This document shows, one piece after another, positions 1 to 64,000 of a DNA stretch of 64,000 nucleotides. Made by a program: the position numbers and the translations under genes. Below the pieces are notes generated by a model, which worked only from the letters and a program-made list of their open reading frames with translations, did no database searches and was not told where the DNA came from. Each line of letters opens with the position of its first letter. Within the stretch, counting starts at the first letter, position 1. Location of the stretch: contig NC_088128.1 of assembly GCF_036370855.1 (NCBI RefSeq), positions 420,899-484,898 of the forward strand, in the 5' to 3' direction. The stretch is from Dromaius novaehollandiae. Its lineage: Eukaryota.

Positions 1-171
1 CCCGTCACCCCCCAGTGCCACCCCTGGGTCTCCTGTCCCCCCCTAGTGCCACCCCTGGGTCCCCGTCACACCCTCCGGGTCCCTGTCCCCCTTGTCCTCC
101 CCCCTTTCCACCCCCGGGTGCCCCCCCGACCCCCGTGTCACCCGCGGGTGGCCCCGGCGTTGTCCCCGCAG

Positions 172-369
172 CTGGAGGACCTGGCGGAGGTGCCCGGCTT
201 CAGCGCCGCCACCGTGGCCGCCCTGCTCGAGGTGAGCGCCCGCCCCGCGGGGGGGGGGGGGGGACACGCGGGGAACACCCTGGTGACACCCAGGGACACC
301 CTGGTGACATGCGTCCCCTCCCCCCAGGCCAACCTGCCCGAAGCCCTGGAGTCTCCCGAGAGCCAATAA
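172..369 (+). CDS. 3'-terminal coding exons of an unidentified gene. Exon 172-231, intron 232-327 (gtgagc…ccccccag), last exon 328-369 ending in TAA. Peptide …LEDLAEVPGFSAATVAALLE/ANLPEALESPESQ* has a helix-hairpin-helix-like LxxVPGFxxATVAALL motif
   Basis: Pyrimidine-rich tract plus AG acceptor at 170-171. GAG|gtgagc donor at 231/232. Second acceptor ccccccag|GCC at 326-327. Open frame is continuous with ORF 46..369. Stop overlaps AATAAA. The 96-nt intron is a multiple of 3, so intron retention cannot be excluded. Confidence 0.4.
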   Translation: MEDLAEVPGFSAATVAALLEVSARPAGGGGGHAGNTLVTPRDTLVTCVPSPQANLPEALESPESQ

Positions 370-370
370 A
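365..370 (+). terminator. AATAAA polyadenylation signal overlapping the stop codon, followed by a GT/T-rich downstream element (tgtggtgttttttttgggggg, ~400-425)
   Basis: Hexamer caATAAAg sits immediately at the end of the terminal exon. A U-rich element lies 30-55 nt downstream. Confidence 0.4.
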
Positions 371-425
371 GAGTCGCCCCCGCCCGGACGCCTGGGCCCT
401 CTGTGGTGTTTTTTTTGGGGGGGAA

Positions 426-1500
426 CCATAGAGAGCGGGGTGAAGAGGCACCAGAGGGGCCACGTGCTGGGGACCATAGAGAGGGAGCCACGGGGGGACC
501 ATAGAGATGGGGGCAGTTGCAGGCGGCCCTGTGGTCATAGAGGGCTGGAGGGGGGATGCCAGAGTGTCCCTCTGCCAGGAGGCCATAGAGATGTGCTGGA
601 GCCTGGTCTAGAGGAGCCATGTGACCATAGAGACAGAGCAGAGGGTGTCCCAGAGGGTCGCTCCTCCAGGTGACCATAGAAATGCGCTGGAGCCTGGTCT
701 AGAGGAGCCACCTCACCATAGAGATGAGACACAGAGGGTGACCCAGATGGTCGCTCCTCCAGTGACCATAGAGTTGCTCTGGAGGCTGGTGCAGAGGAGC
801 CATCTGGCCATAGAGATGGAGGTGAGTGTGCTCCAGACAGTCATGCCTCTAGGCGACCATAGAGACGCGCTGGAGGCCGGTCCAGAGGAGCCATCTGACC
901 ATAGAGATGGAGTAGACTGTGTCCCAGATGGTCACTCCTCCAGGTGATCATAGAGACACAGAGGAGGCTGGTCTAGAGGAGCCATCTGACCATAGAGATG
1001 CGGTGGAATGTGTCCCAGATGGTCACTCCTCCAGGCGACCATAGAGTCGCTCCGGAGGCCGGCCCAGAGGAGCCATCTGACCATAGAGACAGAGCACAGG
1101 ATGTCCCAGACGGTCGCTCCTCCAGGCGACCATAGACACGTTCTGGAGGCCAGTCCAGAGGAGCCATCTGACCATAGAGACAGGGGGCAGAGGATGTCCC
1201 AGACGGTCGCTCCTCCAGGTGACCATAGAGACATGCTGGAGGCTGGCCCAGAGGAACCATCTGACCATAGAGATGAGGTGGAGGGTGTCCCAGACGGTCG
1301 CTCCTCCAGGAAACCATAGAGACGTTCCGGAGGCCAGTCCAGAGGAGCCATCTGACCATAGAGACAGGGGCCGAGTGTGTCCCAGACTCACTCTTCCAGG
1401 CGGCCATAGAGACACGCTGGAGGTTGGTCTAGACGAGCCATCTGACCATAGAGATGGGGCAAAGGGTGTCCCAGGCGGCCGCTCCTCCAGGCGACCACGG
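426..1500. repeat. Minisatellite of ~12 copies of a ~90-92 bp unit built from two ~45-bp half-units (…gaccatagagaNNNctggaggcYggtccagaggagccatctgaccatagagaYRg…gtcccagaYggtcRctcctccaggYgac)
   Basis: 'ccatctgaccatagaga' recurs at ~893, 981, 1071, 1161, 1255, 1347 and 1437 (period ~90). 'ccatagaga' recurs every ~45 bp from 426. Confidence 0.85.
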
Positions 1501-4500
1501 AGCTGCGGCGGCAGCACCCAGCCCGCCCCTCCCGCCGCGGCCACTCTGGCCCGCGCTCTCGGTGGCCGGGAGGGGGCGGGGCCTCGGGTGGGCGTTATGC
1601 AAATGAGGGGGCGGGACCCTTGGGGAATCAAGTTGCTCCCGGACACCTGGGCACTCGGACGCCTGGGCCCCTCAGAGAACTGAGTCACTCCCGGACGCCT
1701 GGGCCCCCCGGACACCTGGGCCCCTCCAGAGAGGGAGCGAGGGGCTGGGACAGAGCCCGGACGCCTGGGCCCCTGGGCTGGGGGTCAGGACGCACCCAGG
1801 AGCTGAGCCCTCCCCGGTGCGTGCGGGGCCCAGGCGTCCGGGCACCCCCCTCCCCCCAGTGCAGTCCCCGCTTCTCTCTGCGCAGAGGGCCCAGGCGTCC
1901 GGGAACAGCCCAATTCCCTGAGGGGCCCAGGCGTCCGAGTGCCCAGGGCATCCGGGAGTGACCCTGTCCTTCGAGGGGCCCAGGCGTCCGAGGGGCCCAG
2001 GCATCCGGGGCCGTGGGGGGACCCAGGGGTCGGAGGGGCCCAGGTGTCCGGAGAGGCGGCTGCACAGGGGCACCCGGACGCCTGGGCCCTCTGCGAGCGG
2101 GAATGGGAGGCAGCATCCCCGGACGCCTGGGCCCCCCCGGCTGCCTGGGCCCTTTGGGAACGTCCGAATTCGGATGCCCCGGACGCCTGGGCCCCTCATT
2201 GAATTGGGAGCCCGGACGCCTGGGCCCCTGGGAGAATCAAGTCACTCCCGGACGCCTGGGCCCCTTGGACGCCCCCAGACCCTGGGTCACTCCCCTCCTC
2301 TTGTTCACAGAGGGCCCAGGCGTCCCGGTGCCCCCGTGCAGCCGCCTCTCTGGACGCCTGGGCCCCTCGGATGCCTGGGCCCCTCGCACACGGGCTGAAG
2401 GGGGTCGGCTTGGGGTGGCAGCCGGACGTCTGGGCCCCTCATGTATGGTGGGGGGGGCGGGGGCCTGGGCTCCCCCAGACACCTGGGTCCCTTCGACGGC
2501 CCCAGTCCCCCCCCCCCAAGTCCGAGGGGCCCAGGCGTCCGAGGGGCCCAGGCGTCCGGGACGCCCAGACGTCCAGGCGCCCCCTGAGCCATGGACAGGG
2601 CGGCCCGGACGCCTGGGCCCCTCGAGCACTTCTGCTGCCTGAGACGCCCCCGGACGCCTGGGCCCCTTCCGGACGCCTGGGCCCCTCAGTGAATTGCTTC
2701 GCCCCGGACGCCTGGGCCCCTTGGAGATTTAGGTCTCTCCGGATGCCTGGGCCCCTCGAGCTCCTGGGCCCCGCCGGACGCCTGGGCCCTCCAGAGAGGG
2801 AGCAAAGGGCTGGGCATGGAGCCCGGACGCCTGGGCCCTCTGCCCGCGGGGGGAGGGGTGGCCACTGTTGGAGGGCGCCCGGACGCCTGGGCCCCCCGTA
2901 CATGGGGGCGGGGGGGGGGGGCTGGGGCCATGGGGAGGGGTCTGGCGTCAAGGAAAGGGCCCAGGCGTCCGGGGAAGGGCCCAGGCGTCCGGGAGTGACT
3001 TGATTCTCCCAGGGGCCCAGGTGTCCGAGGGGCCCCATTCTCTCAGGGGCCCAGGCGTCCGGGGTGACCCCCGTCTATGAGGGGCCCAGGCGTCCGGGGC
3101 AAAGCTAGTTCTCCGAGGGGCCCAGGCGTCCGGGTGCCCCCACGCGGCCGCCTCTCCGGACTCCTGGGTCCCCCGGACGCCTGGGCCCCTCACGAAGGAG
3201 CGGGGGGGGTCAGGTGGGGAGCGACTCCAGGACGCCTGGGCCCCTTGGCCGTGGGGAGGGGAGCAGCTAGTGGGGGGTGCCCGGATGCCTGGGCCCCTCG
3301 GACGCCTGGGCCCACTCTAAACGAGGGGAGGGGAGTGACCTGGGGGTGTCTGAGGGGCCCAGGCGTCCGGGCTCTGTCCTCAGCGGCCCTTCCCATAACC
3401 CATGACCCAGGGGCCCAGGCGTCCGGGAGCTACCGGATCCTCTGAGGGGCCCAGGCATCCCGGGCCCAGCCAAGTCTCTGAGGGGCCCAGGTGTCCGGGG
3501 AGACACAAGTCACCATGGGGCCCAGGCGTCCGGGGCACCCGAAGGGCCCAGGCGTCCGGGCTCCATCCCCAGGCCCTCGCTCCCTCTCTGGAGGGCCCAG
3601 GCGTCCGGGGGGCCCAGGCAGCCGAGGGGCCCAGGTGTCCGGGCATGCAGCAGCATTCAGGGGCCCAGGTGTCCGGCTCACCCCCCCCACAACTGCCCCC
3701 AAGGCCCCCCCGGACGCCTGGGCCCCTCCAGAGAGGGAGCGAGGGGCTGGGACAGAGCCCGGACGCCTGGGCCCCTGGGCTGGGGGTCAGGACGCACCCA
3801 GGAGCTGAGCCCTCCCCGGTGCGTGCGGGGCCCAGGCGTCCGGGCACCCCCCTCCCCCCAGTGCAGTCCCCGCTTCTCTCTGCGCAAAGGGCCCAGGCGT
3901 CCGGGAACAGCCCAGTTCCCTGAGGGGCCCAGGCGTCCGAGTGCCCAGGGCATCCGGCAGTGACCCCGTCCTTCGAGGGGCCCAGGAGTCCGAGGGGCCC
4001 AGGCGTCCGGGACGCCCCCTGAGCCATGGACAGGGCGGCCCGGACGCCTGGGCCCCTCGAGCGCCTCTGCTGCCTGAGACGCCCCCGGACGCCTGGGCCC
4101 CTCCCGGATGCCTGGGCCCCTCAGAGAACTGATTCAGTCACTCCTGGACATCTGGGTCCCCGGGACGCCTGGGCCCCTGGGACATGAGGTGAGGTGGGGT
4201 TCGGTTTGGGGGGGCGCCCGGACACCTGGGCCCTTTCCCGGACGCCTGGGCCCCTTGGCAGAACTGGAGCAGCCCTAGACACCTGGGCCCCTCGGACGCC
4301 TGGGCCCCTGGGAGAATCCAGTCACTCCCGGACGCCTGGGCCCCTCACGCACGGCGGGGGGGGGGCAGCGCTTTGGCTGTGTTGTCTGAGGGGCCCAGGC
4401 ATCCGGGGACACTCGAGGGACCGGAGGGCGCAGAGGGGCCCAGGCGTCCGGGCCCCCCCAATAGCTCCTCCACTCCCCCCCCCCACACACAGGGGGCCCA

Positions 4501-7500
4501 GGTGTCCGGGCGCCCACCCCCCATTGCCCCCTGCATGGAGGGGCCCAGGCGTCCGGGGGACCCAAACCTCCGAGGGGCCCAGGCGTCCGGGCCCTTCCCT
4601 CCCCCCCCCCAACCAAGCTGACCCGAACGACCCCCGGACGCCTGGGCCCCTCACAGAGAAGTTGGGGGGGGGGCAGTGCTCGGGCTGTGCTGTCCGAGGG
4701 GCCCAGGCGTCCGGGGACACTCGAGGGACCGGAGGGCGCAGAGGGGCCCAGGCGTCCGGGCTCCCTCCCAGCCCCTGGTTCCCTCTCTGGAGGGCCCAGG
4801 CGTCCGGGCACTCCCTGCCCCAGGAACGCCTGGGCCCCTCTGTGCCGGGGGGGGGGGAGTGGAGGAGCCATTGGGGGGTGCTCGGACGCCTGGGCCCCTC
4901 GGAGAGGTGGGACCCCGGGTGCCTGGATCCACTCGGACGCCTGGGCCCCTGGGAGAATCAGGTCGCCCCGGACGCCTGGGCCCCTCGGACACTTGGCTCG
5001 GCCCAGGACGCTTGGGCCCCTTGTTAAATTGGGCCATGCCCGGACGCCTGGGCCCCTCAGACACCCCCAGGTCACTCCCCTCCCCTCGTTTAGAGTGGGC
5101 CCAGGCGTCCGAGGGGCCCAGGCATCCGGGCACCCCCCACTAGCTGCTCCCCTCCCCCATGGCCAAGGGGCCCAGGCGTTCGGGGGACCCAGGAGTCCCC
5201 AAGTTGCTCCCCAGCTAAACCCACATTGGCACGTGTATGGGGGGCCCAGGCGTCCGGGGCCGTGGGGGGGACCCAGACGTGCGAGGGGCCCAGGCGTCCG
5301 GAGCGGGGGGTCCGTGCGGGGGCACCCGGACGCCTGGGCCCCTCGGAGAACTGCCTGTTCCCGGACGCCTGGGCCCCTGGGAGAATCAAGTCACTCCCGG
5401 ACGCCTGGGCCCTTCCCCGGACGCCTGGGCCCTTTGGGAGCCTCCGAATTCAGTTGCCCCGGACGCCTGGGCCCCTCATTGACTTGGGCCCCCGGACGCC
5501 TGGGCCCCTCGTTAGATGGGGCCGTCCCCGGACGCCTGGGCCCCTCGGAGAATCGAGTCACTCTCGGACGCCTGGGCCCTGTGGAGCATTGGGTACCCGG
5601 ACGCCTGGGCCCCTCGGACGCCTGGGCCCCCTCGATGCCCCCGGACGCCTGGGCCCCTGGTCCATGGGGGGAGGGGTTTGGGGCCATCAGGGGAGCCCAG
5701 GCATCCAGGGAAAGGGCCCAGGCATCCGGGAGTGACCTGATCCTCCCAGGGGCCCAGGCGTCCGAGGGGCCCAGGCGTCCGGGAGTGACTTATACTCCGA
5801 GGGGCCCAGGCGTCCGGGAGCAGGCAGTTCTCGGAGGGGCCCAGGCGTCCGGGGGGCCCAGGCGTCCCGGTGTTGCTCCCTAGCTGCCCCCCCCCCACAC
5901 CTGTCCAAGGGGCCCAGGCGTCCGGGGGGAGGGATGGGGGGACGCCTGGGCCCCTGGGACGCCTGGGCCCCTCCGTACAGGGGGCGATGGGGGGGGTGGG
6001 GGGTGCTCGGACGCCTGGGCCCCTCAAAGGACGGGGTCACTGCCGGATGCCCTGGGCACTCGGACGCCTGGGCCCCTCAGGGAATTGTGTTGCTCCAGGA
6101 CGCCTGGGCCCCCCCGGACACCTGGGCCCCACCGATGGCACCAGCCCCCCCCCCGCCATGGACAAGGGGCCCAGGCGTCCGGGGGCTGCAGGCATTCAGG
6201 GGGCCCAGGCGTCCGGCTGCCCCCCCAAGCTGACCCCCTTCAGCCCGTGTGCGAGGGGCCCAGGCGTCCGAGGGGCCCAGGCGTCCGGGGAATCCCAAAG
6301 GGCCCAGGCGTCCGGGGGGGCCCAGGTGTCCTGGAGCAAGAGAATTCACTGAGGGGGCCCAGGCGTCCGGGGGATCCAGGCAATTGGGGATGAACCGATT
6401 CTCCCAGGGGCCCAGGCGTCCTGGTGGGCCCAGCCCCTGTGCGGGGGGCCCGGACGCCTGGGCCCCTCCGGAGCCCCTGGACTGTTGCCACCATGATCGA
6501 AGGGCCCAGGCGTCCGGGGGTGACCTGATCCTCCCAGGGGCCCAGGCGTCCGAGGGTGACGTGATTCTCCCAGGGGCCCAGGTGTCCGGGGAGACCCACG
6601 TGTCGGAGGGGCCCAGGCGTCCGGGAGCAATTCAGTTCTCCCAGGGGCCCAGGCGTCCGAGGGGCCCAGGCGTCCGGACTCCCAATGCTCTACGGGGCCC
6701 AGGCGTCCGGGAGTAGCCAAATCACTGAGGGGCCCAGGCGTCCAAGGGGCCCAGGCGTCCGGGGACGGCCCAGTTCCCCCAGCAGATCCCCCTCGATCCC
6801 CCAGGACGCCTGGGCCCCCTGAACGCCCGGGTCTCCCAGATGCCTGGGCCCCCCAGACACCTGGGCCCCTCGGTGACTTGTGTTGCTCCCGGACGCCTGG
6901 GCCCCTCCCGGACGCCTGGGCCCCTCGGAGGATTAAGTTGCACTCGGACGCCTGGGCCCCTCGGACGCCTGGGCCCCTCGAATCCCGGGGTCCCTGGGAG
7001 AATCAAGTAACTCCCGGACGCCTGGGCCCCTCGGACGCCTGGGCCCCTCGAATCCCGGGGTCCCTGGGAGAATCAACTCCCGGACGCCTGGGCCCCTCGG
7101 AGAATGAGGTCACCCTCGGACGCCTGGCCCCCCCACACCCCCGGACGCCTGGGCCCCTGATGGCCCCTCATGGCAGAGACCACAACCCGAGAGCTGCCCC
7201 CCCCCCCCAACCAGTGCGTGAGGGGCCCAGGCGTCCGAGGGGCCCAGGCGTCCGGGGACGTTCAAGGTACTGGAGGGCGCAGAGGGGCCCAGGCGTCCGG
7301 GGGGCCCCGGCGTCCTGGGGGATCGAGGGGGATCTGCTGGGGGAACTGGGCCGTCCCCGGACGCCTGGGCCCCCGGGAGAATCAGGTGACCCCCGGACGC
7401 CTGGGCCCTTCGAACATGGTGGCAGAACTCCGGGGGCTCCGGAGGGGCCCAGGCGTCCGGGCCCCCCCACAGGGGCTGGGCAGTGCCCGGACACCTTGGC

Positions 7501-9420
7501 CCCCCGGACGCCTGGGCCCCTCAGGGGATCAGGTCGCTCCCGGACGCCTGGGCCCCCTTGGTGAATTAGGTCTCCCAGGACGCCTGGGCCCCTCGGACGC
7601 CTGGGCCCATCAGACACCCAGGCTCCCCCACCCCGCCATGGACGAGGGGCCCAGGCGTCCGGGCGCCCCCCAACAGCGGACACCCCTCCCCCCATGCGCA
7701 GAGGGCCCAGGCGTCCGGGGCACCCGAAGGGCCCAGGCGTCCGAGCTCCCTCTCTGGAGGGCCCAGGCGTCCGGGAGGGGCCCAGGAGCTCGAGGGGCCC
7801 AGGCGTCCGGGGGATCCAGGCAATTAGGGATGAACCGATTCTCCCAGGGGCCCAGGCGTCCTGGTGGGCCCAGCCCCCGTGTGGGGGGCCCGGACGCCTG
7901 GGCCCCTCCGGAGCCCCTGGACTGTTGCCACCATGATCGAAGGGCCCAGGCGTCCGGGGGTGACCTGATCCTCCCAGGGGCCCAGGCGTCCGAGGGTGAC
8001 GTGATTCTCCCAGGGGCCCAGGTGTCCGGGGAGACCCACGTGTCGGAGGGGCCCAGGCGTCCGGGAGCAATTCAGTTCTCCCAGGGGCCCAGGCGTCCGA
8101 GGGGCCCAGGCGTCCGGGGACGGCCCAGTTCCCCCAGCAGATCCCCCTCGATCCCCCAGGACGCCTGGGCCCCCTGAACGCCCGGGTCTCCCGGATGCCT
8201 GGGCCCCCCGGACACCTGGGCCCCTCGGTGACTTGTGTCGCTCCCGGACGCCTGGGCCCCTCGGAGGATTAAGTTGCACTCGGACGCCTGGGCCCCTCGG
8301 ACGCCTGGGCCCCTCGAATCCCGGGGTCCCTGGGAGAATCAACTCCCGGACGCCTGGGCCCCTCGGAGAATGAGGTCACCCTCGGACGCCTGGGCCCCCC
8401 ACACCCCCGGACGCCTGGGCCCCTGATGGCCCCTCATGGCAAGAGACCACAACCCGAGAGCTGCCCCCCCCCCCCCCAGTGCGTGAGGGGCCCAGGCGTC
8501 CGAGGGGCCCAGGCGTCCGGGGACGTTCAAGGTACTGGAGGGCGCAGAGGGGCCCAGGCGTCCGGGGGGCCCCGGCGTCCGGGAGACCCGGGCGTTCGGG
8601 GGCCCAGGCGTCCTGGGCGATCGAGGGGGATCTGCTGGGGGAACTGGGCCGTCCCCGGATGCCTGGGCCCCCGGGAGAATCAGGTCACCCCGGACGCCTG
8701 GGCCCTTCGAACATGGTGGCAGAACTCCGGGGGCTCCGGAGGGGCCCAGGCGTCCGGGCCCCCCCACAGGGGCTGGGCAGTGCCCGGACACCTTGGCCCC
8801 CCGGACGCCTGGGCCCCTCAGGGGATCAGGTCGCTCCCGGACGCCTGGGCCCCTGGGAGTATTGGGTACTTGGACGCCTGGGCCCCTCGGACGCCTGGGC
8901 CCATCAGACACCCAGGCTCCCCCACTCCGCCATGGACGAGGGGCCCAGGCGTCCGGGCGCCCCCCAACAGCGGACACCCCTCCCCCCATGCGCAGAGGGC
9001 CCAGGCGTCCGGGGCACCCGAAGGGCCCAGGCGTCCGAGCTCCCTCTCTGGAGGGCCCAGGCGTCCGGGGGGCCCAGGAGCTCGAGGGGCCCAGGCGTCC
9101 GGGAGGGGCCCAGGCGTCCGGGGGCGTCTCAGGCAGCAGAGGCGCTCGAGGGGCCCAGGCGTCCGGGCCGCCCTGTCCATGGCTCAGGGGGCGTCCCGGA
9201 CGCCTGGGCCCCTCGGACGCCTGGGCCCCTCCCCCAACTGCCTCGTGCCCGGACGCCGGGGCCCCTCAGAGGACTCAGTTGCTCTCGGACGCCTGGGCCC
9301 CCCGGACGCCTGGGCCCCTCAGGAAACTCGGTCGCCCCCAGGACGCCTGGGCCCTTCCAACATGGCGGCGACAGGCCAGGGGCTCCTGAGGGGCCCAGGC
9401 GTCCGGCCCCCCCCCCCCGG
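1500..9420. repeat. GC-rich complex satellite (~7.9 kb, ~200 copies) built on the core GGGGCCCAGGCGTCCG(G) and its reverse complement CCGGACGCCTGGGCCCC. Spacers are variable (20-40 bp) and the two orientations occur in alternating blocks
   Basis: Direct reading: blocks of 'cggacgcctgggcccct' (e.g. 1620-1780, 2080-2290, 4190-4330, 5320-5660, 6880-7160) alternate with blocks of 'ggggcccaggcgtccg' (e.g. 1830-2060, 2930-3130, 3350-3660, 5690-5880, 6250-6780). Proline/glycine-rich ORFs here are compositional artefacts. Confidence 0.9.
6365..9110. repeat. Higher-order repeat (HOR) inside the GC satellite. A ~1.3-1.45 kb block is present at least twice (6365-7800 and 7805-9110, with indels). Further HOR copies are 1735-1960 = 3733-3960 and 2560-2700 = 4000-4140
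   Basis: Near-identical stretches at fixed offsets: 6365-6720 vs 7805-8110 (offset 1440), 6878-7160 vs 8225-8440, 7207-7330 vs 8478-8600, 1735 vs 3733 (offset 1998). Confidence 0.6.
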
Positions 9421-9735
9421 ACGCCGGGGCCCCTCGCGGACGCCTCCAGCCCCGGCCGCGCCGCCGCGCGTCTGCGCCCCGGCGGCCCCTCAGCGCGCCC
9501 CACCCCTCTCGGCGGCTCCGGCCAATCATCGCGTGCGCCGCGCGCCGACAGCCAATGGGCGCGCGGCGGGGGCGGTGCCGGCGAGGAGGGCGCGGCCAAT
9601 GGGAGCGGAGCGCGGGAAGGCGGCAGCCGCCCCCTCCCCTCCCCCCCCCGCCCGGCTGTGGCGGCGTCGCCGCCGCGTGAGGAGCCGCCGCCGCCATTTT
9701 CTTCCCCCGCGCGAGGAAGCGGCGGGCGGAAGCGG
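9420..9735. promoter_or_regulatory. CpG-island promoter-like element: three CCAAT boxes (9522-9526, 9552-9556, 9596-9600), a GC box GGGGCGG (~9566-9576), a YY1-like GCCGCCATTTT (9688-9700) and two ETS-like CGGAAG/AGGAAG sites (9711-9734). It is TATA-less
   Basis: Motifs read directly from the sequence. CCAAT spacing of 30 and 44 bp is typical of NF-Y multi-box promoters. The element lies exactly between the GC-rich satellite and the G/T-rich array. Confidence 0.4.
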
Positions 9736-11190
9736 AACCGGGTGTTTGGGGCTTTTTCGGGGGGTTTTTGGGGGGCTTTTTCGGGGGGGGCGGTTGGGGG
9801 CTTTTCCTGGGGGGTTTTGGAGGTTTTGGGGGGCTTTTTCGGGGGGGTTGGGTCTTTTTCTGGGGGGGTTTTGGGGGCTTTTTCTGGGGGGTTTGGGGAC
9901 TTTAGGGGGCTTTGGGGGGGCTTTTTCGGGGGGGTTTGGTGGTCTTTTTCTGGGGGGGGTTGGGGGGTCTTTTTCTGGGGGGTTTTTGGGGGCTTTGGGG
10001 TTTTTTTTTCCGGGGGGGCTTTGGGGGTCTTTTTCTGGGGGGGGTTGGGGGCTTTTTGTGGGGGGGGTTGGGTCTTTTTCTGGGGGGGTTTGGGGGGGCT
10101 TTTTCTGGGGGTTGTGGGGGCTTTGGAGGGGCTTTTTCCGGGGGGGGGTTTTGGGGGGTCTTTTTCTGGGGGGGTTTGGGGGCTTTTTCTGGCGGTTTTG
10201 GGGGCTTTGGGGGGGCTTTTTCCGGGGGGTTTTGGGGGTCTTTTTGTGGGGGGGGGGTTGGGGGCTTTTTGTGGGGGGGTTTGGGGGGGCTTTTTCTGGG
10301 GCTTTTGGGGGCTTTTGGGGGGCTTTTTCTGGGGGGGGTTGGGGGGCTTTTTCTGGGGGGGGTTGGGGGGTCTTTTTCTGGGGGGGTTTGGGGGGCTTTT
10401 TCTGGGGGTTTGGGGGCTTTTTCTGGGGGGTTTTGAGGGGCTTTTTTTGCGTTTTGGGGCTTTTTCGCGGGGGTTTTGGGGGCTTTTTGGTGTTTTCAGG
10501 GGTCTTTTTCTGGGGGGGTTTTGGGGTCTTTTTCTGGGGGGGTGGGGGCTTTTTCTGGGGGATTTTGGGGGCTTTTTGGGGGGGTTTGGGGCTTTTTTGG
10601 GGGGTTTGGGGGGCTTTTTCGTGGGGGTTTTGAGGGCTTTTTGGGGTTTTTGGGGGGTCTTTTTCTGGGGGGGATTTTGGGGTCTTTCTGGGGGGGTTGG
10701 GGCTTTTAGGGGGTTTTGTGGGGCTTTTTCTGGGGGACTGGGGGCTTTTTTGGGGGGTTGGGGGCTTTTTTGCGGGGGTTTTGGGGGCTTTTGGGGGTTT
10801 TCGGGGGGGCTTTTTGAGGGTTTTGGAGGCTTTTTCGGGGCGGGGGGTTGGGGGGTCTTTTCCTGGGGGGGTTTTGGGGGGCTTTTTCTGTTTTTTTGGG
10901 GGGGGGCTTTTTCTGGGGGCGGTTGGGGGGCTTTTTTCCCCAGGGGGTTTTGGGGGCTTTTTCTGGGGATTTTGGGGCTTTCTCTGTTTTTTTGGGTTTT
11001 TTTTTCTGGGGGGTTTTGGGGGGCTTTTTCTGGGGGGGGGTTGGGGTCTTTTTCTGGGGGTTTTGGGGGTTTTGCAACTTTTTTTGTGAGTTTTACAATT
11101 TGGGTCTTTTTCTAGGTGTTTGTTGAGGCTTTTCTCTAGTTTTTTGGGGGGAGTTTCTAGGGTTTTGGTGACTTCTTACTACTTTTCTTT
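9735..11190. repeat. Degenerate G/T-rich tandem repeat (~27-30 bp unit, GGGGGCTTTTTCTGGGGGGGTTTTGGGGG-like). It is dense in G4-forming G-runs on the + strand
   Basis: Runs of 4 or more G separated by T-rich loops throughout. The ORFs 8426..10633 and 8479..11115 are stop-free artefacts. Confidence 0.85.
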
Positions 11191-14100
11191 GTGGCTTTTT
11201 CTAGGTTTTTGGGGGGGGCTTTTTTCCCCGTGGTTTTTTTGGCATTTTTTTCCCCCCGCGGTTGTTTTTTTTGGGGGCTTTTTTCCCCCCGCGGTTGTTT
11301 TTTTTGGGGCTTTTTCCCCCCGCGGTTGTTTTTTTTTGGGGGGCTTTTTCCCCCCGCGGGTGTTTTTTTTGGGGCTTTTTCCCCCCGCGGTTGTTTTTTT
11401 TGGGGGGCTTTTTCCCCCCGCGGTTGTTTTTTGGGGGGGCTTTTTTCCCCCACGGTTGTTTTTTTTGGGGCTTTTTTCCCCCACGGTTGTTTTTTTTGGG
11501 GCTTTTTTCCCCCACGGTTGTTTTTTTTGGGGGCTTTTTTCCCCCACGGTTGTTTTTTTTGGGGCTTTTTTCCCCCACGGTTGTTTTTTTTGGGGCTTTT
11601 TTCCCCCACGGTTGTTTTTTTTGGGGGCTTTTTCCCCCCCGCGGGTGTTTTTTTGGGGGCTTTTTCCCCCCACGGTTGTTTTTTTTGTGGCTTTTTCCCC
11701 CCGCGGTTGTTTTTTTTGGGGGGGCTTTTTTCCCCTGCGGTTGTTTTTTTTGGGGGCTTTTCCCCCCCGCAGTTTTTTTTTGGGGGGGCTTTTCCCCCCC
11801 GCAGTTTTTTTTTGGGGGGGCTGTTCCCCCCCGCGGTTGTTTTTTTTTTGGGCTTTTTCCCCCCGCGGTTGTTTTTTTTGGGGGCTTTTTCCCCCACGGT
11901 TGTTTTTTTTGGGGCTTTTTCCCCCCGCGGTTGTTTTTTTTGGGGGCTTTTCCCCCCCCGCGGTTGTTTTTTTGGGGGGCTTTTTCCCCCTGCGGTTGTT
12001 TTTTTTGGGGCTTTTTCCCCCCGCGGTTGTTTTTTTTGGGGCTTTTTCCCCCCCGCGGTTGTTTTTTTTGTGGCTTTTTCCCCCCGCGGTTGTTTTTTTT
12101 GGGGGCTTTTTCCCCCCGCGGTTGTTTTTTTGGGGGCTTTTTCCCCCCGCGGTTGTTTTTTTGGGGGCTTTTTCCCCCCGCGGTTGTTTTTTTGGGGGCT
12201 TTTTCCCCCCGCGGGTGTTTTTTTTTGGGGGGCTTTTTCCCCCCGCGGTTGTTTTTTTTTGGGGCTTTTTTCCCCCCGCGGTTGTTTTTTTTGGGGCTTT
12301 TTCCCCCCGCGGTTGTTTTTTTTGGGGGCTTTTTCCCCCCGCGGTTGTTTTTTTTGGGGCTTTTTCCCCCCGCGGTTGTTTTTTTTGGGGGGCTTTTTCC
12401 CCCCCGCGGTTGTTTTTTTTGGGGGGCTTTTTCCCCCCCGCGGTTGTTTTTTTGGGGGCTTTTTCCCCCCGCGGTTGTTTTTTTGGGGGCTTTTTCCCCC
12501 CACGGTTGTTTATTTTGGGCTTTTTCCCCCCGCGGTTGTTTTTTTGGGGGCTTTTTCCCCCCGCGGGTGTTTTTTTTTGGGGCTTTTTTGCCCCGCGGGT
12601 GTTTTTTTTTGGTGCTTTTTCCCCCCGCGGTTGTTTTTTTGGGGGGCTTTTTCCCCCCGCGGTTGTTTTTTTGGGGGGCTTTTTCCCCCCGCGGTTGTTT
12701 TTTTGGGGGCTTTTTCCCCCCGTGGTTGTTTTTTTTGGGGCTTTTTCCCCCCGCGGGTGTTTTTTTTGGGGGCTTTTTCCCCCCGCGGTTGTTTTTTTTG
12801 GGGGCTTTTTCCCCCCGCGGTTGTTTTTTTGGGGGCTTTTTCCCCCCGCGGTTGTTTTTTTTGGGGGCTTTTTCCCCCCGCGGTTGTTTTTTTGGGGGCT
12901 TTTTCCCCCCGCGGTTGTTTTTTTTTGGGGCTTTTTCCCCCCGCGGTTGTTTTTTTTGGCGGCTTTTTCCCCCCGCGGTTGTTTTTTTTGGGGGCTTTTT
13001 CCCCCCGCGGTTGTTTTTTTGGGGGCTTTTTCCCCCCGCGGGTGTTTTTTTGGGGGCTTTTCCCCCCCGCGGTTGTTTTTTTTGGGGGCTTTTTCCCCCC
13101 GCGGTTGGTTTTTTGGGGGGGCTTTTTCCCCCCGCGGTTGTTTTTTTTGGGGGCTTTTTCCCCCCGCGGTTGTTTTTTTGGGGGGCTTTTTCCCCCGCGG
13201 TTGTTTTTTTGGGGGCTTTTTCCCCCCCGCGGTTGTTTTTTTGGGGGCTTTTTCCCCCCGTGGTTGTTTTTTTGGGGCTTTTTTCCCCTGCGGTTGTTTT
13301 TTTTGGGGGCTTTTTCCCCCCGCGGTTGTTTTTTTTGGGGGCTTTTTCCCCCCGCGGTTGTTTTTTTGGGGGGCTTTTTCCCCCCGCGGTTGTTTTTTTG
13401 GGGGGCTTTTTCCCCCGCGGTTGTTTTTTTGGGGGCTTTTTCCCCCCCGCGGTTGTTTTTTTGGGGGCTTTTTCCCCCCGTGGTTGTTTTTTTGGGGCTT
13501 TTTTCCCCTGCGGTTGTTTTTTTTGGGGGCTTTTTCCCCCCGCGGTTGTTTTTTTTGGGGGCTTTTTCCCCCCGCGGTTGTTTTTTTGGGGGGCTTTTTC
13601 CCCCCGCGGTTGTTTTTTTTGGGGCTTTTTTCCCCCCGCGGGTGTTTTTTTTGGGGGCTTTTTCCCCCCGCGGTTGTTTTTTTTGGGGCTTTTTCCCCCC
13701 GCGGTTGTTTTTTTGGGGGGCTTTTTCCCCCCGCGGGTGTTTTTTTTGGGGGCTTTTTCCCCCCGCGGTTGTTTTTTTTGGGGGCTTTTTCCCCCCGCGG
13801 TTGTTTTTTTTGGGGGCTTTTTCCCCCCGCGGTTGTTTTTTTTGTGGCTTTTCCCCCCCGCGGTTGTTTTTTTTGGGGCTTTTCCCCCCGCGGTTGTTTT
13901 TTTTGGGGCTTTTCCCCCCGCGGTTGTTTTTTTTGTGGCTTTTTCCCCCCGCGGTTGTTTTTTTTGGGGGCTTTTTCCCCCCGCGGTTGTTTTTTTTGGG
14001 GGCTTTTTCCCCCCGCGGTTGTTTTTTTTGGGGGCTATTTTCCCCCCGCGGTTGTTTTTTTTGTGGCTTTTCCCCCCCGCGGTTGTTTTTTTTGGGGCTT

Positions 14101-14615
14101 TTCCCCCCGCGGTTGTTTTTTTTGGGGGCTTTTTCCCCCCGCGGTTGGTTTTTTTGGGGGGCTTTTTCCCCCCGCGGTTGTTTTTTTGGGGGCTTTTTCC
14201 CCCCGCGGTTGTTTTTTTTTTGGGCTTTTTCCCCCCGTGGTTGGTTTTTTTGGGGGGCTTTTTCCCCCCGCGGTTGTTGTTTTTTGGGGCTTTTTCCCCC
14301 CGCGGTTGTTTTTTTTTTGGGCTTTTTCCCCCCGTGGTTGGTTTTTTTGGGGGGCTTTTTCCCCCCGCGGTTGTTGTTTTTTGGGGCTTTTTCCCCCCGC
14401 GGTTGTTTTTTTTGGGGGCTTTTTCCCCCCGCGGTTGTTTTTTTTGGGGGCTTTTTCCCCCCGTGGTTGTTTTTTTGGGGGCTTTTTCCCCCCGCGGTTG
14501 TTTTTTTGGGGGCTTTTTCCCCCCGCGGTTGTTTTTTTGGGGGGCTTTTCCCCCCCGCGGTTGTTTTTTTGGGGGTTTTTTCCCCCCTGTTTTTTTTTTC
14601 TTGCAGCTTTTTCCC
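11190..14615. repeat. Highly regular tandem array of ~106 copies of the 31-33 bp unit GGGGGCTTTTTCCCCCCGCGGTTGTTTTTTTT. Each unit contains a G5/C5-6 hairpin (GGGGG-CTTTTT-CCCCC) and a CGCGG core
   Basis: The period-31 register is visible in the raw sequence (e.g. GGGG at 11467 and 11498). The ORF-track ORFs of 1187, 1259, 1343 and 448 (minus strand, lysine-rich) aa are artefacts of a stop-free repeat, because 31 is not a multiple of 3. Confidence 0.95.
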
Positions 14616-14619
14616 CTGT

Positions 14620-15293
14620 GGGTTTTTTCCTACTCAGGATGTGCTGCCCAGGTCTTTTTTGTTGTCTTTTTCATCTTGGCTGAGTATTCTCTCCTCACAG
14701 TCATGGCCTATGACCGCTACATTGCCATCTGCAGACCCCTGCACTACGGGACCCTCATGGGCAGCAGAGCTTGTGTCAAAATGGCAGCAGCTGCCTGGGC
14801 CAGTGGTTTTCTCAATGCTCTCCTGCACACTGCTAACACATTTTCAATACCACTCTGCCAAGGCAACACAGTGGAGCAGTTCTTCTGTGAAATCCCCCAG
14901 ATCCTCAAGCTCTCCTGCTCAGACTCCTACCTCAGGGAAGTTGGGGTTCTTGTGGTTGGAATTTGTTTAGTCTTTGGGTGTTTCATTTTCATTGTGCTGT
15001 CCTACGTGCAGATCTTCACTGCTGTGCTGAGGATCCCCTCTGAGCAGGGCCGGCACAAAGCCTTTTCCATGTGCCTCCCGCACCTGGCCGTGGTCTCCCT
15101 ACTCCTCAGCACTGTCATGTTTGCCTACCTGAAGCCCCCCTCCCTCTCCTCCCCATCTCTGGATCTGGTGGTGGCTGTTCTGTACTCGGTGGTGCCTCCA
15201 GCAGTGAACCCCCTCATCTACAGCATGAGGAACAAGGAGCTCAAGGAGGCACTGAAGAAACTCGGTCAGTTGGCACTGTTTCAGCAGCAGTAA
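14620..15293 (+). pseudogene. OR unit 1: 5'-truncated olfactory receptor (family 14 / gamma-c-like). Only TM3-end to C-terminus is retained (…SYSGCAAQVFF…MAYDRYIAICRPLHYG…KAFSMCLPHL…NPLIYSMRNKELK…*). The N-terminal ~95 codons are replaced by the 31-bp array
   Basis: Homology to the intact paralog (58116-59051) begins at ~14620 and runs to stop TAA at 15291-15293. No ATG or TM1-TM2 is present. The frame runs straight on from the satellite (ORF 11262..15293). Confidence 0.85.
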
Positions 15294-15504
15294 GCTGCCC
15301 ATCTCTCCTCACAAGTGATTTCCAAGCAATCTCTGGGAACATTTGTGGTTTGGGCATTCTCTCTGTGATGAACGTGTTTGTTCACAAATGTCTGAATTCA
15401 TCTCTCTTCTCCAGAGGTACAAACCCCGTCTCTCTGACCCAGAGGCCTTCCCTAAATCTACCGATCCCTGTCTCAGAGCTGGCCTCCCTTGCAGCATCTC
15501 TGTA

Positions 15505-15510
15505 ATAAAA
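15505..15510 (+). terminator. Candidate poly(A) signal AATAAA in the conserved OR 3' flank, ~213 nt after the stop. The same 'ctctgtaataaaagggg' is found after unit 2 (~23007) and, reverse-complemented, after unit 4 (~57908)
   Basis: The hexamer and its context are conserved in three of four OR units. Confidence 0.3.
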
Positions 15511-15602
15511 GGGGATTTCATCAGTACCCTGCCTGAAGGTTGGGCTTTTCTTCCAAAGCTGGGGCCAAAAACGTGCTCAGGGAATTGCACCTGAAAAGGC
15601 CC

Positions 15603-16432
15603 TGTTGCTGTGCCTGGGTTTTCCATGGGCTAAGGGGGATGTGCTCATAGGGTGATGTGTGAGGGAATGAGGGCTGGATTCAGCCCTCACTTGTGCGTGT
15701 CAGTGGCCCAGGAGAGGGTGAGTGCCCAAGCGGTGTCTGCTGGGGACTGTCTCAAATATTAGAGGGCTGGTGAGAGATGCCCATCCTTCTGCAAGGGAGT
15801 ATGGAGCCACCAGAAGAGCACAAGAGATCTCCAGGGACAGCATGTGCCTGGGATGGGCAGTGAGTGGAGACTCCCAAAGCCAAGTGGAGTCACCCATAGA
15901 TGAAGGGCCAAACCAAGGAATGCACCACATCAGGGCTCTGCAGTCTCAGGAGAGGCAGTGGGGACTCATCCAGCACAGGGAAGGCAGCCGCAAGAACGGT
16001 TCATGTCACATACAGTGAAAACCCATGGCTGGATCTAATGATGCACCTGACCCCATCCTGAGCCATTTGAGATGCCTTGTGATTGCTCTGAGCACCCTCC
16101 ACAGCCACAGACCCTGGGGAGCGGCTTGTCAGGCGCAGTGATGCTGGGCCAGCCGGGTCTGCCCTGACCAGCACGACCAGCGTGGAGTCACCCCGGGGCC
16201 CCACAGCTGCTCACTCTGCAGAGCAGCACCACCAGCCCGGGGAGCACAGCAGAGGGGTGCAGGAATGGCCGGTGAGGCCAGCACAGACACACTGATCAGA
16301 GGAAAGGCTCTCTGGAGAATAGGGATGTCTCTCGAGAAGAGCAAAGGAACAATTGTGGGCTTGCAGGGAGGAATTAATGAAAACCTGTTTCTATGTGTGT
16401 CAGCTCAGGACAGGCTGCTCTGTCACTGGACA
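15603..16432. repeat. Direct-repeat copy A (~830 bp) in the OR 3' flank. It has homologs within the window at 17396..~18260 (copy B, same orientation), 23105..23935 and 24898..~25760 (copies in unit 2), and, in inverted orientation, 33640-34700 and ~57000-57740
   Basis: Shared stretches include 'tgttgctgtgcc[tg]ggttttccatgggctaagg', 'tctcaaatattagagggctggtga', 'caaaccaaggaatgcaccacatcagggctctgcagtctcaggagagg' and 'tgctgggccagccgggtctgccctgaccagcacg'. Confidence 0.6.
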
Positions 16433-16589
16433 CTTTTACTAACCGAATCTATTCATTGTATCATATTTCCTCGTTCCTTCCCTTTCCTTTAAGCGTTTTC
16501 CAGTTTCCAACAGATGTTGAGTAACCTTGGTGTTCTGTCTGAGAAAGCTGTTGAGTTGATGGAAGGTTACTCCAAGTGGTACTGATATA

Positions 16590-16967
16590 TTAAATGGATC
16601 CAAACAAAGCCATCGTTTGTTCAGTCATATGAGAAGTTAACCAGTAAGTCTGCGTGGCGATTTGGTCAAAAACATAGGTCACATTACAACGGCTTTTGTT
16701 GCCTTCCATGTCTGTAGTACCCATCTCTATTGTCATAACCAGGTGCAGCTTCCCATCCCGTGTGTTATTACATATAGCTACCTTTAGAGTAACGTTAGAT
16801 CTTAGGGTCAGTGTAACATTATGGCCTACTATCAGTCCTTGACCTTGTGCTAATGATACAGATGGTATTTCTCTTGTAACTATAGTTTTAAAGATGGGTT
16901 GTGACTGATCTTCAATAACCAAGTTGTCCCATGGGCAACGTGAAAAGGCAGAACCTGTTAGAGGCAC
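16590..16967 (-). other. 125-aa ORF encoding a glycoprotein-like fragment with six N-x-S/T sequons (NVTLTLRSNVTLKVAICNNTRDGKL…NKSRCNVTY). It sits between direct repeats A and B and is of unknown origin
   Basis: The ORF lies within a ~960-bp insert (16432-17396). The extended minus-strand reading (…GSPIEKGVVSVAACIPAKTERKPYQSPGDEVVVKHPTQGSIWVTVLFYHGKGVRDAVD…) is broken by stops. I could not assign it to a known family. Confidence 0.25.
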
Positions 16968-17395
16968 ATTTCAGGTGTTTTTTTCCAGTTATCAGTGTCC
17001 CCACGGTTAGCAGCTAACACCACACTTCCCTGCAAGTGAAGACACCTAGGTCTTGGACATAATCCAAGCCTCATTTATGGTTAACTTGCTCTCTTCAGTG
17101 TCTACAGCATCCCGTACTCCTTTTCCATGGTAAAAGAGCACAGTCACCCATATTGATCCCTGAGTTGGATGTTTAACCACAACCTCATCTCCAGGACTTT
17201 GATAGGGTTTTCTTTCTGTTTTAGCAGGAATTCATGCAGCTACTGACACAACCCCCTTCTCTATGGGACTTCCTGTGGGAGTTTGTCGCTTATTTAGCCA
17301 ACTTTCTACTTCCCACAAATGGGATCCCCACTTAGAAGTAATCTAAAAAGAAGAGTCACTGTTGCTTCTGTCATCCACTCCATCTTTCTACTGCC

Positions 17396-18260
17396 TTGTT
17401 GCTGTGCCAGAGTTTTCCATGGGCTAAGGAACATGAGCTCACAGGGTGGTGTGTTAGGGAATGTCAGATGGATTCAGCCCTCCCTTGTGGGGGCCCAGTG
17501 ACCCTGAGGATGGTGAGCGGTAAAGAGGTCTCTGCTGCGGAGTGTCTCAAATATTAGAGGGCTGGTGACAGATGCCATCCTTCTGGAAGGGAGTATGGAA
17601 CCACTAAGAGAGCACAGGGCATCTCCAGGGGCAGTTTGTGCCTGGAGTGGGCAGTGAGTGGAGACTCCCCAAACCAAGTGGAGTCACCCAGAGGAAAGGG
17701 CCAAACCAGGGAATGCACCAAATCAGGGCTCTGCAGTCTCAGGAGAGGGAGTGGGCTGGGTCTAAGGACACACCTGAGCCATTGGAGATGGCCTGTGATT
17801 GCTCCAAGCATCCTCCACAGCCACAGACCCTGGGGAGGGCTTGTCAGGTGCAATGATGCTGGTCCAGCTGGATCTGCCCTCACCAGCACGGCCAATGCGG
17901 AGTCATCCCGGGGCCATACATCCTGCTTGCCCTGCAGAGCAGCACTGCCAGCCCAGCGCCCTGCAGGGAGCACAGGGCAGGGGTGCAGGAACGGCCAGAC
18001 CAGCATGGACACACACCTGGGGAAAGGCTCTCTGGGGAGCAGGGATGTCTCCGGAGAAGAGCAAAGGAACAATTGTGTGCTTGTGGGGAGGAATAAATGA
18101 AAACCTGTTTCCGTGTGTGTCAGCTCCGGGCAGGCTGCCCTGTCACTGGAGCTGCCTGAGGAGCCCCGGGGCCAGGACTCTTGTGCTGTGCTGGGGAGAG
18201 GGGCTGCCCAGAGGGGCTGCAGGCAGCCAGGGTTAAGGATCTCTGGTCGTGAGAGCAGGG
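17396..18260. repeat. Direct-repeat copy B (paralog of 15603-16432). It extends further than copy A at its right end
   Basis: See copy A. The stretch 18152-18260 still matches the inverted copy at 33830-33925, which copy A lacks. Confidence 0.55.
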
Positions 18261-19449
18261 GAGACATGGAGCGCCTGGCCTCCATTTCCTTGGGCCATTG
18301 CTGGCCCCCAGGTGTGGGGCTGATGGGGAGGCTGACACCCCTCTCTGCCCCCCAGCAGCTGCTGTGCCCTGCAGAGGGGCTGGGGCTGTGGGGTGAGTGC
18401 CCCGAGCTCTGCAGCCCCCTGCGGTGGGCACTGCTGTGGGGCCATCCCAGCCTGGTCTGCTGTGCTGGGTGGGCTGGGGAGAGGGCAGGGGAGGTGGGGA
18501 GAGCTGGGGAGGGTCTGGTCTGGTCTGGAAAGGGCCTGGGAGAGGCAAAATGCCAGCAGGCAGCTCCCATGCATGAATGGTGCCCAGAGCATGGGGAGGA
18601 AACTGGGGCAAAGACCCCTGCCCTCAGCTGCATGGCTGGGGCACTCGACAGGCGATGCCTTTGTGGGTGGCCAGGCTCCAGGTTCGGAGCAGATGCCAGG
18701 TCGAAGGCAGGAGCACTGGGACTGTGGTGAAGGCAAGTGGGCAGGCAGAGCCAGGCACACGCAGCTGCAAAGGCTGCCTTTGGAAAAGGCAGTGTGGGGC
18801 TGGTGAAGGCCCTCCCTCTCCTCCCCATGGGGAAGAGAGTCCCCAGGCAATGCTGGACTCTGCTTTGGCTGACAGGAAGGGAGCACAGGGCAGGGTGGAA
18901 GAGGCAGATGGAGCCTCTCCCGATGCATGAGGGAGTTTTCCAAAGCCCGGGGCTGAGCCAGGCACCTTTGGATCTTCCCCCCAACACTCTCCCAACCAGG
19001 CTCATTTTTCCCTGCCCTAGGTGCTCTCATCCCCCTGCCAGCCATGCCAGAGCAGAGGTTGAGGAGCAAGAGTTCATGGAGTGGCAGAGGAGTTTTGGTG
19101 GGAAGGGACCTCTGGAGGTCTCCAGCCAACCTCCCACATAAAGCAGGGCTGGTTGGAGCCCTACAGACTTCTCTGGTGATTGCTGGACTGTGCCTGACCC
19201 TGGTTACCATCCCCAAACCTGCTCTGCTCTTTTTTTCCAGGCACTGGGGGATGGCACCTCCCGTTGGGGCACTGTCCTGCCTGCCTTGCCGGCACCCTCG
19301 GCATTTTGAAGGGGCATGCTTTTCCTGTAGCTGTCATGCTGTATGTGCTGGAGACACCTCCTGTGTATTTGTGGGGTTCACAGGAGGGATCAGAATCCCA
19401 CTCCAGCCCAGGGGCTTCTAAACAGGCATGTGATGTCCAGATTGACTCA

Positions 19450-21996
19450 TCTGAATGAAAACCTAAACCATGTGTCAATGAACCCTTCTTGTCCCTGTCT
19501 AGGTGTCCTGCCTAGTTAAAAAATGGGAATTGGGGCTTTCAGAATGGGACATTTCCACCTATCATAGATAGCCATCCTCTGATGAAATAAATTGCAATGT
19601 TGGAATCAGTCTCTCTCCACTCTTTAGAGAAGGACTATAGGTGATTGTTTTAGTCTACTTCAGGGAACATTTCCCAGGAGGAGGGAGCACAAGGGACAGA
19701 GACATTCAGACCTTCAGCTTGGCCTCTGCTCCTGAGCGGGGCCAGGAACCTGGGATGGAGGGAGCTCATGGCAACCTGGCAGCACTGCCCAGACACAGCT
19801 GTGTGCAGGAGCAGCTCCTCTGCCAAGAGCTGCAGGGCTGCGGGCACTGCCTGCTGCTGCTGACATGAGATGAGAGAAGGCAGAGAGAAGTGGAAGGCAG
19901 TGTGGAGTGGGAGGCCAGAGGAGAGCTGCTTGTGGGAGAAATCTTCACAGCCCTGACACAGTAAGTGTCTGTCTGCAGGGCAATGCTACTGCAGTTCCTG
20001 GAGGGGTCTTCTGAACCCAGCCCATCCCATGACTGATAGTATTTCTAAGGATCGCTCTTCTGGCTTCTCCAGTGCATAAGCAGAGGAGGAGATGCTTCAG
20101 AGCAGGGATCCTGTGACACACTGTCAGAGGGGCAGGGCATGCTGCTCCCTTCTCCCAGGGACCCTGCAGGGGTGTGAAGCCGGAGCATGCACCCAGGTCT
20201 GCTCAGGGCTGCAGTTCAGAGCAGTGTCCCTGTCCCCCAGGGTGCTGTGTGCCCGGGGCAGTCACTCTGCCCCTATCAGGGTCAGCCCTCAGCCTGCCCA
20301 GGGAGCTCCCTATGGTGCTGCAGGACAAAGCTTTGGAGGAGGGGAGCACCCTCCAGCTTTTCAAGAGGAATATCAAGAGAAGGGCTACATGAAAGAGAAG
20401 GAGCTTCCCTTCTACTGTCTGTGCTTTCAGTTCCCTAATTTGGGCAGGGAGAATGAAAGAAAGACGTTTTGGGTTTTTTTTACAAGAAACTGTGAGTTCT
20501 AAACCATTACTCTGAGAGACTAACGGGTCTGTGAGAAAGCTCAGCAAGTCCCTTCAACTCCACCTCCAGCAGCACCAGCAGCACCTTTGTGGCCATGGTT
20601 ATTCCCTCCAATGCAGACACCGTCCTCTGAGCAAGCCCCCTGTGTCTGCCCTCCCACCCAGCAGAGCCTCTGTCCTGACAGCCATGGAGTCCAGGGCATG
20701 AGCTGCCTCCTCTGCAGCCAGACCTCTGGCAGAGGAGAGGGGCATCTCTCCTGCCAGGGGCCCATTTCATGGGGCCCAACAAAGGGGCTGAGAGCAACTC
20801 CCCTGCGATGTCATCATCTGTGAGGTGGCATGCCCATCTGTCTCTCTCTCTGTTCATCCCTTGGCAGCAGGTTCATGGTGTTGCTCCTTGTTTCCCCTCC
20901 TCTCCATGATGCTCCCGTTCTTGCTTTTGGGGTCCCTGGATTTGGAGGGTTTTCAGCTGCAGTTCTGACGCTGATGCTGCAAGTAGTGAAAAAGAGGGGT
21001 CTGCATGGGAATGAAGTTGCTCCAGCCCCCTTCTAGCCTGTGCAGCTCAGGAAATGCAGTCTATGGGGCTGGGAAATGAGCTGATCCTCCCTCATCTTCA
21101 GTCCTGACAGTCCTTTGACTGTTTCTCTGCGTTGTGCTGCCACACTGCGAGCTGCCCTCCAGCAGGGCACAGCTGTCTCGTAGCACCTCTGTGATACCTG
21201 AGAGACAAATGAAGAAGCTGCAGAGACGCTGAGAGTATGGAGACAGTGGTGGGAAGGTGTAAGTCGGCAGCTGGAAGGAACCCTGTGTGTCCTCGGCTAG
21301 AAGGGGAGTGTGAAGAACTCCCTCAGGTGCCCGGAGAAAGGGAGAGAAGTTTGGAGACCTGCACTTTGAAAGTGGACTCCTCTGCACTCAGCAGGGACTG
21401 ATTCTTTTTAGGGTAACACCATCCTCCAGCTCAAAGAGGTGTGAGCGCAGGACAGCTGGGAATGAGACTAATAGATAGATGAGATGTCTTCACTCTGCAA
21501 CAAGGAACAGTGGATGCTTTCTTCTCAGGACTCACAGTAGAAATGCCAAGGATTTCTACCTTTGAGGAACACTGCCCAGCGGTGACATCTAAAGGAAAAT
21601 AAAATCCCTAAAACGCTATTCCTCAAACCTCATCCTTTACAATTGGGAGTGAAGATGCTGAAAAGCCCTTCTACATGCCTAGTGGATTTCACTTGGCAGG
21701 AACTGTGAATGTCAGGGCTAGTCACCCCCATTCCCCCATTCTCACTGCTGCACAGCAGGATGGACTCCTCTTGAGACCACAGGCAGAGGTCCCTAACCCT
21801 CACAGCAGCACACTCAGCTAGTGCAAAGTGGAGCTCAAGCAAGGGAGCTGCACAATGATGCTCTCAGGAAAGAGAGAGGCAATGTGGGGGGTTGTATGGG
21901 AACTACAACAACTGGGGGTTTTTTTGTTTCAAAATTCTCCTGACTGCTCAATGTCTTTTCTTCTTTTGACAGTCCCCCATGCCTGTTGATACCGAA
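19450..21996. repeat. 5' flank of OR unit 2. It is homologous, in inverted orientation, to the 5' flanks of the minus-strand OR genes (36677-39550 and 59052-61200)
   Basis: ORF pairs: 19641..19868(+) vs 39167..39394(-); 19766..19948(-) vs 38844..39329(+); 20587..20823(+) vs 59948..60139(-). Confidence 0.7.
21957..21972 (+). promoter_or_regulatory. Conserved 3' splice acceptor (tcttttcttcttttgacAG|tcccc) 24 nt upstream of the OR ATG. This implies one or more upstream non-coding 5'UTR exons. Equivalent acceptors lie upstream of unit 3 (RC of ~36700-36720: tcttttcctcctttaacag) and unit 4 (RC of ~59075-59095: ccttttcctccttggacag)
   Basis: A polypyrimidine tract plus AG lies at the same distance from the ATG in three paralogs. 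Confidence 0.45.
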
Positions 21997-22795
21997 ATGT
22001 CCAACAGCAGCTCCCTCAATGAGTTCCTCCTCCTGGCGTTCACAGACACATGGGAGCTGCAGCTCTTGCACTTCTCACTCTTCCTGGGCACCTACCTGGC
22101 TGCCCTCCTGGGCAACGGCCTCATCATCACAGCCGTAGCCTGCGACCACCACCTCCACACCCACTGTCTTTTTGTTAGGAGGAGAGTATTCTCTCCTCAC
22201 AGTCATGGCCTATGACCGCTTTGTTGCCATCTGCAGACCCCTGCACTACGGGACCCTCATGGGCAGCAGAGCTTGTGTCAAAATGGCAGCAGCTGCCTGG
22301 GCCAGTGGTTTTCTCAATGCTCTCCTGCACACTGCTAACACATTTTCAATACCACTCTGCCAAGGCAATGTTGTGGACCAGTTCTTCTGTGAAATCCCCC
22401 AGATCCTCAAGCTCTCCTGCTCAGATGCCTACCTCAGGGAAGCTGGCCTTGTTGTGGCTAGTGTTTGTTTAGTTTTGGGGTGTTTTGTTTTCATTGTGCT
22501 GTCCTACGTGCAGATCTTCACTGCTGTGCTGAGGATCCCCTCTGAGCAGGGCCAGCACAAAGCCTTTTCCATGTGCCTCCCGCACCTGGCCATGGTCTTC
22601 CTCTTCATCAGCACCTCAGTTTTTGCTTATCTGAAGCCCCCCTCCCTCTCCTCCCCAGCTCTGGATCTGGTGGTGGCTGTTCTGTATTCAGTGGTGCCTC
22701 CAGCAGTGAACCCCCTCATCTACAGCATGAGGAACAAGGAGCTCAAGGATGCCCTGAGGAAACTCGTTCAGTTGGTACCATTTCAGCAGCAGTAA
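21997..22795 (+). pseudogene. OR unit 2: OR14/gamma-c-like gene with an internal 137-bp deletion (junction ~22160-22185). TM2, ECL1 and the start of TM3 are removed and the frame shifts, so it is a pseudogene
   Basis: ATG at 21997 (MSNSSSLNEFLLLAFTDTWELQLLHFSLFLGTYLAALLGNGLIITAVACDHHLHT…). It then jumps to …EYSLLTVMAYDRFVAICRPLHYG…NPLIYSMRNKELKDALRKLVQLVPFQQQ*. Length is 799 bp vs 936 bp for the intact paralog. Confidence 0.85.
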
Positions 22796-25700
22796 GCTGC
22801 CCATCTCTCCTCACAAGTGATTTCCAAGCGATCTCTGGGAACATTTGTGGTTTGGGCATTCTCTCTGTGATGAACGTGTTTGTTCACAAATGCCTGAATT
22901 CATCTCTCTTCTCCAGAGGTACAAACCCCGTCTCTCTGACCCAGAGGCCTTCCCTAAATCTACCGATCCCTGTGTCAGAGCTGGCCTCCCTTGCAGCATC
23001 TCTGTAATAAAAGGGGATTTCATCAGTACCCTGCCTGAAGGTTGGGCTTTTCTTCCAAAGCTGGGGCCAAAAATGCACTCAGGGAATTGCACCTGAAAAG
23101 GCCCTGTTGCTGTGCCTGGGTTTTCCATGGGCTAAGGGGGATGTGCTCATAGGGTGATGTGTGAGGGAATGAGGGCTGGATTCAGCCCTCACTTGTGCGT
23201 GTCAGTGGCCCAGGAGAGGGTGAGTGCCCAAGCGGTGTCTGCTGGGGACTGTCTCAAATCTTAGAGGGCTGGTGACAGATGCCCATCCTTCTGCAAGGGA
23301 GTATGGAGCCACCAGAAGAGCACAAGAGATCTCCAGGGACAGCATGTGCCTGGGATGGGCAGTGAGTGGAGACTCCCAAAACCAAGTGGAGTCACCCATA
23401 GATGAAAGGCCAAACCAAGGAATGCACCACATCAGGGCTCTGCAGTCTCAGGAGAGGCAGTGGGGACTCATCTAGCACAGGGAAGGCAGCCTCAGGAGCA
23501 GTTTATGTCACCTGCAATGAAAACCCATGGCTGGATCTAATGACACACCTGACCCCATCCTGAGCCATTTGAGATGCCTTGTGATTGCTCTGAGCACCCT
23601 CCACAGCCACAGACCCTGGGGAGGGGCTTGTCAGGTGCAGTGATGCTGGGCCAGCCGGGTCTGCCCTGACCAGCACGACCAGTGTGGAGTCACCCCGGGG
23701 CCCCACAGCTGCTCACTCTGCAGAGCAGCACCACCAGCCCGGGGAGCACAGCAGAGGGGTGCAGGAATGGCCGGTGAGGCCAGCACAGACACACTGATCA
23801 GAGGAAAGGCTCTCTGGAGAATAGGGATGTCTCTCGAGAAGAGCAAAGGAACAATTGTGGGCTTGCAGGGAGGAATTAATGAAAACCTGTTTCTATGTGT
23901 GTCAGCTCAGGACAGGCTGCTCTGTCACTGGACACTTTTACTAACCGAATCTATTCATTGTATCATATTTCCTCGTTCCTTCCCTTTCCTTTAAGCGTTT
24001 TCCAGTTTCCAACAGATGTTGAGTAACCTTGGTGTTCTGTCTGAGAAAGCTGTTGAGTTGATGGAAGGTTACTCCAAGTGGTACTGATATATTAAATGGA
24101 TCCAAACAAAGCCATCGTTTGTTCAGTCATATGAGAAGTTAACCAGTAAGTCTGCGTGGCGATTTGGTCAAAAACATAGGTCACATTACAACGGCTTTTG
24201 TTGCCTTCCATGCCTGTAGTACCCATCTCTATTGTCATAACCAGGTGCAGCTTCCCATCCCGTGTGTTATTACATATAGCTACCTTTAGAGTAACGTTAG
24301 ATCTTAGGGTCAGTGTAACATTATGGCCTACTATCAGTCCTTGACCTTGTGCTAATGATACAGATGGTATTTCTCTTGTAACTATAGTTTTAAAGATGGG
24401 TTGTGACTGATCTTCAATAACCAAGTTGTCCCATGGGCAACGTGAAAAGGCAGAACCTGTTAGAGGCACATTTCAGGTGTTTTTTTCCAGTTATCAGTGT
24501 CCCCACGGTTAGCAGGTAACACCACACTTCCCTGCAAGTGAAGACACCCAGGTCTTGGGCATAATCCAAGCCTCATTTATGGTTAACTTGCTCTCTTCAG
24601 TGTCTACAGCATCCCATACTCCTTTTCCATGGTAAAAGAGCACCGTTACCCATATTGATCCCTGAGTTGGATGTTTAACCACAACCTCATCTCCAGGACT
24701 TTGATAGGGTTTTCTTTCTGTTTTAGCAGGAATTCATGCAGCTACTGACACAACCCCCTTCTCTATGGGACTTCCCATGAGAGTTTGTCACTTATTTAGC
24801 CAACTTTCTACTTCCCACAAATGGGATCCCCACTTAGAAGTAATCTAAAAAGAAGAGTCACTGTTGCTTCTGTCATCCACTCCATCTTTCTACTGCCTTG
24901 TTGCTGTGCCAGAGTTTTCCATGGGCTAAGGAACATGAGCTCACGGGGTGGTGTGTTAGGGAATGTCAGATGGATTCAGCCCTCCCTTGTGGGGGCCCAG
25001 TGACCCTGAGGATGGTGAGCGGTAAAGAGGTCTCTGCTGGGGACTGTCTCAACTATTAGAGGGCTGGTGACAGATGCCATCCTTCTGGAAGGGAGTATGG
25101 AACCACTAAGAGAGCACAGGGCATCTCCAGGGGGAGTTTGTGCCTGGAGTGGGCAGTGAGTGGAGACTCCCCAAACCAAGTGGAGTCAACCAAAGTAAAG
25201 GGCCAAACCAGGGAATGCACCAAATCAGGGCTCTGCAGTCTCAGGAGAGGGAGTGGGCTGGGTCTAAGGACACACCTGAGCCATTGGAGATGGCCTGTGA
25301 TTGCTCCAAGCATCCTCCACAGCCACAGACCCTGGGGAGGGTTTGTCAGGTGCAATGATGCTGGTCCAGCTGGGTCTGCCCTCACCAGCACGGCCAGTGC
25401 GGAGTCACCCCGGGGCCGTACATCCTGCTTGCCCTGCAGAGCAGCACTGCCAGCCCAGCGCCCTGCAGGGAGCACAGGGGAGGGGTGCAGGAACGGCCGG
25501 CCAGACCAGCATGGACACACACACCTGGGGAAAGGCTCTCTGGGGAGCAGGGATGTCTCCACAGAAGAGCAAAGGAGCAACTGTGTGCTTGTGGGGAGGA
25601 ATAAATGAAAACCTGTTTCCGTGTGTGTCAGCTCCGGGCAGGCTGCTCTGTCACTGGAGCTGCCTGAGGAGCCCCGGGGCCAGGACTCTTGTGCTGCCCT

Positions 25701-27390
25701 GGGGAGAGGGGCTGCCCAGAGGGGCTGCAGGCAGCCAGGGTTAAGGATCTCTGGTCGTGAGAGCAGGGGAGACATGGAGCGCCTGGCCTCCATTTCCTTG
25801 GGCCATTGCTGGTCCCCAGGTGTGGGGCTGATGGGGAGGCTGACACCCCTCTCTGCCCCCCAGCAGCTGCTGTGGCCTGCAGAGGGGCTGGGGCTGTGGG
25901 GTGAGTGCCCAGAGCTCTGCAGCCCCCTGCCACAGGCACTGCTGTGGGGCCACCCCAGCCTGGTCTGCTCTGCTGGGGAGAGGGCTGGGGAGAGGGCAGG
26001 GGAGGTGGGGAGAGCTGGGGAGGGTCTGGTCTGGTCTGGAAAGGGCCCCGGAGAGGACAAATGCCAGCAGGCAGCTACTGCGTGTGAACGGCAGTGTGGG
26101 AGCACACAGCCATGTGCTTGCAGGGCAAATGCAGGTCTGCTGGGAAAGGCAGCAGGACATGGAGGGTGCGGAGAAGAGCCCAGGTTGTTCCCTGTGTTGC
26201 ATAGACACAGTGGAGAAGGTGCCCCAGGGCCGTCGTCCCAGAGCAGCCCCTCACATCACCCCTTTCCAGCACTGGCTGCTCACCGAGCTGTGGGCTGGTC
26301 CATGGCCAGCTCCATCCTCCTGCAGGTCCCCGTATCCCAACAGAGTGGAAAAGACCAGCCTTGCGGGGCCTCTCTTCTGCACCAGACCCCAGCAGATCCC
26401 AAAGCACAGCTATCTGCTGACCCCCATGTTGGGCACAGCCTGGGCTGGGCAGTGGCTGGGTGCTTGGACCCCCCAGAACCTGGAGGATCATTTAAGAGTC
26501 ATTTAAGAATACCCCAGCCCTTTCCATGTCCAAGGCATCTGGTGTCAGCTCCAGCTGAGCTCTGGCTTTCCTCACTCCATCCCTGAACGCACGGATAAGG
26601 TCTCGATGCTCCCCCCGGCAGCCTGTGCCCCTTCCCCCTCTGTGCACATCTGCCCTGGCACCCTGAGCACTGGTGCTGCTGCCAGGGCAGAGGTGGAGGA
26701 TCCCCCGGAGCAGCTCCTCTGGGAGCTCCCCAGGGAAACGTTATGCTCAGGCCCAGCCTCAGCCCCAGCCCCAGCGTGGCAGAGGGGAGCTGCCCTCTCC
26801 CAACCCACCCTGGCAGTGCCAGCCCCACCTCAGCCTGCTCCTGAAAGGCTCCAGCGCAGCCCTGGAGGGAGCTGGAGCTGCCTCGGGCCTGCAACAGTCT
26901 GGCGACAGGAGGGTTTGACATGGGCACAGCAGCAGCAGTGCTGGGAGCAGGGGAGGAGCAGGGAAAATGGGGCAAAGACCCCTGCCCTCGGCTGCACAGC
27001 AGGGGCACTGGATGGGTGATACCTTTCTGGCTGGCCAGGCTCCAGGTTCAGGGTGGATGCCAGCTCGAGGGTAGGAGCACCAGGATTTTCATGGGCTTCA
27101 GTGCAGCTGTGACAATGGTGAAGGCAAGTGGGCAGATCGAGGCCCAAGCAACTGTGGAGGCCGAGGGTGGAAAAGTCAGCATGGGGCTGGTGAAGGCCCT
27201 CCCTCTCCTCCTCATGGGGAAGAGAGTCCCCTCTCTGACAATATTCAAGGGAGATGGAGTCTCCCTTCTGCAAGAGTTGCCCCAGGACTGTGCACAGAAG
27301 AGAAAGAGCAGGAAGGCTGGTTGTAGGGATGTTCTCAAGCTTCAGCAGCTGCAGAGGCAGGAGCTGGTCACCTCGCAAATTTCTGAATGA
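22122..27390. repeat. Segmental duplication copy 2 (paralog of 14620-19030)
   Basis: See copy 1. Confidence 0.85.
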
Positions 27391-29449
27391 GCCAAAATGC
27401 AGGTCCTGAGGCATTGCACTGCCTTACGGGCTCTGCACCAAAGTGTGCACAGCAGCCCTACAGTGTGTGGGCATGTCCTGAGAAACCCAGGGTCAAAAAT
27501 GTGGGAGACCAAGGAATCCAGGGCTGTAGAACCCCCTCGGGAGAGACAGGGTGACCATGGTGAGGAGATCCGGGGTGCCAGGGCTGTCCAGCCCCCATAA
27601 AGCCAGGGTACCAGGGAGGGCCCAGGGTGTCAGGGACTGTACCCAGGGGAGAAGCACTGCCTCAAAGACATGCTGGGAAGCCCAAGGATCAGCTGAGCCC
27701 CAGAGATGAGAAACAGCTTTCTCCAGGCTCAGCCAGAAGGAAAGCTGGGCAAAATTCATGGGCAATGGGAAAACTTCCCCACATTTGCTACCTGGTCTGG
27801 CCCATGCCTTTGGAGCCTGCCAGGAACCAGAGTCCCACATAAAGCCCTCCAGATGATGTGTGTTAAGGGCGCGTTTGCTCTTTTCTGGCATGTCATCTCT
27901 ATCTTAAGCACTGCAGACCAAGGAACCTTGCTGAGGACTTTTAAAAGCAAAGAGTCTGGTTTGGTGTCTCAAGGACGAAGGCTGCATCCTGTCCCATACT
28001 GTCTTCCACCCTACTTCTACAAAAGAAGTGACCCACAGCAGAAATCAGTGTTGAGGCTCACCAAAGCATCTCTGCTTCTGGCCACGTTTTGTGCTGTTTC
28101 ATCCCACATGACTTTGATCCTGTCTTTGAAAAAGACCAAACTCCAAACCAGCCTCCAGACCCCAGCTTCCCATACAGCTCTGCCCAGTGCAGAGAAATGT
28201 CGGTGTGGGGGCACAGAAGTGACCTCTCCAGTGCCCCATTTGAAATAGTTCACAGCCTTTGTCATCATCTGGAGATGTTCCTGAAGGATTTATAAGCAAG
28301 TTTTGGAAACTCACTGGGGTGAGGGGAGGTGACTGCTTTCAAGGATGTGAGTGGAGGTATCCCTGCTCTCTCCCTGGCTGTGCCATCTCCACGGCGGTGG
28401 CCTACTGAGCCCCCAGATGACACGAGCTGAGGTCGCAGTGGGAAGTGCTGCATCACAGGGAGGTCTCCACAGTGCCACGGCAGAGCTCTCACTTGACTGC
28501 AAGACGTGGGCACTACTCACTCGCTCCCCGCTGCTGCCCTTCAGAGCTGCTCCATGTCAAGGTGTGGGGACAGGAGGCAGCTGGGCCATGTTGGGGCTGC
28601 TTGCTGACAGGCAGAGGAGCAGGAATACATTGGAGAAGAGTTTTGGATGACAAGATGGGAAGAGTGTCCTTTTGCCTCAGAAGGACAGGCGAGCCAAGGG
28701 CATGGGGCAAGCAAGATGGAGGACTGCTGGACAGAGACTATCAGCCTCAACTGCACTTCCTTGTTCCCAGGACTCCTGCAGCTCTCCACCAAGGGTAAGG
28801 GCTTCGGAAGCTCCTTCCCAAGGTGCCACACAGAGACCGTTAGCTGCAAAAACTGCTGTGGATCCTGGGCTGTGGGGGTGGCTGGACAGGCCTGGGGGCT
28901 GCCACAAGAGCCCTGCCTGAGGGTCCCACCTGGCTCAGGGGACAATGTGGCAGCCAGGACTCCTGGGGGCTGGGGCTGGTGCTGCCCTGAGCCCCAACTC
29001 TATCCCCTCATGGCAGGGGGCAATCCAGTTCCAGGTTTCCCTGGGAGTGGGTCCCTCCTTGAGATCCATCTTGGGCAGGAAAGGCATGCTGCATCCCAGA
29101 GGCTGGGGTGGCCTGCAGCTAGGTGGGGCTCTCAAGACCATGCTGGAAATGCCATGGTTGGAAATGGGTCCTTCACCTTGTAACAACCTCAAGGCATCTA
29201 TTTATTTGGGAGAATCTCTCTCCCGTCCCTCTGCATCCTTTTATCCTTCTAACTTGGCAGAGCATGTTTTGGGCTCAGAGATCTTGTCCTCAGATGGCCG
29301 CAGGCCCTGTCCTCCTGCAAAATGGGGTCAAACCTCTGCACCCAAAAGACAGCCTGTTTGGGGGAGCAGCTTGGGAAGAGGTGGGGGTGCCATGGCCACC
29401 CCACAAGTCCCTGCTGACCCCAAGCCTGTTTCTCTGAGCCGTGGGGGGC

Positions 29450-30450
29450 AGTGCTGGGGGCAGCCCAGCAGGGCCATCTCCCCCGCCCCCTCCCAGCCCC
29501 ACACCTCCACTGCCCAGCACCGACAGGCCCAGAGCTGCTCTGGCCCTGGCTGCCCCGGGACCCCAGGGGCTCCTCAGCCCTGCAGGGTGACACGCTGGGG
29601 CACAGCCCGGCCCCACAGAGAGCAGCCCCTGCCTGGCCGCAGCCCAGCCCTGCTGGACGCAGCGCGAGGGCTGTTCCCCATGCCTTGCCCAGCCCCCGGG
29701 CGCAGGGCAGCCAGGAGCCCCACGGAGGCCCTGCAGCAGAGCCCTGACCCTGCGGGGCAGCAGCCAGGTCCCAGGGCCCCGCACTGCCTGGGCACACGGC
29801 GCCGGGCTGCCCCCAGGCCCCTACACACCCAGCTGTGCCCCGTGCTGCCACCCACAACATGGTGCCCCACCGCAGGGTGGGGGGGAAATGGGGGGGGTAG
29901 AGCTGGCCGCCAGGTCAACAGGGTGCAACGGCACAGTGCTGCCTCCTGTTGGCTGCTCTGAGGAGGAGGGTGGGGATGGGTTTGACTGATGGCTCTGTCA
30001 GCCAATCGGAGTTCAGAATGAGGAAAAATACAGCCCTGGAAGCGGGGCGGGATCAAAGCAGGAGTGAGGGGGCGGGTGCGAGTGGGACTGCAGGCACGTC
30101 CCGGTGGCGGCGGGTGCCCTCCTGCCGGGGCGGGGGCAGCGGTGCTGCCCCGGGGCTGCTTTCCTCCAGGAGCTGCAGCAGGGGCTGGTGGGGCCGGGAG
30201 CACGGGACAAAGCGCCCTGGCCCCGGGGGAGCCGCCCTGCGAGCCAGACGTGCCAGCTGCCCCCGAGCAGCTGGGCCAGGGCAGCTGGGGGGGTTTGGGG
30301 GCAGGAATCTTTGCCCCTGCCCTGGGTCGCAGACCCCTTGTCCAGCCTTTCCCAAGCTGCTGCTTTGGGGCAGTAACTGGTCCATAGCGGGTGTTTCGCT
30401 GCCTGATGAGCATTGCGAGGCCGCGGGGTGAGTCCGGGCGGCCGCTCAGG
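29450..30450 (+). promoter_or_regulatory. CpG-island-like GC-rich segment specific to mega-unit A. It has a CCAAT box (cagCCAATcgg, ~30003), GC boxes (~30065-30080) and a consensus 5' splice donor GGG|gtgagtccgg (~30427). It is a candidate promoter plus first exon
   Basis: High CpG density (many cg dinucleotides in 30060-30260). The donor hexamer matches the GTGAGT consensus. No recognisable protein is encoded. Confidence 0.3.
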
Positions 30451-30559
30451 AGCTGGCTGAGCCTTGGGGGAGGCAGGGGCAGCTGCAGGCGGCAATAGCC
30501 GCGTGGCCGGGCTGTGGGCAGGGAGGTCACGGCTGTCTGCAAGAGCTGGGCCAGGAGAT

Positions 30560-31760
30560 CCCTAGTGTCACATCAGCTCTTGGTCAGTAGCTGCCAGGCC
30601 AGCAGGAAGCACGTGCCTCGGCTGTTGATGATGAGGTCACTTCTGCTGGAGTAGCTGATAGGCCAGCTCAGGAAGAAGGCATGGATGTTGATTGTGAGGT
30701 CATTTCTGACTGATGAAGTGACTGGATAGCAGCAGAGCTGTGGGTGGAAAGGTGACTGTGAGGTTACTTCCAGGTGAACAGTAGATAGGGCAGCAGCAGG
30801 TCCACAGCTGGGACATGTGCTTTGGAGCTCACTTCTGCCTGAGCAGCTGGTAAGCCAGGATTTGGATCATGGCTGGGGATGTTATCGTGAGGTAGCTTCT
30901 GTCTCAGAGGCTCGTAGGCCAGTGACAGGCACATGGCTGTGAAGGGGACTGTGAGGTCATCTCCTTCTGAGTCCCTGATAGGCCAGCAGCAGGCCCTGCC
31001 TGGGAAGTCCCTTGTGAGGTCACTGCAGACAGAGCAGCTGGCAGGCCAGCAGCTGGCCCCTGGCTGGGAACTGACTCTGAGGTCCCTCCTGTCCCAGCAG
31101 CCTCTGGGGCTGCAGCAGGTGCCTGGCTGTAAAGGTGCCTGTGAGGTGCCTTCTGGGTGAGAAGCCGATAGGCCAGCAGCAGGCTGTGAAGTGGGGAATG
31201 TGCTGGTGAGGTCAGTTGTGTGTCTGTCTGTGATAGGCCAGCAGCAGCAGGCCCCTTGCTGGGAACTGACTCTGAGGTCATTTCCTGCAGAGCAGCAGGG
31301 AGGCCAGCAGCAGGCACGTGGTGGAGAGATGTTTGTGAGCTCAGCTCTGTCTCAGTGCCTGGTAGACTGTGTGGAGGCACATTGCTGGATGAGCTGCTCT
31401 GAGATCACTTGTCAGTGCAAGGCTAGCACTTGGCTAATGGCTTGGGCATTTGCTTGTGAGGTCACTTCTGCCTCAGTCCTGGTAGGCCAGCAGCAGGCAG
31501 ATAGCTGTGAAAGCAGACTGTGAGGTCTCCTGGGTCAGACTACTTGGTACGGCAGCAGCATGTTCATGGCTGGGGATGTTATTTCAAGGAAACTTCTGCC
31601 ACTGAAGCCCTTAGACCATCAGCAGACCCCTGCTCAGCGTATGGACTTGTGAGGTTACTTACATCTGAGCAGCTGCTAGGTCAGGAGAAGGCACATTGCT
31701 TGGATATTGATGATGAGGTCACTTCTGGGTTTGGTGAGTCTGCTCAGAGGAGGAATTGAC
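30560..31760. repeat. 62-bp satellite array A (~19 units; consensus ~tgtgaggtcacttctgcctgagcagctgataggccagcagcaggcacatggctgggaaggtgac)
   Basis: 'gtgaggtcacttctg…taggccagcagcaggc' recurs at ~60-62 bp intervals. Confidence 0.85.
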
Positions 31761-34700
31761 ACCCACGGAGCTCTACAGCAGTAGAGAAATGCAACTAATA
31801 AATCAAGCAGATGTAGGCAATAACATTCCACACCATCTATCACAGGTTTTATTCCACTCTCCATCATCATGAATTAGTGGTGCTACATTTAAAATGTGGA
31901 TAATGTTCTCTGGTAAACGTAGACATGGAGTTTGACTTTGTAGTTCTTGCTAATAACATGGGCTCACAACCTGCTACCGGTGGATGGGGGAGTCCAGCTA
32001 GAATGTTTATGCTGCTGAATCAAGGAAGTGCTGGTGTGAGCAGCGATGTTAGTAATCTCTGCTTTCCAGGGTCTGTGTGCTGCAGAACATTCTGCACCAC
32101 AAAAACACCAGGCTGCTTCTGAGATTCTTCTCCAAGACCTGAGCGATATGTCTGTCCTCTGCTTCCTGGAGGTGGGAAGCCAGCAGTGCAGGGCTGTTGA
32201 GAGGAAGGGCCTGTTGCAAGGCCTTGGAGGACTGGAAGGGGATGGAAGGGCTGGAGAGTTGGTCTGTGTGTGTTTTGGGGCCCTGGGGGTGCCCTGGCTG
32301 CTGCCATGTGTGCTGCTGTGCCCTGTGTGTCCCTGCTGCAGTGGTATGTGTTGGCTGGGAACCCTCTGTGAGGGGAGGGGTGGGGGGTGAAGCGTGTCAC
32401 AGTGGTGGGGTGTCCTGTGGTGGGGACAGGGGGTGGACTCAGTGTCTTGGTGCTCGTCCCAGGAGGAGGTGCCTGGAGAGAGCAGTGCTGTGCGTGGGGA
32501 GTGCCGCCAGGCTGGGGAGCTGGGGAGCCCTTGGAGGGGAGGAGGTGACTTGGCTCGCAGGGCCCAGGCTGCCCTGGTGGCGAGAGCCAGGGGTGCTGGC
32601 AGCCTGCTGCCTTCCGTGCGCTGAGGTTCAGGCCTTGAATTTGCAAAGTTCTTGCCAGGATCTACTGGCAGGTTCCAGACTAAAGGCCAGGGAGTGTTTC
32701 TGCTTGGTCTGAGATGTGAACCAAGGCTGCTTTTCCCCTCCTTTCCTCTTATTTGCTTTTTCCTGAGAGACCTTTCCCCTGCAGCAGTGTCTGCTGAAGG
32801 AGGAGGAGGCGGCAGTGGGAGATATTCATTCCTGGATGGGCTTTTTTCCTGTTGCACATGCATCCCTTTTCCAACCAGATTCCCAGCTTTGGGCAGACAT
32901 TGTAGATCCTGTGTGCTGGAAGCAAGTACTTCTGCTCCTGTCAGGCAAGTTGGGTCATACATACTTCATGGTATACCTGAGACATGCAGCCCCATCTGTG
33001 ACATTTTCTGGTGAAAAGCCTCCTTTTGGCAGCAGGCAGTGCAGGACTGAGGAAGAGATTTGATGCTGAGGCTCAGCACAAGGAGTGTGATCAGGAAGCA
33101 CCCATTGCTGGGCAGAGCGTAGTTTTCTGCCAGGTGCCAGCTAGGGACACGTGAGTGTCTCCATTCCCATGAGTCGTTCTGTCTTGGGCCGTGGCTGTCC
33201 AGCAAAGACAGAGCAGCATTTTTGGATGTGGAGGAGCTAGCAGGCAGCTCGATAGAGCTGCTGGAAAGTCCCTGAAGGACCGTGAACGATGAGAAAAGAG
33301 GAAGAAGTGTGTTTGTCTGGATTAGTAAGACGCTGACTTTGTCTTTCTCTGCTTCTTACTTCCCCATTTTCACCCTGCACAATGTGCCGCGTGTCCCTGT
33401 AGCTTAACCCAATTATAGACTAGAGCTAGACGTATGAACAATGATCTTTAGCGAATCACGAATAAGAAAGATTACGTATGAAAAGTCTGTATGAGTATAA
33501 GTATACGTGTAAAACCTCAATAAAGGGTCTTCTGATTCACCCGCATCAGGAGTCCGTGCCTTAACTCTCCCTCAACAGGTTTCCCTTGCCAAGGCTTTCC
33601 TGACTTCAGTGAGAGGGCAGGTCCAAAGTAGAGATGGGGAGTCAGCTCAGCAGGATGGGGACAGGGTCAAGGCAGCACCTGAGAGGTGCAGGGCCAGGCA
33701 CAGCCATGTCCACAGTGTCACACAGGCCATCCCCAAGAAGAAGGACAGCAGCTCCGTGGCAAGGGGGGTGAGGCCCCGCAGTGAGGCCAGTCACTCTCTG
33801 TCTCCCCTGCTCTTGTGCCCAGCACATCCCCCTCCCTGTCTGCCTGCAGCCCCTCCATGCCCACCCCGCTGCCCAGCACAGCACCAGAGCCCTGGCCCTG
33901 CAGCCCCTCCAGCAGCTCCTGCTGCCCCAGGGACAGAGCAGCCTGCCCTGAGCTGGTGACCAGAGAAACCTACTTCTCCTTCTCATTTTCTGTCTCTGAA
34001 CGCTGCCCTGCTTTTCTCCTGGGACATCCCTGCTCCCCAGAGAGCCTTTCCCCAGGTCAGTGTGTCCGTGCTGGCCTGGCCATTCCTGCACCCCTGCCCT
34101 GTGCTCCCTGCAGGGCCCCTGGCTGGTGGTGCTGCTCTGCAGAGCGAGTGGCTGTGGGGTCATGGGGTGACTCCTGACTCAGCTTTGGCCATGCTGGTTG
34201 GAGTGGGAAGCAGACCCAGCTGGACAGGGATCACCACCACTGATACTGCTGGCACCTGTCTGTGCTCATGGATGGTGCTCAGAGTGACCCCAGGGCACCT
34301 GCAATAGCAGGAGATGTGTTTGGGTGGGCACCAGCTCCAGCCTGTGGTGTTTCACTGAGGCTGCAGGAATCACTCTCCAGGGCCCCTTCCCTGGGACTCC
34401 TGGGTCCCCACTGCCTCTCCTGCAATTGCAGAGCCCTCCTTTCCCCATGCATCCCTGGATTTAGTGCTCTACCTTCTGGTTACTCCACTGTGGATCACCC
34501 CTCATTTTGTGAGGCTCCACTCACTGCCCACCCCGGGCACATGCTGTCCCTGGAGATTCCCTGAGCTCTCCTGCGGATCTCCTGGAATTTCCCCTCCAGA
34601 AGGCTGGATATCTGTCATCAGCACTGTCACCTGTGGGACAGCCAAGGGCAGGTGATTCAGACATCATTCCCCATCTCCACTGGTCACTGAGAGATGAGCC

Positions 34701-35740
34701 TTGAATCCAGCTGTCAGTCCCTAACAGATCACCCGGGGACTCCGACCTCATCCCGTGCAGCCTGTGGAGTTCACAAGCAGAAGAAAAGGTCTTTTTGTGG
34801 TGCAGTCCCTTGGGTGTATTTTTGACTCCATCTTCTGAAGAAAGGCCAGACTTCAGGCACGTCACAGGAGAGATCTCCTTTTATTATGGAAATGTTATTC
34901 TGGAGGCCATGCCTGGCGTAAGGGTGCCCAGGGCCTGTGTTCACAGGACACATGCACTTGGAAACACGATCCTACCATCACGTTAGGAGAGTGCTTAGGC
35001 CATATACACACATGAGAGCACAGCAGGAGAGTGTGGAAGTTAGGAGAGCAGCCCTGAAAAGAGAAAGTCCTGGTGCTCTTGGTGGATGAGTCTCCAGGAA
35101 AGCTGCGGCCCCCATTTAAAGGCTTCAGTGAGGACATGCCTGATATGGCAGTGGTGGGACGGTCCTGAGGAGCAGAGGGTCTGTCCCTACAAGCTGCATC
35201 TAGACTCTCCTGCCCTCCCCCCCCACTCCACTGTGAACATTGGAGCACTGAAGAGGGAAGGGACCAGCCCACGGTGACACCTGGCTGCCACCCTTGCAGG
35301 AGAGGGGTGTGAGATCACACCCTGACTGTGGCCAGGGGAGCTGAGCTCTCCTAATGGACACGGGACCCATGGTCTCACCCCACCTGCACTCATCTGAGCC
35401 TGACTCTGTGCCCCTGAGCTCCCTTGGTGTCAGGGCTGAAAGAGACACTGCAAAGGGAAACTCTCCCCATTGCCCTGAAGACATTCGAGGGAGCTCAGAC
35501 TAGCAGGCGCTGAGGTTCCCCCATCTCTGCTGATGAAGGGAGAAGCCTGGCTTCCTGCTTCAACACGGTCTCTGGGTCAGATTCAAATGAGAGAGAAGTG
35601 GCACAAACCAAAACTTTCTTTTTTTTTTTTAACTTTTTACAAGAATGTACCAGAGAAAAGTAAGAAGAAAACAGAAATGAACAATGCAGAGCCTTGATGC
35701 CAGAGGTGCTGGGAATGATGAGATGATGAACATGGGATGG

Positions 35741-36676
35741 TTATTGGTGCTGACTTTGGACCCATTGAACCAGTTTCCTCAGGGCATCCTTGAGCTCCTT
35801 GTTCCTCATGCTGTAGATGAGGGGGTTCACTGCTGGAGGCACCACCGAGTACAGAACAGCCACCACCAGATCCAGAGCTGGAGAGGAGAGGGAGGGGGGC
35901 TTCAGGTAGGCAAAGGTGCCAGTGCTGACGAACAGGGAGACCACGGCCAGGTGCGGGAGGCACATGGAAAAGGCTTTGTGTCGTCCCTGCTCAGAGGGGA
36001 TCCTCAGCACAGCAGTGAAGATCTGCACATAGGACAGCACAATGAAAATGAAACACCCAAAGACTAAACAGGCAGTAACCACAATAACCCCAACTTCCCT
36101 GAGGAAGGCATCTGAGCAGGAGAGCTTGAGGATCTGGGGGATTTCACAGAAGAACTGCTCCACTGTGTTGCCTTGGCAGAGTGGTATTGAAAATGTGCTA
36201 GCACTGTGCAGCACAGCAGTGAGAAAACCACTGGCCCAGGCAGCTGCTGCCATTTTGACACAAGCTCTGCTGTCCATGAGGGTCCCGTAGTGCAGGGGTC
36301 TGCAGATGGCAATGTAGCGGTCATAGGCCATGACTGTGAGGAGAGAGTACTCAGCCAACATGAAAAAGACAAAGAAAAAGACTTGGGCAGCACATCCTGA
36401 GTAGGAAATGGCCCTTGGTGTTCCACAGGGAATTGGCCATGGATTTGGGGAGAGTGGTGGAGATGGAGCCAAGGTCGAGGAGGGAGAGGTTGAGGAGGAA
36501 GAAGTACATGGGGGTGTGGAGGTGGTGGTCGCAGGCTACGGCTGTGATGATGAGGCCGTTGCCCAGGAGGGCAGCCAGGTAGATGCCCAGAAGAGCGAGA
36601 AGTGCAAGAGCTGCAGCTCCCATGTGTCTGCAAGTGGCAGGAGGAGGAACTCATTGAAGGAGCTGCTGTTGGACAT
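35741..36676 (-). pseudogene. OR unit 3: a full-length (936 bp) OR14/gamma-c-like gene disrupted by two compensating 1-bp indels relative to the intact paralog. One is a 1-bp deletion near 36590 (gcccagaag vs gcccaggaag). The other is a 1-bp insertion near 36435 (ggcccttggtg vs ggccctggtg). The ~52 codons between them are out of frame, and the true frame hits TAG shortly after the first indel
   Basis: ATG at 36676. The correct protein is read in three different frames: ORF 36351..36623 carries TM1-TM2, and ORF 35741..36472 carries TM3 to the C-terminus (MAYDRYIAICRPLHYG…NPLIYSMRNKELKDALRKLVQWVQSQHQ*). Confidence 0.7.
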
Positions 36677-36782
36677 TTTGCTCCCTCCAGGCATGTGGGA
36701 CTGTTAAAGGAGGAAAAGACAGTGACAAGTCAGGAGAGACTTCTCTGTTCAAAACTCTTGCCTGCTCTCACAGACACCCTGA

Positions 36783-36784
<2 letters not shown>

Positions 36785-36835
<51 letters not shown>
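36785..36835. repeat. (GC)4(CA)~22 microsatellite, ~110 bp upstream of the unit 3 OR start
   Basis: cgcgcgcgcacacacacaca… is read directly. Confidence 0.95.
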
Positions 36836-36836
<1 letters not shown>

Positions 36837-39800
36837 TGCTTTACTCCTTTTCAGCAGGACCTTCCTTCAGCTCCATGCCTGGAGCTCCAGTTCGTGCTGG
36901 CTGAGTCTGCCATGAGGAGCAGGGTCCTCTGCCCATGGGCTCCAGAGGGGTCAGCCCTGCTCGAATGCAGAAGGGCAGTTTAAGTTCTTCACCTCCAGTT
37001 CTGAGGCATTTTGACCACGAAAGCAACAGCTTCACTTTTGGGGGGCTTGTTTGTTTGTCCGTCTGCTCTGCAGGGTAGGAATATGCAACCTCTCCCCTGC
37101 TCTCAGTGTGAAGACTAGTGAGGCCTGAGAGGCAAAAGCTCTCCCTGTGCCCTAGGACAGAGCCAACACACTCGTCTCCATATCAGTCCCATTCCTAGAT
37201 GCCTTGGGCATGCACTTCTCTCAGAGGACAATCTCAACCAGAAGCTGCCCTTAAAGGAACCTGGCCTGTGCTGACAGTGGTGTCCACTTGCAAAGCACAG
37301 ATCTCCAAACCCACCTCCTGTTCTCAGCTCAGATGTTCCAAGAGTGATGGAGAGGGTGTGACATAGCACAAGGCTCCAATGATCAGAAGAAGGACTCTGT
37401 GATGTGGCTCTGGTACGGACAAAGAACTCAACACTCAGTTTCTAGCCAAAAACACACAGTGCTTATTTCAGCTGCCCACATGCAGCCACCCGCAGCAGCA
37501 TTTCCATTTCCTTAGCACCTCTGTGGCTTGTGCATGGGACATTCAGCTATCACACATGTCCTACAGAAGAGCTGTGCCCTTCTGGAGGGCAGCACACAGC
37601 CCAGCAGCACACCACAGGGAGGGTCAAGTCTCTTAAAGGCGGGTCTAGAGAAAGGACAATCAGCTCATTGCCCAGCCCCACAGCCTGCGCTGCTTTGAGC
37701 CCCAAAGGCAAGAAAGGATCCTTGTCCTCTCCCTCCATTGGAGACAACTCTGCAACAGGAACCACAGGGTCTGTGTCAGACTCTGTAGCAGCAAATTTCC
37801 TCCCCAGAAAGCCCAAGAGCAGGAACAAGAGCAGCCCAGACAGGGAGAGAAGCAAGGAACACCTTGGTGCTTCTGCTTAGGCTGGCAAAGACAGAAAGAG
37901 AGAGGCACACTGACGAAGGCCTTCCCCTAACCCAGCCGTGCACACCACCTCCCAGATGGAGACATCACAGGGCGGTTGTTCCCAGCCCCTTTGTCATGTT
38001 TTAGGAAATGGGCATGTGGCAGGGGAGCTGCTGCTCTCCTCTTCTGGGGCTCTGGCTGACAAAAAGGCAGTTGGTATCCTGGATCCTGTGGCCTTGAGGG
38101 CAGAGGGCTCTGCTGGGTGGCAGAGGAAAGGTGAAGGGGGCTTGCTGAGGGGAAAGCATCTGCACTGCAGGGGCTGGCAGAGAATTTCCTGCATCCCAGC
38201 CTCGCATGAGGTTTCTGGCGGCAGTTTCCTTTCGCTCTCTGACCATCTCTCTGCTGCTTGGAGATGTCCTTGCTGAGAGTTCTTCCTCTGTCCCCACACA
38301 GACCCATGCCACTTGCTGGGCACTCAGCTCAGCGCTACGGAAATCTCCAAGCAGCAGGAAACTGCCCAGGAGCAGTTCCCTTTTTCCAGGTGTTAAAGAG
38401 CAAATCAGAGAATTTCTGATGAGACTGGCAAGGTGATGCTGGTGCTGACTGTAGGCTGAGGGGTTCTGCAGGCACTTGCTGAGATTCCTCACAAACCTAT
38501 TCATCCTTCAGTGTGGTGAAGAGGCTTGTTTCAACCTGACTGCTGCATTTCCATTCCCACCATGCAGAGACAAGTCCTATGGAAAACTCCACTCTCAAAA
38601 TGTCCTCATGGTGAGCTGGAGCTGAGAGCAGCCCTGACCCATGCAGCACGATCTCAGCAGGAGAATGAACCTGCCCTGCCAAGGGTCTCCCCTCTCACCC
38701 AGAGCTTCTCCCCACAGCACCATGGGGAGCTCCCCGGGCAGGCTGAGTGCTGGTCCTCACAGGCAGCAGAAGCACTTCCCTGGGCACACAGCACCCTGGG
38801 GCGCAGGGACACTGCTCTGAATTACAGCCCTGCACAGACCTAGGTGCATTCTGTGGCTTCACATCCCTGCAGCCATCCCTGGGAGAAGGGAACCAGATGC
38901 CCTGTGCCAGTGATGGTGTGGCAGGAAATCCCTGCTCTGAAGCATCTCCTCCTCCTCTGCAAAAGAGAAGCCAGCAGAATGATCCTTAGAAACCCTATCA
39001 GTCACGGGAAGGGCTGCATTCAGAAGACCTTTCCAGGAACTGCAGTAGTCTTGCTCTACAGACAGAGACTTACTGTACAAAGATCGGTGAAGATTCCTCC
39101 CACAAGCAGCTCTCCTCTGTCCTCCCACTCCACACTGCCTTGCACTTCTCTCTGCCTTCTCTCATCTCATGTCAGCAGCAGCAGGCAGTGCCCGCAGCCC
39201 TGCTGCTCTGTGCAGAGGAGCTGCTCCTGCACACAGCTGTGTCTGTGCAGTGCTGCCAGGTTGCCAGGAGCTCCCTCCATCCCAGGAGCCTGGCCAATAT
39301 TAGGAGCAAAGGCCCAGCTAATGACATGACTTTCTCTGTCCCTCGTGCTCCCTCCTCCTGGGAAATGTTCACTGGAATAAACTAAAATAATCACCTGTTG
39401 TCCTTTCCTAAAGAGTGGAGAGGGATGGATTCCAACATTGCAATTTATTTCATCAGAGGATGGCTACCTATGAAAGGTGGAAACGTCCCACTCTGGAAGC
39501 TCCTATTCCCATCTCTTAACCTGGCAGGACACCTAGATGGGGACAAGAACAGAGTTCATTTTCTCATTGTTCAGGTCTTAATTCCGATGAGTCAGTGTGG
39601 CCTGCTCAGGCTGCTTTAGAAGGCCCTAAGATAAGGTGGGATTCAGCAAACTCCCGTGACCTCCGCAACCACACAGCAGGTGGGAGTCCCCTTGCCCAGG
39701 CTGAAGTGAGCATAACAGAGGTGTCTGCATGGGATCTCCTTGTCTAAGCTCCCATTGTAATCACTGGAGATGGAGGGTGGGAGCCAGTTGCTCACACACA

Positions 39801-40849
39801 AACACCTGGGGACATTGGAAGAGACAGAGGTGGTCCAAGGCATGTGCCAGTGTCTGCTTGCTCTGATGGAGCAAGTGTGAGATCTGCATCCTTCTGGAGC
39901 ATCAGGTGGGGGCCAGGTGGGAAATTTCCTTGGCCATCTGAAATGACACTAGATGCCTACTACAAATGAAGCTCATCTCACTAAGAAGCTTAGACATATG
40001 AAGATCCCAATGTTACAAACAGCTATTGTAATTCAGGGCAGACACTTGGTGTAGTGACATAGCAATAGGCCTGCAGGGCCATGTCGGATGCCTGGGGTGT
40101 CCAGCACAACTGCATGTTTCAGGCAGATACAGCATGGGACCTGCAGAAAAGCCATGCTCGTTTGGAGTGGTTGCTGGGCAAGTGCCCCAGGGCATCTCAG
40201 GTTTCCTGTGCCCAAATGAATGAATCCCATCACTGCCTTTAGGCAAAGTCTGTACTGTCTGCATCCAAGTGTGCTGCATAAATGGGAGAGGCACGTCACA
40301 CCAAGCTCTCCGCTCTAGTCTCTGCACTCTCAAACCCTTCTAGCACTCCTCCTCCCAAGCCTCTTCTCACCCCCTCAGATGAAAGGAACAGGGAATGGGC
40401 TAATGATGACCTCAAGGTGGCTGGATCACAGGCTGCCCAGGGCCAGGGACTTCTTCAGTGGCACCTTGTCCTTCCTGGAGATCAGCTCACATCTGTCACA
40501 GGCCCCATGGTGCTGTGAATCAGCTCAGGCAGCAAAACCCTCTCCTGGCATTTCTCCATGGGCCAGCTCTGTTTCTGCCTGACCTGGGCATGGCAGGGTT
40601 TGCTCTCTTAGTGGGAACCTCCTTTCACCATTACATTGCAACCTGCTATCCATGCCAGCATGTCACCACTTGCAATCAAAGCCTTTGCATACATGAGATC
40701 CTTGGTAACGTTTCCCATGACAAATCTTCAGTCAATGCCACAGCTGAGGTGCTGAAGCCAAAATATGTGCAAACATATGCAGCTTGTCACAGGAGTGCCA
40801 CATGGTTGGAATAACTGAGATGCGGTGGGATCACTCACATGACTGGAGT

Positions 40850-42725
40850 CCTTCAATGGCAGGGTGCAAGTTCTTCAGGAGAGACCACCAGGGAAGATGA
40901 GGAGGGGGATGCCCTTTGTGTGAAGGGGCATCTTGGATGTATGGAGCTCTTCCATGGGATGGACCAAGAGAGGCAGCTCTGAAGGGCAGAGGAGGTCAGG
41001 AAAGCCAGCAGGTCATTAAGCACCCATCAGACACAAGAATGCTCCATATGAACAGTTTGTGAAATTAGTAGGCATCTCTGGCCCCCAGCATGGCTAAACA
41101 GGGAGCTCCCACATGAGCTCCAGGGCAATAAGGCAGCATATGGAAAGGGGAAGAAGGGAGAGGCTGCAAAGGAGAAATTTAGACATATTGTTGAGCAAAG
41201 TAGGGATGGTGTTAAGGACGCCAACACTCCCCTGGGATAGACACACCTGCAGCGGATGTAAAGGACATGAGGAACTTGCAAGAACTCATCCCATACAAGT
41301 CTGTGGGACTGGATGGCTGGAGTCCATGGACATGGAGAGAGCTGGCTGCTATGACAGCAAAGCTGCTCTCTGTCATCTTTGAAAGGTTGTGGAGATCAGG
41401 GGAAGTCCCAATGTCAAGAAAAAGGATTATGCTGTGCCATCTTCAAAAAAAGCCACAAGCACAACCTGGGGAGCTGCAGGCCATTCAGCCTCACTCTGGT
41501 GAGGAGTGTGTCATGGAGCGCATCCTCTCCGATCACATTTCTGGGCACATGAGGGAGAAGAAGGTGCCTGGGAACATCAGCATGGAGTTACTGAAGACAA
41601 ATCATTCCTGACCAACTTAATTGCCTTCTGTGATAAAAGACCTGCACTTGTGGAGGAGAAGGGAGGAGTGGATGTCCAGTAAACATCCAGAGGGGCAAAA
41701 TGCTGCTTGGATGATCGAACTCAGAGGTTTTTCATGAATGGGTCACGCTTTACCAGGAAGGCGGGTAAAGGTGGAGTATGCAGGGGTATGCCCGGCATCC
41801 TGTCCTGTTTGAAAGGCTCATCAGTGACTGGCAGAATGCAAATCTCATCATACTTGTAGATGGCATCTAATTGGTGGAACAGTCATAAGCTTGAGGGCTG
41901 CCATTCAGAGGACTTCAGGAGGCAGGAGGAATGGGCAGTCAGGAACTCTGTGAAGTTCAACAAGGACAAATGCCAGGTCCTGCATCTGGGGCAGACCAAC
42001 ACCCTGCAGTGATATGGGCTGGGGCTTCCCAGCTGGGCAGCAGCTCTTTGGAAAAGGACCGGGGGGTCTTTGTGGGGAGGAAGCTGAACATCAGCCAGCA
42101 GCCTGCCCTGGCAGCAAAGGAGGCCACAGTGTTGTGGGCTGCATGAACAGGAGCACAGCCAGGAGATGGAGGGAAGTGATTATCCCCCTCTACTCAACAC
42201 TCGTCCGAGCCCACCTAGATCTTGCATCCAGCTGGGATCCCTGTAGAAGAATGATGCTGATGGCATGGAGTGAGTTCAGTGGCAGGCCCCCAAGGTGGCT
42301 GTGGGCTGGAGAACTTGCCCTGTGAGGAGAGGCTGAGGGAACGGGCCTTGTTCAGCTGGAAAAGGAAAGGCTTTGCAGGGGACTCATAGCAGCGTCCCAA
42401 CTCAAGGTTACCACCAATAAGGAACCAGGTTTTTGCAGTGACTCATGGCAGGAGAATGAGAGGCAATGGCTATAGGCTGACTCAAGTGAGGTTAAAATTA
42501 GATATAAGGGAGAAAAATCAAAGAGAGTAATGAAGCATTTGAAGAAGGGTCCAGAGAGGTTATGGACTCTCTCTTCTTGGAGGCTTGCAGGACACAGCTG
42601 GACAAGGCCCTCAGGAACTTGGTGTGAATTCTGTGTTGATCCTGATGTGAGCAGGAGGTTGGACTACAGACATCCCAAGGTCCCTTCCAGCCTAAATGAT
42701 TTGGTGATTCTGTCATCTCTGGCAA
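40850..42725 (+). mobile_element. CR1 LINE, 5'-truncated. It has degenerate ORF2 (endonuclease-RT linker, RT N-terminus and C-terminal region) and the diagnostic 3' end …ctggacaaggccctcaggaacttggtg…aggtcccttccagcctaaatgatttggtgattctgtca
   Basis: Translated remnants: …RRNLDILLSK… (41113 ORF), …FERLWRSGEVP…PGELQAIQPHSGEECVMERIL… (41267 ORF) and …CMNRSTARRWREVIIPLYSTLVRAHLD… (42014 ORF). These match the conserved CR1 ORF2 blocks DILLSK, FEKSWRSGEVP…PGNYRPVSLTSVPGK and [30 protein letters not shown]. Confidence 0.8.
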
Positions 42726-42939
42726 TAGCCGCTGCAATTCTTGCAGGCAGGAATTCCTTTTCTGCATGTGGGTTAGCACCAGGTTTGGCCTCCTCAGAGC
42801 CAGCTGTTCCTAGTGGTGGGAGGTTTCCTCTTGGGCCTGAAAGGTTTTAAGGTCAAAGTTTAGTTATGAACAACTGCTTGTCCAGAGTGGACCCTCCTCA
42901 CAGCATACAATACCTGTGCGTTACAATACAATGCCCTTG

Positions 42940-43240
42940 ACCGTTGTGAATGATGGGAAGATGAGGGCCAGCGGGCATTGGTTGCAACAGGAGAGGTACG
43001 GGATGGGGATAAGGAAAAAAATTTTAGCTATTGAGATGGCGAAGCACTGGGGCAGGTTGCCCAGAGAGGCTGTGCCCTCTGCGCCAAAAAGCATCTCCAT
43101 CCTTGGAGGTTTTCAAGGCCTAAATGAAGAAAGCCTTGAGTAACCTGTTTGCACCTGAGAGCTGACCCTGCTGTGAGCAGGAGGTTGGGTTGGAGACCTC
43201 CTGAGGTCCTTTCCAGCCTGAATCATCTGGCATTTCTTTC
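42940..43240 (+). mobile_element. Second CR1 3'-terminal fragment (~300 bp): …hwgrLPREAVpSaPKsISiLGGFQGLNEESLE / gccttgagtaacctg…gaggtcctttccagcctgaatcatctgg
   Basis: Matches the canonical CR1 C-terminus (…NRLPREVV-SPSLEIFK-RLD-ALSNL) and its 3' UTR. Confidence 0.75.
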
Positions 43241-46200
43241 CACACTGGCTCTTCCCTTGTTGATGGTAGGGAAAGCACTCCAGTCCCCTATGACCATGGA
43301 AGTAAGTCAGATGCAAGTATGGTCAGAACAACAGCAGCAGTCTTGTCCTCTTCCAGCCAGTGTTGCTCAGGTGTAGGAATGCACATGCAAACTGCCCCCA
43401 GGAAGAGCCCTGGGAAATGTGAGAGAAAAGAATCTGACTTCCCAGGGGCTGGATGTCCATGCTTGGCCATTTTGCTTGATTAAAACACATCAAGGTTGAC
43501 TTGGCATCAGAGCCACCTGCACATTTCCTTTGTCTACCATCAGTGCTTACAACTTTCTGCTCTAATCAGCCCTCAGTGAGTCTTTGTTGCTCATGGCCCT
43601 CAGTGGGACCCCCTAACACTCAAAGACACTTTGGGCTTTCCTTCGGACTTTGATTTCTGGAATGTTTTGTTCCATCTCCTCTCACTAGCTGTGGTTCATG
43701 GACTCAGCACCAAATACACCATGGGGATCATTCAAACGCAAATAGCCCTGATCAACCACATGTCTTCCCATAATTTTCCTGTAATTTTCCTCTAATATGG
43801 CTAATTGGAGAGGTTCGGGGAGTGTAGCTGAAAGATGGAGACTTCAATAATATACAAGTATTTCTGCTTTTAAAGATATTATTATTATTATCCTTATCAT
43901 TACTATTGTTTTCAGCTTTCAGAATAAGGGACAGCAACATTCTCCAATTGACATTGATCCAGAGTGGCTCCTAATAAAGTCAGATCATGTTGGAAAAGCA
44001 GTGTCCCAGAGGTCACACACTGCATGGACAATCTTCCTCACCATCTCCTCACCCCTGGCCATTGCTCTCATCAGCCACCTGGGACTTGCATCACTCTTGC
44101 AAAAAGCTAACCTTATTCCACTCAAGTCTGCACCTGAATGTTACAGCTCATATGCCCCAGTTCCCACCTGCTTTCCTTAGACAGCTAGCTGCAAATAGAC
44201 ACAGAAGGACTGTTCTTAACTGCAAGCAAACAAAAAGTCAAACATGATATTGTTTCATAAAAAATAATTACACTCTTCATCTGTATGCTAAGTCCAAGCT
44301 GCCGCCAATGAGCTCCACTTTCCACAAGGGATTGTCTTACTGGAAACCTTTTGGAGAAAGAGGAAGTGCCAAATATAAACACAATTAAGGACATGGCAAA
44401 GGGACAGACTACTGAAACATGGAGCAAGCTTTAAACTGCCTCAAGTGCAACTCTGCAGCTAGGTACCTGAATGAACCAAGAGGAAGGGGAGGAGGAAAAC
44501 TCGAGAAAAAATGGAAAGTTGCAATATCCAGCTCGGGTGCTGTAAAGGCCATGCTGGAAATTGTCCATTTAATCAGGGCATTAGAAGAGAGAATGACAAA
44601 TGTCCTGGGGGTCCCAGGCTATGCCAGGGGCTGTGCTGCTCTTGGGGATCCCAAACTGGGCTGTGCTTCTGTACAGAAGTCTGGAAAACGCTTGATGCGA
44701 GGCCCGAGAGAAGAGGGATTTTCCTGAGATTTTCCTGGGTTTCTCTCAACATCCCTGAGTCCTGCATGAGTTGCTCAGAGCAACCCATCCCACCACACCA
44801 ACCCCACAGCTCTCCTTTCTGGGACCTTCCTGGGTCCAGAGCAGGAGGGGGTGTAAGGGCATGGCCACATCCCAAACTATCCTCCATCAGGCCTTCAGCT
44901 CCACAGCGTGTCTCAGATTCGTGAGCTCTCTAAAGCAACACTTCTGTCATTTGAAGCCATGTCCCTGGTGTGTAGAGAAGACTTTGGGTGAACACACAGG
45001 AGACGGGGCAGAGAAAGGACAGAGACCTCAGGGTGCAGGACCGGGGCTCACAGCGTCACAGAGGGGTGCCACAGGCTGAATGAGCAACCCACACAAGTAG
45101 ACGAGTCTTTCCTTTAGCAGTGACTTGGAAAGCCCCATCTCTGAGAGTATTCAAGGGAGATGGAGTCTCCCTTCTACAAGAGTCTCCCTGGGACTGTGCA
45201 GAGACGAGGAAGAGCAGGAAGGTTGGTTGTAGGGATGTTCTCAAACTCCAGCAGCTGCAGAGGTGGGAGCTGGTCACCTCACAAACTTCTGAACGAGCCA
45301 AAATGCAGGTCTTGAGGCATTGCACTGCCTTCCAGGCTCTGCACTGGAGCCTGGCAGCAGCACGGCAGCGTGTGGGCATGTCCTGAGAAGCCCAGGGTCC
45401 AAACTGTGGGACATCCAGGGTGCCAGGGCTGTAGAGTGCCCTCAGGAGAGCCAGGGTGTCAGGGACTGTACCCAGGGCACAAGCATTGCCCCGAGGTGAT
45501 GCTGAAAAGCATAAGGACCAAATGGAATCCAAAATGAGAATTGGTTTCTGCAGGCTCAGCCAGAAGGAAAGCTGGGCAAAATTCATGGGAAATGGGGAAA
45601 CTTCCCCAGGTTTACTACCTGGTCTGGCCCATGGCTTTGGAGCATGGCAAGGACCCGAGTCCTAGATAAAGGCCTCCGGATGATGTGTATTAAGGGCATG
45701 TTTGCTCTTTTCTGGCTTATCATCTCTATGTTAAGCACCGCAAACCAAGAAAGCTTGCTGAGGACTTTGAAAAGCTGAGAGTCTGCTTTGGTGCCTGAAG
45801 GAGGAAGGCTGCATCCTCTCCCACATTGTCCTACATTCCACTGCTACAAAAAGGGCAACCCAGAGGAGGAACCAGCTTTGAGGACCCCAAAGCATCTCAG
45901 CCTGTGGTCACCCTCTGTGCTCTTTCATCCCACATGACTTTGATCATGACTGAAAAACACCAACTCCCAAACCAACCCCCAAGCCCCAGGTCTGCCCAGG
46001 GCAGACAGCTGTCAGCGCAGGGGCACAGAAGTGACATCTCCAGTGCCCCATTTGAGATATCTCATAGCCTTTGGCACTGTCTGGAGATGTTCTTAAAGGA
46101 TTTACCAGAAATTCTGGAACATAACTGGGAAGTGAAGGGAGGTGACTGCTTTCCAGAACATGAGGGGAAATCTCTCTGCTCTCTCCCTGGCTCTGCCATC

Positions 46201-47738
46201 TCCATGGTGGTGACCTACTGAGCCCCCAGATGACACGAGCTGAGGTCACAGTGGGATGTGCCACATCACAGGCTGGTCTCCCCAGTGCTGCCACGGCAGT
46301 GTCCTCACTTCCCTGTGAGACCTGGGAGCTGCTGGGCACTGCTCACGCACTCCCCACCACTGATTTTAGGAGCTGCTCCACAGCAAGTCGTGGGGATGGG
46401 AGTCAGCAGGGCCACGTTGTGGTCACTCACTGACAGGCAGAGGAACAGGAACACGTTGGAGAGATTTGGGTGAGGAGACCGGAGGGGCGTCCTTCCTCCC
46501 CGGCTAGAGAAGAGAGCTGAGGGCAAGTGAGATGGAGGGCTGATGGACCCAGATCATCATCCCAGACCACAGTTCCTTGTTCCCAGTGCTCCTGTGGCTC
46601 TCCACCAAGGGTAAGGGCTTTGGGAGCTCCTTCCCAAGGTGTCGCACAGAGACTGTTAACTGCAAAAATGGCTGTGGAACTTGTGCTGTGGGGGTGGCTG
46701 GACAGGGTGGGCGTTGCCACAGCAGTCCTGCCTGAGGGTCCCCCCTGGCTCGGGGGACAATGTGGCAGTCAGGACTCCCAGGTCCTGGGGCTGGGGCTGC
46801 TCTAAGACTCCTGTGGGGCCAGCTCCATCCCCACATAACAGTGGGCAATCCAGGTCCAGCTTTCCCTGGGAGTGAGTCCCCCTTTGGGATCTGGCTCCTG
46901 ATGCTTTCTTGAGTCTTTGAGATTGTACCGAGACTTCTGGGGAAAGTCATCATGGCTTTCTGTTGAATCTGGACCCTCATTGCATCTTCCCATTCCAGAC
47001 CCTCATGCATTCCTATCCATCAGGAAGATGGGGAGTTAATCGAAGCAGTCAGAGCCATTTCTCCCCTTTTTGCCTGCCCAGACCCTTGCAGACAGTGGAG
47101 ATGCCACCTCACAAGAAGTCAGGCATCTAGGGGCAATGGGTGGCTTGGAGACCTCTGTCCTTGGTCAGCTGTGAAGGTGCCAGCTCCAAAGCTGCTTGTG
47201 CTCAGTCCCTCTGAAGAGAGCAGCATTGCCCAAGGAGCCAGCTCTGGCCCTGGTCTTGTGCTCATCATTTGCACCTGCCTTGTGAGCCTGGGCTGCCTTG
47301 GCCACCTCCTGGTGTCACCACAAGAGCTTCCCTGTGTGTGTGGGTTGAGGTGCCAAGGGAAGGCAGTGAGCAGAGCAGTGCCTGGGGAGTGTGCATGTGG
47401 CGAGGGTCCTGCCTCCATCTCTGCTTGCTGGCACTTGGTTGTATCCAGCAGAATGGCCATCTGTGTGGGGCAGAGACAGTGTGTTTGCAGACTAGCTGCC
47501 ACAGCCGAGGTCTGGCGTCAGGGTGATGGCTGGTGCAGTGCTGAGTTGATGTGACAGTGTCAGGAACCCTTTCCAGTGCAGCTGCTCCCTCAGCTGATCT
47601 CTGTACCTGGGCACTGGAAATGGCAGTGGCCTCCTGCTGTCATTGTGTAGGTGCTCCAGTGCAAAGGCTTACAGCTCGGACTTGATGGTCATAAAGGAAA
47701 AGCAAGACCAATCCTTCCTTTTTGTGATTTATCTCCAG

Positions 47739-47861
47739 GGTGACAGAGTGGAGCTGTGCCATGACCTGGAGAGAATCCTGCCAGGAGATGAAAGCCGTTT
47801 GCAGAAGACTGTTGTGTACGGAGTGATCACAGCGTACTCAAGGGCCATGCGAGTGGCCCAG
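47739..47861 (+). other. Candidate orphan coding exon (123 nt, phase 0-0) encoding GDRVELCHDLERILPGDESRLQKTVVYGVITAYSRAMRVAQ. It has a strong acceptor (ttcctttttgtgatttatctccAG|) and donor (CAG|gtgagc)
   Basis: Splice-signal quality and an open frame. Present only in mega-unit B, with no counterpart in mega-unit A. The protein was not recognised. Confidence 0.3.
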
Positions 47862-47879
47862 GTGAGCTTCTCCTCTGTG

Positions 47880-50800
47880 AAGGTTTGCACTTTTCCAGTC
47901 ACTTGTGACTCGGTACCAGCTAGGCCAGCAGCAGGCACGTCGATGCCATTTGTGCTTGTGAGGTCACTTGTGCCTCTGAGCCTGGTAGGCCAACAGCATG
48001 CACATAGCTTTGGTGATGCTGGTGAGGTCCCTTGTGTCTCAGTGCTGCCCGAGAGGCAGGCTGCAGGGACACTGCAGTGTTGTGCATCTGAGCTCACTTC
48101 TGCCTCAGGATGTAATAGGCCGACAGTAGGACCATGGCTTTGGGGCAGACTGTGAGGTCACGTTTTCCTGAGTACCTCAGAGGCCAGCAGCAGGGACACA
48201 GCTGCTCCCTGTGCTTGTGAGGTCACGTTTTCCTGAGTGTGTTACAGGCGAGCAGCTAGCCGACAACTTCAAGGCTGATCGTGAGGTCACTTGTGCCTCG
48301 TTACCGGATAACCAAGCAGACGGCATATTGCTACCGTTTGTGCTTGTGAGGTCATTTGTGACTCAGAGACTTTGAGGGCAGCTTCAGGCATATGGCTTTG
48401 AACTGGACTGTGAGGTAACCATTGCACCAATACGCGATAGGCTAGGTGTAGGTGCTAATTTTTTGGTGTAGTACCTGGTCCCTGAGGGGTGTTTGGCTGC
48501 CCTGTGAGCATGGTGAGGGGATGATGTGAATCTGTGCTGTCGTGATGTGACTCAGGGAGGCCACTGAGTAGCTGGCTCAGCCTTGGGGAGGGCAGGGGGA
48601 GCTGCAGGGGGTGATAGCTGTGTGCCTGGGGTGTGGGTAGTGAGGTCATGGCTGTCTGCAAGAGCTGGGCCAGAAAATCGGGATTTTCAAATCAATTCTT
48701 TGTCAGTAACTGACAGGCCAGCAGGAGGCACATGGCTCAGCTACTGATGTTGAGGTCACTTCTGGTGGAGTAGCTGATAGGCCAGCTGCAGGATCAAGGC
48801 TTGGTTGTCGATTGTGAGGTCTCTTGTGACTGATGAACTGCTTGGATAGCAGCAGAGCTGTGGCTGGAAAGGTGGCTGTGAGGTCACTTCTGCCTGAGCA
48901 GTTGGTAGGGCAGCAGCAGGTCCCTGGCTGGGATCTGTGCTTTTGAGGTCACTCTGCCTGAGCAGCTGGTAGGTCAGCATTTGTCTCACGTCTGGGGAAG
49001 TTATGGTGAGGTAGCTGCTGTCTCAGAGGCCTATAGGCCAGTGACAGGCACGTGGCTGTGAAGGGGACTGTGAGGTCATCTCCTTCTGAGTCCCTGATAG
49101 GCCAGCAGCAGGCCCCTGCCTGGGAAGGTCCTTGTGAGGTCACTGCAGACAGAGCAGCTGGCAGGCCAGCAGCTGGCCCCTGGCTGGGAACTGACTCGGA
49201 GGTCCCTCCTGTCCCAGCAGCCTCTGGGGCTGCAGCAGGTGCCTGGCTGTAAAGGTGCCTGTGAGGTGCCTTCTGGGTGAGAAGGTGATAGGCCAGCAGC
49301 AGGCTGTGAAGTGGGGAATGTGCTGGTGAGGTCAGCTGTGTGTCCATCTGTGATAGGCCAGCGACAGGCACATGGCAGGAAAAAATGTCTGTGAGCTCAG
49401 CTCTGTCTCAGTGCCTGACAGACTGTGTGGAGGCACATTGCTGGGAGAGTCGCTGTGAGGTCACTTGTCTCTGCAAGGCTAGCATTTGGCTAATGGCTTG
49501 GGCATTTGCTTGTGAGGTCACTTCTGCCTGAGTCCCTGATAGGCCAGCAGCAGGCAGATGGGTGTGGAAGTTGATAGTGAGGTCTCCTTGGCAGAGGACC
49601 TGGTAGAGCAGCCGCATGTTGGTGGCTGGGGAAGTTATTTTGAGGAAACTTGAGTCTCTAAAGCCACACGCCATCAGCAGGCACCTGGTGGGGGCATGCA
49701 CTTGTGAGGTCACTTCTACCTGAGCAACTGCCAGGCCAGCAGCTGTTGGTGGTGAGGTTCAGGGTCTGGTGATTGTGCTGGGAGGAGGGATTGACACCTG
49801 CAGATCTCTACAGCAATACAGAAATGCAAGTATGTGCAAAGCTGATAGGCAGCACTTGACTCCTGTTCAGGGTAAGTGGTTGTGAGGTCCTGTCTGCCTG
49901 AGTACCTGATAGGCCACCAGCAGGCACAGGGCTAGGATGTAGGTTTTGTGGTCACTCCTGTCTCTGCAGGTGATTGGCCAGCAGCAGACACATGACTTGG
50001 ATGTTGATTGCGAGGTCCCTTCTGCCCAAGTACCTGACTGGATAGCAACAGGCACATTGCTGGGTCATGTCCATCAGGAAGCTGAAAGGCCATCGGCTGG
50101 TGTGTGGCCTTGGATGTTGTTTGTGAGGTTCTTTGTAGCTGATCAGCTGATGGGCCACTGAGAGGCTGATGGGTGGCAAAGTTATGATGAGGTGAATTGT
50201 GTCTTGGAAGTTCCTAAGCTACTGGGAGGACCCTGGCTGTGAAGATGACAGTGATGTCACTTCTGTCTCCGAAGATGATGGTCCAGCAGCAGGCACTGGG
50301 GTGTGGAAGTGCCTGTGAGGTCACCTCTGTCTGTGCAGCTTAGAGGCCAGCAGCAAGTGTACAGCTTGGATGTTCATTGTGCAGTCCCGTATAATGGAGC
50401 AGCTGATAGGCCAGTACCAAGTACATGGCAGTGAAGGTGACTGGTGACTGTGAGGTCACTGCAGTGTCAGCTCTTGATAGGCCATCAGGAGGCACAAGGC
50501 TTGGATGTTGATAGTGCAGTCACCTCTGCCATAGTACCTGACTGGATAGCAGCAGGCAAATAGCTGGGTCATGTCCATCAGAGAAGCAGAAGGGCCTGCA
50601 GCAGGCACCTGGGCTTGACAGATGATTGTGAGGTGACTTCTTTCTGAGCAGCTGACAGGTCAGCCTTTGGCTCATGCTGAAGGTAGTTGTTTGCGAGGTC
50701 ACTTGTGCTGGAGAGTGTGATAGGCAAGCAGCAGGCTCACAGCAGGAGGATGTGCTTCTGAGGTCACTTGTGCCTGAGGACCTGATTAGACAGCAGGCAC

Positions 50801-51610
50801 AGAGCCTGCTGACAGAGCCTGCAGGCACAGAGCCCTCGCCCTGCTGGCAACACTCTTCCCAGTGCAGCCCAGGAAACCATTGGCTTTTTTTTGACGTGAG
50901 GACACGTTGCTGCCTCATGCTGCTTCATGTTGTCTACCAGCACCCCCAGGTCCTTCTCTGCAAAGCTGCTTTCCAGATGGTCAGCACCCAGTGTGTCCTG
51001 GGTTACTCTTTCTCATGTGCATTTCCCTTTGTGGAGCTTCATGAGGTTCCTCTGTGCCCATTTCTCCAGCCTGCCCAGGTCCCTCAGAATGACAGTGCAA
51101 ACAGCTGTTGTATCATGGCTGTATTTTAGGAGAAGATTGTGTCTCAGAAGTTTGTAAGCCCTTAGGAGGCACATGACCATGCAGGGGACTCTGAGATGAC
51201 TTCTGTGTCTGCAGGTGATGGGCCAGGAGCAAGTACATGGGTGGGAAACTGTCTGTGAGGTCACTTCTGCCTGAGTGCCTGATAGGCCAGCAGCAGGCAC
51301 ATGGGTTGGATTGTGATTGTGAGGTCACTTCTGCCTGAGTACCTGACTGGATAGCAGCTGGCACATAGCTGGGTCACGTCCCTCCGAGAAGCTGAGCTGC
51401 CAGCAGCAGGCATATAGGGTTGGAAGATGATGATGAGAGTACTGGTTTCTGATGGGTTGATGGGCTCCAAAGCTCAGAGGCCAATATGAGGCACATGGCC
51501 ATGAAGGTGATGGTGAGGTCACTTCTGTCTCTGCAAGTGATGGGCAAGGAGCAGCACATGGGTGGGAAAGAGTCTGTGAGGTGACTTGTGTCTCAGTACC
51601 TGGGGTGTGA
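47880..51610. repeat. 62-bp satellite array B (~55-60 units). It is split by the conserved junction segment 48440-48700 and interrupted by a CR1 fragment at 50880-51120
   Basis: Same unit as array A. The array is ~3.7 kb here vs 1.2 kb in the paralogous mega-unit. Confidence 0.85.
50880..51120 (-). mobile_element. CR1 ORF2 fragment (minus orientation) embedded in 62-bp satellite B. It reads …ILRDLGRLEKWAQRNLMKLHKGKC…NPGHTG…LESSFAEKDLGVLVDN…
   Basis: Matches the CR1 RT block [31 protein letters not shown]…EKDLGVLVDNKL. Confidence 0.65.
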
Positions 51611-54600
51611 TTTTTCTACCTGTGTGGTTTGCACCTCGAAGTGGATGGAGGCATCTTCTCTAGTCTTTCTTTCCTGAAGCTCAGACATGGACGTTTTGCC
51701 ATCAGGGGAGCTGAATCCCACCCATGACTGTTAAGCCCATGCCCTGTGTTCATCCAGAGGAGAGCAGGGAGGATTTTCTCCTGTTGGCTTGCTCCCATGC
51801 CACAGGGGCTCTTCAGCTGGGATTTGTCTCCCCTTGTTTTGGACAACCACCACTGGGAGGTCCGTCCACTCTTGCTCGTACAGGCTTCTCTTACAGCTGA
51901 CAGAGGGTCTCAGCCCTTATCCGGGGTAATTCATCCTTGCAGCACTATGAACTCACCTGGCTCCTTCATCCTCTCGGCATCTGGGAGCCTGATCAGCGCA
52001 GGCACAGCCTGGCTGTTAGCTCACTCCTGCACTCTTCTTTAGAGGTGAACCCCCTCTGAGGTGAAATGACATTCCAAGTGTGGATCTGAAGCTACTTTGG
52101 ACAAAGGTCCCCTCTTGACAGTGAGGTGTGGAGAAAACCAAGTGAGGGTCAGTTCCTTCTAGAGTCATCCAGGACTGTCCCAGCAGGCCGTGCACAGTTA
52201 AACTCACCCACCCATCATCAAACTGTACCTTAGAGCACTCAGTGTGACTCCTTCTTGGTATCACACTGTAAAACCCCTGTGGCTGGTAATAATACATCAT
52301 GCAAAACTTTGGGAAGACCGAGCTGCCACTGAGCTGAACCTTCCAGATCCTGCCTGTGCTGTCCCTGGGTCACAGCGGCAGCACCCTGGGCTCGGAGGAG
52401 ATCTAGGCGAGGAGCTGTGCGCTGCTTGGTGGCAGGTCCGCTGCAGAGGGACGAGTCCTGAGCAGGGTGGCCATGAGCCGTGCCTGCCTGCCTGCCGGCC
52501 GCGGGCTGGTGGGGTGGCTGCAGCAGAGGTGCCCTCACAATCAGCACCCAGATGGGTCCCTGTCACCTGCATCACCCCCTCCCCTCCCCAGGGCTGTCAC
52601 TGCTGCTGGGTGGGCTTTCTGAGGTGCTGGGTGACATCACAAAGCCTGCTGGCCAGCACATCTGCTGAGGGCCAATCAGGGAGCTGCAGTGGAAGTGAGG
52701 GCCAATCAGGCAGCTGCAGTGGAAGTGACCTCACAATCAACACTGCAGCCATGTCCCTTTTGCCTGCCTCTCCCCATCCTCTGCAGACGCAGAAGAAAGG
52801 ACAGAGGGGCAGAGGAAGAGATAGGAAATACGTCTATTTGAATACAGTAGTTCCTCAGAACAAAGTTTCTCCATGCAGAGTGCTGGTAGGAAATGAATCA
52901 GAAATGAATAACTGTAAGTATATATATGTATATAATAAATATCTACAATAAAAAAAGAAATTAAAAATCCATTCCAATTGATAAAAGTTGTGGAGATAAG
53001 GATTTTTTTCAGTTCTTGCATAGAGTTATCTTTTGAGTAGTTTTCATCCTATGACTAAAAGTCGGTGTTGAGGCCTTTGTTCATCTGCCCACACATAGAG
53101 GCTATTGCTACCTGAGATGCCTTGGGGTGGCTGTGTGCCCATGTGGAGGTGGGAAATGTGACCCAGGACCTACGAGAACCTTTCTGGAGCGTTAGGTCAC
53201 CAGAAATCTCTCAAGACCTCTCTGGGGCACATCTTATTTCTCTCCCTTGACTAGAAAGGCAAGTCCAGACACTTGCGTTAGACATAGATGTGCACTCAAG
53301 TGGTCTGTCATTGGGGGAGATCAGCCTCCTCCCTGTTGTCACCTCAAATTCAGTAGCACTTCATTTACCATGCAGGGAAGGAGACGGGAGTGTGGCTAGA
53401 TGGTTAGGGACTCCTTTCAGACATCACTCTAACACAGCTATGTTGAGGTTTGTGCAGATTTGGCCATCCAAAGATGCAGCATTTCGCTGAAGCTGGTCAC
53501 CCTGCTTGCCTCTATCAGTCGAGAGAGCGCGACACCTCAGAGTGTGACTCACTCTGTGCAGTGAGGAGTGGCATGGGCAGCCCTGGGCTGGGGGTGGTGT
53601 TGGTGCAGTGGACTCTGTGCGAGGCACAAAAATATCTGTTTTAATGGTGCAGGCCTGATTATAGCAGAAAGGTCTAGAAACAGTCAATACAAAACAAAAT
53701 GAGGAAGAAATTATGAGAATGATCCAAAGCAAAGGAATGTTTGGTTGCAGTTTCCAGGTTTCAGCCTTCTTTGTGTTCTTATGGTCCTTCTTTGCTTTGT
53801 TTTCTTTTCTTTAATATAGTGGTCTTTTATGGGAATTTTGTGGTTTTTCTCTGTTTTGCTTTTTTGTTTTCAGAAAGAAAGCGATTTTCAAAACTGGGGT
53901 GGGATGCAGTCACAGGGTCATGGACATGTGGTGCCATTGCAGGTGCCCTGGTCTCCTCTGCCCAGCCTCCCTCTGCAGCTCTGAGGGGCTCCGGTCTCCC
54001 GCAGGTCCTATGGGAGAGCTGCCAGGTCCAGACAGGGGCCTCAGAGACACCGGGGCTTCTCCAAGTGCCACTGGGTGCTTGTGGTTGGACACCTGAGCTC
54101 GGCCTGGAAAGGTGAAGAACTGTTTTCAACATTTCAAAAATATGAGCACACTTGCATCAGCTAAAATGACTGACTAATCTTAATGTCAATGTTTTCCCAT
54201 GGAAAACAGTGGAAATTTTGAGGAAGGGTATTAATCTCTGAATATCAATCTGTCCCTCTCAACTTGCGTTACCACTGCTCTGGCTATCATGCTGCAGATG
54301 GCATCTCAGTAATCTTTCACATATTCCCCCATGTCCTGATTAAAGGGATCATTTCTAAAGTCCCCTTTGCATTAGACTGTCTGGACATGTGCACTTTCCA
54401 TAGTTCTCCAGGTTTCCTCCTCCCCTTTCTCTTTAACTGTTCAGATATCTCTCAGCTCTCCAGTTGCTGCTCTGAGCTGCAGGGATTCTGAAGCTTGTCT
54501 CATCTTTCAGGAGTCTCATTGTCTCTTTACCCAGCTCTTTAGCTGTATTTCTTTCTACCTGTATGTCTCCTACCTAAAACATTTCCAGGAAGGTTATTGC

Positions 54601-57600
54601 TTGTGGAAAGTGGAGCTGACTGCAGGCAGCTTGGACTTAACATATAGTGTAGGAGTGTATTTTATTTTTTATTAAACCTGGTCATATTTTATTATTCTTT
54701 GCTTGCAATTAAGGAAAATCCTCCTGTGTCTGCATGGAACTAGTTCTCTAAGGCAAGCAGGTGGGAATTGGTGCATAGGAGCTGTAAGATTCAGCTAGAG
54801 CCTTGAGTGGAAAAAGGTTAGATGTTAAAAAGAGTGATGCAAGTCCCCAGTGGCTGAAGAGGGAAATTGCAGGGTTGAGGAGGTGGGAGGAAGGTTGTCC
54901 ATGCAGGTCTCTTATCAAAACTGCTGCTTTTCCTCCATGTCCAGACCTCATTAGGAGACACTCTGGATCAATATCAGTTGGAGAGCGTGGACATCACTTA
55001 TTCTGCAACATGAAGAATAAAGAAAGCTTAAAAAGCAGACATCTTTGTTTTACAGGTGCTCACTGAAACCTTGCTCTTGTAAATACACTCCGTTAAGGAA
55101 AGGGCATCTTCTCAGAGGCCTTGCTGGCAGAGACGCCAGCCATAGACAAGAGGACAACGACCTCAGTTCTGTTGGGAGCTTTGAGCCCTGGCAGTGCCCT
55201 GGGCTGTCTCCACCACAGCCTGTCCTACACTATCCCACGCCTGCGCCTGTTTCCCTGCAGACGGTAGATACCCAACCTGCTTCCCCACCTTCCTTTCACC
55301 CCAGGATGTCTCCACCTCTACTGATGTCTCTCTGTCCTCACTTGCTTTTCCTTGAAACACAAAGCCAGCGGCTGATCACAGGCTCCCCCTGGGTGACCCC
55401 TGGCACTACAGCACTGCCCTACGAGTGACATTTCCTAATGTCACAGCCGAACCCCACAAGCTGCAGGTTGTTGCTGTTTCCCCTTCTCATGCTGTTTCCC
55501 ACTACCAAGAAAAGCTCCATCATCTCTGAAACAATTCTTCAAACAGTGACAAGCAGTGACTCTACTGCCCTCAGCCTCCCCTCCACCAGGCTAAAGCAGC
55601 CCTGGTCCCTCAGCCTCTCCATAAAGGCCTTGTCCTTTAGACCCCTAACCTCATCTTGGCAGACCTCCTCTGGACCCTCTCCAGTTCCTCCCCATTCCTC
55701 CAGTACAGGGCAACCCACACTGGGACACCCTATTCTAGATGTGGCCACACCAGTGCTGAGATGAGGGGGATAATAATTCACCTTGTCTGGGTGGCCGCTC
55801 ATTCCCTAATGCAGCCCCCTATGCAGCTGGCCTGATTTATGGTGAGCACGCAGCACTGGCTCATGTGACATCCCTTGCACCGTCCAGGTCCCTCTCCTCA
55901 GGGTCACTCCTCTACTGGTCAAGTCCCAGCCTGTCCTGATGCACAGGCTGTTCTGCCCCGCCCTGATACAGCAACCTGCCATTGCTCCTTGCACAATGCC
56001 ATGAAGTTTCTGTTGGCCAAATCCCCAAGTCTTTCAAGACTCCTTGGCTTTGTACCACTGTTCTCCACCCTTTGAGCCAGGCGGCCTCCAGCTCATTTCC
56101 CACACCCTCCATTGCTTACTCCTCCAACCCACCTCTCCCCAGTTTGGCTACAAAGATGTTATGGAAGACCATGTCAAAGGCCTTCCTAAATTCAAAGTAT
56201 ACAGCAGGCACTGCACCCCCCTTGTCCACACAGCCAGTCATCCCACCACAGAAGGCAACCAGATTGGTCAGGCACAATTTGCCCTCAATGACTTTGTGCT
56301 CGCTGTTCCCAACGCCTTCATGTGGCTGGAACCAGCTCCAGGAAGATTTGCTTCCCAGGGACTGAGGTGACACTGACCAGCCCATCACTCCCCAGATCCT
56401 CTTTCCTGTCCTTCTTGAAGATGGATGTGATGTTTGGCAGGCAGGAGGGGAGGGCCAGGGGCCGGGCAGCGGCTGTGGGGCTGTGCCAGCTCCTGCTGCA
56501 TCACTGGTCCCTGCAGTGTGGAGAAGAGGGACAGAGGACGAGGCAGCACGGGGGGGGTGGCAGGTCGGCAGGGGCAGGTCGGCAGGGGCAGGGCCAGTGG
56601 GGGCTGCAGCGAGGAGTCATTGCCGGTGTTTCAGCAGCAGTGGCTGTCGCATTCGCTTCACAGGCCAAACTCCCGCACTGAGCCCAGGCAGAAACAGGCC
56701 ATCTCCCTGGTGCCCGTGCCACCCTCCCAGCAGGACGGGGACATACAAGGACCATGCTCTGCCTGTCGTGGTGCTCAGGGCAGCTCCCCAAGGAGCACAG
56801 CTTTGCCTCAGGGACCTCATAGTCCTTGGCCTTGGCTCCAGCACAGCTGGAGCAAGAACAAGAGCTGGTGGGCCAGGCCAACATCCCCCTGGCACGGTCC
56901 CTGCGACAGCCTTCAGTGCCCCGTCCCCCCACAGCCCTCCTGCTTTGGCAGCCTCCACAGTTTCTGCACCTTGCCCAGCCCTGGCCATGTCCCACGCAGG
57001 GGTCAGCACACAGCCATCCCCAGGGCCTGCTGGGGTCTGGGCCAGCAGAGAGGCTGCCTAGGCCTGGCTCTTCCCCTCGATACAGGCACTGAGCCCAGCA
57101 GGAACAAGCTGGCCGCACAGCAAAACTCACCCATAAACCTGGGGTGTGCAGCCAGGCCTGCAAATGGCCTCCACTCTCCTGTGCCTGGCATGTCTTGCTT
57201 CCCCTCCACGAGACCTGGCTCTGCCCCACAATCCCACCGGTGTGTGTCCTCACCCCAGGGAGGGCATCAGTGCTGGCCTGCCTGGCCACTCCTGGAGCCT
57301 TCCCTGTGCTCCCCGCAGGGCCCCGAGCTGGCGGTGCTGCTCTGCAGAGCGAGCGGGTTGTGGTGCCCCAGGGCCACGGGGTGACTCTGCACTGGCCGTG
57401 GTGGTTGGGGTGAGAAGCAGACCCAGCTGGACGGGCATCGTTGCACCTGACCACCCCCTACCAAGGGGTCTGTGGTGTGGATGATGCTCTGAGCAATCAC
57501 AGGGCATTTCACATGGCTCAGAACCTGTGTTCAGGTGTGTCCCGAGATCCAGCCCAGGGTTTTCCATTGAAGGTGACACGAACCCCTCTCCAGGCTGCCT

Positions 57601-58115
57601 TCCCTCTGCCTGCAGGGTCCCCACTGTGGGCATCTGTCACCAGCCCTGTCATACTGGAGAGAGTCCCAGGCAGATACCACTGGACCATTCATCACTTCCA
57701 GGAGCACTGTGCACCCACAAGTGAGAGCTGAATCCAGCCTTCATTTCCTAACACAGCACCCCATGAGATCATCGACTTGAGTCCATGGAGACCCTCCAGA
57801 AAGCAACAGTCCTTTTCAGGGTGGAAGTCCTTGAGTGAATTCTTGGCTCCAGCACTGGAGGAAGAAACCACCTTTCAAGCACAGCAGTGAGGAAATCCCC
57901 TTTTATTAGAAATAACCTTTTATAAGAGACAGGCCAGCTCTGACACAGTGACAGACACATTCACAGAAGGCATCTGGGTCAGAAAGGCTGGGTTTGTGCC
58001 TCTGGAGAAGGCGGATGAATTTAAATACTTCTGTACAAGCCTGATTATCACAGATACAATGCCCAAAGCACAAGAGTTGTCTGAGATAAATCACTTACAA
58101 AGAGGGATGGGCAAC

Positions 58116-59051
58116 TTATAGCTGCTGAACTAGTACCAGCTGAACCAGTTTCTTCAGTGCCTCCTTGAGCTCCTTGTTCCTCATGCTGTAGATGAGGGGG
58201 TTCACTGCTGGAGGCACCACCGAGTACAGAACAGCCACCACCAGATCCAGAGATGGGGAAGAGAGGGAGGGGGGCTTCAGGCAGGCAAACAGGCCAGTGC
58301 TGACAAACAGGGAGACCACGGCCAGGTGCGGGAGGCACATGGAAAAGGCTTTGTGCCAGCCCTGCTCAGAGGGGATCCTCAGCATGACTGTGAAGATCTG
58401 CACGTAGGACAGCACAATGAAAATGAAACATCCAAACACTAAACAGCCATTAAACACAAGAATCCCCACTTCCCTGAGGAAGGCATCAGAGCAGGAGAGC
58501 TTGAGGATCTGGGGGATTTCACAGAAGAACTGCTCCACTGTGTTGCCTTGGCAGAGTGGTATGGAAAATGTGTTAGCAGTGTGTAGTACAGCATTGAGAA
58601 AACCACTGGCCCAGGCAGCTGCTGCCATTTTGACACAAGCTCTGCTGCCCATGAGGGTCCCGTAGTGCAGGGGTCTGCAGATGGCCACAAAGCGGTCATA
58701 GGCCATGACAGTGAGGAGAGAATACTCAGCTGAAATGAAAAGAACAAAACCTAAGACCTGGGCAGCACATCCTGTGTAGGAAATGGCCCTGGTGTCCCAC
58801 AGGGAATTGGCCATGGATTTGGAGACAGTGGTAGAGATGGTGCCGAGGTCAAGGAGAGAGAGGTTGAGGAGGAAGAAGTACATGGGGGTGTGGAGGTGGT
58901 GGTCGCAGGCTACAGCTGTGATGATGAGGCTGTTGCCCAGGAGGGCAGCCAGGTAGATGCCCAGGAAGAGAGAGAAGTGCAAGAGCTGCAGCTCCCGTGT
59001 GTCTGCAAATGCCAGGAGGAGGAACTCATTGAGGGAGCTGCTGTTGGACAT
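58116..59051 (-). CDS. Intact olfactory receptor, family 14 / avian gamma-c-like. It is 311 aa, a single coding exon with seven TMs, and has the PMYFFLLNLSLLD, MAYDRFVAICRPLHYG, KAFSMCLPHLAVV and PAVNPLIYSMRNKELK motifs
   Basis: Uninterrupted 936-bp ORF (ATG 59049-59051, TAA 58116-58118). All OR landmarks are present. A conserved acceptor and 5' flank lie upstream, and a conserved AATAAA (~57908, minus strand) lies downstream. Confidence 0.9.
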   Translation of the reverse strand: MSNSSSLNEFLLLAFADTRELQLLHFSLFLGIYLAALLGNSLIITAVACDHHLHTPMYFFLLNLSLLDLGTISTTVSKSMANSLWDTRAISYTGCAAQVLGFVLFISAEYSLLTVMAYDRFVAICRPLHYGTLMGSRACVKMAAAAWASGFLNAVLHTANTFSIPLCQGNTVEQFFCEIPQILKLSCSDAFLREVGILVFNGCLVFGCFIFIVLSYVQIFTVMLRIPSEQGWHKAFSMCLPHLAVVSLFVSTGLFACLKPPSLSSPSLDLVVAVLYSVVPPAVNPLIYSMRNKELKEALKKLVQLVLVQQL

Positions 59052-61574
59052 TTGCTCTGCTTTGCTTCAGGGCACTGTCCAAGGAGGAAAAGGCATTGAC
59101 AAGTTAGAACAGACTTCTCTTAGCAAAACCCAGTCCACTCCTGACAGCATCCCCCACATCACCTCTCTCCTTTACCTTGTTCAGCTCCCTTTCCTGACCT
59201 CCGTTTTGTGCTTAGGGTGCTGTGCAGCGCAGGGTCCTCTGCCCATGGGCTCCAGAGGAGTCAGCCCTGCTCTGCTGGCACAGGTAAATGGAGGTGTCAG
59301 AGTGCCCCCTGTATTCGGTGGGGACAGCTGGGGATGGGTGTCCTGAGCTGAGTAAAGGGGATTTGGTCTGGTGACCCAGGAGGAATATTCTCTTTCTATC
59401 ACTGTGAGAGACAAATACAGCACTCATAGCAGCTGTATCTGGAAGAGAAGGTCCCTGTGGGGGATTCATCTCCCCCAACCTTGCCCTCTTGAACAGGGCT
59501 GTCTGTATTGGATCAGTCGCACCAGCTCCCACTCTGCCAAGGGAGAGGAACAGTGCAGTGAAGGCAGGGGCTGACCCGACCCTTCCTAGACATGTCTTTC
59601 CAACTGAGATGGACCCTGCCCTCACATCAGTTTACCATCTTCATTCTGTCTCCAGACACTGGAGTGGGAGTGGGAAGTTACTGCCTTAACTGCAGCTGAA
59701 CCCTGTCCTTAACCCCAGAGAGCAGGAGAGCAAGAGCCAGCCCAGCACAGAGAGGTGAGGAAACAAGGAGCAACACTGTGATGCTCCTAGAACAAGGAAA
59801 GCAAGGAGCGAGACAGACAGGCACTCAGGAAAGCCTTCCCCTCACCCAGCTGTGCACACCACCTCCCAGACAGCAACGTCACAGGACAGTCACCTTCAGC
59901 CCCTCTGTCACACAGTGAGAAACGGGCACGTTGTCAGAGAGATGCCCCTAACCTCTGCTGGAGCTCAGGCTGCTGAGGAGGGGGCTCATGCCCTGGACCC
60001 CCTGGCCTTGAGGGCAGAGGATCTGCTGGGTGGGAGAGGAGACACAGGGGGCTTGCTTAGAGGAAGAGGTCTGCACTGAAGGGGACGACAGGGAGGTCTC
60101 CAACTGCTCCCCCCCCCCCCCCGCCACACATGCACACACACAGCATTTATGGTTCTAATTTCATCTCATTCACTGATCATGTCTTCACTGCTCGGAGCTT
60201 TTCCTCCTGGGAGCTGTTGCTCTCTCCCATGTCTTTTCCCTGCCAGCACTCTGCAAACAGTAGGAAAATAAAAGCACGGACTCAGGAGCACCCTTATCTA
60301 TAAGGTAACCCCTGTCCCTGCCTTGACTGTCCTCTAGAAAAGGCCTGTTGGAAATATCCTGGGGGTGAGCTGGAGCTGAGGGCAGCCCTGACCCATGCAG
60401 CACCCTCTCAGCAGGAGAAGGAACCTGCCCTGACTGGGGTCACTCCTTCCACCCACAGCTTCTCCCTGCAGCACCATAGGGAGTTCCCTGGGCAGGCGGA
60501 GTGCTGACCCTCGCAGGCAGCAGACTCACTGCCCCGGGCACACAGCACCCTGGGGTGCAGGGACACTACCCTGCATTACAACCTGCGCAGACCTGGGTGC
60601 CCTCCCTGGCTTCACACCCCTGCAGTGTCCCATGATGCCCTGTCCCTCTGCCATGTGCCAGCAAATCCCTGCTCTAAAGCACCACCTGCTCCAAACAGGA
60701 GAAGCTGGCAGAGCTGCCCTGACAGACCCTCTCAGCTGTGGAAGGTGCCAGCTGCAGAAGAGCCCTCCAGGAACCACAGCAGTGTTGGCCTGCAGCCAGA
60801 GACTTACTGTGTCAAGGGTGGTGAAGATTTCTCCCTGCAGGGAGCTCTCAGCCATCCTCCCCTTCTCAACTCTCTTTAGCTTCTGGGTTGCTCATCTCAT
60901 CCTGGTGCCTGCAGGCAGCACCCTGAGTCTTGCTGCTCCTTTAAGAGGAGCTGCTCCTGGACAGAGCTGTCTCTCTGCAGCACCTGCCAGGTTGCCATGG
61001 GCTCCCATGGTCCCAGGAGCCAGGCCCAGCTCAGGAGCAGAAGCTCAGCTGAAGATGTGACTTTCTCTGACCTCTGCACACCCTCGAGATGTTCCTGGGG
61101 CTCCAGGGCTGACAGTTCCTGAAAGGCAGCAGAGTCGCCCCTGAGAAATATCCACTGAAGGACACTGAAATAATCACTAATGGTCCCTCTCTAAACCGTG
61201 GGGAGAGACGGAGTCCAGCACTGCAGTTTGTCTCATCACAGGACAGTTTTCTAAGAGAGGTAGAAACGTCCTACTCTAGAAGGCCCTGCTCCCATCTCAT
61301 AAGGAGAGAGGACAGCTGTACAAGGACAAGAAGGGAGTTCGTTTACTTGTGCTTCAGGGATTGATGTAGAGGAGTTAATCAATACATCTAATGCTCATTG
61401 AGAAGCCCCTGGGATGGAGTGGGATTCAGTTCCTTCCCGTGTGCTCCACAACCTCACAGGACATGAGATTCCCCTTGCCCAAGTTGTAGTGTGCACAAAA
61501 TGCCTGTCTGCATGGGAGCTCCTTGTCTAAGACCCCACTGTAATCAGTGGAGATGGAGGGAGGGAGTCAGCTGT

Positions 61575-61575
61575 G

Positions 61576-61608
<33 letters not shown>
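61575..61608. repeat. (CA)~15 microsatellite in the unit 4 5' flank
   Basis: cacacacacacacacacacacacacgcacac is read directly. Confidence 0.95.
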
Positions 61609-61789
61609 CCCTTTGGACATTTGAAGTGTCAGAGGTGGCCCAAGACACGTGCAAGCGTCTGCTGGCTCTGATGGAGCAACTGTGAGACCCACATCCTTCT
61701 AGAGCATCAGCTGGGAACCAGGTGGGGAATCTCCTTGGCCAGCTGAAATGACACTTGATGCCTAGTACTACAAGAGCTCTGCTCACTAT

Positions 61790-62230
61790 GAAGCTGAGGG
61801 TGTTAGAGGAGCAGACTTGGGCCTCCTGGGGGGCCTGGTGGAGGGATCCCATGGGAGGCAGCTCTGAAGGGCAGGGGAGCTCAGGAAAGCTGGCACGTCT
61901 TTAAGGACAGCATCCTCCAAGCTCAAGAATGGCCCATACTGATACTAGGGAAAGCAAGCAGATGTCTCAGGAAACAGGCTTGGCTAAACAGGCATCTCAC
62001 AACTGAACAACAGGAGGGAATGGGAAGCGTGGAGAGGCTGCAAAGGAAGAATTTAGAAATATTGCCCGGGGAAGTTGGGAAGCAGTTAGGAAAGCCAAAG
62101 CCCCTCTAGGATTGACACTTGCAAGGGATGACAATGGCACAAAGATGAACTGAAGCAACGGCAGCTGCAGATAGGTCTGGGGAACTCAAAGCCTTTGCTT
62201 CAGTCCCCACCAACAAGGTCTCTCAGGCCA
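61790..62230 (+). mobile_element. CR1 ORF2 mid-region fragment (…FRNIARGSWEAVRKAKAPLGLTLARDDNGTKMN…) in the far 5' flank of unit 4. It is orthologous in position to the CR1 segment at ~40850-41100 in unit 3
   Basis: Matches the CR1 block [33 protein letters not shown]. It is shared by both mega-units, so it predates their duplication. Confidence 0.55.
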
Positions 62231-64000
62231 TTGTCCTAGAATCAGGTCTCCCAAGGTGAAAAACAACCAGCAGGGCATGAGGGTTGGGTCAGGTTTTACA
62301 TGGGAGAACTCAAGCCATGCAAGTGTTTGGGACTGCATGGGCTGCAGCCGAGGATGCTGAGAGCTGGCTGAGGGGCATCAGTAAAGGGAGGGAGATCCCG
62401 AGGTAAGAGCAAGGTGGGGAAGCAGGTTGGGTGTCTACAGTCTGCAGGCACCCAGCAGCAGGCATGGGACAGTGCAGGACAGTCTGTGGTGGATACAGCC
62501 AAGGGCACTGGCATACTGTGCGGCCCAAAAGAACAGAGGTCTCTGTCCTATGGCCGTTGTCTCTGTCACTGCGCCCTGCCAGGAGACACCGGGGCCTCAC
62601 TGTCCCCTTGCCCATCAGGGCACCCCAGGAGGTGTCATGTTGTGGTCCTGCACTTGGCATTGCACACCCCCCACCCGGACACTGCCCCCAGGAATAGTAG
62701 GGAAAGGATCTCCCTTCTCAGGAGCTGGGTGTCTGTGCTTGGCCATTCTGCTTCATAAAACACATCAAGGGTTGACTTGGCATCAGAGCCACCTGCACAT
62801 TTCCTTCGCCTACCTGTAATCAGTGCCTCCAACTTTCTCCTCTAATCAGCCCCCAGGGAGTCTTTGTGGCTAATTGTCCTCAGTGGGACCCATTAATGTT
62901 ATATGGAACTTTGGGCTCTGCTTCTGACTTTGACTTCTTGAACATTTTCTTCAATCACCTTTCGCTAGCTGTAGTTCATGGACTCAGCACCAAATACACC
63001 ACAGGGCTCATTAAAAGGCAAAAAGCCCTGATGAACCACATCTCTCCCTATCATTTTCTACAAGTCTTGTATGGCTGATTGGAGAAGTTTCAGGGGTGTA
63101 GCTGAAAGATGGAGACTTCAGTAATATACAAACATCTCTGCTTTTATAGTGTTTTTATGACTTATTTTTCAGCTTTCCAATTCTCTAACTGATATTGATC
63201 CAGAGTGTCTCCTAAGGAAGTCAGGACATGTAGGAAAAGCAGTCTCCCAGAGGTCACACGCTGTATGGACAATCTTCCTCCCCATCTCCCCAACCCTGCC
63301 ATTGCTCTCATCAGCCACCTGGGACTTGCATCACTCCTGTTAACAGCTAACCTCATTCCACTCAACTCTGCAACTGAAGGTTACAGCTCACAGGCCCCAA
63401 TTCCCACCTGCTTTCCTTAGACAACTAGCTGCAAATAGACACAGAAAGTTCTTCATTTAATTGCAAACAAACAAAAATAAAGCATGATACAGTTTCATAA
63501 AAAATAATGACACTCAACGGTATGTCATGTACAAGCTGCCTCCAATGAAGTCCACTTTCCACAAGGGATAGCCTTACTAGAAACCTTTCTGATAGATAGG
63601 AAATGGTAGAGATAAACACAGTTAAGGAGTTGGCTAAAGGGACAGACTACTGAAAGACAGAGCAAGCTTTAAACTCCCTGAAGTGTCAACCAGCAGCTCA
63701 GTGTGGGAATAAAGAAAGAGTAATGAAAGGAGGCGCAATGTGACAATGTCCAGCTAGTGGGCTGTAAAGGTGATGTCAGAAGTTGTCAATTTAATCAGGG
63801 CATGTGGAAATACAGGAGAGAGCCATACAGCTCCTGGGGATCCCAGGCTGTGCCATGGGCCGTGCTGCTCTTGGGGATCCTGGACTGGGCTATGTTCCTG
63901 TACAAAAGCTCAGAAAACACTTTATGCAAGCCGCTAGAAAAGAGGGACTTTCCTGGGCACTCAGAGACACCCATGCAGGACTTGGGACGTGTTGAGGGAA

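Follow-up and report, generated by a model that had tools for sequence, protein, structure and literature searches.

Location of the array

Within the window, by which we mean the whole 64-kb stretch of Dromaius novaehollandiae DNA that was analysed, a dense array of a short GC-rich core occupies positions 1656 to 9433. It is enclosed by a GC-rich gene, whose 3′ end faces the array, and a CpG island, and the locus borders on a cluster of OR14 olfactory receptors. The array is not covered by any gene model: on one side stands the poly(A) signal that ends the GC-rich gene (AATAAA, positions 366–371), on the other the CpG island (9434–9747, plus strand; GC 81%, CpG observed/expected 1.13), which forms the right boundary. 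A single isolated core with one mismatch was found on the minus strand at 385–400, 14 bp after the poly(A) signal. At the left boundary (1500–1655), GC boxes, a ATGCAAAT octamer (approximately 1598–1605) and a degenerate first core (approximately 1640–1655) can be read from the sequence, and this segment appears promoter-like in character. Reading the CpG island in the same manner revealed three CCAAT boxes, a GCCGCCATTTT YY1-like site and CGGAAG ETS-like sites, and the island probably has promoter function. A scan of the island for bacterial promoters and terminators, a method not applicable to a eukaryote, returned nothing. Three other satellites, detected by Tandem Repeats Finder, flank the array; their units are 91 bp, 21–25 bp (G/T-rich) and 32 bp long, respectively. 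Hence, the whole interval seems to be prone to repeat formation. When a 398-aa translation of the array was compared with protein sequences, no match was obtained, thus the repeat is not annotated as protein anywhere. Exact look-ups of the protein encoded by the OR gene of the window and of three emu OR proteins likewise retrieved no record.

Core copies, spacers and orientation

The core, GGGGCCCAGGCGTCCG, is present in 116 exact copies in the 64-kb window, compared to 0 expected from 100 shuffles. Allowing for one mismatch, 186 copies were counted, and for two mismatches 201, all of which lie within 1656–9433. The original prediction had given a figure of about 200 cores; since only 116 are exact, this figure holds at one to two mismatches and not as an exact count. 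The consensus of the core in the window is GAGGGGCCCAGGCGTCCGGG, and cores account for 41% of the bases of the array. Core-to-core spacing ranges from 17 to 103 bp, with modes at 17 bp (33 intervals) and 35–36 bp (48 intervals), and the spacers between cores are 1–87 nt long. Two basic units can be distinguished: a 17-mer, consisting of the core plus one base, and a unit of approximately 36 nucleotides, in which the core is joined to a loosely conserved, GGAGTGACTTGATTCTCCCA-like spacer of 20 nt.

Both orientations of the core are about equally represented among the 201 copies (98 plus, 103 minus). The copies are grouped into 41 runs of the same orientation, each comprising 1–12 cores, whereas approximately 101 runs would be expected at random (z = −8.6). 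Thus, the array is indeed built from blocks of opposite polarity, as had been proposed. Analysis of the array with Tandem Repeats Finder yielded short local arrays only (2–19 copies, 59–90% matches), with periods of 17, 33–36, 52–55 and 69–70. Copies of the core are approximately 97% identical, a figure that is capped by the two-mismatch limit of the search, and 14 internal positions are almost invariant, whereas pairs of 20-nt spacers are on average 56% identical. The confinement of tandem repetition to local arrays, the alternating orientation and a core that is far better conserved than the spacers support the view that the array is not a simple satellite.

Modules, higher-order blocks and inverted repeats

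Modules of 60–500 bp, reused in direct as well as in inverted orientation, form a mosaic that makes up most of the array. Between 67 and 75% of the array recurs within the array at an identity of at least 90% (modules of at least 60–80 bp), direct copies covering 52–59% and inverted copies 33–47% of it. Duplicates of at least 200 bp cover 42%. On a larger scale, a block of 1.3–1.45 kb is present in approximately 2.2 tandem copies with 88–99% identity, all read on the plus strand: copy A (6200–7645, approximately 1446 bp), copy B (7646–8939, approximately 1294 bp) and a partial third copy (8940–9103). Copies A and B have the same eight orientation switches, following the pattern + − + − + − + −. 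In addition, a 306-bp module at 1704–2009 is found again at 3706–4011, likewise on the plus strand, with an identity of 97.7% at an offset of 2.0 kb. The higher-order duplication of 1.3–2.0 kb that had been suggested is therefore real, but its extent is limited, being restricted to the approximately 2.2 copies of one block and the single 306-bp pair.

The potential for inverted repeats could also be substantiated. We observed 28 inverted pairs with arms of 24–43 nt that are at most 120 nt apart, and longer arms of 148 nt (99% complementarity, 5 kb apart) and 172 nt (80%, 333 nt apart). The orientation switch point at 3225–3385 is predicted to fold at −49 kcal/mol as DNA (z = −3.7). The 148-nt module is located at 3975–4122 on the plus strand and its inverted partner at 9084–9231 on the minus strand, and the pair can be regarded as an example of a recent inverted duplication.

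Orientation switches and duplicated modules could in principle be generated by long-read mis-assembly across a GC-rich repeat, and difficulties in sequencing and assembling GC-rich repeats of birds are documented (PMC6792250; PMC12954441). For this array, we regard such an artefact as very improbable. Copies A and B share their eight orientation switches in the same order, yet they differ in sequence by 1–12%. The inverted modules have likewise diverged, being 80–99% and not 100% identical. Furthermore, two independently assembled sequences of other birds, one from pigeon and the other a short-read metagenome contig (see below), also contain the core in both orientations. It is therefore unlikely that the orientation blocks are assembly inversions.

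CpG content and restriction sites

The array has a GC content of 74% and a CpG observed/expected ratio of 0.52. CpG dinucleotides are present at a density of 7.2 per 100 bp, compared to 1.2 in the rest of the window. Within the 7.8 kb of the array we counted 213 GGGCCC and 170 CCGG sites. Both sites are abundant, in line with the original prediction, which had placed them in every core; CCGG, however, is found in approximately four of five copies and not in all. Variants of the core differ mostly by CpG transitions, which make up 31 of the 46 internal substitutions. The proposal that the array might act as a methylation landmark is consistent with the dense CpG and with core variants dominated by CpG transitions. 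The CpG ratio, together with the prevalence of CpG transitions, would be in keeping with repeat DNA that is methylated, decays and turns over.

The motif family in other birds

A one-base variant of the core, GGGACCCAGGCGTCCGGG, is present in 79 copies at the pigeon VKORC1-BCKDK locus (L125), compared to approximately 2 in shuffled sequences, and in both orientations. The pigeon consensus is GGGACCCAGG(C/A)GT(C/T)CGGG. The pigeon copies adjoin promoters and are located within introns of housekeeping genes. Between the window and the pigeon locus, the core is identical at 17 of 18 positions, whereas the spacers are unrelated. Metagenome contigs were also scanned with the bare 16-mer. Nearly all of the 120 stretches returned were single chance matches in GC-rich microbial contigs, and only one, the short-read contig L042, was informative. 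It contains BCKDK introns of another bird, in which 21 copies of the motif family were found (0.14 expected). The consensus in L042 is GGGACCCAGGC(G/A)TCC, and the CpG-decayed variants GGATGCC and GGACACC dominate. As in the pigeon locus, the copies form short tandem arrays in both orientations.

Four further loci of BCKDK or OR genes in birds lack the motif. No core copies were detected in the kiwi (L123) and cassowary (L001) OR loci or in the Logan contig L002. None were found in the parrot and hummingbird BCKDK loci either; since both of these contigs are short, and that of the hummingbird consists of 42% N, their lack of the core is weak evidence. The distribution of the motif is therefore patchy, or it is hidden by short-read assemblies. 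A comparison of the flanks of the array with the pigeon locus revealed the motif itself as the sole match. Octamer and YY1-like sites are situated near the arrays in both the window and the pigeon, although the flank comparison did not establish homology between them.

The presence of the motif in the pigeon and in L042 places the core in a dispersed avian motif family, and to judge from these sequences the array represents an unusually large cluster of a repeat that is dispersed in birds, and not a one-off satellite. The possibility that the core is a fragment of a known interspersed repeat is thus upheld in part: the core is not unique, and belongs to a family that is dispersed in GC-rich bird DNA. 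Searching the literature with the motif strings and their variants retrieved unrelated PCR primers only and no description of the repeat. The emu satellitome paper and its supplement list 24 GC-rich satellites, which are printed without sequences, and no link to the array was drawn.

Relation to transposable elements

Dispersal of the motif family to unrelated loci and species would also be expected if the core derived from a mobile element, either from its ends, as a terminal or subterminal repeat, or from its interior; examples would be a foldback transposon, a MITE, a tRNA-derived SINE or the primer-binding site of an ERV. In that case, such elements would be nested in the array or would have expanded internally to form it. 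Opposed blocks of short repeats recall the long inverted termini of foldback elements. With Drosophila FB foldback transposons and bacterial REP/BIME elements, the array has in common short repeats with a conserved core, opposed blocks, variable spacers and strong hairpin potential. The likeness to REP/BIME, which are bacterial, is architectural only, and unlike foldback elements or MITEs the array was not seen to have element termini, target-site duplications or an associated transposase. More generally, neither discrete boundaries nor terminal inverted repeats with target-site duplications nor whole elements in repeated copies were seen; cores also occur singly, as at 385–400, and the modules are heterogeneous. 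We therefore attribute little likelihood to a transposable-element origin.

The core and what we take to be the 3′ end of tRNA-Pro have the 9-mer TCCCGGACG in common; the match is limited to these 9 nt, with a post hoc p of approximately 0.05. With ARAGORN, nothing tRNA-like was detected in the window, in L125 or in L042, and Rfam searches at the gathering threshold and at relaxed E-values gave no tRNA match, even at an E of 1–5 or less. An origin from a tRNA, a SINE or a retroviral PBS-Pro was rejected as unsupported. The Rfam matches obtained were all sub-threshold and concerned GC-rich miRNA hairpin families; they are located at orientation switches and were treated as generic hairpins.

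Origin of the array and conservation of the core

On balance, we favor the view that the array belongs with the “sequence stuttering” of avian DNA, as a compound GC-rich minisatellite that probably arose by slippage, unequal exchange and inverted duplication. Its building block would be one lineage's variant of the short motif GGGRCCCAGGYRTCCGGG, which is scattered through GC-rich DNA in at least three bird sources. The short units would have been duplicated by slippage during replication and by unequal exchange, and segmental duplication would have copied the modules of 60–500 bp as well as the one block of 1.3–1.45 kb. Fold-back or template-switch events, or recombination between opposed cores, may then have produced inverted duplications or inversions and, with these, the orientation mosaic. 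The core could persist by molecular drive, as the element on which propagation acts. Directly observed are the anatomy of the array, module reuse in two orientations, the difference in conservation between cores and spacers, the signature of CpG decay and the occurrence of the motif family in further birds; we infer the slippage, template-switch and recombination mechanisms, as well as the absence of a function, the array being explicable without a dedicated one.

Purely neutral turnover does not easily explain a near-invariant core of 14–16 bp amid 20-nt spacers that are only 56% identical, nor does it readily account for a core that the window and the pigeon have in common at 17 of 18 positions, without their spacers. 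An alternative, already raised in the original prediction, is that the core of 16–18 bp is the putative recognition sequence of a sequence-specific protein, such as a multi-zinc-finger protein; a motif of this length suits five or six zinc fingers. Approximately 200 sites in both orientations would then constitute a high-avidity platform, acting as a boundary, as a nucleation site for heterochromatin or methylation, or as a clustering element, and separating the GC-rich gene and the CpG island from the olfactory-receptor cluster. The 14 almost invariant internal positions, whose variation is mostly CpG decay, argue for such a site, as does a conserved box amid spacers that vary in length and sequence, and retention of the core between window and pigeon without the spacers. 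The position of the pigeon copies, beside promoters and in introns of housekeeping genes, points in the same direction.

Recent duplicates within the array bear on this alternative as well. When all pairs were pooled, cores differed less than spacers (1.7% versus 4.4%, p = 2 × 10⁻⁴), a result that depends on two poorly aligned, partly non-homologous pairs. After these had been dropped, the difference was gone (cores 2.0%, spacers 2.9%, p = 0.29), thus the data give no strong indication that purifying selection still acts on the core. Moreover, the consensuses of CTCF, EBF, AP-2, PLAG1 and HINFP, compared by eye, gave partial matches at best, and zero copies were found in the other 49 kb of the window, GC-rich parts included. 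The dominance of CpG-decayed variants in L042 suggests that the exact sequence is not maintained everywhere. While binding of a protein by the core is plausible, we regard a binding-site array as a rather unlikely explanation of the locus.

A further, more speculative reading, to which we assign a low probability, is that GGGRCCCAGGCGTCCGGG is an ancient cis-element, common to a palaeognath and neognaths, that seeds and drives the GC-rich microchromosomal expansions described as stuttering, either as the putative site of a conserved sequence-specific protein or as a preferred substrate of replication or recombination. If so, the array would be an extreme outgrowth of this element, and one shared sequence, not purely local events, would underlie the avian expansions.

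The GC-rich microchromosomal DNA of birds is the least understood part of their genomes, and its repeats explain “missing” genes and assembly gaps. A near-identical core in a palaeognath and in the pigeon, in both orientations and beside CpG islands or in introns, would provide a sequence handle on this instability, one that permits genome-wide scans, protein-binding tests and a comparison with methylation and recombination. Should the array be solely a by-product of slippage, it would not amount to a functional discovery, yet it would still serve as a domain-boundary marker and as a hard test case for assemblers.

Comparison with known repeats

Classical minisatellites are arranged head-to-tail and are homogeneous within a locus. 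The array, in contrast to a classical tandem satellite or minisatellite, has no head-to-tail unit, no single orientation and no homogenisation of whole units. With approximately 2.2 copies of one block and one 306-bp pair, it does not correspond to a higher-order repeat of the alpha-satellite type either. In hypervariable human minisatellites of the Jeffreys type, a G-rich core of 10–16 bp is common to many GC-rich loci, while the remainder of the unit and its length differ; these minisatellites are associated with recombination-prone GC-rich regions. Similarly, the same short core was found here at several loci with unrelated spacers (the window, the pigeon locus and L042). The array differs from them in that its units vary outside the core within one locus and that orientation flips 40 times. 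The CENP-B box of alpha and minor satellites and CTCF-site macrosatellites contain boxes with a known binding protein in regular head-to-tail monomers. The array resembles them in having a short, protein-sized box conserved within otherwise variable repeats, whereas its spacing and orientation are irregular and any binding protein would be putative.

GC-rich imperfect local repeat expansions are known for avian dot chromosomes and GC-rich genes (PMC12954441; PMC6792250), and the published “stuttering” repeats are described as direct, intronic and of local origin, sometimes derived from a neighbouring exon (PMC12954441). Like the stuttering and “hidden”-gene repeats, which extend over tens to hundreds of bases beside or inside GC-rich genes, the array is a GC-rich, imperfect local expansion that does not permit a clean satellite description, as seen in its GC content of 74% and in modules of 60–500 bp that recur at 90% identity or more over 67–75% of its length. 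It differs in that it appears to be intergenic and is 7.8 kb long and of mixed orientation, and it does not share their local origin, as its core family is also present in L125 and L042. The arrays in the BCKDK introns of L042 and L125 fit the description of stuttering repeats directly.

Core copies and their orientation

A nearly invariant 16-base motif, GGGGCCCAGGCGTCCG, is clustered in a GC-rich array at 1656-9433. The window contains 116 exact copies of this core, compared with none in shuffled sequences. The original prediction of an array of about 200 cores was correct overall, apart from caveats on the copy figure and on the extent of higher-order repetition. The figure of 200 is reached when one or two mismatches are allowed (186 and 201 copies, respectively, between 1656 and 9433), but not for exact copies. 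One extra copy lies outside the array, at 385-400. The blocks of opposite polarity were borne out: 98 plus-strand and 103 minus-strand cores fall into 41 runs of 1-12 copies, whereas about 101 runs would be expected under random orientation (z = -8.6). The commonest core-to-core distances are 17 bp (33 cases) and 35-36 bp (48 cases), and others reach up to 103 bp. GGGCCC and CCGG restriction sites number 213 and 170, respectively, and CpG frequency is 7.2 per 100 bp at the array versus 1.2 in the remaining window.

A mosaic of reused modules

Two units dominate the array, a 17-mer (core plus one base) and a 36-mer (core plus a 20-nt spacer). A higher-order block of 1.3-1.45 kb occurs about 2.2 times in tandem within 6200-9103 (88-99% identity), and a 306-bp segment is found twice, 2.0 kb apart. 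The predicted kilobase-scale repeats thus exist, but cover only part of the array. Modules, i.e. shorter segments of at least 60-80 bp recurring at 90% identity or more, account for 67-75% of the array, with direct copies covering 52-59% and inverted copies 33-47%. Hence, the array is a mosaic of modules reused in both orientations and not a regular satellite. The longest inverted arms reported at 99% complementarity measure 148 nt, and in 28 inverted pairs the arms, 24-43 nt long, are separated by 120 nt or less. One of the switch points, treated as single-stranded DNA, folds at -49 kcal/mol (z = -3.7). Eight orientation switches are identical in both full copies of the higher-order block and are therefore older than the block duplication. 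That the structure was produced by misassembly is highly improbable, because the block copies are diverged yet co-linear and both orientations are also present in independent assemblies.

Divergence of core and spacers

A copy-by-copy reading gives a conserved stretch, (G)AGGGGCCCAGGCGTCCGGG, of about 18-20 bp. A relationship among the 20-nt spacers is recognisable, and their consensus is close to GGAGTGACTTGATTCTCCCA; 35 spacers comprise 27 distinct sequences, with a mean pairwise identity of 0.56 (random sequence: 0.26). The spacers are far more diverged than the core, which is approximately 97% identical among copies, a value limited in part by the search, which admitted up to 2 mismatches. 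CpG transitions make up 31 of the 46 substitutions in core positions 2-15, mostly at the first CpG, a pattern that is the signature of methylation-driven deamination. The CpG observed/expected ratio is 0.52 for the array, 0.41 for the spacers alone, 1.13 for the adjacent CpG island and 0.16 for the remaining window.

The contrast between core and spacers is the pattern expected from a protein-binding site and the main weakness of a minisatellite reading. The core as a candidate binding site is the chief rival to that reading, although we consider it rather doubtful. When all pairs of recently duplicated modules were pooled, cores differed by 1.7% and spacers by 4.4% (p = 2e-4). However, after removal of two pairs with partly non-homologous spacers the values were 2.0% and 2.9%, no longer a significant difference (p = 0.29), and the evidence of ongoing constraint on the core is therefore weak. 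The core may be a functional site, a substrate for recombination or replication, or the relic of a repeat family. Derivation of the array from a transposable element is unlikely; neither tRNAs (ARAGORN) nor Rfam families were found in the window, and a comparison with tRNA-Pro likewise lent no support.

Related motifs in other birds

When metagenome contigs were scanned for the 16-mer, almost all the matches were isolated chance occurrences in GC-rich microbial DNA. The sole scanned contig with several core copies, Ga0065711_1099074, is bird host DNA filed as metagenome: within 1-1859 it carries five BCKDK exons, whose encoded sequence is 95-96% identical to the rail and sparrowhawk proteins. 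Its introns are filled in both orientations by CCTGGATGCCTGGGTCCCC and CCTGGACACCTGGGTCC, which are CpG-decayed forms of the core motif; an approximately 72-bp tandem repeat lies within these intron repeats (960-1555).

At the VKORC1-BCKDK locus of the speckled pigeon, CCCAGGNNTY occurs 79 times (37 plus, 42 minus), compared with about 2 in shuffles. The consensus there is GGGACCCAGG(C/A)GT(C/T)CGGG, and the copies are arranged as short tandem arrays, with units of 19 bp and 33-36 bp, that lie within introns and upstream of promoters. Pigeon GGGACCCAGGCGTCCGGG differs from the window consensus at 1 of 18 positions, while the spacers are unrelated; direct alignment of parts of the window array to the pigeon arrays gave 75-87%. 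That only the core is conserved in birds so distant is the other part of the main weakness of the minisatellite reading, and is again what a protein-binding site would produce. Since related motifs occur in both the metagenome contig and the pigeon locus, the core is a lineage variant of a motif family dispersed in GC-rich bird DNA. The motif was not found in the flycatcher, parrot, gappy hummingbird or rail BCKDK contigs, in the receptor loci of kiwi and cassowary or in the remaining 49 kb of the window, so the distribution of the family is patchy or assembly-dependent.

An octamer and a AAAATGGCGG site also lie beside the pigeon arrays (about 1290-1400 of that locus), resembling the window sites by motif only. 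A separate G-rich GGGGGTCTATGTGGGTCTGGGGG-like tandem repeat of about 850 bp (1700-2560), between the motif arrays and a VKORC1-like promoter, is a further sequence of the stuttering type described below.

Proposed origin

In "hidden" avian genes, introns and flanking regions are reported to be filled by GC-rich tandem repeats (PMC6792250), and the term "sequence stuttering" was coined in 2026 for imperfect local expansions of repeats within introns on chicken dot chromosomes, with a presumed local origin and a mechanism given as unknown (PMC12954441). The core and variant motif strings matched only unrelated primers in the searchable literature. The array is a real, unusual structure, best classed with the GC-rich repeat expansions of birds or with core-sharing minisatellites. 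Its unexpected feature is the shared, nearly invariant core; neither a shared core nor mixed orientation is mentioned in the searchable text of either paper. On balance, we lean towards a compound GC-rich minisatellite of the avian stuttering type, without dedicated function. We infer that slippage and unequal exchange would multiply the 17- and 36-bp units, segmental duplication would enlarge the array, and the mixed orientation would stem from inverted duplication or from inversions between cores of opposite orientation.

Setting of the array

The array lies where GC-rich genic DNA meets an olfactory-receptor cluster, in an interval prone to repeats, as satellites, a CpG island, the end of a GC-rich gene and a truncated receptor gene surround it. 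The last exons of this gene lie at 1-371 on the plus strand, with an AATAAA signal at 366-371; the final two (window 1-420) encode LEDLAEVPGFSAATVAALLE and ANLPEALESPESQ (followed by a stop), with a weak helix-hairpin-helix match below the Pfam cut-off. The lone core copy begins 14 bp past this signal and is followed by a T-run. Directly left of the array is a 91-bp satellite (575-1497, about 10 copies, 80% matches), which also shows a 456-bp period and a recurring GACCATAGAGA. A segment with a GC-box and an octamer (1500-1620) precedes the array.

The CpG island after the array (9434-9747, GC 81%) contains three plus-strand CCAAT boxes, a YY1-like GCCGCCATTTT site and CGGAAG ETS-like sites. 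It looks like a housekeeping-type promoter, though only satellites come after it. A G/T-rich repeat of 21-25-bp units such as TGGGGGGGTTTGGGGGCTTTTTC occupies 9748-11074; its strand asymmetry is strong (GC skew +0.68, AT skew -0.94) and its plus strand is G-quadruplex-prone. A 32-bp satellite, TTTTTCCCCCCGCGGTTGTTTTTTTTGGGGGC, follows at 11247-14616 (106 copies, 92% matches), its plus strand nearly devoid of A. It adjoins and truncates the 5' part of an OR14-type gene, receptor homology starting at 14626, around codon 90. PMC11036779 lists an emu satellite built of 31-bp units, which is comparable by unit length alone.

Several OR14-type genes and fragments are present in the window. An intact 311-aa receptor (58116-59051, minus strand) has its best matches, at up to 92% identity, among receptors of emu, kiwi and cassowary, and non-coding DNA of the cluster aligns at 83-92% to a locus on a kiwi chromosome and to a contig from cassowary. 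The window is therefore vertebrate rather than microbial DNA, from a bird of palaeognath type. Within the cluster, a segment of about 7.5 kb is also duplicated in tandem (14600-27500), with a receptor gene fragment in each copy and near-identical ORF pairs, for example at 15071-15505/22573-23007 and 16590-16967/24092-24469.

Follow-up and report, generated by a model that had tools for sequence, protein, structure and literature searches.

A Promoter-like, TATA-less CpG Island between Repeat Arrays at the Edge of an Olfactory Receptor Domain in the Emu

The analysed window, a 64-kb stretch of emu DNA, contains a single-copy CpG island with a promoter-like core at positions 9446–9745 (plus strand), as judged from composition, blastn and sequence shuffling. 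We read this segment, with about an even chance of being right, as a genuine TATA-less, housekeeping-type Pol II CpG-island promoter that has lost the connection to its gene. The element is of an ordinary kind and its location unusual: repeat arrays enclose it at the border of an olfactory receptor (OR) cluster, and it is therefore left without an intact gene to drive. In the germ line the island has probably remained unmethylated, and transcription from it probably continues today, heading right into an A-poor G/T satellite. That factors bind, where transcription starts, which way it runs, that it is active today and how the island originated are all points that we infer from the sequence.

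Composition and Copy Number of the Island

The 300-bp island has a GC content of 0.817 and a CpG observed/expected ratio (o/e) of 1.10; the wider span 9420–9735 gives 0.826 and 1.10. It is a CpG island as defined by Gardiner-Garden and Frommer (at least 200 bp, G+C of at least 50%, CpG o/e of at least 0.6). The best 500-bp segment, 9270–9769 (GC 0.786, CpG o/e 0.95), which includes about 180 bp from the adjacent 17-mer block, also falls under the definition of Takai and Jones (at least 500 bp, G+C of at least 55%, CpG o/e of at least 0.65). In the surroundings, CpG o/e was 0.52 in the 17-mer block (1620–9420), 0.30 in the G/T array, 0.81 in the 32-bp array and 0.16 in 14617–64000. GC skew flips across the island, from −0.28 at 9400–9500 to values of +0.45 to +0.70 from 9700 on. 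A high CpG o/e may also reflect youth or GC-biased gene conversion on a GC-rich microchromosome.

TpG and CpA ratios showed no excess within the island (0.90 and 0.80, respectively) and an excess outside it (1.43 and 1.47). In the 32-bp array, 13 of the 16 variants of the CCGCGG site are CpG-to-TpG/CpA changes, a pattern indicative of methylation-type CpG decay. Since the island retains its CpGs without TpG/CpA excess and the 32-bp array decays, the island has been treated differently from its flanks.

These data bear on the possibility that the island is a dead relic or compositional by-product: a unique spacer caught between growing arrays, its CpG richness due to GC-biased gene conversion or to its youth, with no promoter activity today and with leftover or chance motifs. 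The whole of 1.5–9.7 kb has 74% GC and a CpG o/e of about 0.5, whereas the OR domain has 0.16, so local composition favours CpG-rich sequence. Heterochromatin of chicken dot chromosomes is, in addition, hypermethylated (PMC9974502). However, an o/e of 1.10 without TpG/CpA excess is twice the level of the adjoining GC-rich block, and a methylated relic would be expected to lose its CpGs, as the 32-bp array visibly does. Together with the motif counts given below, this makes a relic unlikely in our estimate.

According to blastn against the window, 9446–9745 is single-copy in the 64 kb; within 9420–9745, only 9420–9445 matches elsewhere, and these bases are the final 17-mer copy. We regard it as improbable that the island belongs to a larger repeated unit, such as an amplicon or composite satellite, with many copies elsewhere in the emu genome. 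All of its surroundings are repetitive, blocks of up to 300 bp are duplicated at 98–100% identity in the window, and amplified gene and lncRNA units are known in dot-chromosome heterochromatin of chicken (PMC9974502). Against this, the island occurs once in 64 kb, although this is a tiny part of the genome, and it does not belong to the OR amplicon: it is missing from the second amplicon copy at 22184–26076 (96.8% identical) and from the other OR copies. It is also absent from two ostrich OR loci, a tiny sample, which share only OR sequence with the window.

A small RNA gene or known RNA family was rejected as an identity for the island, as Rfam returned no families at gathering thresholds across the whole window; sub-threshold hits were merely weak miRNA-like hairpins formed by inverted 17-mers. 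A coding first exon was likewise rejected: the six frames of 9440–9748 had no match among 5.8 billion proteins at E ≤ 10. Scanning metagenomes for the island patterns gave zero matches.

Promoter Motifs

Three same-strand CCAAT boxes at 9522, 9552 and 9596 (span 9522–9600, plus strand), spaced 30 and 44 bp apart, all match RRCCAATSR, and a GC box, GGGGCGG, lies between the second and third of them at 9569–9575 (plus strand). Further along the plus strand follow GCGGGAA (9612), the YY1 site GCCGCCATTTT (9690–9700), the ETS-core motifs AGGAAG and CGGAAG (9714 and 9727, 13 bp apart, span 9714–9732) and GGGCGG (9724). The YY1 site holds the exact consensus CGCCATNTT, matched by its core CGCCATTTT at 9692–9700, and an initiator-like CCATTTT at 9694. 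The CCAAT boxes lie 100–174 bp upstream of CCATTTT and the ETS sites 18–31 bp downstream of it. The earlier note had reported a CpG-rich segment of about 300 bp at a repeat junction with three same-strand CCAAT boxes, a GC box, a YY1-like motif and two ETS-type motifs, and each of these elements was recovered at its position.

Chance expectation was estimated from 20,000 dinucleotide shuffles of 9446–9745. At least three same-strand CCAAT boxes appeared in 5 shuffles and at least three RRCCAATSR matches in none; the YY1 motif AANATGGCG appeared in 105 (0.5%). At least two MGGAAG motifs were found in 1390 shuffles (7%); the ETS pair on its own is therefore weak evidence, which fits a relic as well. 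All motif conditions were jointly satisfied in 0 of 20,000. Three consensus NF-Y boxes with a consensus YY1 site are thus far beyond what a relic with chance motifs would be expected to carry, and RRCCAATSR does not occur in the adjoining 7.8-kb GC-rich block. The cluster is non-random and its order is coherent, running from NF-Y/Sp1 sites upstream through YY1 with CCATTTT to the ETS motifs.

No TATA, NRF1 or CRE motif was found in the island, and inspection of its sequence revealed no ER-stress element (CCAAT-N9-CCACG). The range 9401–9760 contains no CHR (TTTGAA/TTCAAA), and the island is therefore not filed among G2/M cell-cycle promoters. The first candidate plus-strand donor, CGG/GTGTTT at 9742, is weak. 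CCAAT boxes usually lie at −60 to −100 from the start; those of the island are somewhat beyond this distance from the proposed start, and the 44-bp spacing is not among the preferred distances. The direction is ambiguous, as the ATG of the YY1 motif sits on the minus strand: the ATG-bearing strand reads AAAATGGCGGC, with the ETS sites then just upstream.

Sequence Left of the Island

The left end of the window carries the 3' end of KIF22, a cell-cycle gene. Its penultimate coding exon, LEDLAEVPGFSAATVAALLE, spans 172–231 (plus strand) with a CAG acceptor and a GTGAGC donor. The last coding exon, ANLPEALESPESQ, spans 328–369 (plus strand); its stop codon lies within AATAAA (365–370), and a T/G-rich stretch follows. 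In an exhaustive representative search, the spliced 33-aa peptide matched only ostrich KIF22 isoform X2 (XP_068779331.1), aligning with residues 454–486 of 486 at 82% identity (E 7.9e-6); tblastn recovered the exons at E 2e-5. A padded 41-aa C-terminal peptide gave nothing in the word-indexed search. The earlier note had seen no recognisable gene on either side of the island, yet KIF22 ends 9.1 kb upstream of it and a truncated OR14 pseudogene is present 4.9 kb downstream.

KIF22 is followed by a 91-bp tandem repeat at 575–1497 (about 10 copies, 80% identity, higher-order period 456 bp). A unique GC-rich segment at 1501–1639 (CpG o/e 0.75) carries the octamer ATGCAAAT at 1597 between two GC boxes; no other repeat-free sequence from KIF22 up to the island exceeds 66 bp. 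The remainder, 1640–9445, is a GC-rich (74%) repeat block in which the core GGGCCCAGGCGTCCG occurs 213 times, in either orientation. This block, the GC-rich satellite of the earlier note, is no simple array but consists of 15–17-mers set in direct and inverted segmental duplications (1.3–1.44 kb and 2 kb) that are up to 100% identical. Its unique sequences are at most 66 bp long and all of its long open reading frames are repeat translations; the block has no room for exons. No minus-strand poly(A) signal occurs in 1–9800.

Two candidate sources were set aside. A duplicated KIF22 5' end or promoter was rejected, as ostrich KIF22 aligns only at 172–366. MAZ, which follows KIF22 in human, was considered as the lost gene, and tblastn of an approximate human MAZ sequence found no trace of it in the window, a weak negative; the human MAZ promoter is not known to contain CCAAT boxes. 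Literature searches returned nothing for the 17-mer or for the neighbours of KIF22 in birds, and the chicken T2T supplements held nothing on the latter.

Repeat Arrays and Olfactory Receptor Genes Right of the Island

A G/T-rich array with units of approximately GGGGGCTTTTTCTGGGGGGGTTT occupies 9748–11074 (plus strand). Its period is 21–25 bp and not the 31 bp initially assigned to it; a 32-bp array, TTTTTCCCCCCGCGGTTGTTTTTTTTGGGGGC, starts only at 11247 and extends to 14616 (plus strand; 106 copies, 92% identity). The G/T array has a GC skew of +0.68, only 15 A among its 1329 nt and several motifs of the G-quadruplex type. These arrays are not independent of each other: the 12-mer GGGGGCTTTTTC occurs 18 times in the G/T array, 58 times in the 32-bp array and nowhere else in the window. 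The entire 4.9 kb right of the island is A-poor; AG dinucleotides are nearly absent from it, and it has no poly(A) signal.

A 5'-truncated OR14-type olfactory receptor follows at 14625–15293 (plus strand), with residues ~83 to 310 present; the array stands in place of TM1–TM2, the first 82 codons. AG acceptor-like sites occur at 14605 and 14636, the first in-frame ATG opens MAYDRY, and the AATAAA at 15504 is the first plus-strand poly(A) signal beyond the island. This truncated copy belongs to the chimeric emu NCBI model XP_064355515.1. The remainder of the window consists of OR14 copies and duplications.

An alternative is that the island still serves, as promoter, an intact gene that has escaped recognition: a lncRNA or one of the GC-rich "hidden" genes of birds, with the repeats in an intron or in the transcript. 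The first exon of this gene would lie at about 9690–9740 on the plus strand, or it would start on the minus strand at the ATG in AAAATGGCGGC. The promoter evidence is identical to that for a promoter without its gene, and the minus strand, ...CTTCCG...CTTCC...AAAATGGCGGCGGCGGC, encodes MAAAAP..., a common start in GC-rich genes. Tandem repeats are frequent in the GC-rich genes of avian microchromosomes, and annotation often misses these genes. On the dot chromosomes of chicken, the T2T assembly brought in 307 genes that had been overlooked before (PMC9974502). We nevertheless consider an intact gene quite unlikely. None of the six frames across the island matched a protein, unique stretches in the 7.8 kb to the left do not exceed 66 bp and the reading frames there are repeat-derived, and the first non-repeat sequence to the right is the interior of an OR gene. 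Furthermore, a minus-strand transcript would find no poly(A) signal in 1–9800, and neither MAZ nor other non-OR coding similarity was found.

Chromosomal Setting and Proposed Origin

With KIF22 to the left and the truncated OR14 to the right, the island lies at the border between a GC-rich gene segment and a satellite and OR-amplicon domain. Ostrich KIF22 and OR14 genes are located on one 4.79-Mb chromosome. On chicken dot chromosomes (~4 Mb), GC-rich euchromatin with housekeeping genes occurs together with a heterochromatin of satellites and OR amplicons that "invades the euchromatin", and on chicken chr29, OR29G amplicons lie at the boundary of euchromatin and pericentromeric heterochromatin (PMC9974502). 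By analogy, the layout around the island appears to be the one described there: a chromosome-sized record of about 3–5 Mb has GC-rich housekeeping genes beside satellites and a massively duplicated OR family, and the amplicons abut gene-bearing DNA.

For a promoter severed from its gene, we propose the following mechanism. NF-Y on the three CCAAT boxes and Sp1 on the GC box between them would keep the island open and unmethylated. YY1 on GCCGCCATTTT at 9690 would help to set initiation at about 9690–9700 on the plus strand, with ETS/GABP-type factors binding directly downstream of it. Most likely, the island originated as the promoter of a gene that once followed KIF22 on a small GC-rich emu chromosome, and satellite expansion together with the spreading OR14 amplicon would then have removed or displaced the body of that gene. 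The present transcript would cover the 4.9-kb A-poor G/T satellite and continue through the truncated OR pseudogene to the AATAAA at 15504. As the readable tract is satellite and OR pseudogene, any RNA made would be non-coding or a chimeric pseudogene transcript. Weaker divergent transcription may also enter the 17-mer block.

The earlier note had proposed two roles for this promoter-like segment: driving transcription into the satellites, or being the captured promoter of a gene destroyed by the arrays. The promoter-like reading itself is well supported by undepleted CpG and non-random motifs. The two roles are not separable here and not mutually exclusive. The context favours a captured promoter as the origin, because the island lies downstream of KIF22 and at the edge of an OR amplicon, and the array removed 82 OR codons. 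Transcription into the satellites is the likely present-day activity.

A further possibility, which we regard as a long shot, is that the island is a live, germ-line-unmethylated promoter of the housekeeping type that marks where the gene-bearing part of an emu dot-like chromosome ends. It would transcribe the 4.9-kb, almost A-free G/T satellite, whose G-rich non-template strand would be prone to G-quadruplex and R-loop formation, and continue into the OR pseudogene. It might then serve as a barrier against OR-amplicon heterochromatin or yield a functional satellite or chimeric OR RNA.

Comparison with Known Systems

Orphan CpG islands are CpG-island promoters unattached to an annotated gene, and in mammals they usually lie in unique intergenic or intragenic DNA. 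Illingworth and colleagues reportedly treated such islands in 2010. The emu island resembles them in being short, unique in the window, CpG-undepleted, furnished with housekeeping-type motifs and free of an annotated gene start. Unlike mammalian orphan islands, it is situated between two satellite arrays, at an OR-amplicon border, on a small avian chromosome.

The +1 initiator of the AAV P5 promoter is CCATTTT. A YY1 consensus, CGCCATNTT, and a probe, CCGCCATTTT, have been described (PMC1904287), and the emu site equals that consensus probe. As in YY1 initiator elements, the emu site has the exact CGCCATTTT core, with NF-Y/Sp1 sites upstream on the CCATTTT strand; in contrast to them, the ATG-bearing orientation of this putative element points the other way.

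NF-Y binds double-CCAAT/Sp1 modules in vivo, and NF-Y, YY1 and GABP peaks co-occur in human promoters (PMC4889920). Like the multi-CCAAT NF-Y promoters of that study, the island has same-strand, extended-consensus boxes with a 30-bp spacing, an Sp1 site between boxes, YY1/GABP-type motifs and no TATA. Unlike G2/M cell-cycle promoters, it has no CHR (TTTGAA/TTYGAA) or CDE/CHR pair, its second spacing is 44 bp, and no cell-cycle gene is linked to it.

Bidirectional CpG-island promoters are reported to be enriched for NF-Y, YY1, GABPA and Sp1 (Lin et al. 2007, cited in PMC4889920). The emu island has the same motif set, and its skew reverses from C-rich on the left to G-rich on the right. However, bidirectional promoters are defined by a pair of divergent genes whose start sites are separated by less than 1 kb, and instead of such a head-to-head pair the island is flanked by the 17-mer block on the left and the G/T array on the right.

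If active, the island would represent a housekeeping promoter that has outlived the loss of its gene, and would give satellite transcription a defined starting point where a gene-rich region borders on an expanding OR amplicon domain of a tiny avian chromosome. Borders of this kind, between euchromatin and OR amplicons, have been described only recently, in the complete chicken genome. If fixed and unmethylated, the NF-Y/YY1 island would offer a handle on how such domains stay apart; if inactive, it would be a promoter fossil dating the rearrangement. Either way, the local picture is corrected: KIF22 ends at 369, and the arrays truncated an OR14 gene.

Composition and Motif Content of the CpG Island

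The promoter-like CpG island occupies positions 9446–9745 of the window, with no second match in the 64 kb (blastn). The segment described in the earlier note (9420–9735) read as reported, with its motifs in place; its first 26 bases (9420–9445) are the final copy of the adjoining 17-mer repeat. The island had a G+C content of 81.7% and a CpG observed/expected ratio of 1.10, compared with 0.52 in the GC-rich block to its left, 0.30 in the G/T array and 0.81 in the 32-bp array to its right, and 0.16 over the other 49 kb. TpG and CpA showed no excess inside the island (0.90 and 0.80), whereas both were in excess in bulk sequence (1.43 and 1.47). The high CpG content might also reflect a young age of the island or biased gene conversion.

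All motifs lie on the + strand. Three CCAAT boxes (9522, 9552 and 9596; spacing 30 and 44 bp), each matching the extended NF-Y consensus RRCCAATSR, are accompanied by a GC box (GGGGCGG, 9569–9575), a YY1 site (GCCGCCATTTT, 9690–9700) and two ETS motifs (AGGAAG at 9714 and CGGAAG at 9727). The YY1 site is identical to the consensus CGCCATNTT and to the consensus probe core CCGCCATTTT (both from PMC1904287). In 20,000 dinucleotide-preserving shuffles of 9446–9745, three same-strand CCAAT boxes arose 5 times and the YY1 motif AANATGGCG 105 times, while neither three extended-consensus boxes nor the full motif combination appeared in any shuffle. Furthermore, RRCCAATSR had no match in the neighbouring 7.8-kb block, which is similar in composition. 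The NF-Y and YY1 motifs are thus clearly non-random. At least two ETS hexamers were found in 1390 of the 20,000 shuffles, and the ETS motifs taken alone are not clearly beyond chance.

Repeats Flanking the Island

The block to the left (1640–9445), previously described as a GC-rich satellite, is indeed repetitive but is not a simple array. It spans 7.8 kb at 74% GC and contains 213 copies of the 17-mer core GGGCCCAGGCGTCCG in both orientations, together with direct and inverted duplicated blocks of up to 300 bp that are 98–100% identical. Examples are a direct duplicate (6354–6653 and 7794–8093, 99%) and a pair of inverted arms (3975–4122 and 9084–9231, 99% complementary). The longest non-repeat stretch is 66 bp, leaving no room for exons, and the long ORFs are translated repeat. 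A literature search found no mention of the core. A lone copy, CCCGGACGCCTGGGCCC, lies at 383–399, about 15 nt past the poly(A) signal of KIF22 and more than 1.2 kb from the main block; the 17-mer is therefore dispersed rather than restricted to that block. A second YY1-type motif, AACATGGCGGC, was observed at 9359–9369 (+), 80 bp before the island in the last unit of the block; where this unit recurs elsewhere in related form, the sequence is AACATGGTGGC.

Directly after the KIF22 3′ end lies a 91-bp tandem repeat (575–1497; about 10 copies, 80% identity, 456-bp higher-order period) with the recurring motif GACCATAGAGA. Between it and the 17-mer block is a unique GC-rich piece of 139 bp (1501–1639), carrying a perfect octamer ATGCAAAT at 1597 with GC boxes GGGGGCGGGG and GGGGGCGGGAC on either side. 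Its motifs suggest an enhancer or promoter module of the Oct-1/Sp1 type, and neither an snRNA nor any other Rfam family was found near it. The piece and the island might be two halves of one ancestral promoter region, split by the 17-mer block.

To the right, the G/T array adjoining the island (9748–11074) has a period of 21–25 bp, not the 31 bp originally reported, and is followed by a cleaner 32-bp array (11247–14616; 106 copies, 92% identity). The 12-mer GGGGGCTTTTTC occurs 18 times in the G/T array, 58 times in the 32-bp array and nowhere else in the window; judged by this element, they are variants of one family. Of 16 variants of the CCGCGG site in the 32-bp array, 13 are CpG-to-TpG/CpA changes, a pattern that suggests germ-line methylation of the array.

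Genes Flanking the Island

Contrary to the initial impression that no recognisable gene lies on either side, the 3′ end of KIF22 was found on the left and a truncated olfactory receptor gene of the OR14 type on the right. The KIF22 coding sequence closes with two + strand exons (172–231 and 328–369) that have good splice sites, and the stop codon lies inside AATAAA (365–370). Among 1.84 billion representatives, the sole match of the 33-aa exon product was ostrich KIF22 isoform X2 (residues 454–486 of 486, 82% identity, E 7.9e-6). No emu protein with this C-terminus was found in the searched collections, so current annotation may lack a KIF22 model for emu or contain only a truncated one. KIF22 and the island share a strand, with 9.1 kb separating the end of the gene from the downstream island.

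Four OR14 copies were located. The first (14625–15293, +) is a pseudogene lacking residues 1–82, and the 32-bp array runs directly into its coding sequence. The second (21997–22795, +) is a pseudogene with an internal deletion (approximately residues 60–102). The third lies at about 35747–36676 (−), and the fourth (58116–59051, −) is intact at 311 aa; its exact sequence was absent from a 15-billion-protein collection. Two tandem copies of a segment of about 3.9 kb (14682–18565 and 22184–26076) are 96.8% identical, and other OR-containing duplications across the window show 80–94% identity, which points to a recently growing amplicon. A search with the truncated receptor matched mostly emu proteins, which identifies the window as emu DNA. 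One of these, XP_064355515.1 ([quoted passage not shown]), is placed on a 3.31-Mb record. Residues 1–178 of its 222 match window positions 14733–15266 at 99.4% (177/178, tblastn), and its C-terminal stretch, read against the ORF translation, matches the end of the second copy (to 22795). By these matches, it is a chimeric gene model made of pieces of copies 1 and 2.

Probable Promoter Class and Proposed Direction of Transcription

NF-Y-bound regions often contain two CCAAT boxes, separated by 24–30 or 35–37 bp, with Sp1 sites in the interval, and the peaks of NF-Y, YY1, GABP and ZNF143 overlap (PMC4889920). In architecture, the island most likely corresponds to a TATA-less NF-Y promoter; the earlier promoter interpretation was supported in part. 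Judged from sequence, the island would work as an NF-Y/Sp1/YY1 CpG-island promoter does, and it is an orphan CpG island by position. It differs from G2/M CHR-type promoters, since no CHR element was found in the island region; nor, lacking a gene pair, is it a bidirectional promoter as that class is defined.

When YY1 acts as an initiator, the + strand CCATTTT is the acting form, as in AAV P5+1. Relative to a + strand start at approximately 9694–9700, the CCAAT boxes would fall between about −174 and −100, with the GC box near −125; the two ETS motifs would follow at +18 and +31. GC skew switches from −0.28 at 9400–9500 to +0.45 to +0.70 from 9700 onwards; unmethylated islands typically show positive skew beyond the start site. 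Together, motif layout and skew switch favour rightward transcription. A leftward (−) start would also fit the ATG strand of the YY1 motif and the ETS sites; however, the leftward frame beginning MAAAAPHAAATPP has no protein match and runs into the repeat block. Metagenome scans for the island gave no matches. A weaker divergent start on its C-rich left side is possible.

The favoured rightward transcript would cross an A-poor array without meeting a poly(A) signal: with 44 A among its 4855 nt, the + strand of 9746–14600 is nearly devoid of AG dinucleotides and contains no such signal. The first candidate donor, CGG|GTGTTT at 9742, is weak. AG sites at 14605 or 14636 could be used, and the transcript could end at the OR AATAAA at 15504, the first on the + strand beyond the island. 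Its coding potential would be limited to a receptor fragment starting from MAYDRY.

Probable Origin and Chromosomal Context

The island most likely originated as the promoter of a now lost gene next to KIF22, on its downstream side; the events by which the array came to abut internal receptor sequence would also have removed this gene. In human, KIF22 is followed by MAZ; a point against this origin is that no trace of MAZ was found in the window.

Chicken dot chromosomes (~4 Mb) combine a compact, very GC-rich housekeeping part with a satellite-rich heterochromatic part that holds amplified genes, such as 386 olfactory receptor copies on chr29 (PMC9974502). The emu window passes from KIF22 (~75% GC) through satellites to the OR14 copies (54% GC, strong CpG depletion) and, in layout, looks like such a boundary. 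The island is the last unique GC-rich element ahead of the amplicon domain; it stands between the KIF22 3′ end and a truncated OR14, probably where gene-bearing DNA gives way to amplicon heterochromatin. It would be more notable if unmethylated and transcribing the satellite. In ostrich, a single small chromosome record of 4.79 Mb carries KIF22 together with OR14 genes at 1.18 and 4.0 Mb; in emu, KIF22 and OR14 lie within 15 kb of each other.

Follow-up and report, generated by a model that had tools for sequence, protein, structure and literature searches.

Layout of the repeat locus

Within the window (the whole 64-kb stretch of DNA analysed here), a degenerate, G/T-rich lead-in minisatellite at 9748..11074 and a regular array of approximately 104-106 units of 31-32 bp at 11247..14616 are separated by a transition zone at 11075..11246. 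These tracts lie between a CpG island with promoter-like motifs (9351..9734) and a 5'-truncated OR14-type olfactory receptor (OR) pseudogene (14626..15293), all features being given on the plus strand. To an initial sequence-only reading, which had drawn attention to the repeats, the present analysis adds the context of the island upstream and of the truncated OR at the 3' junction, a compositional explanation of the open reading frames (ORFs), and a probable place in a known class of minisatellites.

The CpG island has a GC content of 82% and a CpG observed/expected (o/e) ratio of 1.00. It contains three RRCCAATSR boxes of NF-Y type, at 9520, 9550 and 9594, all on the plus strand; shuffled sequences give 0.00 such boxes, and the island holds three of the eight found in the whole window. 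The only two CGCCATNTT sites (YY1 type) in the window are also in the island, at 9359 on the minus strand and 9692 on the plus strand, and the lead-in begins about 50 bp 3' of the latter. These motifs mark the island as a putative promoter, with a possible transcription start.

The left flank of the repeats is 74% GC, and the repeats themselves sit at a sharp compositional boundary, with this GC-rich and repeat-rich sequence on one side and a CpG-depleted OR14 cluster on the other. Other local repeat families nearby, comprising a 91-bp repeat and 16-mer/36-bp blocks, are unrelated to those described here. Rfam covariance models returned no match at gathering score in the whole window, nor were telomeric repeats found in it. 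At the left edge of the window a putative GC-rich terminal exon pair (171-369) was also observed; a doubled 33-aa query from these exons matched nothing, PDB sequences gave nothing convincing, and comparison with Pfam yielded only a sub-threshold HHH_5 hint (E = 0.083).

On its 3' side the array abuts the OR pseudogene, identified by BLAST and Pfam. BLAST homology to an intact OR (58116-59051, minus strand) begins at 14626, equivalent to position 58783; the first 268 nt of coding sequence (89 codons) are missing from the fragment, and its match to Pfam 7tm_4 covers profile positions 61-275 only. The 3' end of the array is a rearrangement junction, at which these first 89 codons of an OR paralogue were removed. 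Further downstream the fragment runs into 3.9 kb of sequence with 96.8% identity to a paralogous segment, which identifies the right flank as ordinary genomic sequence. The surroundings had been characterized as a gene-dense OR neighbourhood. OR14-like sequences are indeed present, but there are only four in the 64-kb window, one of them intact. The OR genes of the window are closest to those of emu (up to 92% amino-acid identity), then to those of kiwi, which assigns the window to a palaeognath bird; for the intact OR no identical protein is on record.

Repeat units, coding potential and predicted structures

Tandem Repeats Finder (TRF), the check proposed in the sequence-only reading, reports for the array (11247-14616) a period of 32, with 106.3 copies, 92% matches, 3% indels and the consensus GGGGGCTTTTTCCCCCCGCGGTTGTTTTTTTT. 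The earlier estimate of about 106 very regular copies is sustained: a 26-mer from the unit, allowed up to three mismatches, finds 102 matches in the window, every one of them on the plus strand and within 11244-14568, with 0 expected by chance. The start of the array, previously set at 11190, is however better placed at about 11247 according to TRF, the interval 11075-11246 being degenerate transition in which the first recognisable unit appears at about 11211. When the array is cut at its C-runs, 104 whole units are obtained, predominantly of 32 bp (n=41) or 31 bp (n=35) and otherwise ranging over 30-35 bp; homopolymer run lengths are the main source of these differences. The array spans 3.37 kb and has only 14 A residues in 3370 nt, with an A+T content of 47.2% overall and of 45.2% (14/31) in the commonest 31-mer.

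The lead-in is far less regular. Over its 1.33 kb (9748-11074) TRF reports a period of 21-25 bp, approximately 57 copies and 68% matches, with a consensus of about GGGGGCTTTTTCTGGGGGGGTTT; there are 17 A residues in 1340 nt, and the GC skew is +0.68. In the 172 bp between lead-in and array, degraded GGCTTTTTCTAGGTTTT-type units can be read directly from the sequence, and TRF recognises five copies of period 22 at 11099-11210 (62% matches); this zone has 16 A in 172 nt. Array and lead-in alike consist of head-to-tail units of 10-100 bp repeated over 0.5-30 kb, the definition of a minisatellite. A 10-mer core, GGGCTTTTTC, occurs on the plus strand 22 times in the lead-in and 74 times in the array, and in 0 copies on either strand of the remaining 59 kb of the window. 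By this common and exclusive core, lead-in and array constitute one family, as anticipated when the lead-in was initially described as a related, degenerate G-rich version of the array. The CGGTTG or CCCC that follows the T run is already present in variants of the lead-in.

Very long ORFs, of up to 1343 aa, run through the array on both strands and in several frames, and its minus-strand translation matches the Pfam domain RDM3_C with 42 bits, above the gathering cut-off of 35. These are features that a gene for a repetitive protein might present. However, the repeat region as a whole contains 47 A in 4881 nt, and with so little A (1%) on one strand neither strand can form a stop codon, such that the long ORFs are an artefact of composition. 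The reading frame also drifts, since a 32-bp unit is not a multiple of three and individual units range over 30-35 bp; a 480-aa query assembled from both array strands found no match among 5.8 billion proteins; and the RDM3_C score comes from low-complexity sequence, periodic and rich in lysine and glycine, that matches a repeat domain of plants. A coding repeat is rejected on these combined grounds. Derivation of the array from the adjacent OR exon, by "exon stuttering", was also considered, in view of the last degenerate unit, which carries CCCCTGTGG and thereby resembles the CCCTGTGG that paralogous OR genes have some 20 nt upstream of the junction. Yet trimers of the unit score 15-16 against OR genes, where shuffled ORs have means of 15-17, and BLAST matches within the repeats to OR exons reach at most 24 bits, compared to a threshold of 42 bits in the paper describing stuttering. 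Alignment of the unit to OR exons being no better than to shuffles, this origin is rejected as well, and an explanation in terms of either coding function or exon origin is scarcely credible. The array represents neither a gene nor an RNA family nor a transposon.

Predicted non-B structure differs markedly between the two tracts. Judged by the presence of at least four runs of three or more G separated by short loops, together with a G4Hunter score exceeding 1.5, only the lead-in qualifies as a tract of predicted G-quadruplex (G4) motifs. Its mean G4Hunter score is 1.78, with 80% of 25-nt windows exceeding 1.5; it has 110 runs of at least three G, and 25 PQS (loops of up to 12) cover 74% of its length, on the plus strand only. 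The near-continuous plus-strand G4 runs noted there at the outset are thus amply documented. In the 32-bp array there are 0 PQS, and the G4Hunter maximum is 1.40. The array unit had been seen instead as hairpin-forming. A stem-loop is in fact predicted when the unit is folded as DNA (5-bp stem, 7-nt loop, -4.6 kcal/mol), but it is marginal, its stability being no greater than expected from composition (z = -0.7 against dinucleotide shuffles, of which 50/200 fold as well or better), and multi-unit folds, computed for trimers, have no defined centroid structure. Classification as a strong hairpin or cruciform repeat is accordingly rejected. T-tracts in the array are spaced mainly at a harmonic of about 15.9 bp (power 80); a second, much smaller peak lies at 10.55 bp (power 12). 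With the 16-bp harmonic dominant, rather than 10.7 bp, clean A-phasing of the array, in which A/T tracts would recur every 10-11 bp, is not supported; in the lead-in, T-tract periods peak at 10.8-11.85 bp.

Recent duplication and alternative origins

The regularity of the array had been attributed to recent expansion or homogenisation, and this view is now substantiated by several features of its units. A 7-unit block of 220 bp is duplicated exactly and in tandem within 13149..13619 on the plus strand (13160-13379 = 13380-13599, 220/220), the exact match at the 220-nt offset reaching 11 nt leftward and 240 nt rightward; identical pairs of units are correspondingly in excess at lag 7 (14/97). 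A 3-unit block of 97 bp is likewise duplicated at 14199..14392, also on the plus strand (14199-14295 = 14296-14392, 97/97), and six successive units at 11447-11633 carry the ACGG variant. Near units are more alike than distant ones, with a mean edit distance of 2.74 at lags 1-3 vs 2.97 +/- 0.05 in permutations. The CpG o/e ratio is 0.81 in the array vs 0.16 in the flank, and CpG transitions (ACGG, GTGG, TGCGG, GCAG) occur in about 21 of some 47 substituted units, as counted from the unit table, where CpG sites represent 4 of 32 positions. This combination of a high CpG ratio and an excess of CpG transitions reflects the youth of the array together with methylation-type decay. From the exact duplicates, the similarity of neighbours and the contrast in CpG content, we conclude that the array is young and recently homogenised. 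The stalling of replication forks and the instability in length foreseen in the sequence-only reading are inferences; the exact internal duplicates would be compatible with a marked length polymorphism among individuals, a hallmark of the stuttering type discussed below.

Several alternative explanations must be weighed against local generation of such an array. It could represent one locus of a catalogued satellite dispersed throughout the genome, an idea encouraged by the affinity of the window's ORs to those of emu and by the modal unit length of 31-32 bp. The emu satellitome includes two satellites with 31-bp units, DnoSat04-31 (42.0% A+T) and DnoSat06-31 (35.5%) (PMC11036779; GenBank OR813804-OR813827), of which DnoSat04-31 makes up 0.35% of the emu genome and is found on the W and several autosomes, on both micro- and macrochromosomes (BMC Ecol Evol 2024, PMC11036779). 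Both share with the array a 31-bp unit, a GC-leaning composition and a palaeognath host. Their A+T contents differ from the 45-47% of the array, whose commonest 31-mer comes within one or two bases of DnoSat04-31 but is more distant from DnoSat06-31, in a comparison that uses unit length and A+T only and in which consensus building could itself shift one or two bases. The unit moreover has a local precursor, with a common core, directly upstream. The full text of 8 million papers, searched for both strands, contained no printed sequence matching the unit and yielded only two unrelated papers; its exact 26-mer had 0 matches in JGI metagenome contigs and in the viral contigs of IMG/VR, and a 19-mer from the lead-in found only 15 single, non-tandem chance matches in metagenome contigs. 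In the emu genome paper the only repeats named are two centromeric ones, of 65 bp and 81 bp, which have no bearing on the array. We consider membership in a catalogued emu satellite possible, though unlikely.

Mis-assembly of G4- or homopolymer-rich reads might conceivably have generated the copy number, the exact duplicates or the OR junction. G4-rich, repeat-rich regions of bird genomes are documented trouble spots in sequencing and assembly, false duplication could in principle account for the exact copies of 220 bp and 97 bp, and much of the variation among units is in homopolymer length. Such an artefact is nonetheless quite improbable. The array sequence has no N and is continuous with unique flanks; the two copies of the 7-unit block agree exactly in homopolymer lengths, an agreement that random read error would not be expected to produce; and the variants are structured rather than noisy, as is evident in the runs of neighbours and in the spectrum of CpG transitions.

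Selection for structure offers another perspective, in which a promoter-proximal G4/R-loop tract would serve as a functional cis-element that might set a replication origin, maintain an unmethylated CpG island or form a boundary between GC-rich and OR chromatin. Vertebrate origins and CpG-island R-loops are associated with G-skewed sequence of this kind, and G4s in promoters and 5'UTRs of bird genomes are hypomethylated. Compatible with such a role are the short distance that separates the last YY1-type motif of an undepleted CpG island from the start of the lead-in, the strictly one-stranded G4 density and strong GC skew of the lead-in, and the placement of the repeats exactly at the compositional boundary. 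That placement, however, is equally explained by the rearrangement junction; the degeneracy of the lead-in is what neutral decay would be expected to yield; and the large 32-bp array offers only a weak hairpin and no G4 motif. On balance a selected cis-element appears improbable.

Comparison with other G-rich tracts extends this theme. Among G4-forming minisatellites such as the human insulin-linked VNTR and CEB1/CEB25, and in the switch regions S-mu and S-gamma, the architecture is one that promotes R-loops and G4s and goes together with instability in length. The lead-in resembles these in its kilobase scale, its units of about 20-25 bp and its G-richness on the presumed non-template strand, and, as in promoter-proximal G4 minisatellites, it lies just downstream of a promoter-like CpG island; the large 32-bp array, without G4 motifs, departs from that pattern. 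An actual immunoglobulin switch region is rejected: AGCT/WGCW motifs are lacking, as follows from a strand with 1% A, and the neighbours are OR14 genes rather than an immunoglobulin locus. An extended proposal, which we regard as very improbable, is that the promoter-anchored, one-stranded and G4/R-loop-prone lead-in and its derived array form a recombinogenic, switch-region-like hotspot where DNA is broken and rejoined at the edge of the OR14 amplicon, with the truncated OR at 14626 as its footprint. If it were true, such tracts would help to drive the rapid turnover of avian OR14 clusters, and a satellite would have been born from a promoter-proximal minisatellite.

Probable local generation of the minisatellite

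The combined features of the locus are most readily reconciled with a non-coding, locally generated minisatellite that arose in two stages and belongs to the avian "sequence stuttering" type, an explanation we consider probable. In the first stage, an older and now degenerate G/T-rich repeat of about 23 bp (9748-11074) would have been established downstream of the promoter-like CpG island. In the second, one variant of this repeat may have grown to 31-32 bp and been amplified and homogenised to about 105 copies (11247-14616). Replication slippage and unequal exchange are the likely processes, with a register that ranges from one to seven units. In its extreme G+T richness the plus strand has the polarity expected if that strand is non-template and transcription starts at the CpG island; given such transcription, the lead-in would favour R-loops and G4s.

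This type of repeat has been described recently in birds. Tandem repeats make up over 70% of dot-chromosome introns, and most are minisatellites whose unit lengths are multiples of 10-11 bp, in which G4s are enriched on the coding strand (bioRxiv 10.1101/2025.10.17.683159); the process termed "sequence stuttering" yields strictly local expansions (Genome Biol Evol 2026, PMC12954441); and OR amplicons of chicken lie in dot-chromosome heterochromatin beside satellite DNA (PMC9974502). Judged by composition (the GC content of the left flank), the present locus may belong to the same dot-/microchromosome class; a position in an intron or in intergenic euchromatin of such a chromosome is hinted at only by the CpG island upstream and the putative exon pair at 171-369. 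Within the window the family is confined to 9748-14616, beside unrelated families and in GC-rich sequence, the locality that distinguishes stuttering. Further resemblances are short units that have expanded strictly locally, within a region very rich in GC and filled with repeats; unit lengths near multiples of 10-11 bp (here about 22-23 and 32); G4 motifs on one strand; signs of recent, ongoing duplication; and unrelated local families lying side by side (here the 91-bp, 16-mer/36-bp, 23-bp and 32-bp repeats). There are also differences. Stuttering is known mainly from annotated dot-chromosome introns of chicken and zebra finch, whereas this locus is known from its sequence alone, and the array borders on an OR pseudogene instead of a conserved exon and contains no exon-derived sequence. 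By analogy, the array most likely falls into the already described class of minisatellites that populate GC-rich regions of bird chromosomes.

A more distant likeness exists to the 41-bp CNM repeat of chicken and to the 21-bp sate-21/XhoI-EcoRI family of the W chromosome, in which T/A tracts also alternate with G+C-rich cores, and which display small dyad symmetry and higher-order repeats. Those units, however, carry both A and T tracts (TTTTCnnnnnGAAAAnnnnnn), whereas one strand of the array is essentially without A; they also differ in sequence and species, and form megabase centromeric or W-chromosome arrays in contrast to the 3.4 kb seen here.

By itself the locus introduces no new kind of element and answers no open question, and it marks a region where assemblies and read coverage need care. 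If local generation in two stages is correct, it would nevertheless provide a clean, small-scale example of how minisatellites generated on the spot come to fill GC-rich regions of bird chromosomes. The 23-bp repeat, old and G4-rich, the transition and the freshly homogenised 32-bp derivative would then stand in a row, from a CpG island to a junction that inactivated an OR paralogue, and the occurrence of "stuttering", described in chicken and zebra finch, would extend to a genome of palaeognath-like character and to the edge of an OR14 cluster.

The repeat array and its lead-in

Tandem Repeats Finder delimits a regular array on the + strand at 11247-14616, with a period of 32 bp, 106.3 copies, 92% matches and 3% indels. 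It is preceded by a far more degenerate, G/T-rich lead-in at 9748-11074 (+; periods 21-25, ~57 copies, 68% matches) and a degraded transition at 11075-11246, in which a short degraded repeat stretch is recognized at 11099-11210. A 26-mer of the unit has 102 matches at <=3 mismatches, all on the + strand and within 11244-14568, where none is expected by chance. Cutting at the C-runs yields 104 whole units; 32 bp is the commonest length (41 units), followed by 31 bp (35 units), and the others fall within 30-35 bp. The differences in length lie mostly within the four homopolymer runs. The coordinates, unit and copy number first proposed by a sequence-only reading are thereby borne out, and its observation is sound, save that the array start, there placed at 11190, is corrected to near 11247.

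Across both strands of the window, the 10-mer GGGCTTTTTC is confined to the repeats, with 22 copies in the lead-in and 74 in the array. Directly after this core, lead-in units have T or G (CTTTTTCT, 25 copies; CTTTTTCG, 7 copies) and array units have C (CTTTTTCC, 80 copies). CGGTTG or CCCC after the T run is already present in some lead-in units. As judged from these motifs, lead-in and array are one repeat family, the array being its young portion. Within the array, recent duplication and homogenization are indicated by an exact seven-unit duplication (13160-13379 repeated at 13380-13599; the exact match spans 251 nt at an offset of 220 nt), an exact three-unit duplication (14199-14295 repeated at 14296-14392), an ACGG variant common to six successive units (11447-11633), and a greater similarity of neighbors (mean edit distance of 2.74 at unit lags 1-3, versus 2.97 +/- 0.05 when permuted). 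Identical unit pairs at lag 7 number 14 of 97. The two copies of each duplicated block agree exactly in homopolymer length, which speaks for genuine variation in sequence rather than read noise. The observed/expected ratio of CpG is highest in the upstream island (1.00), followed by the array (0.81), the GC-rich block (0.52) and the remaining 49 kb (0.16). CpG transitions (ACGG, GTGG, TGCGG, GCAG) appear in ~21 of ~47 substituted units by manual count; these features are those of a young array, presumably in early decay through methyl-CpG deamination.

Composition, coding capacity and predicted structure

Adenine is nearly absent from the + strand of the repeats: base counts over the 4881 nt at 9735-14615 are A 47, C 987, G 1639 and T 2208, and only 14 of the 3370 nt in the regular array are A. 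AT skew reaches -0.9 to -1.0, GC skew is +0.68 in the lead-in, and G+T make up 79% of the strand. No stop codon can be formed without A on the + strand, or T on the - strand, and ORFs therefore reach lengths of up to 1343 aa across the repeats, in multiple frames of both strands. They are ruled out as genes by a period of 32, which is not divisible by three, by the drift of unit length over 30-35 bp, and by the lack of homologues among 5.8 billion proteins for a 480-aa query from both array strands. The sole Pfam match, to RDM3_C (42 bits) in a lysine/glycine-rich minus-strand translation of the repeats, is rejected as coding evidence, the resemblance to this plant repeat domain being periodic and of low complexity. 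Rfam returned no match anywhere in the window.

Early structural claims, of quadruplex potential and of a hairpin in each unit, proved half right. Quadruplex density is substantiated at the motif level in the lead-in only, where G4Hunter averages 1.78 and exceeds 1.5 in 80% of 25-nt windows, runs of at least three G number 110, and 25 non-overlapping motifs (loops <=12 nt allowed) cover 74% of the sequence, on the + strand only; the 32-bp array has no such motif and a G4Hunter maximum of 1.40. The unit hairpin exists, with a 5-bp G:C stem and a 7-nt loop when a single unit is folded as DNA, but it is weak (-4.6 kcal/mol, z-score -0.7), 50 of 200 dinucleotide shuffles folding equally well or better. 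In three-unit stretches numerous G-run/C-run pairings compete, and no centroid structure emerges. T tracts are spaced chiefly at ~16 bp in the array, with a minor component at 10.55 bp, and at 10.8-11.9 bp in the lead-in, so that phased bending is not clearly supported.

Sequences flanking the repeats

At the left edge (171-369, +) lie the putative last two exons of a GC-rich gene, with an acceptor (...ccgcag/CTGGAGGAC), a donor (CTCGAG/gtgagc) followed by a 96-nt intron, and a final exon ending in ...GAGAGCCAATAA, where AATAAA overlaps the stop codon and a T/G-rich tract follows. The predicted peptide (LEDLAEVPGFSAATVAALLE/ANLPEALESPESQ*) has no homologue in the protein database and, in Pfam, shows no more than a hint of a helix-hairpin-helix below threshold (HHH_5, E = 0.083). 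Between this gene end and the block of 16-mers described below are ~10 copies of a 91-bp repeat (575-1497; 80% matches) with a 456-bp higher-order period. A short GC-rich stretch directly preceding that block (1500-1625) carries the octamer motif ATGCAAAT between two GGGGCGGG boxes and looks promoter- or enhancer-like in its motifs; no Rfam snRNA or other RNA was found near it.

Within the GC-rich block (384-9354; 74% GC), the 16-mer GGGCCCAGGCGTCCGG occurs in 202 copies at <=2 mismatches, versus 0.12 expected, on both strands in alternating same-orientation blocks. Its spacers are 17-53 bp and poorly conserved (TRF units of 17 bp and 35-36 bp), its variants are mostly CpG transitions, and we found no printed occurrence of it in the literature; strong conservation, variable spacers and inverted blocks make for an apparently unusual arrangement. 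A CpG island follows (9351-9734; GC 82%, CpG observed/expected 1.00), containing three + strand CCAAT boxes of NF-Y type (9520, 9550 and 9594) and the only two YY1-type sites (CGCCATNTT) in the window, in opposite orientation (9359 and 9692). Neither type of site arose in shuffles. The repeats begin ~50 bp past the second YY1-type site.

The array sits exactly at the boundary between this GC-rich, repeat-filled sequence and a CpG-depleted cluster of olfactory receptor (OR) genes, mostly pseudogenes. The window is of avian origin, and its OR14-type receptors most resemble those of emu (up to 92% amino-acid identity); kiwi and cassowary come next. Only one of four copies is intact (58116-59051, -; 311 aa); another is frameshifted (35741-36650, -), a third has an internal deletion (21999-22795, +), and the fourth is 5'-truncated by the array (14626-15293, +). 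In the last, homology to the intact gene starts at 14626, the first 268 nt of the CDS are absent, and Pfam 7tm_4 is matched from profile position 61 onward only. A segmental duplication (14682-18565 versus 22184-26076; 96.8% identity, offset ~7.5 kb) carries the truncated OR in one copy and the OR with the internal deletion in the other, the deletion falling between ...HLHTP and EYSLLT...; because the receptor of this second copy retains its 5' end, the array junction must have formed in a once-complete paralogue. Tandem repeats of 63-64 bp whose consensus sequences resemble one another (AGGTCACT core) are found in the OR-cluster part at 30980-31101, 48848-49302 and 51216-51346.

Origin and affiliation of the array

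The array is most simply explained as a non-coding minisatellite that arose locally. A ~23-bp G/T-rich repeat adjoining the CpG island would have come first; one variant of it would then have grown to 31-32 bp and been amplified and homogenized. The duplications are directly observed; the probable mechanism is slippage together with unequal exchange, over registers of one to seven units. Its richness in G+T gives the + strand the polarity expected of a non-template strand, were transcription to start at the CpG island, and such transcription, suggested by motifs and composition only, would favor R-loops and G4s across the lead-in. That the repeats are a selected structural element, serving as an origin, a boundary or in an R-loop role, we consider improbable.

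Identity with a catalogued satellite is a somewhat better prospect, though still unlikely. The emu satellitome includes two satellites of 31-bp unit, DnoSat04-31 (42.0% A+T, 0.35% of the genome) and DnoSat06-31 (35.5% A+T) (PMC11036779), and the A+T content of the array is 45-47%, a comparison of composition rather than of sequence. An assembly artefact is improbable, as the variants are structured and the flanks ordinary. 'Exon stuttering' from a receptor gene was rejected, alignments of unit trimers to OR genes being no better than those to shuffled ORs.

The local minisatellite favored here appears, by analogy, to match a recently described class in birds. Tandem repeats constitute >70% of dot-chromosome introns in the T2T genomes of birds that include zebra finch and chicken; most are minisatellites whose unit lengths are multiples of 10-11 bp, and they are enriched in G4s, with a bias of intronic G4s toward the coding strand (bioRxiv 10.1101/2025.10.17.683159). 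'Sequence stuttering' is the term used in chicken for population-variable, strictly local expansions within GC-rich dot-chromosome sequence (PMC12954441). Also in chicken, a receptor gene has been amplified to 386 copies within dot-chromosome heterochromatin among satellites (PMC9974502). The array is best filed within this already known kind of avian minisatellite.
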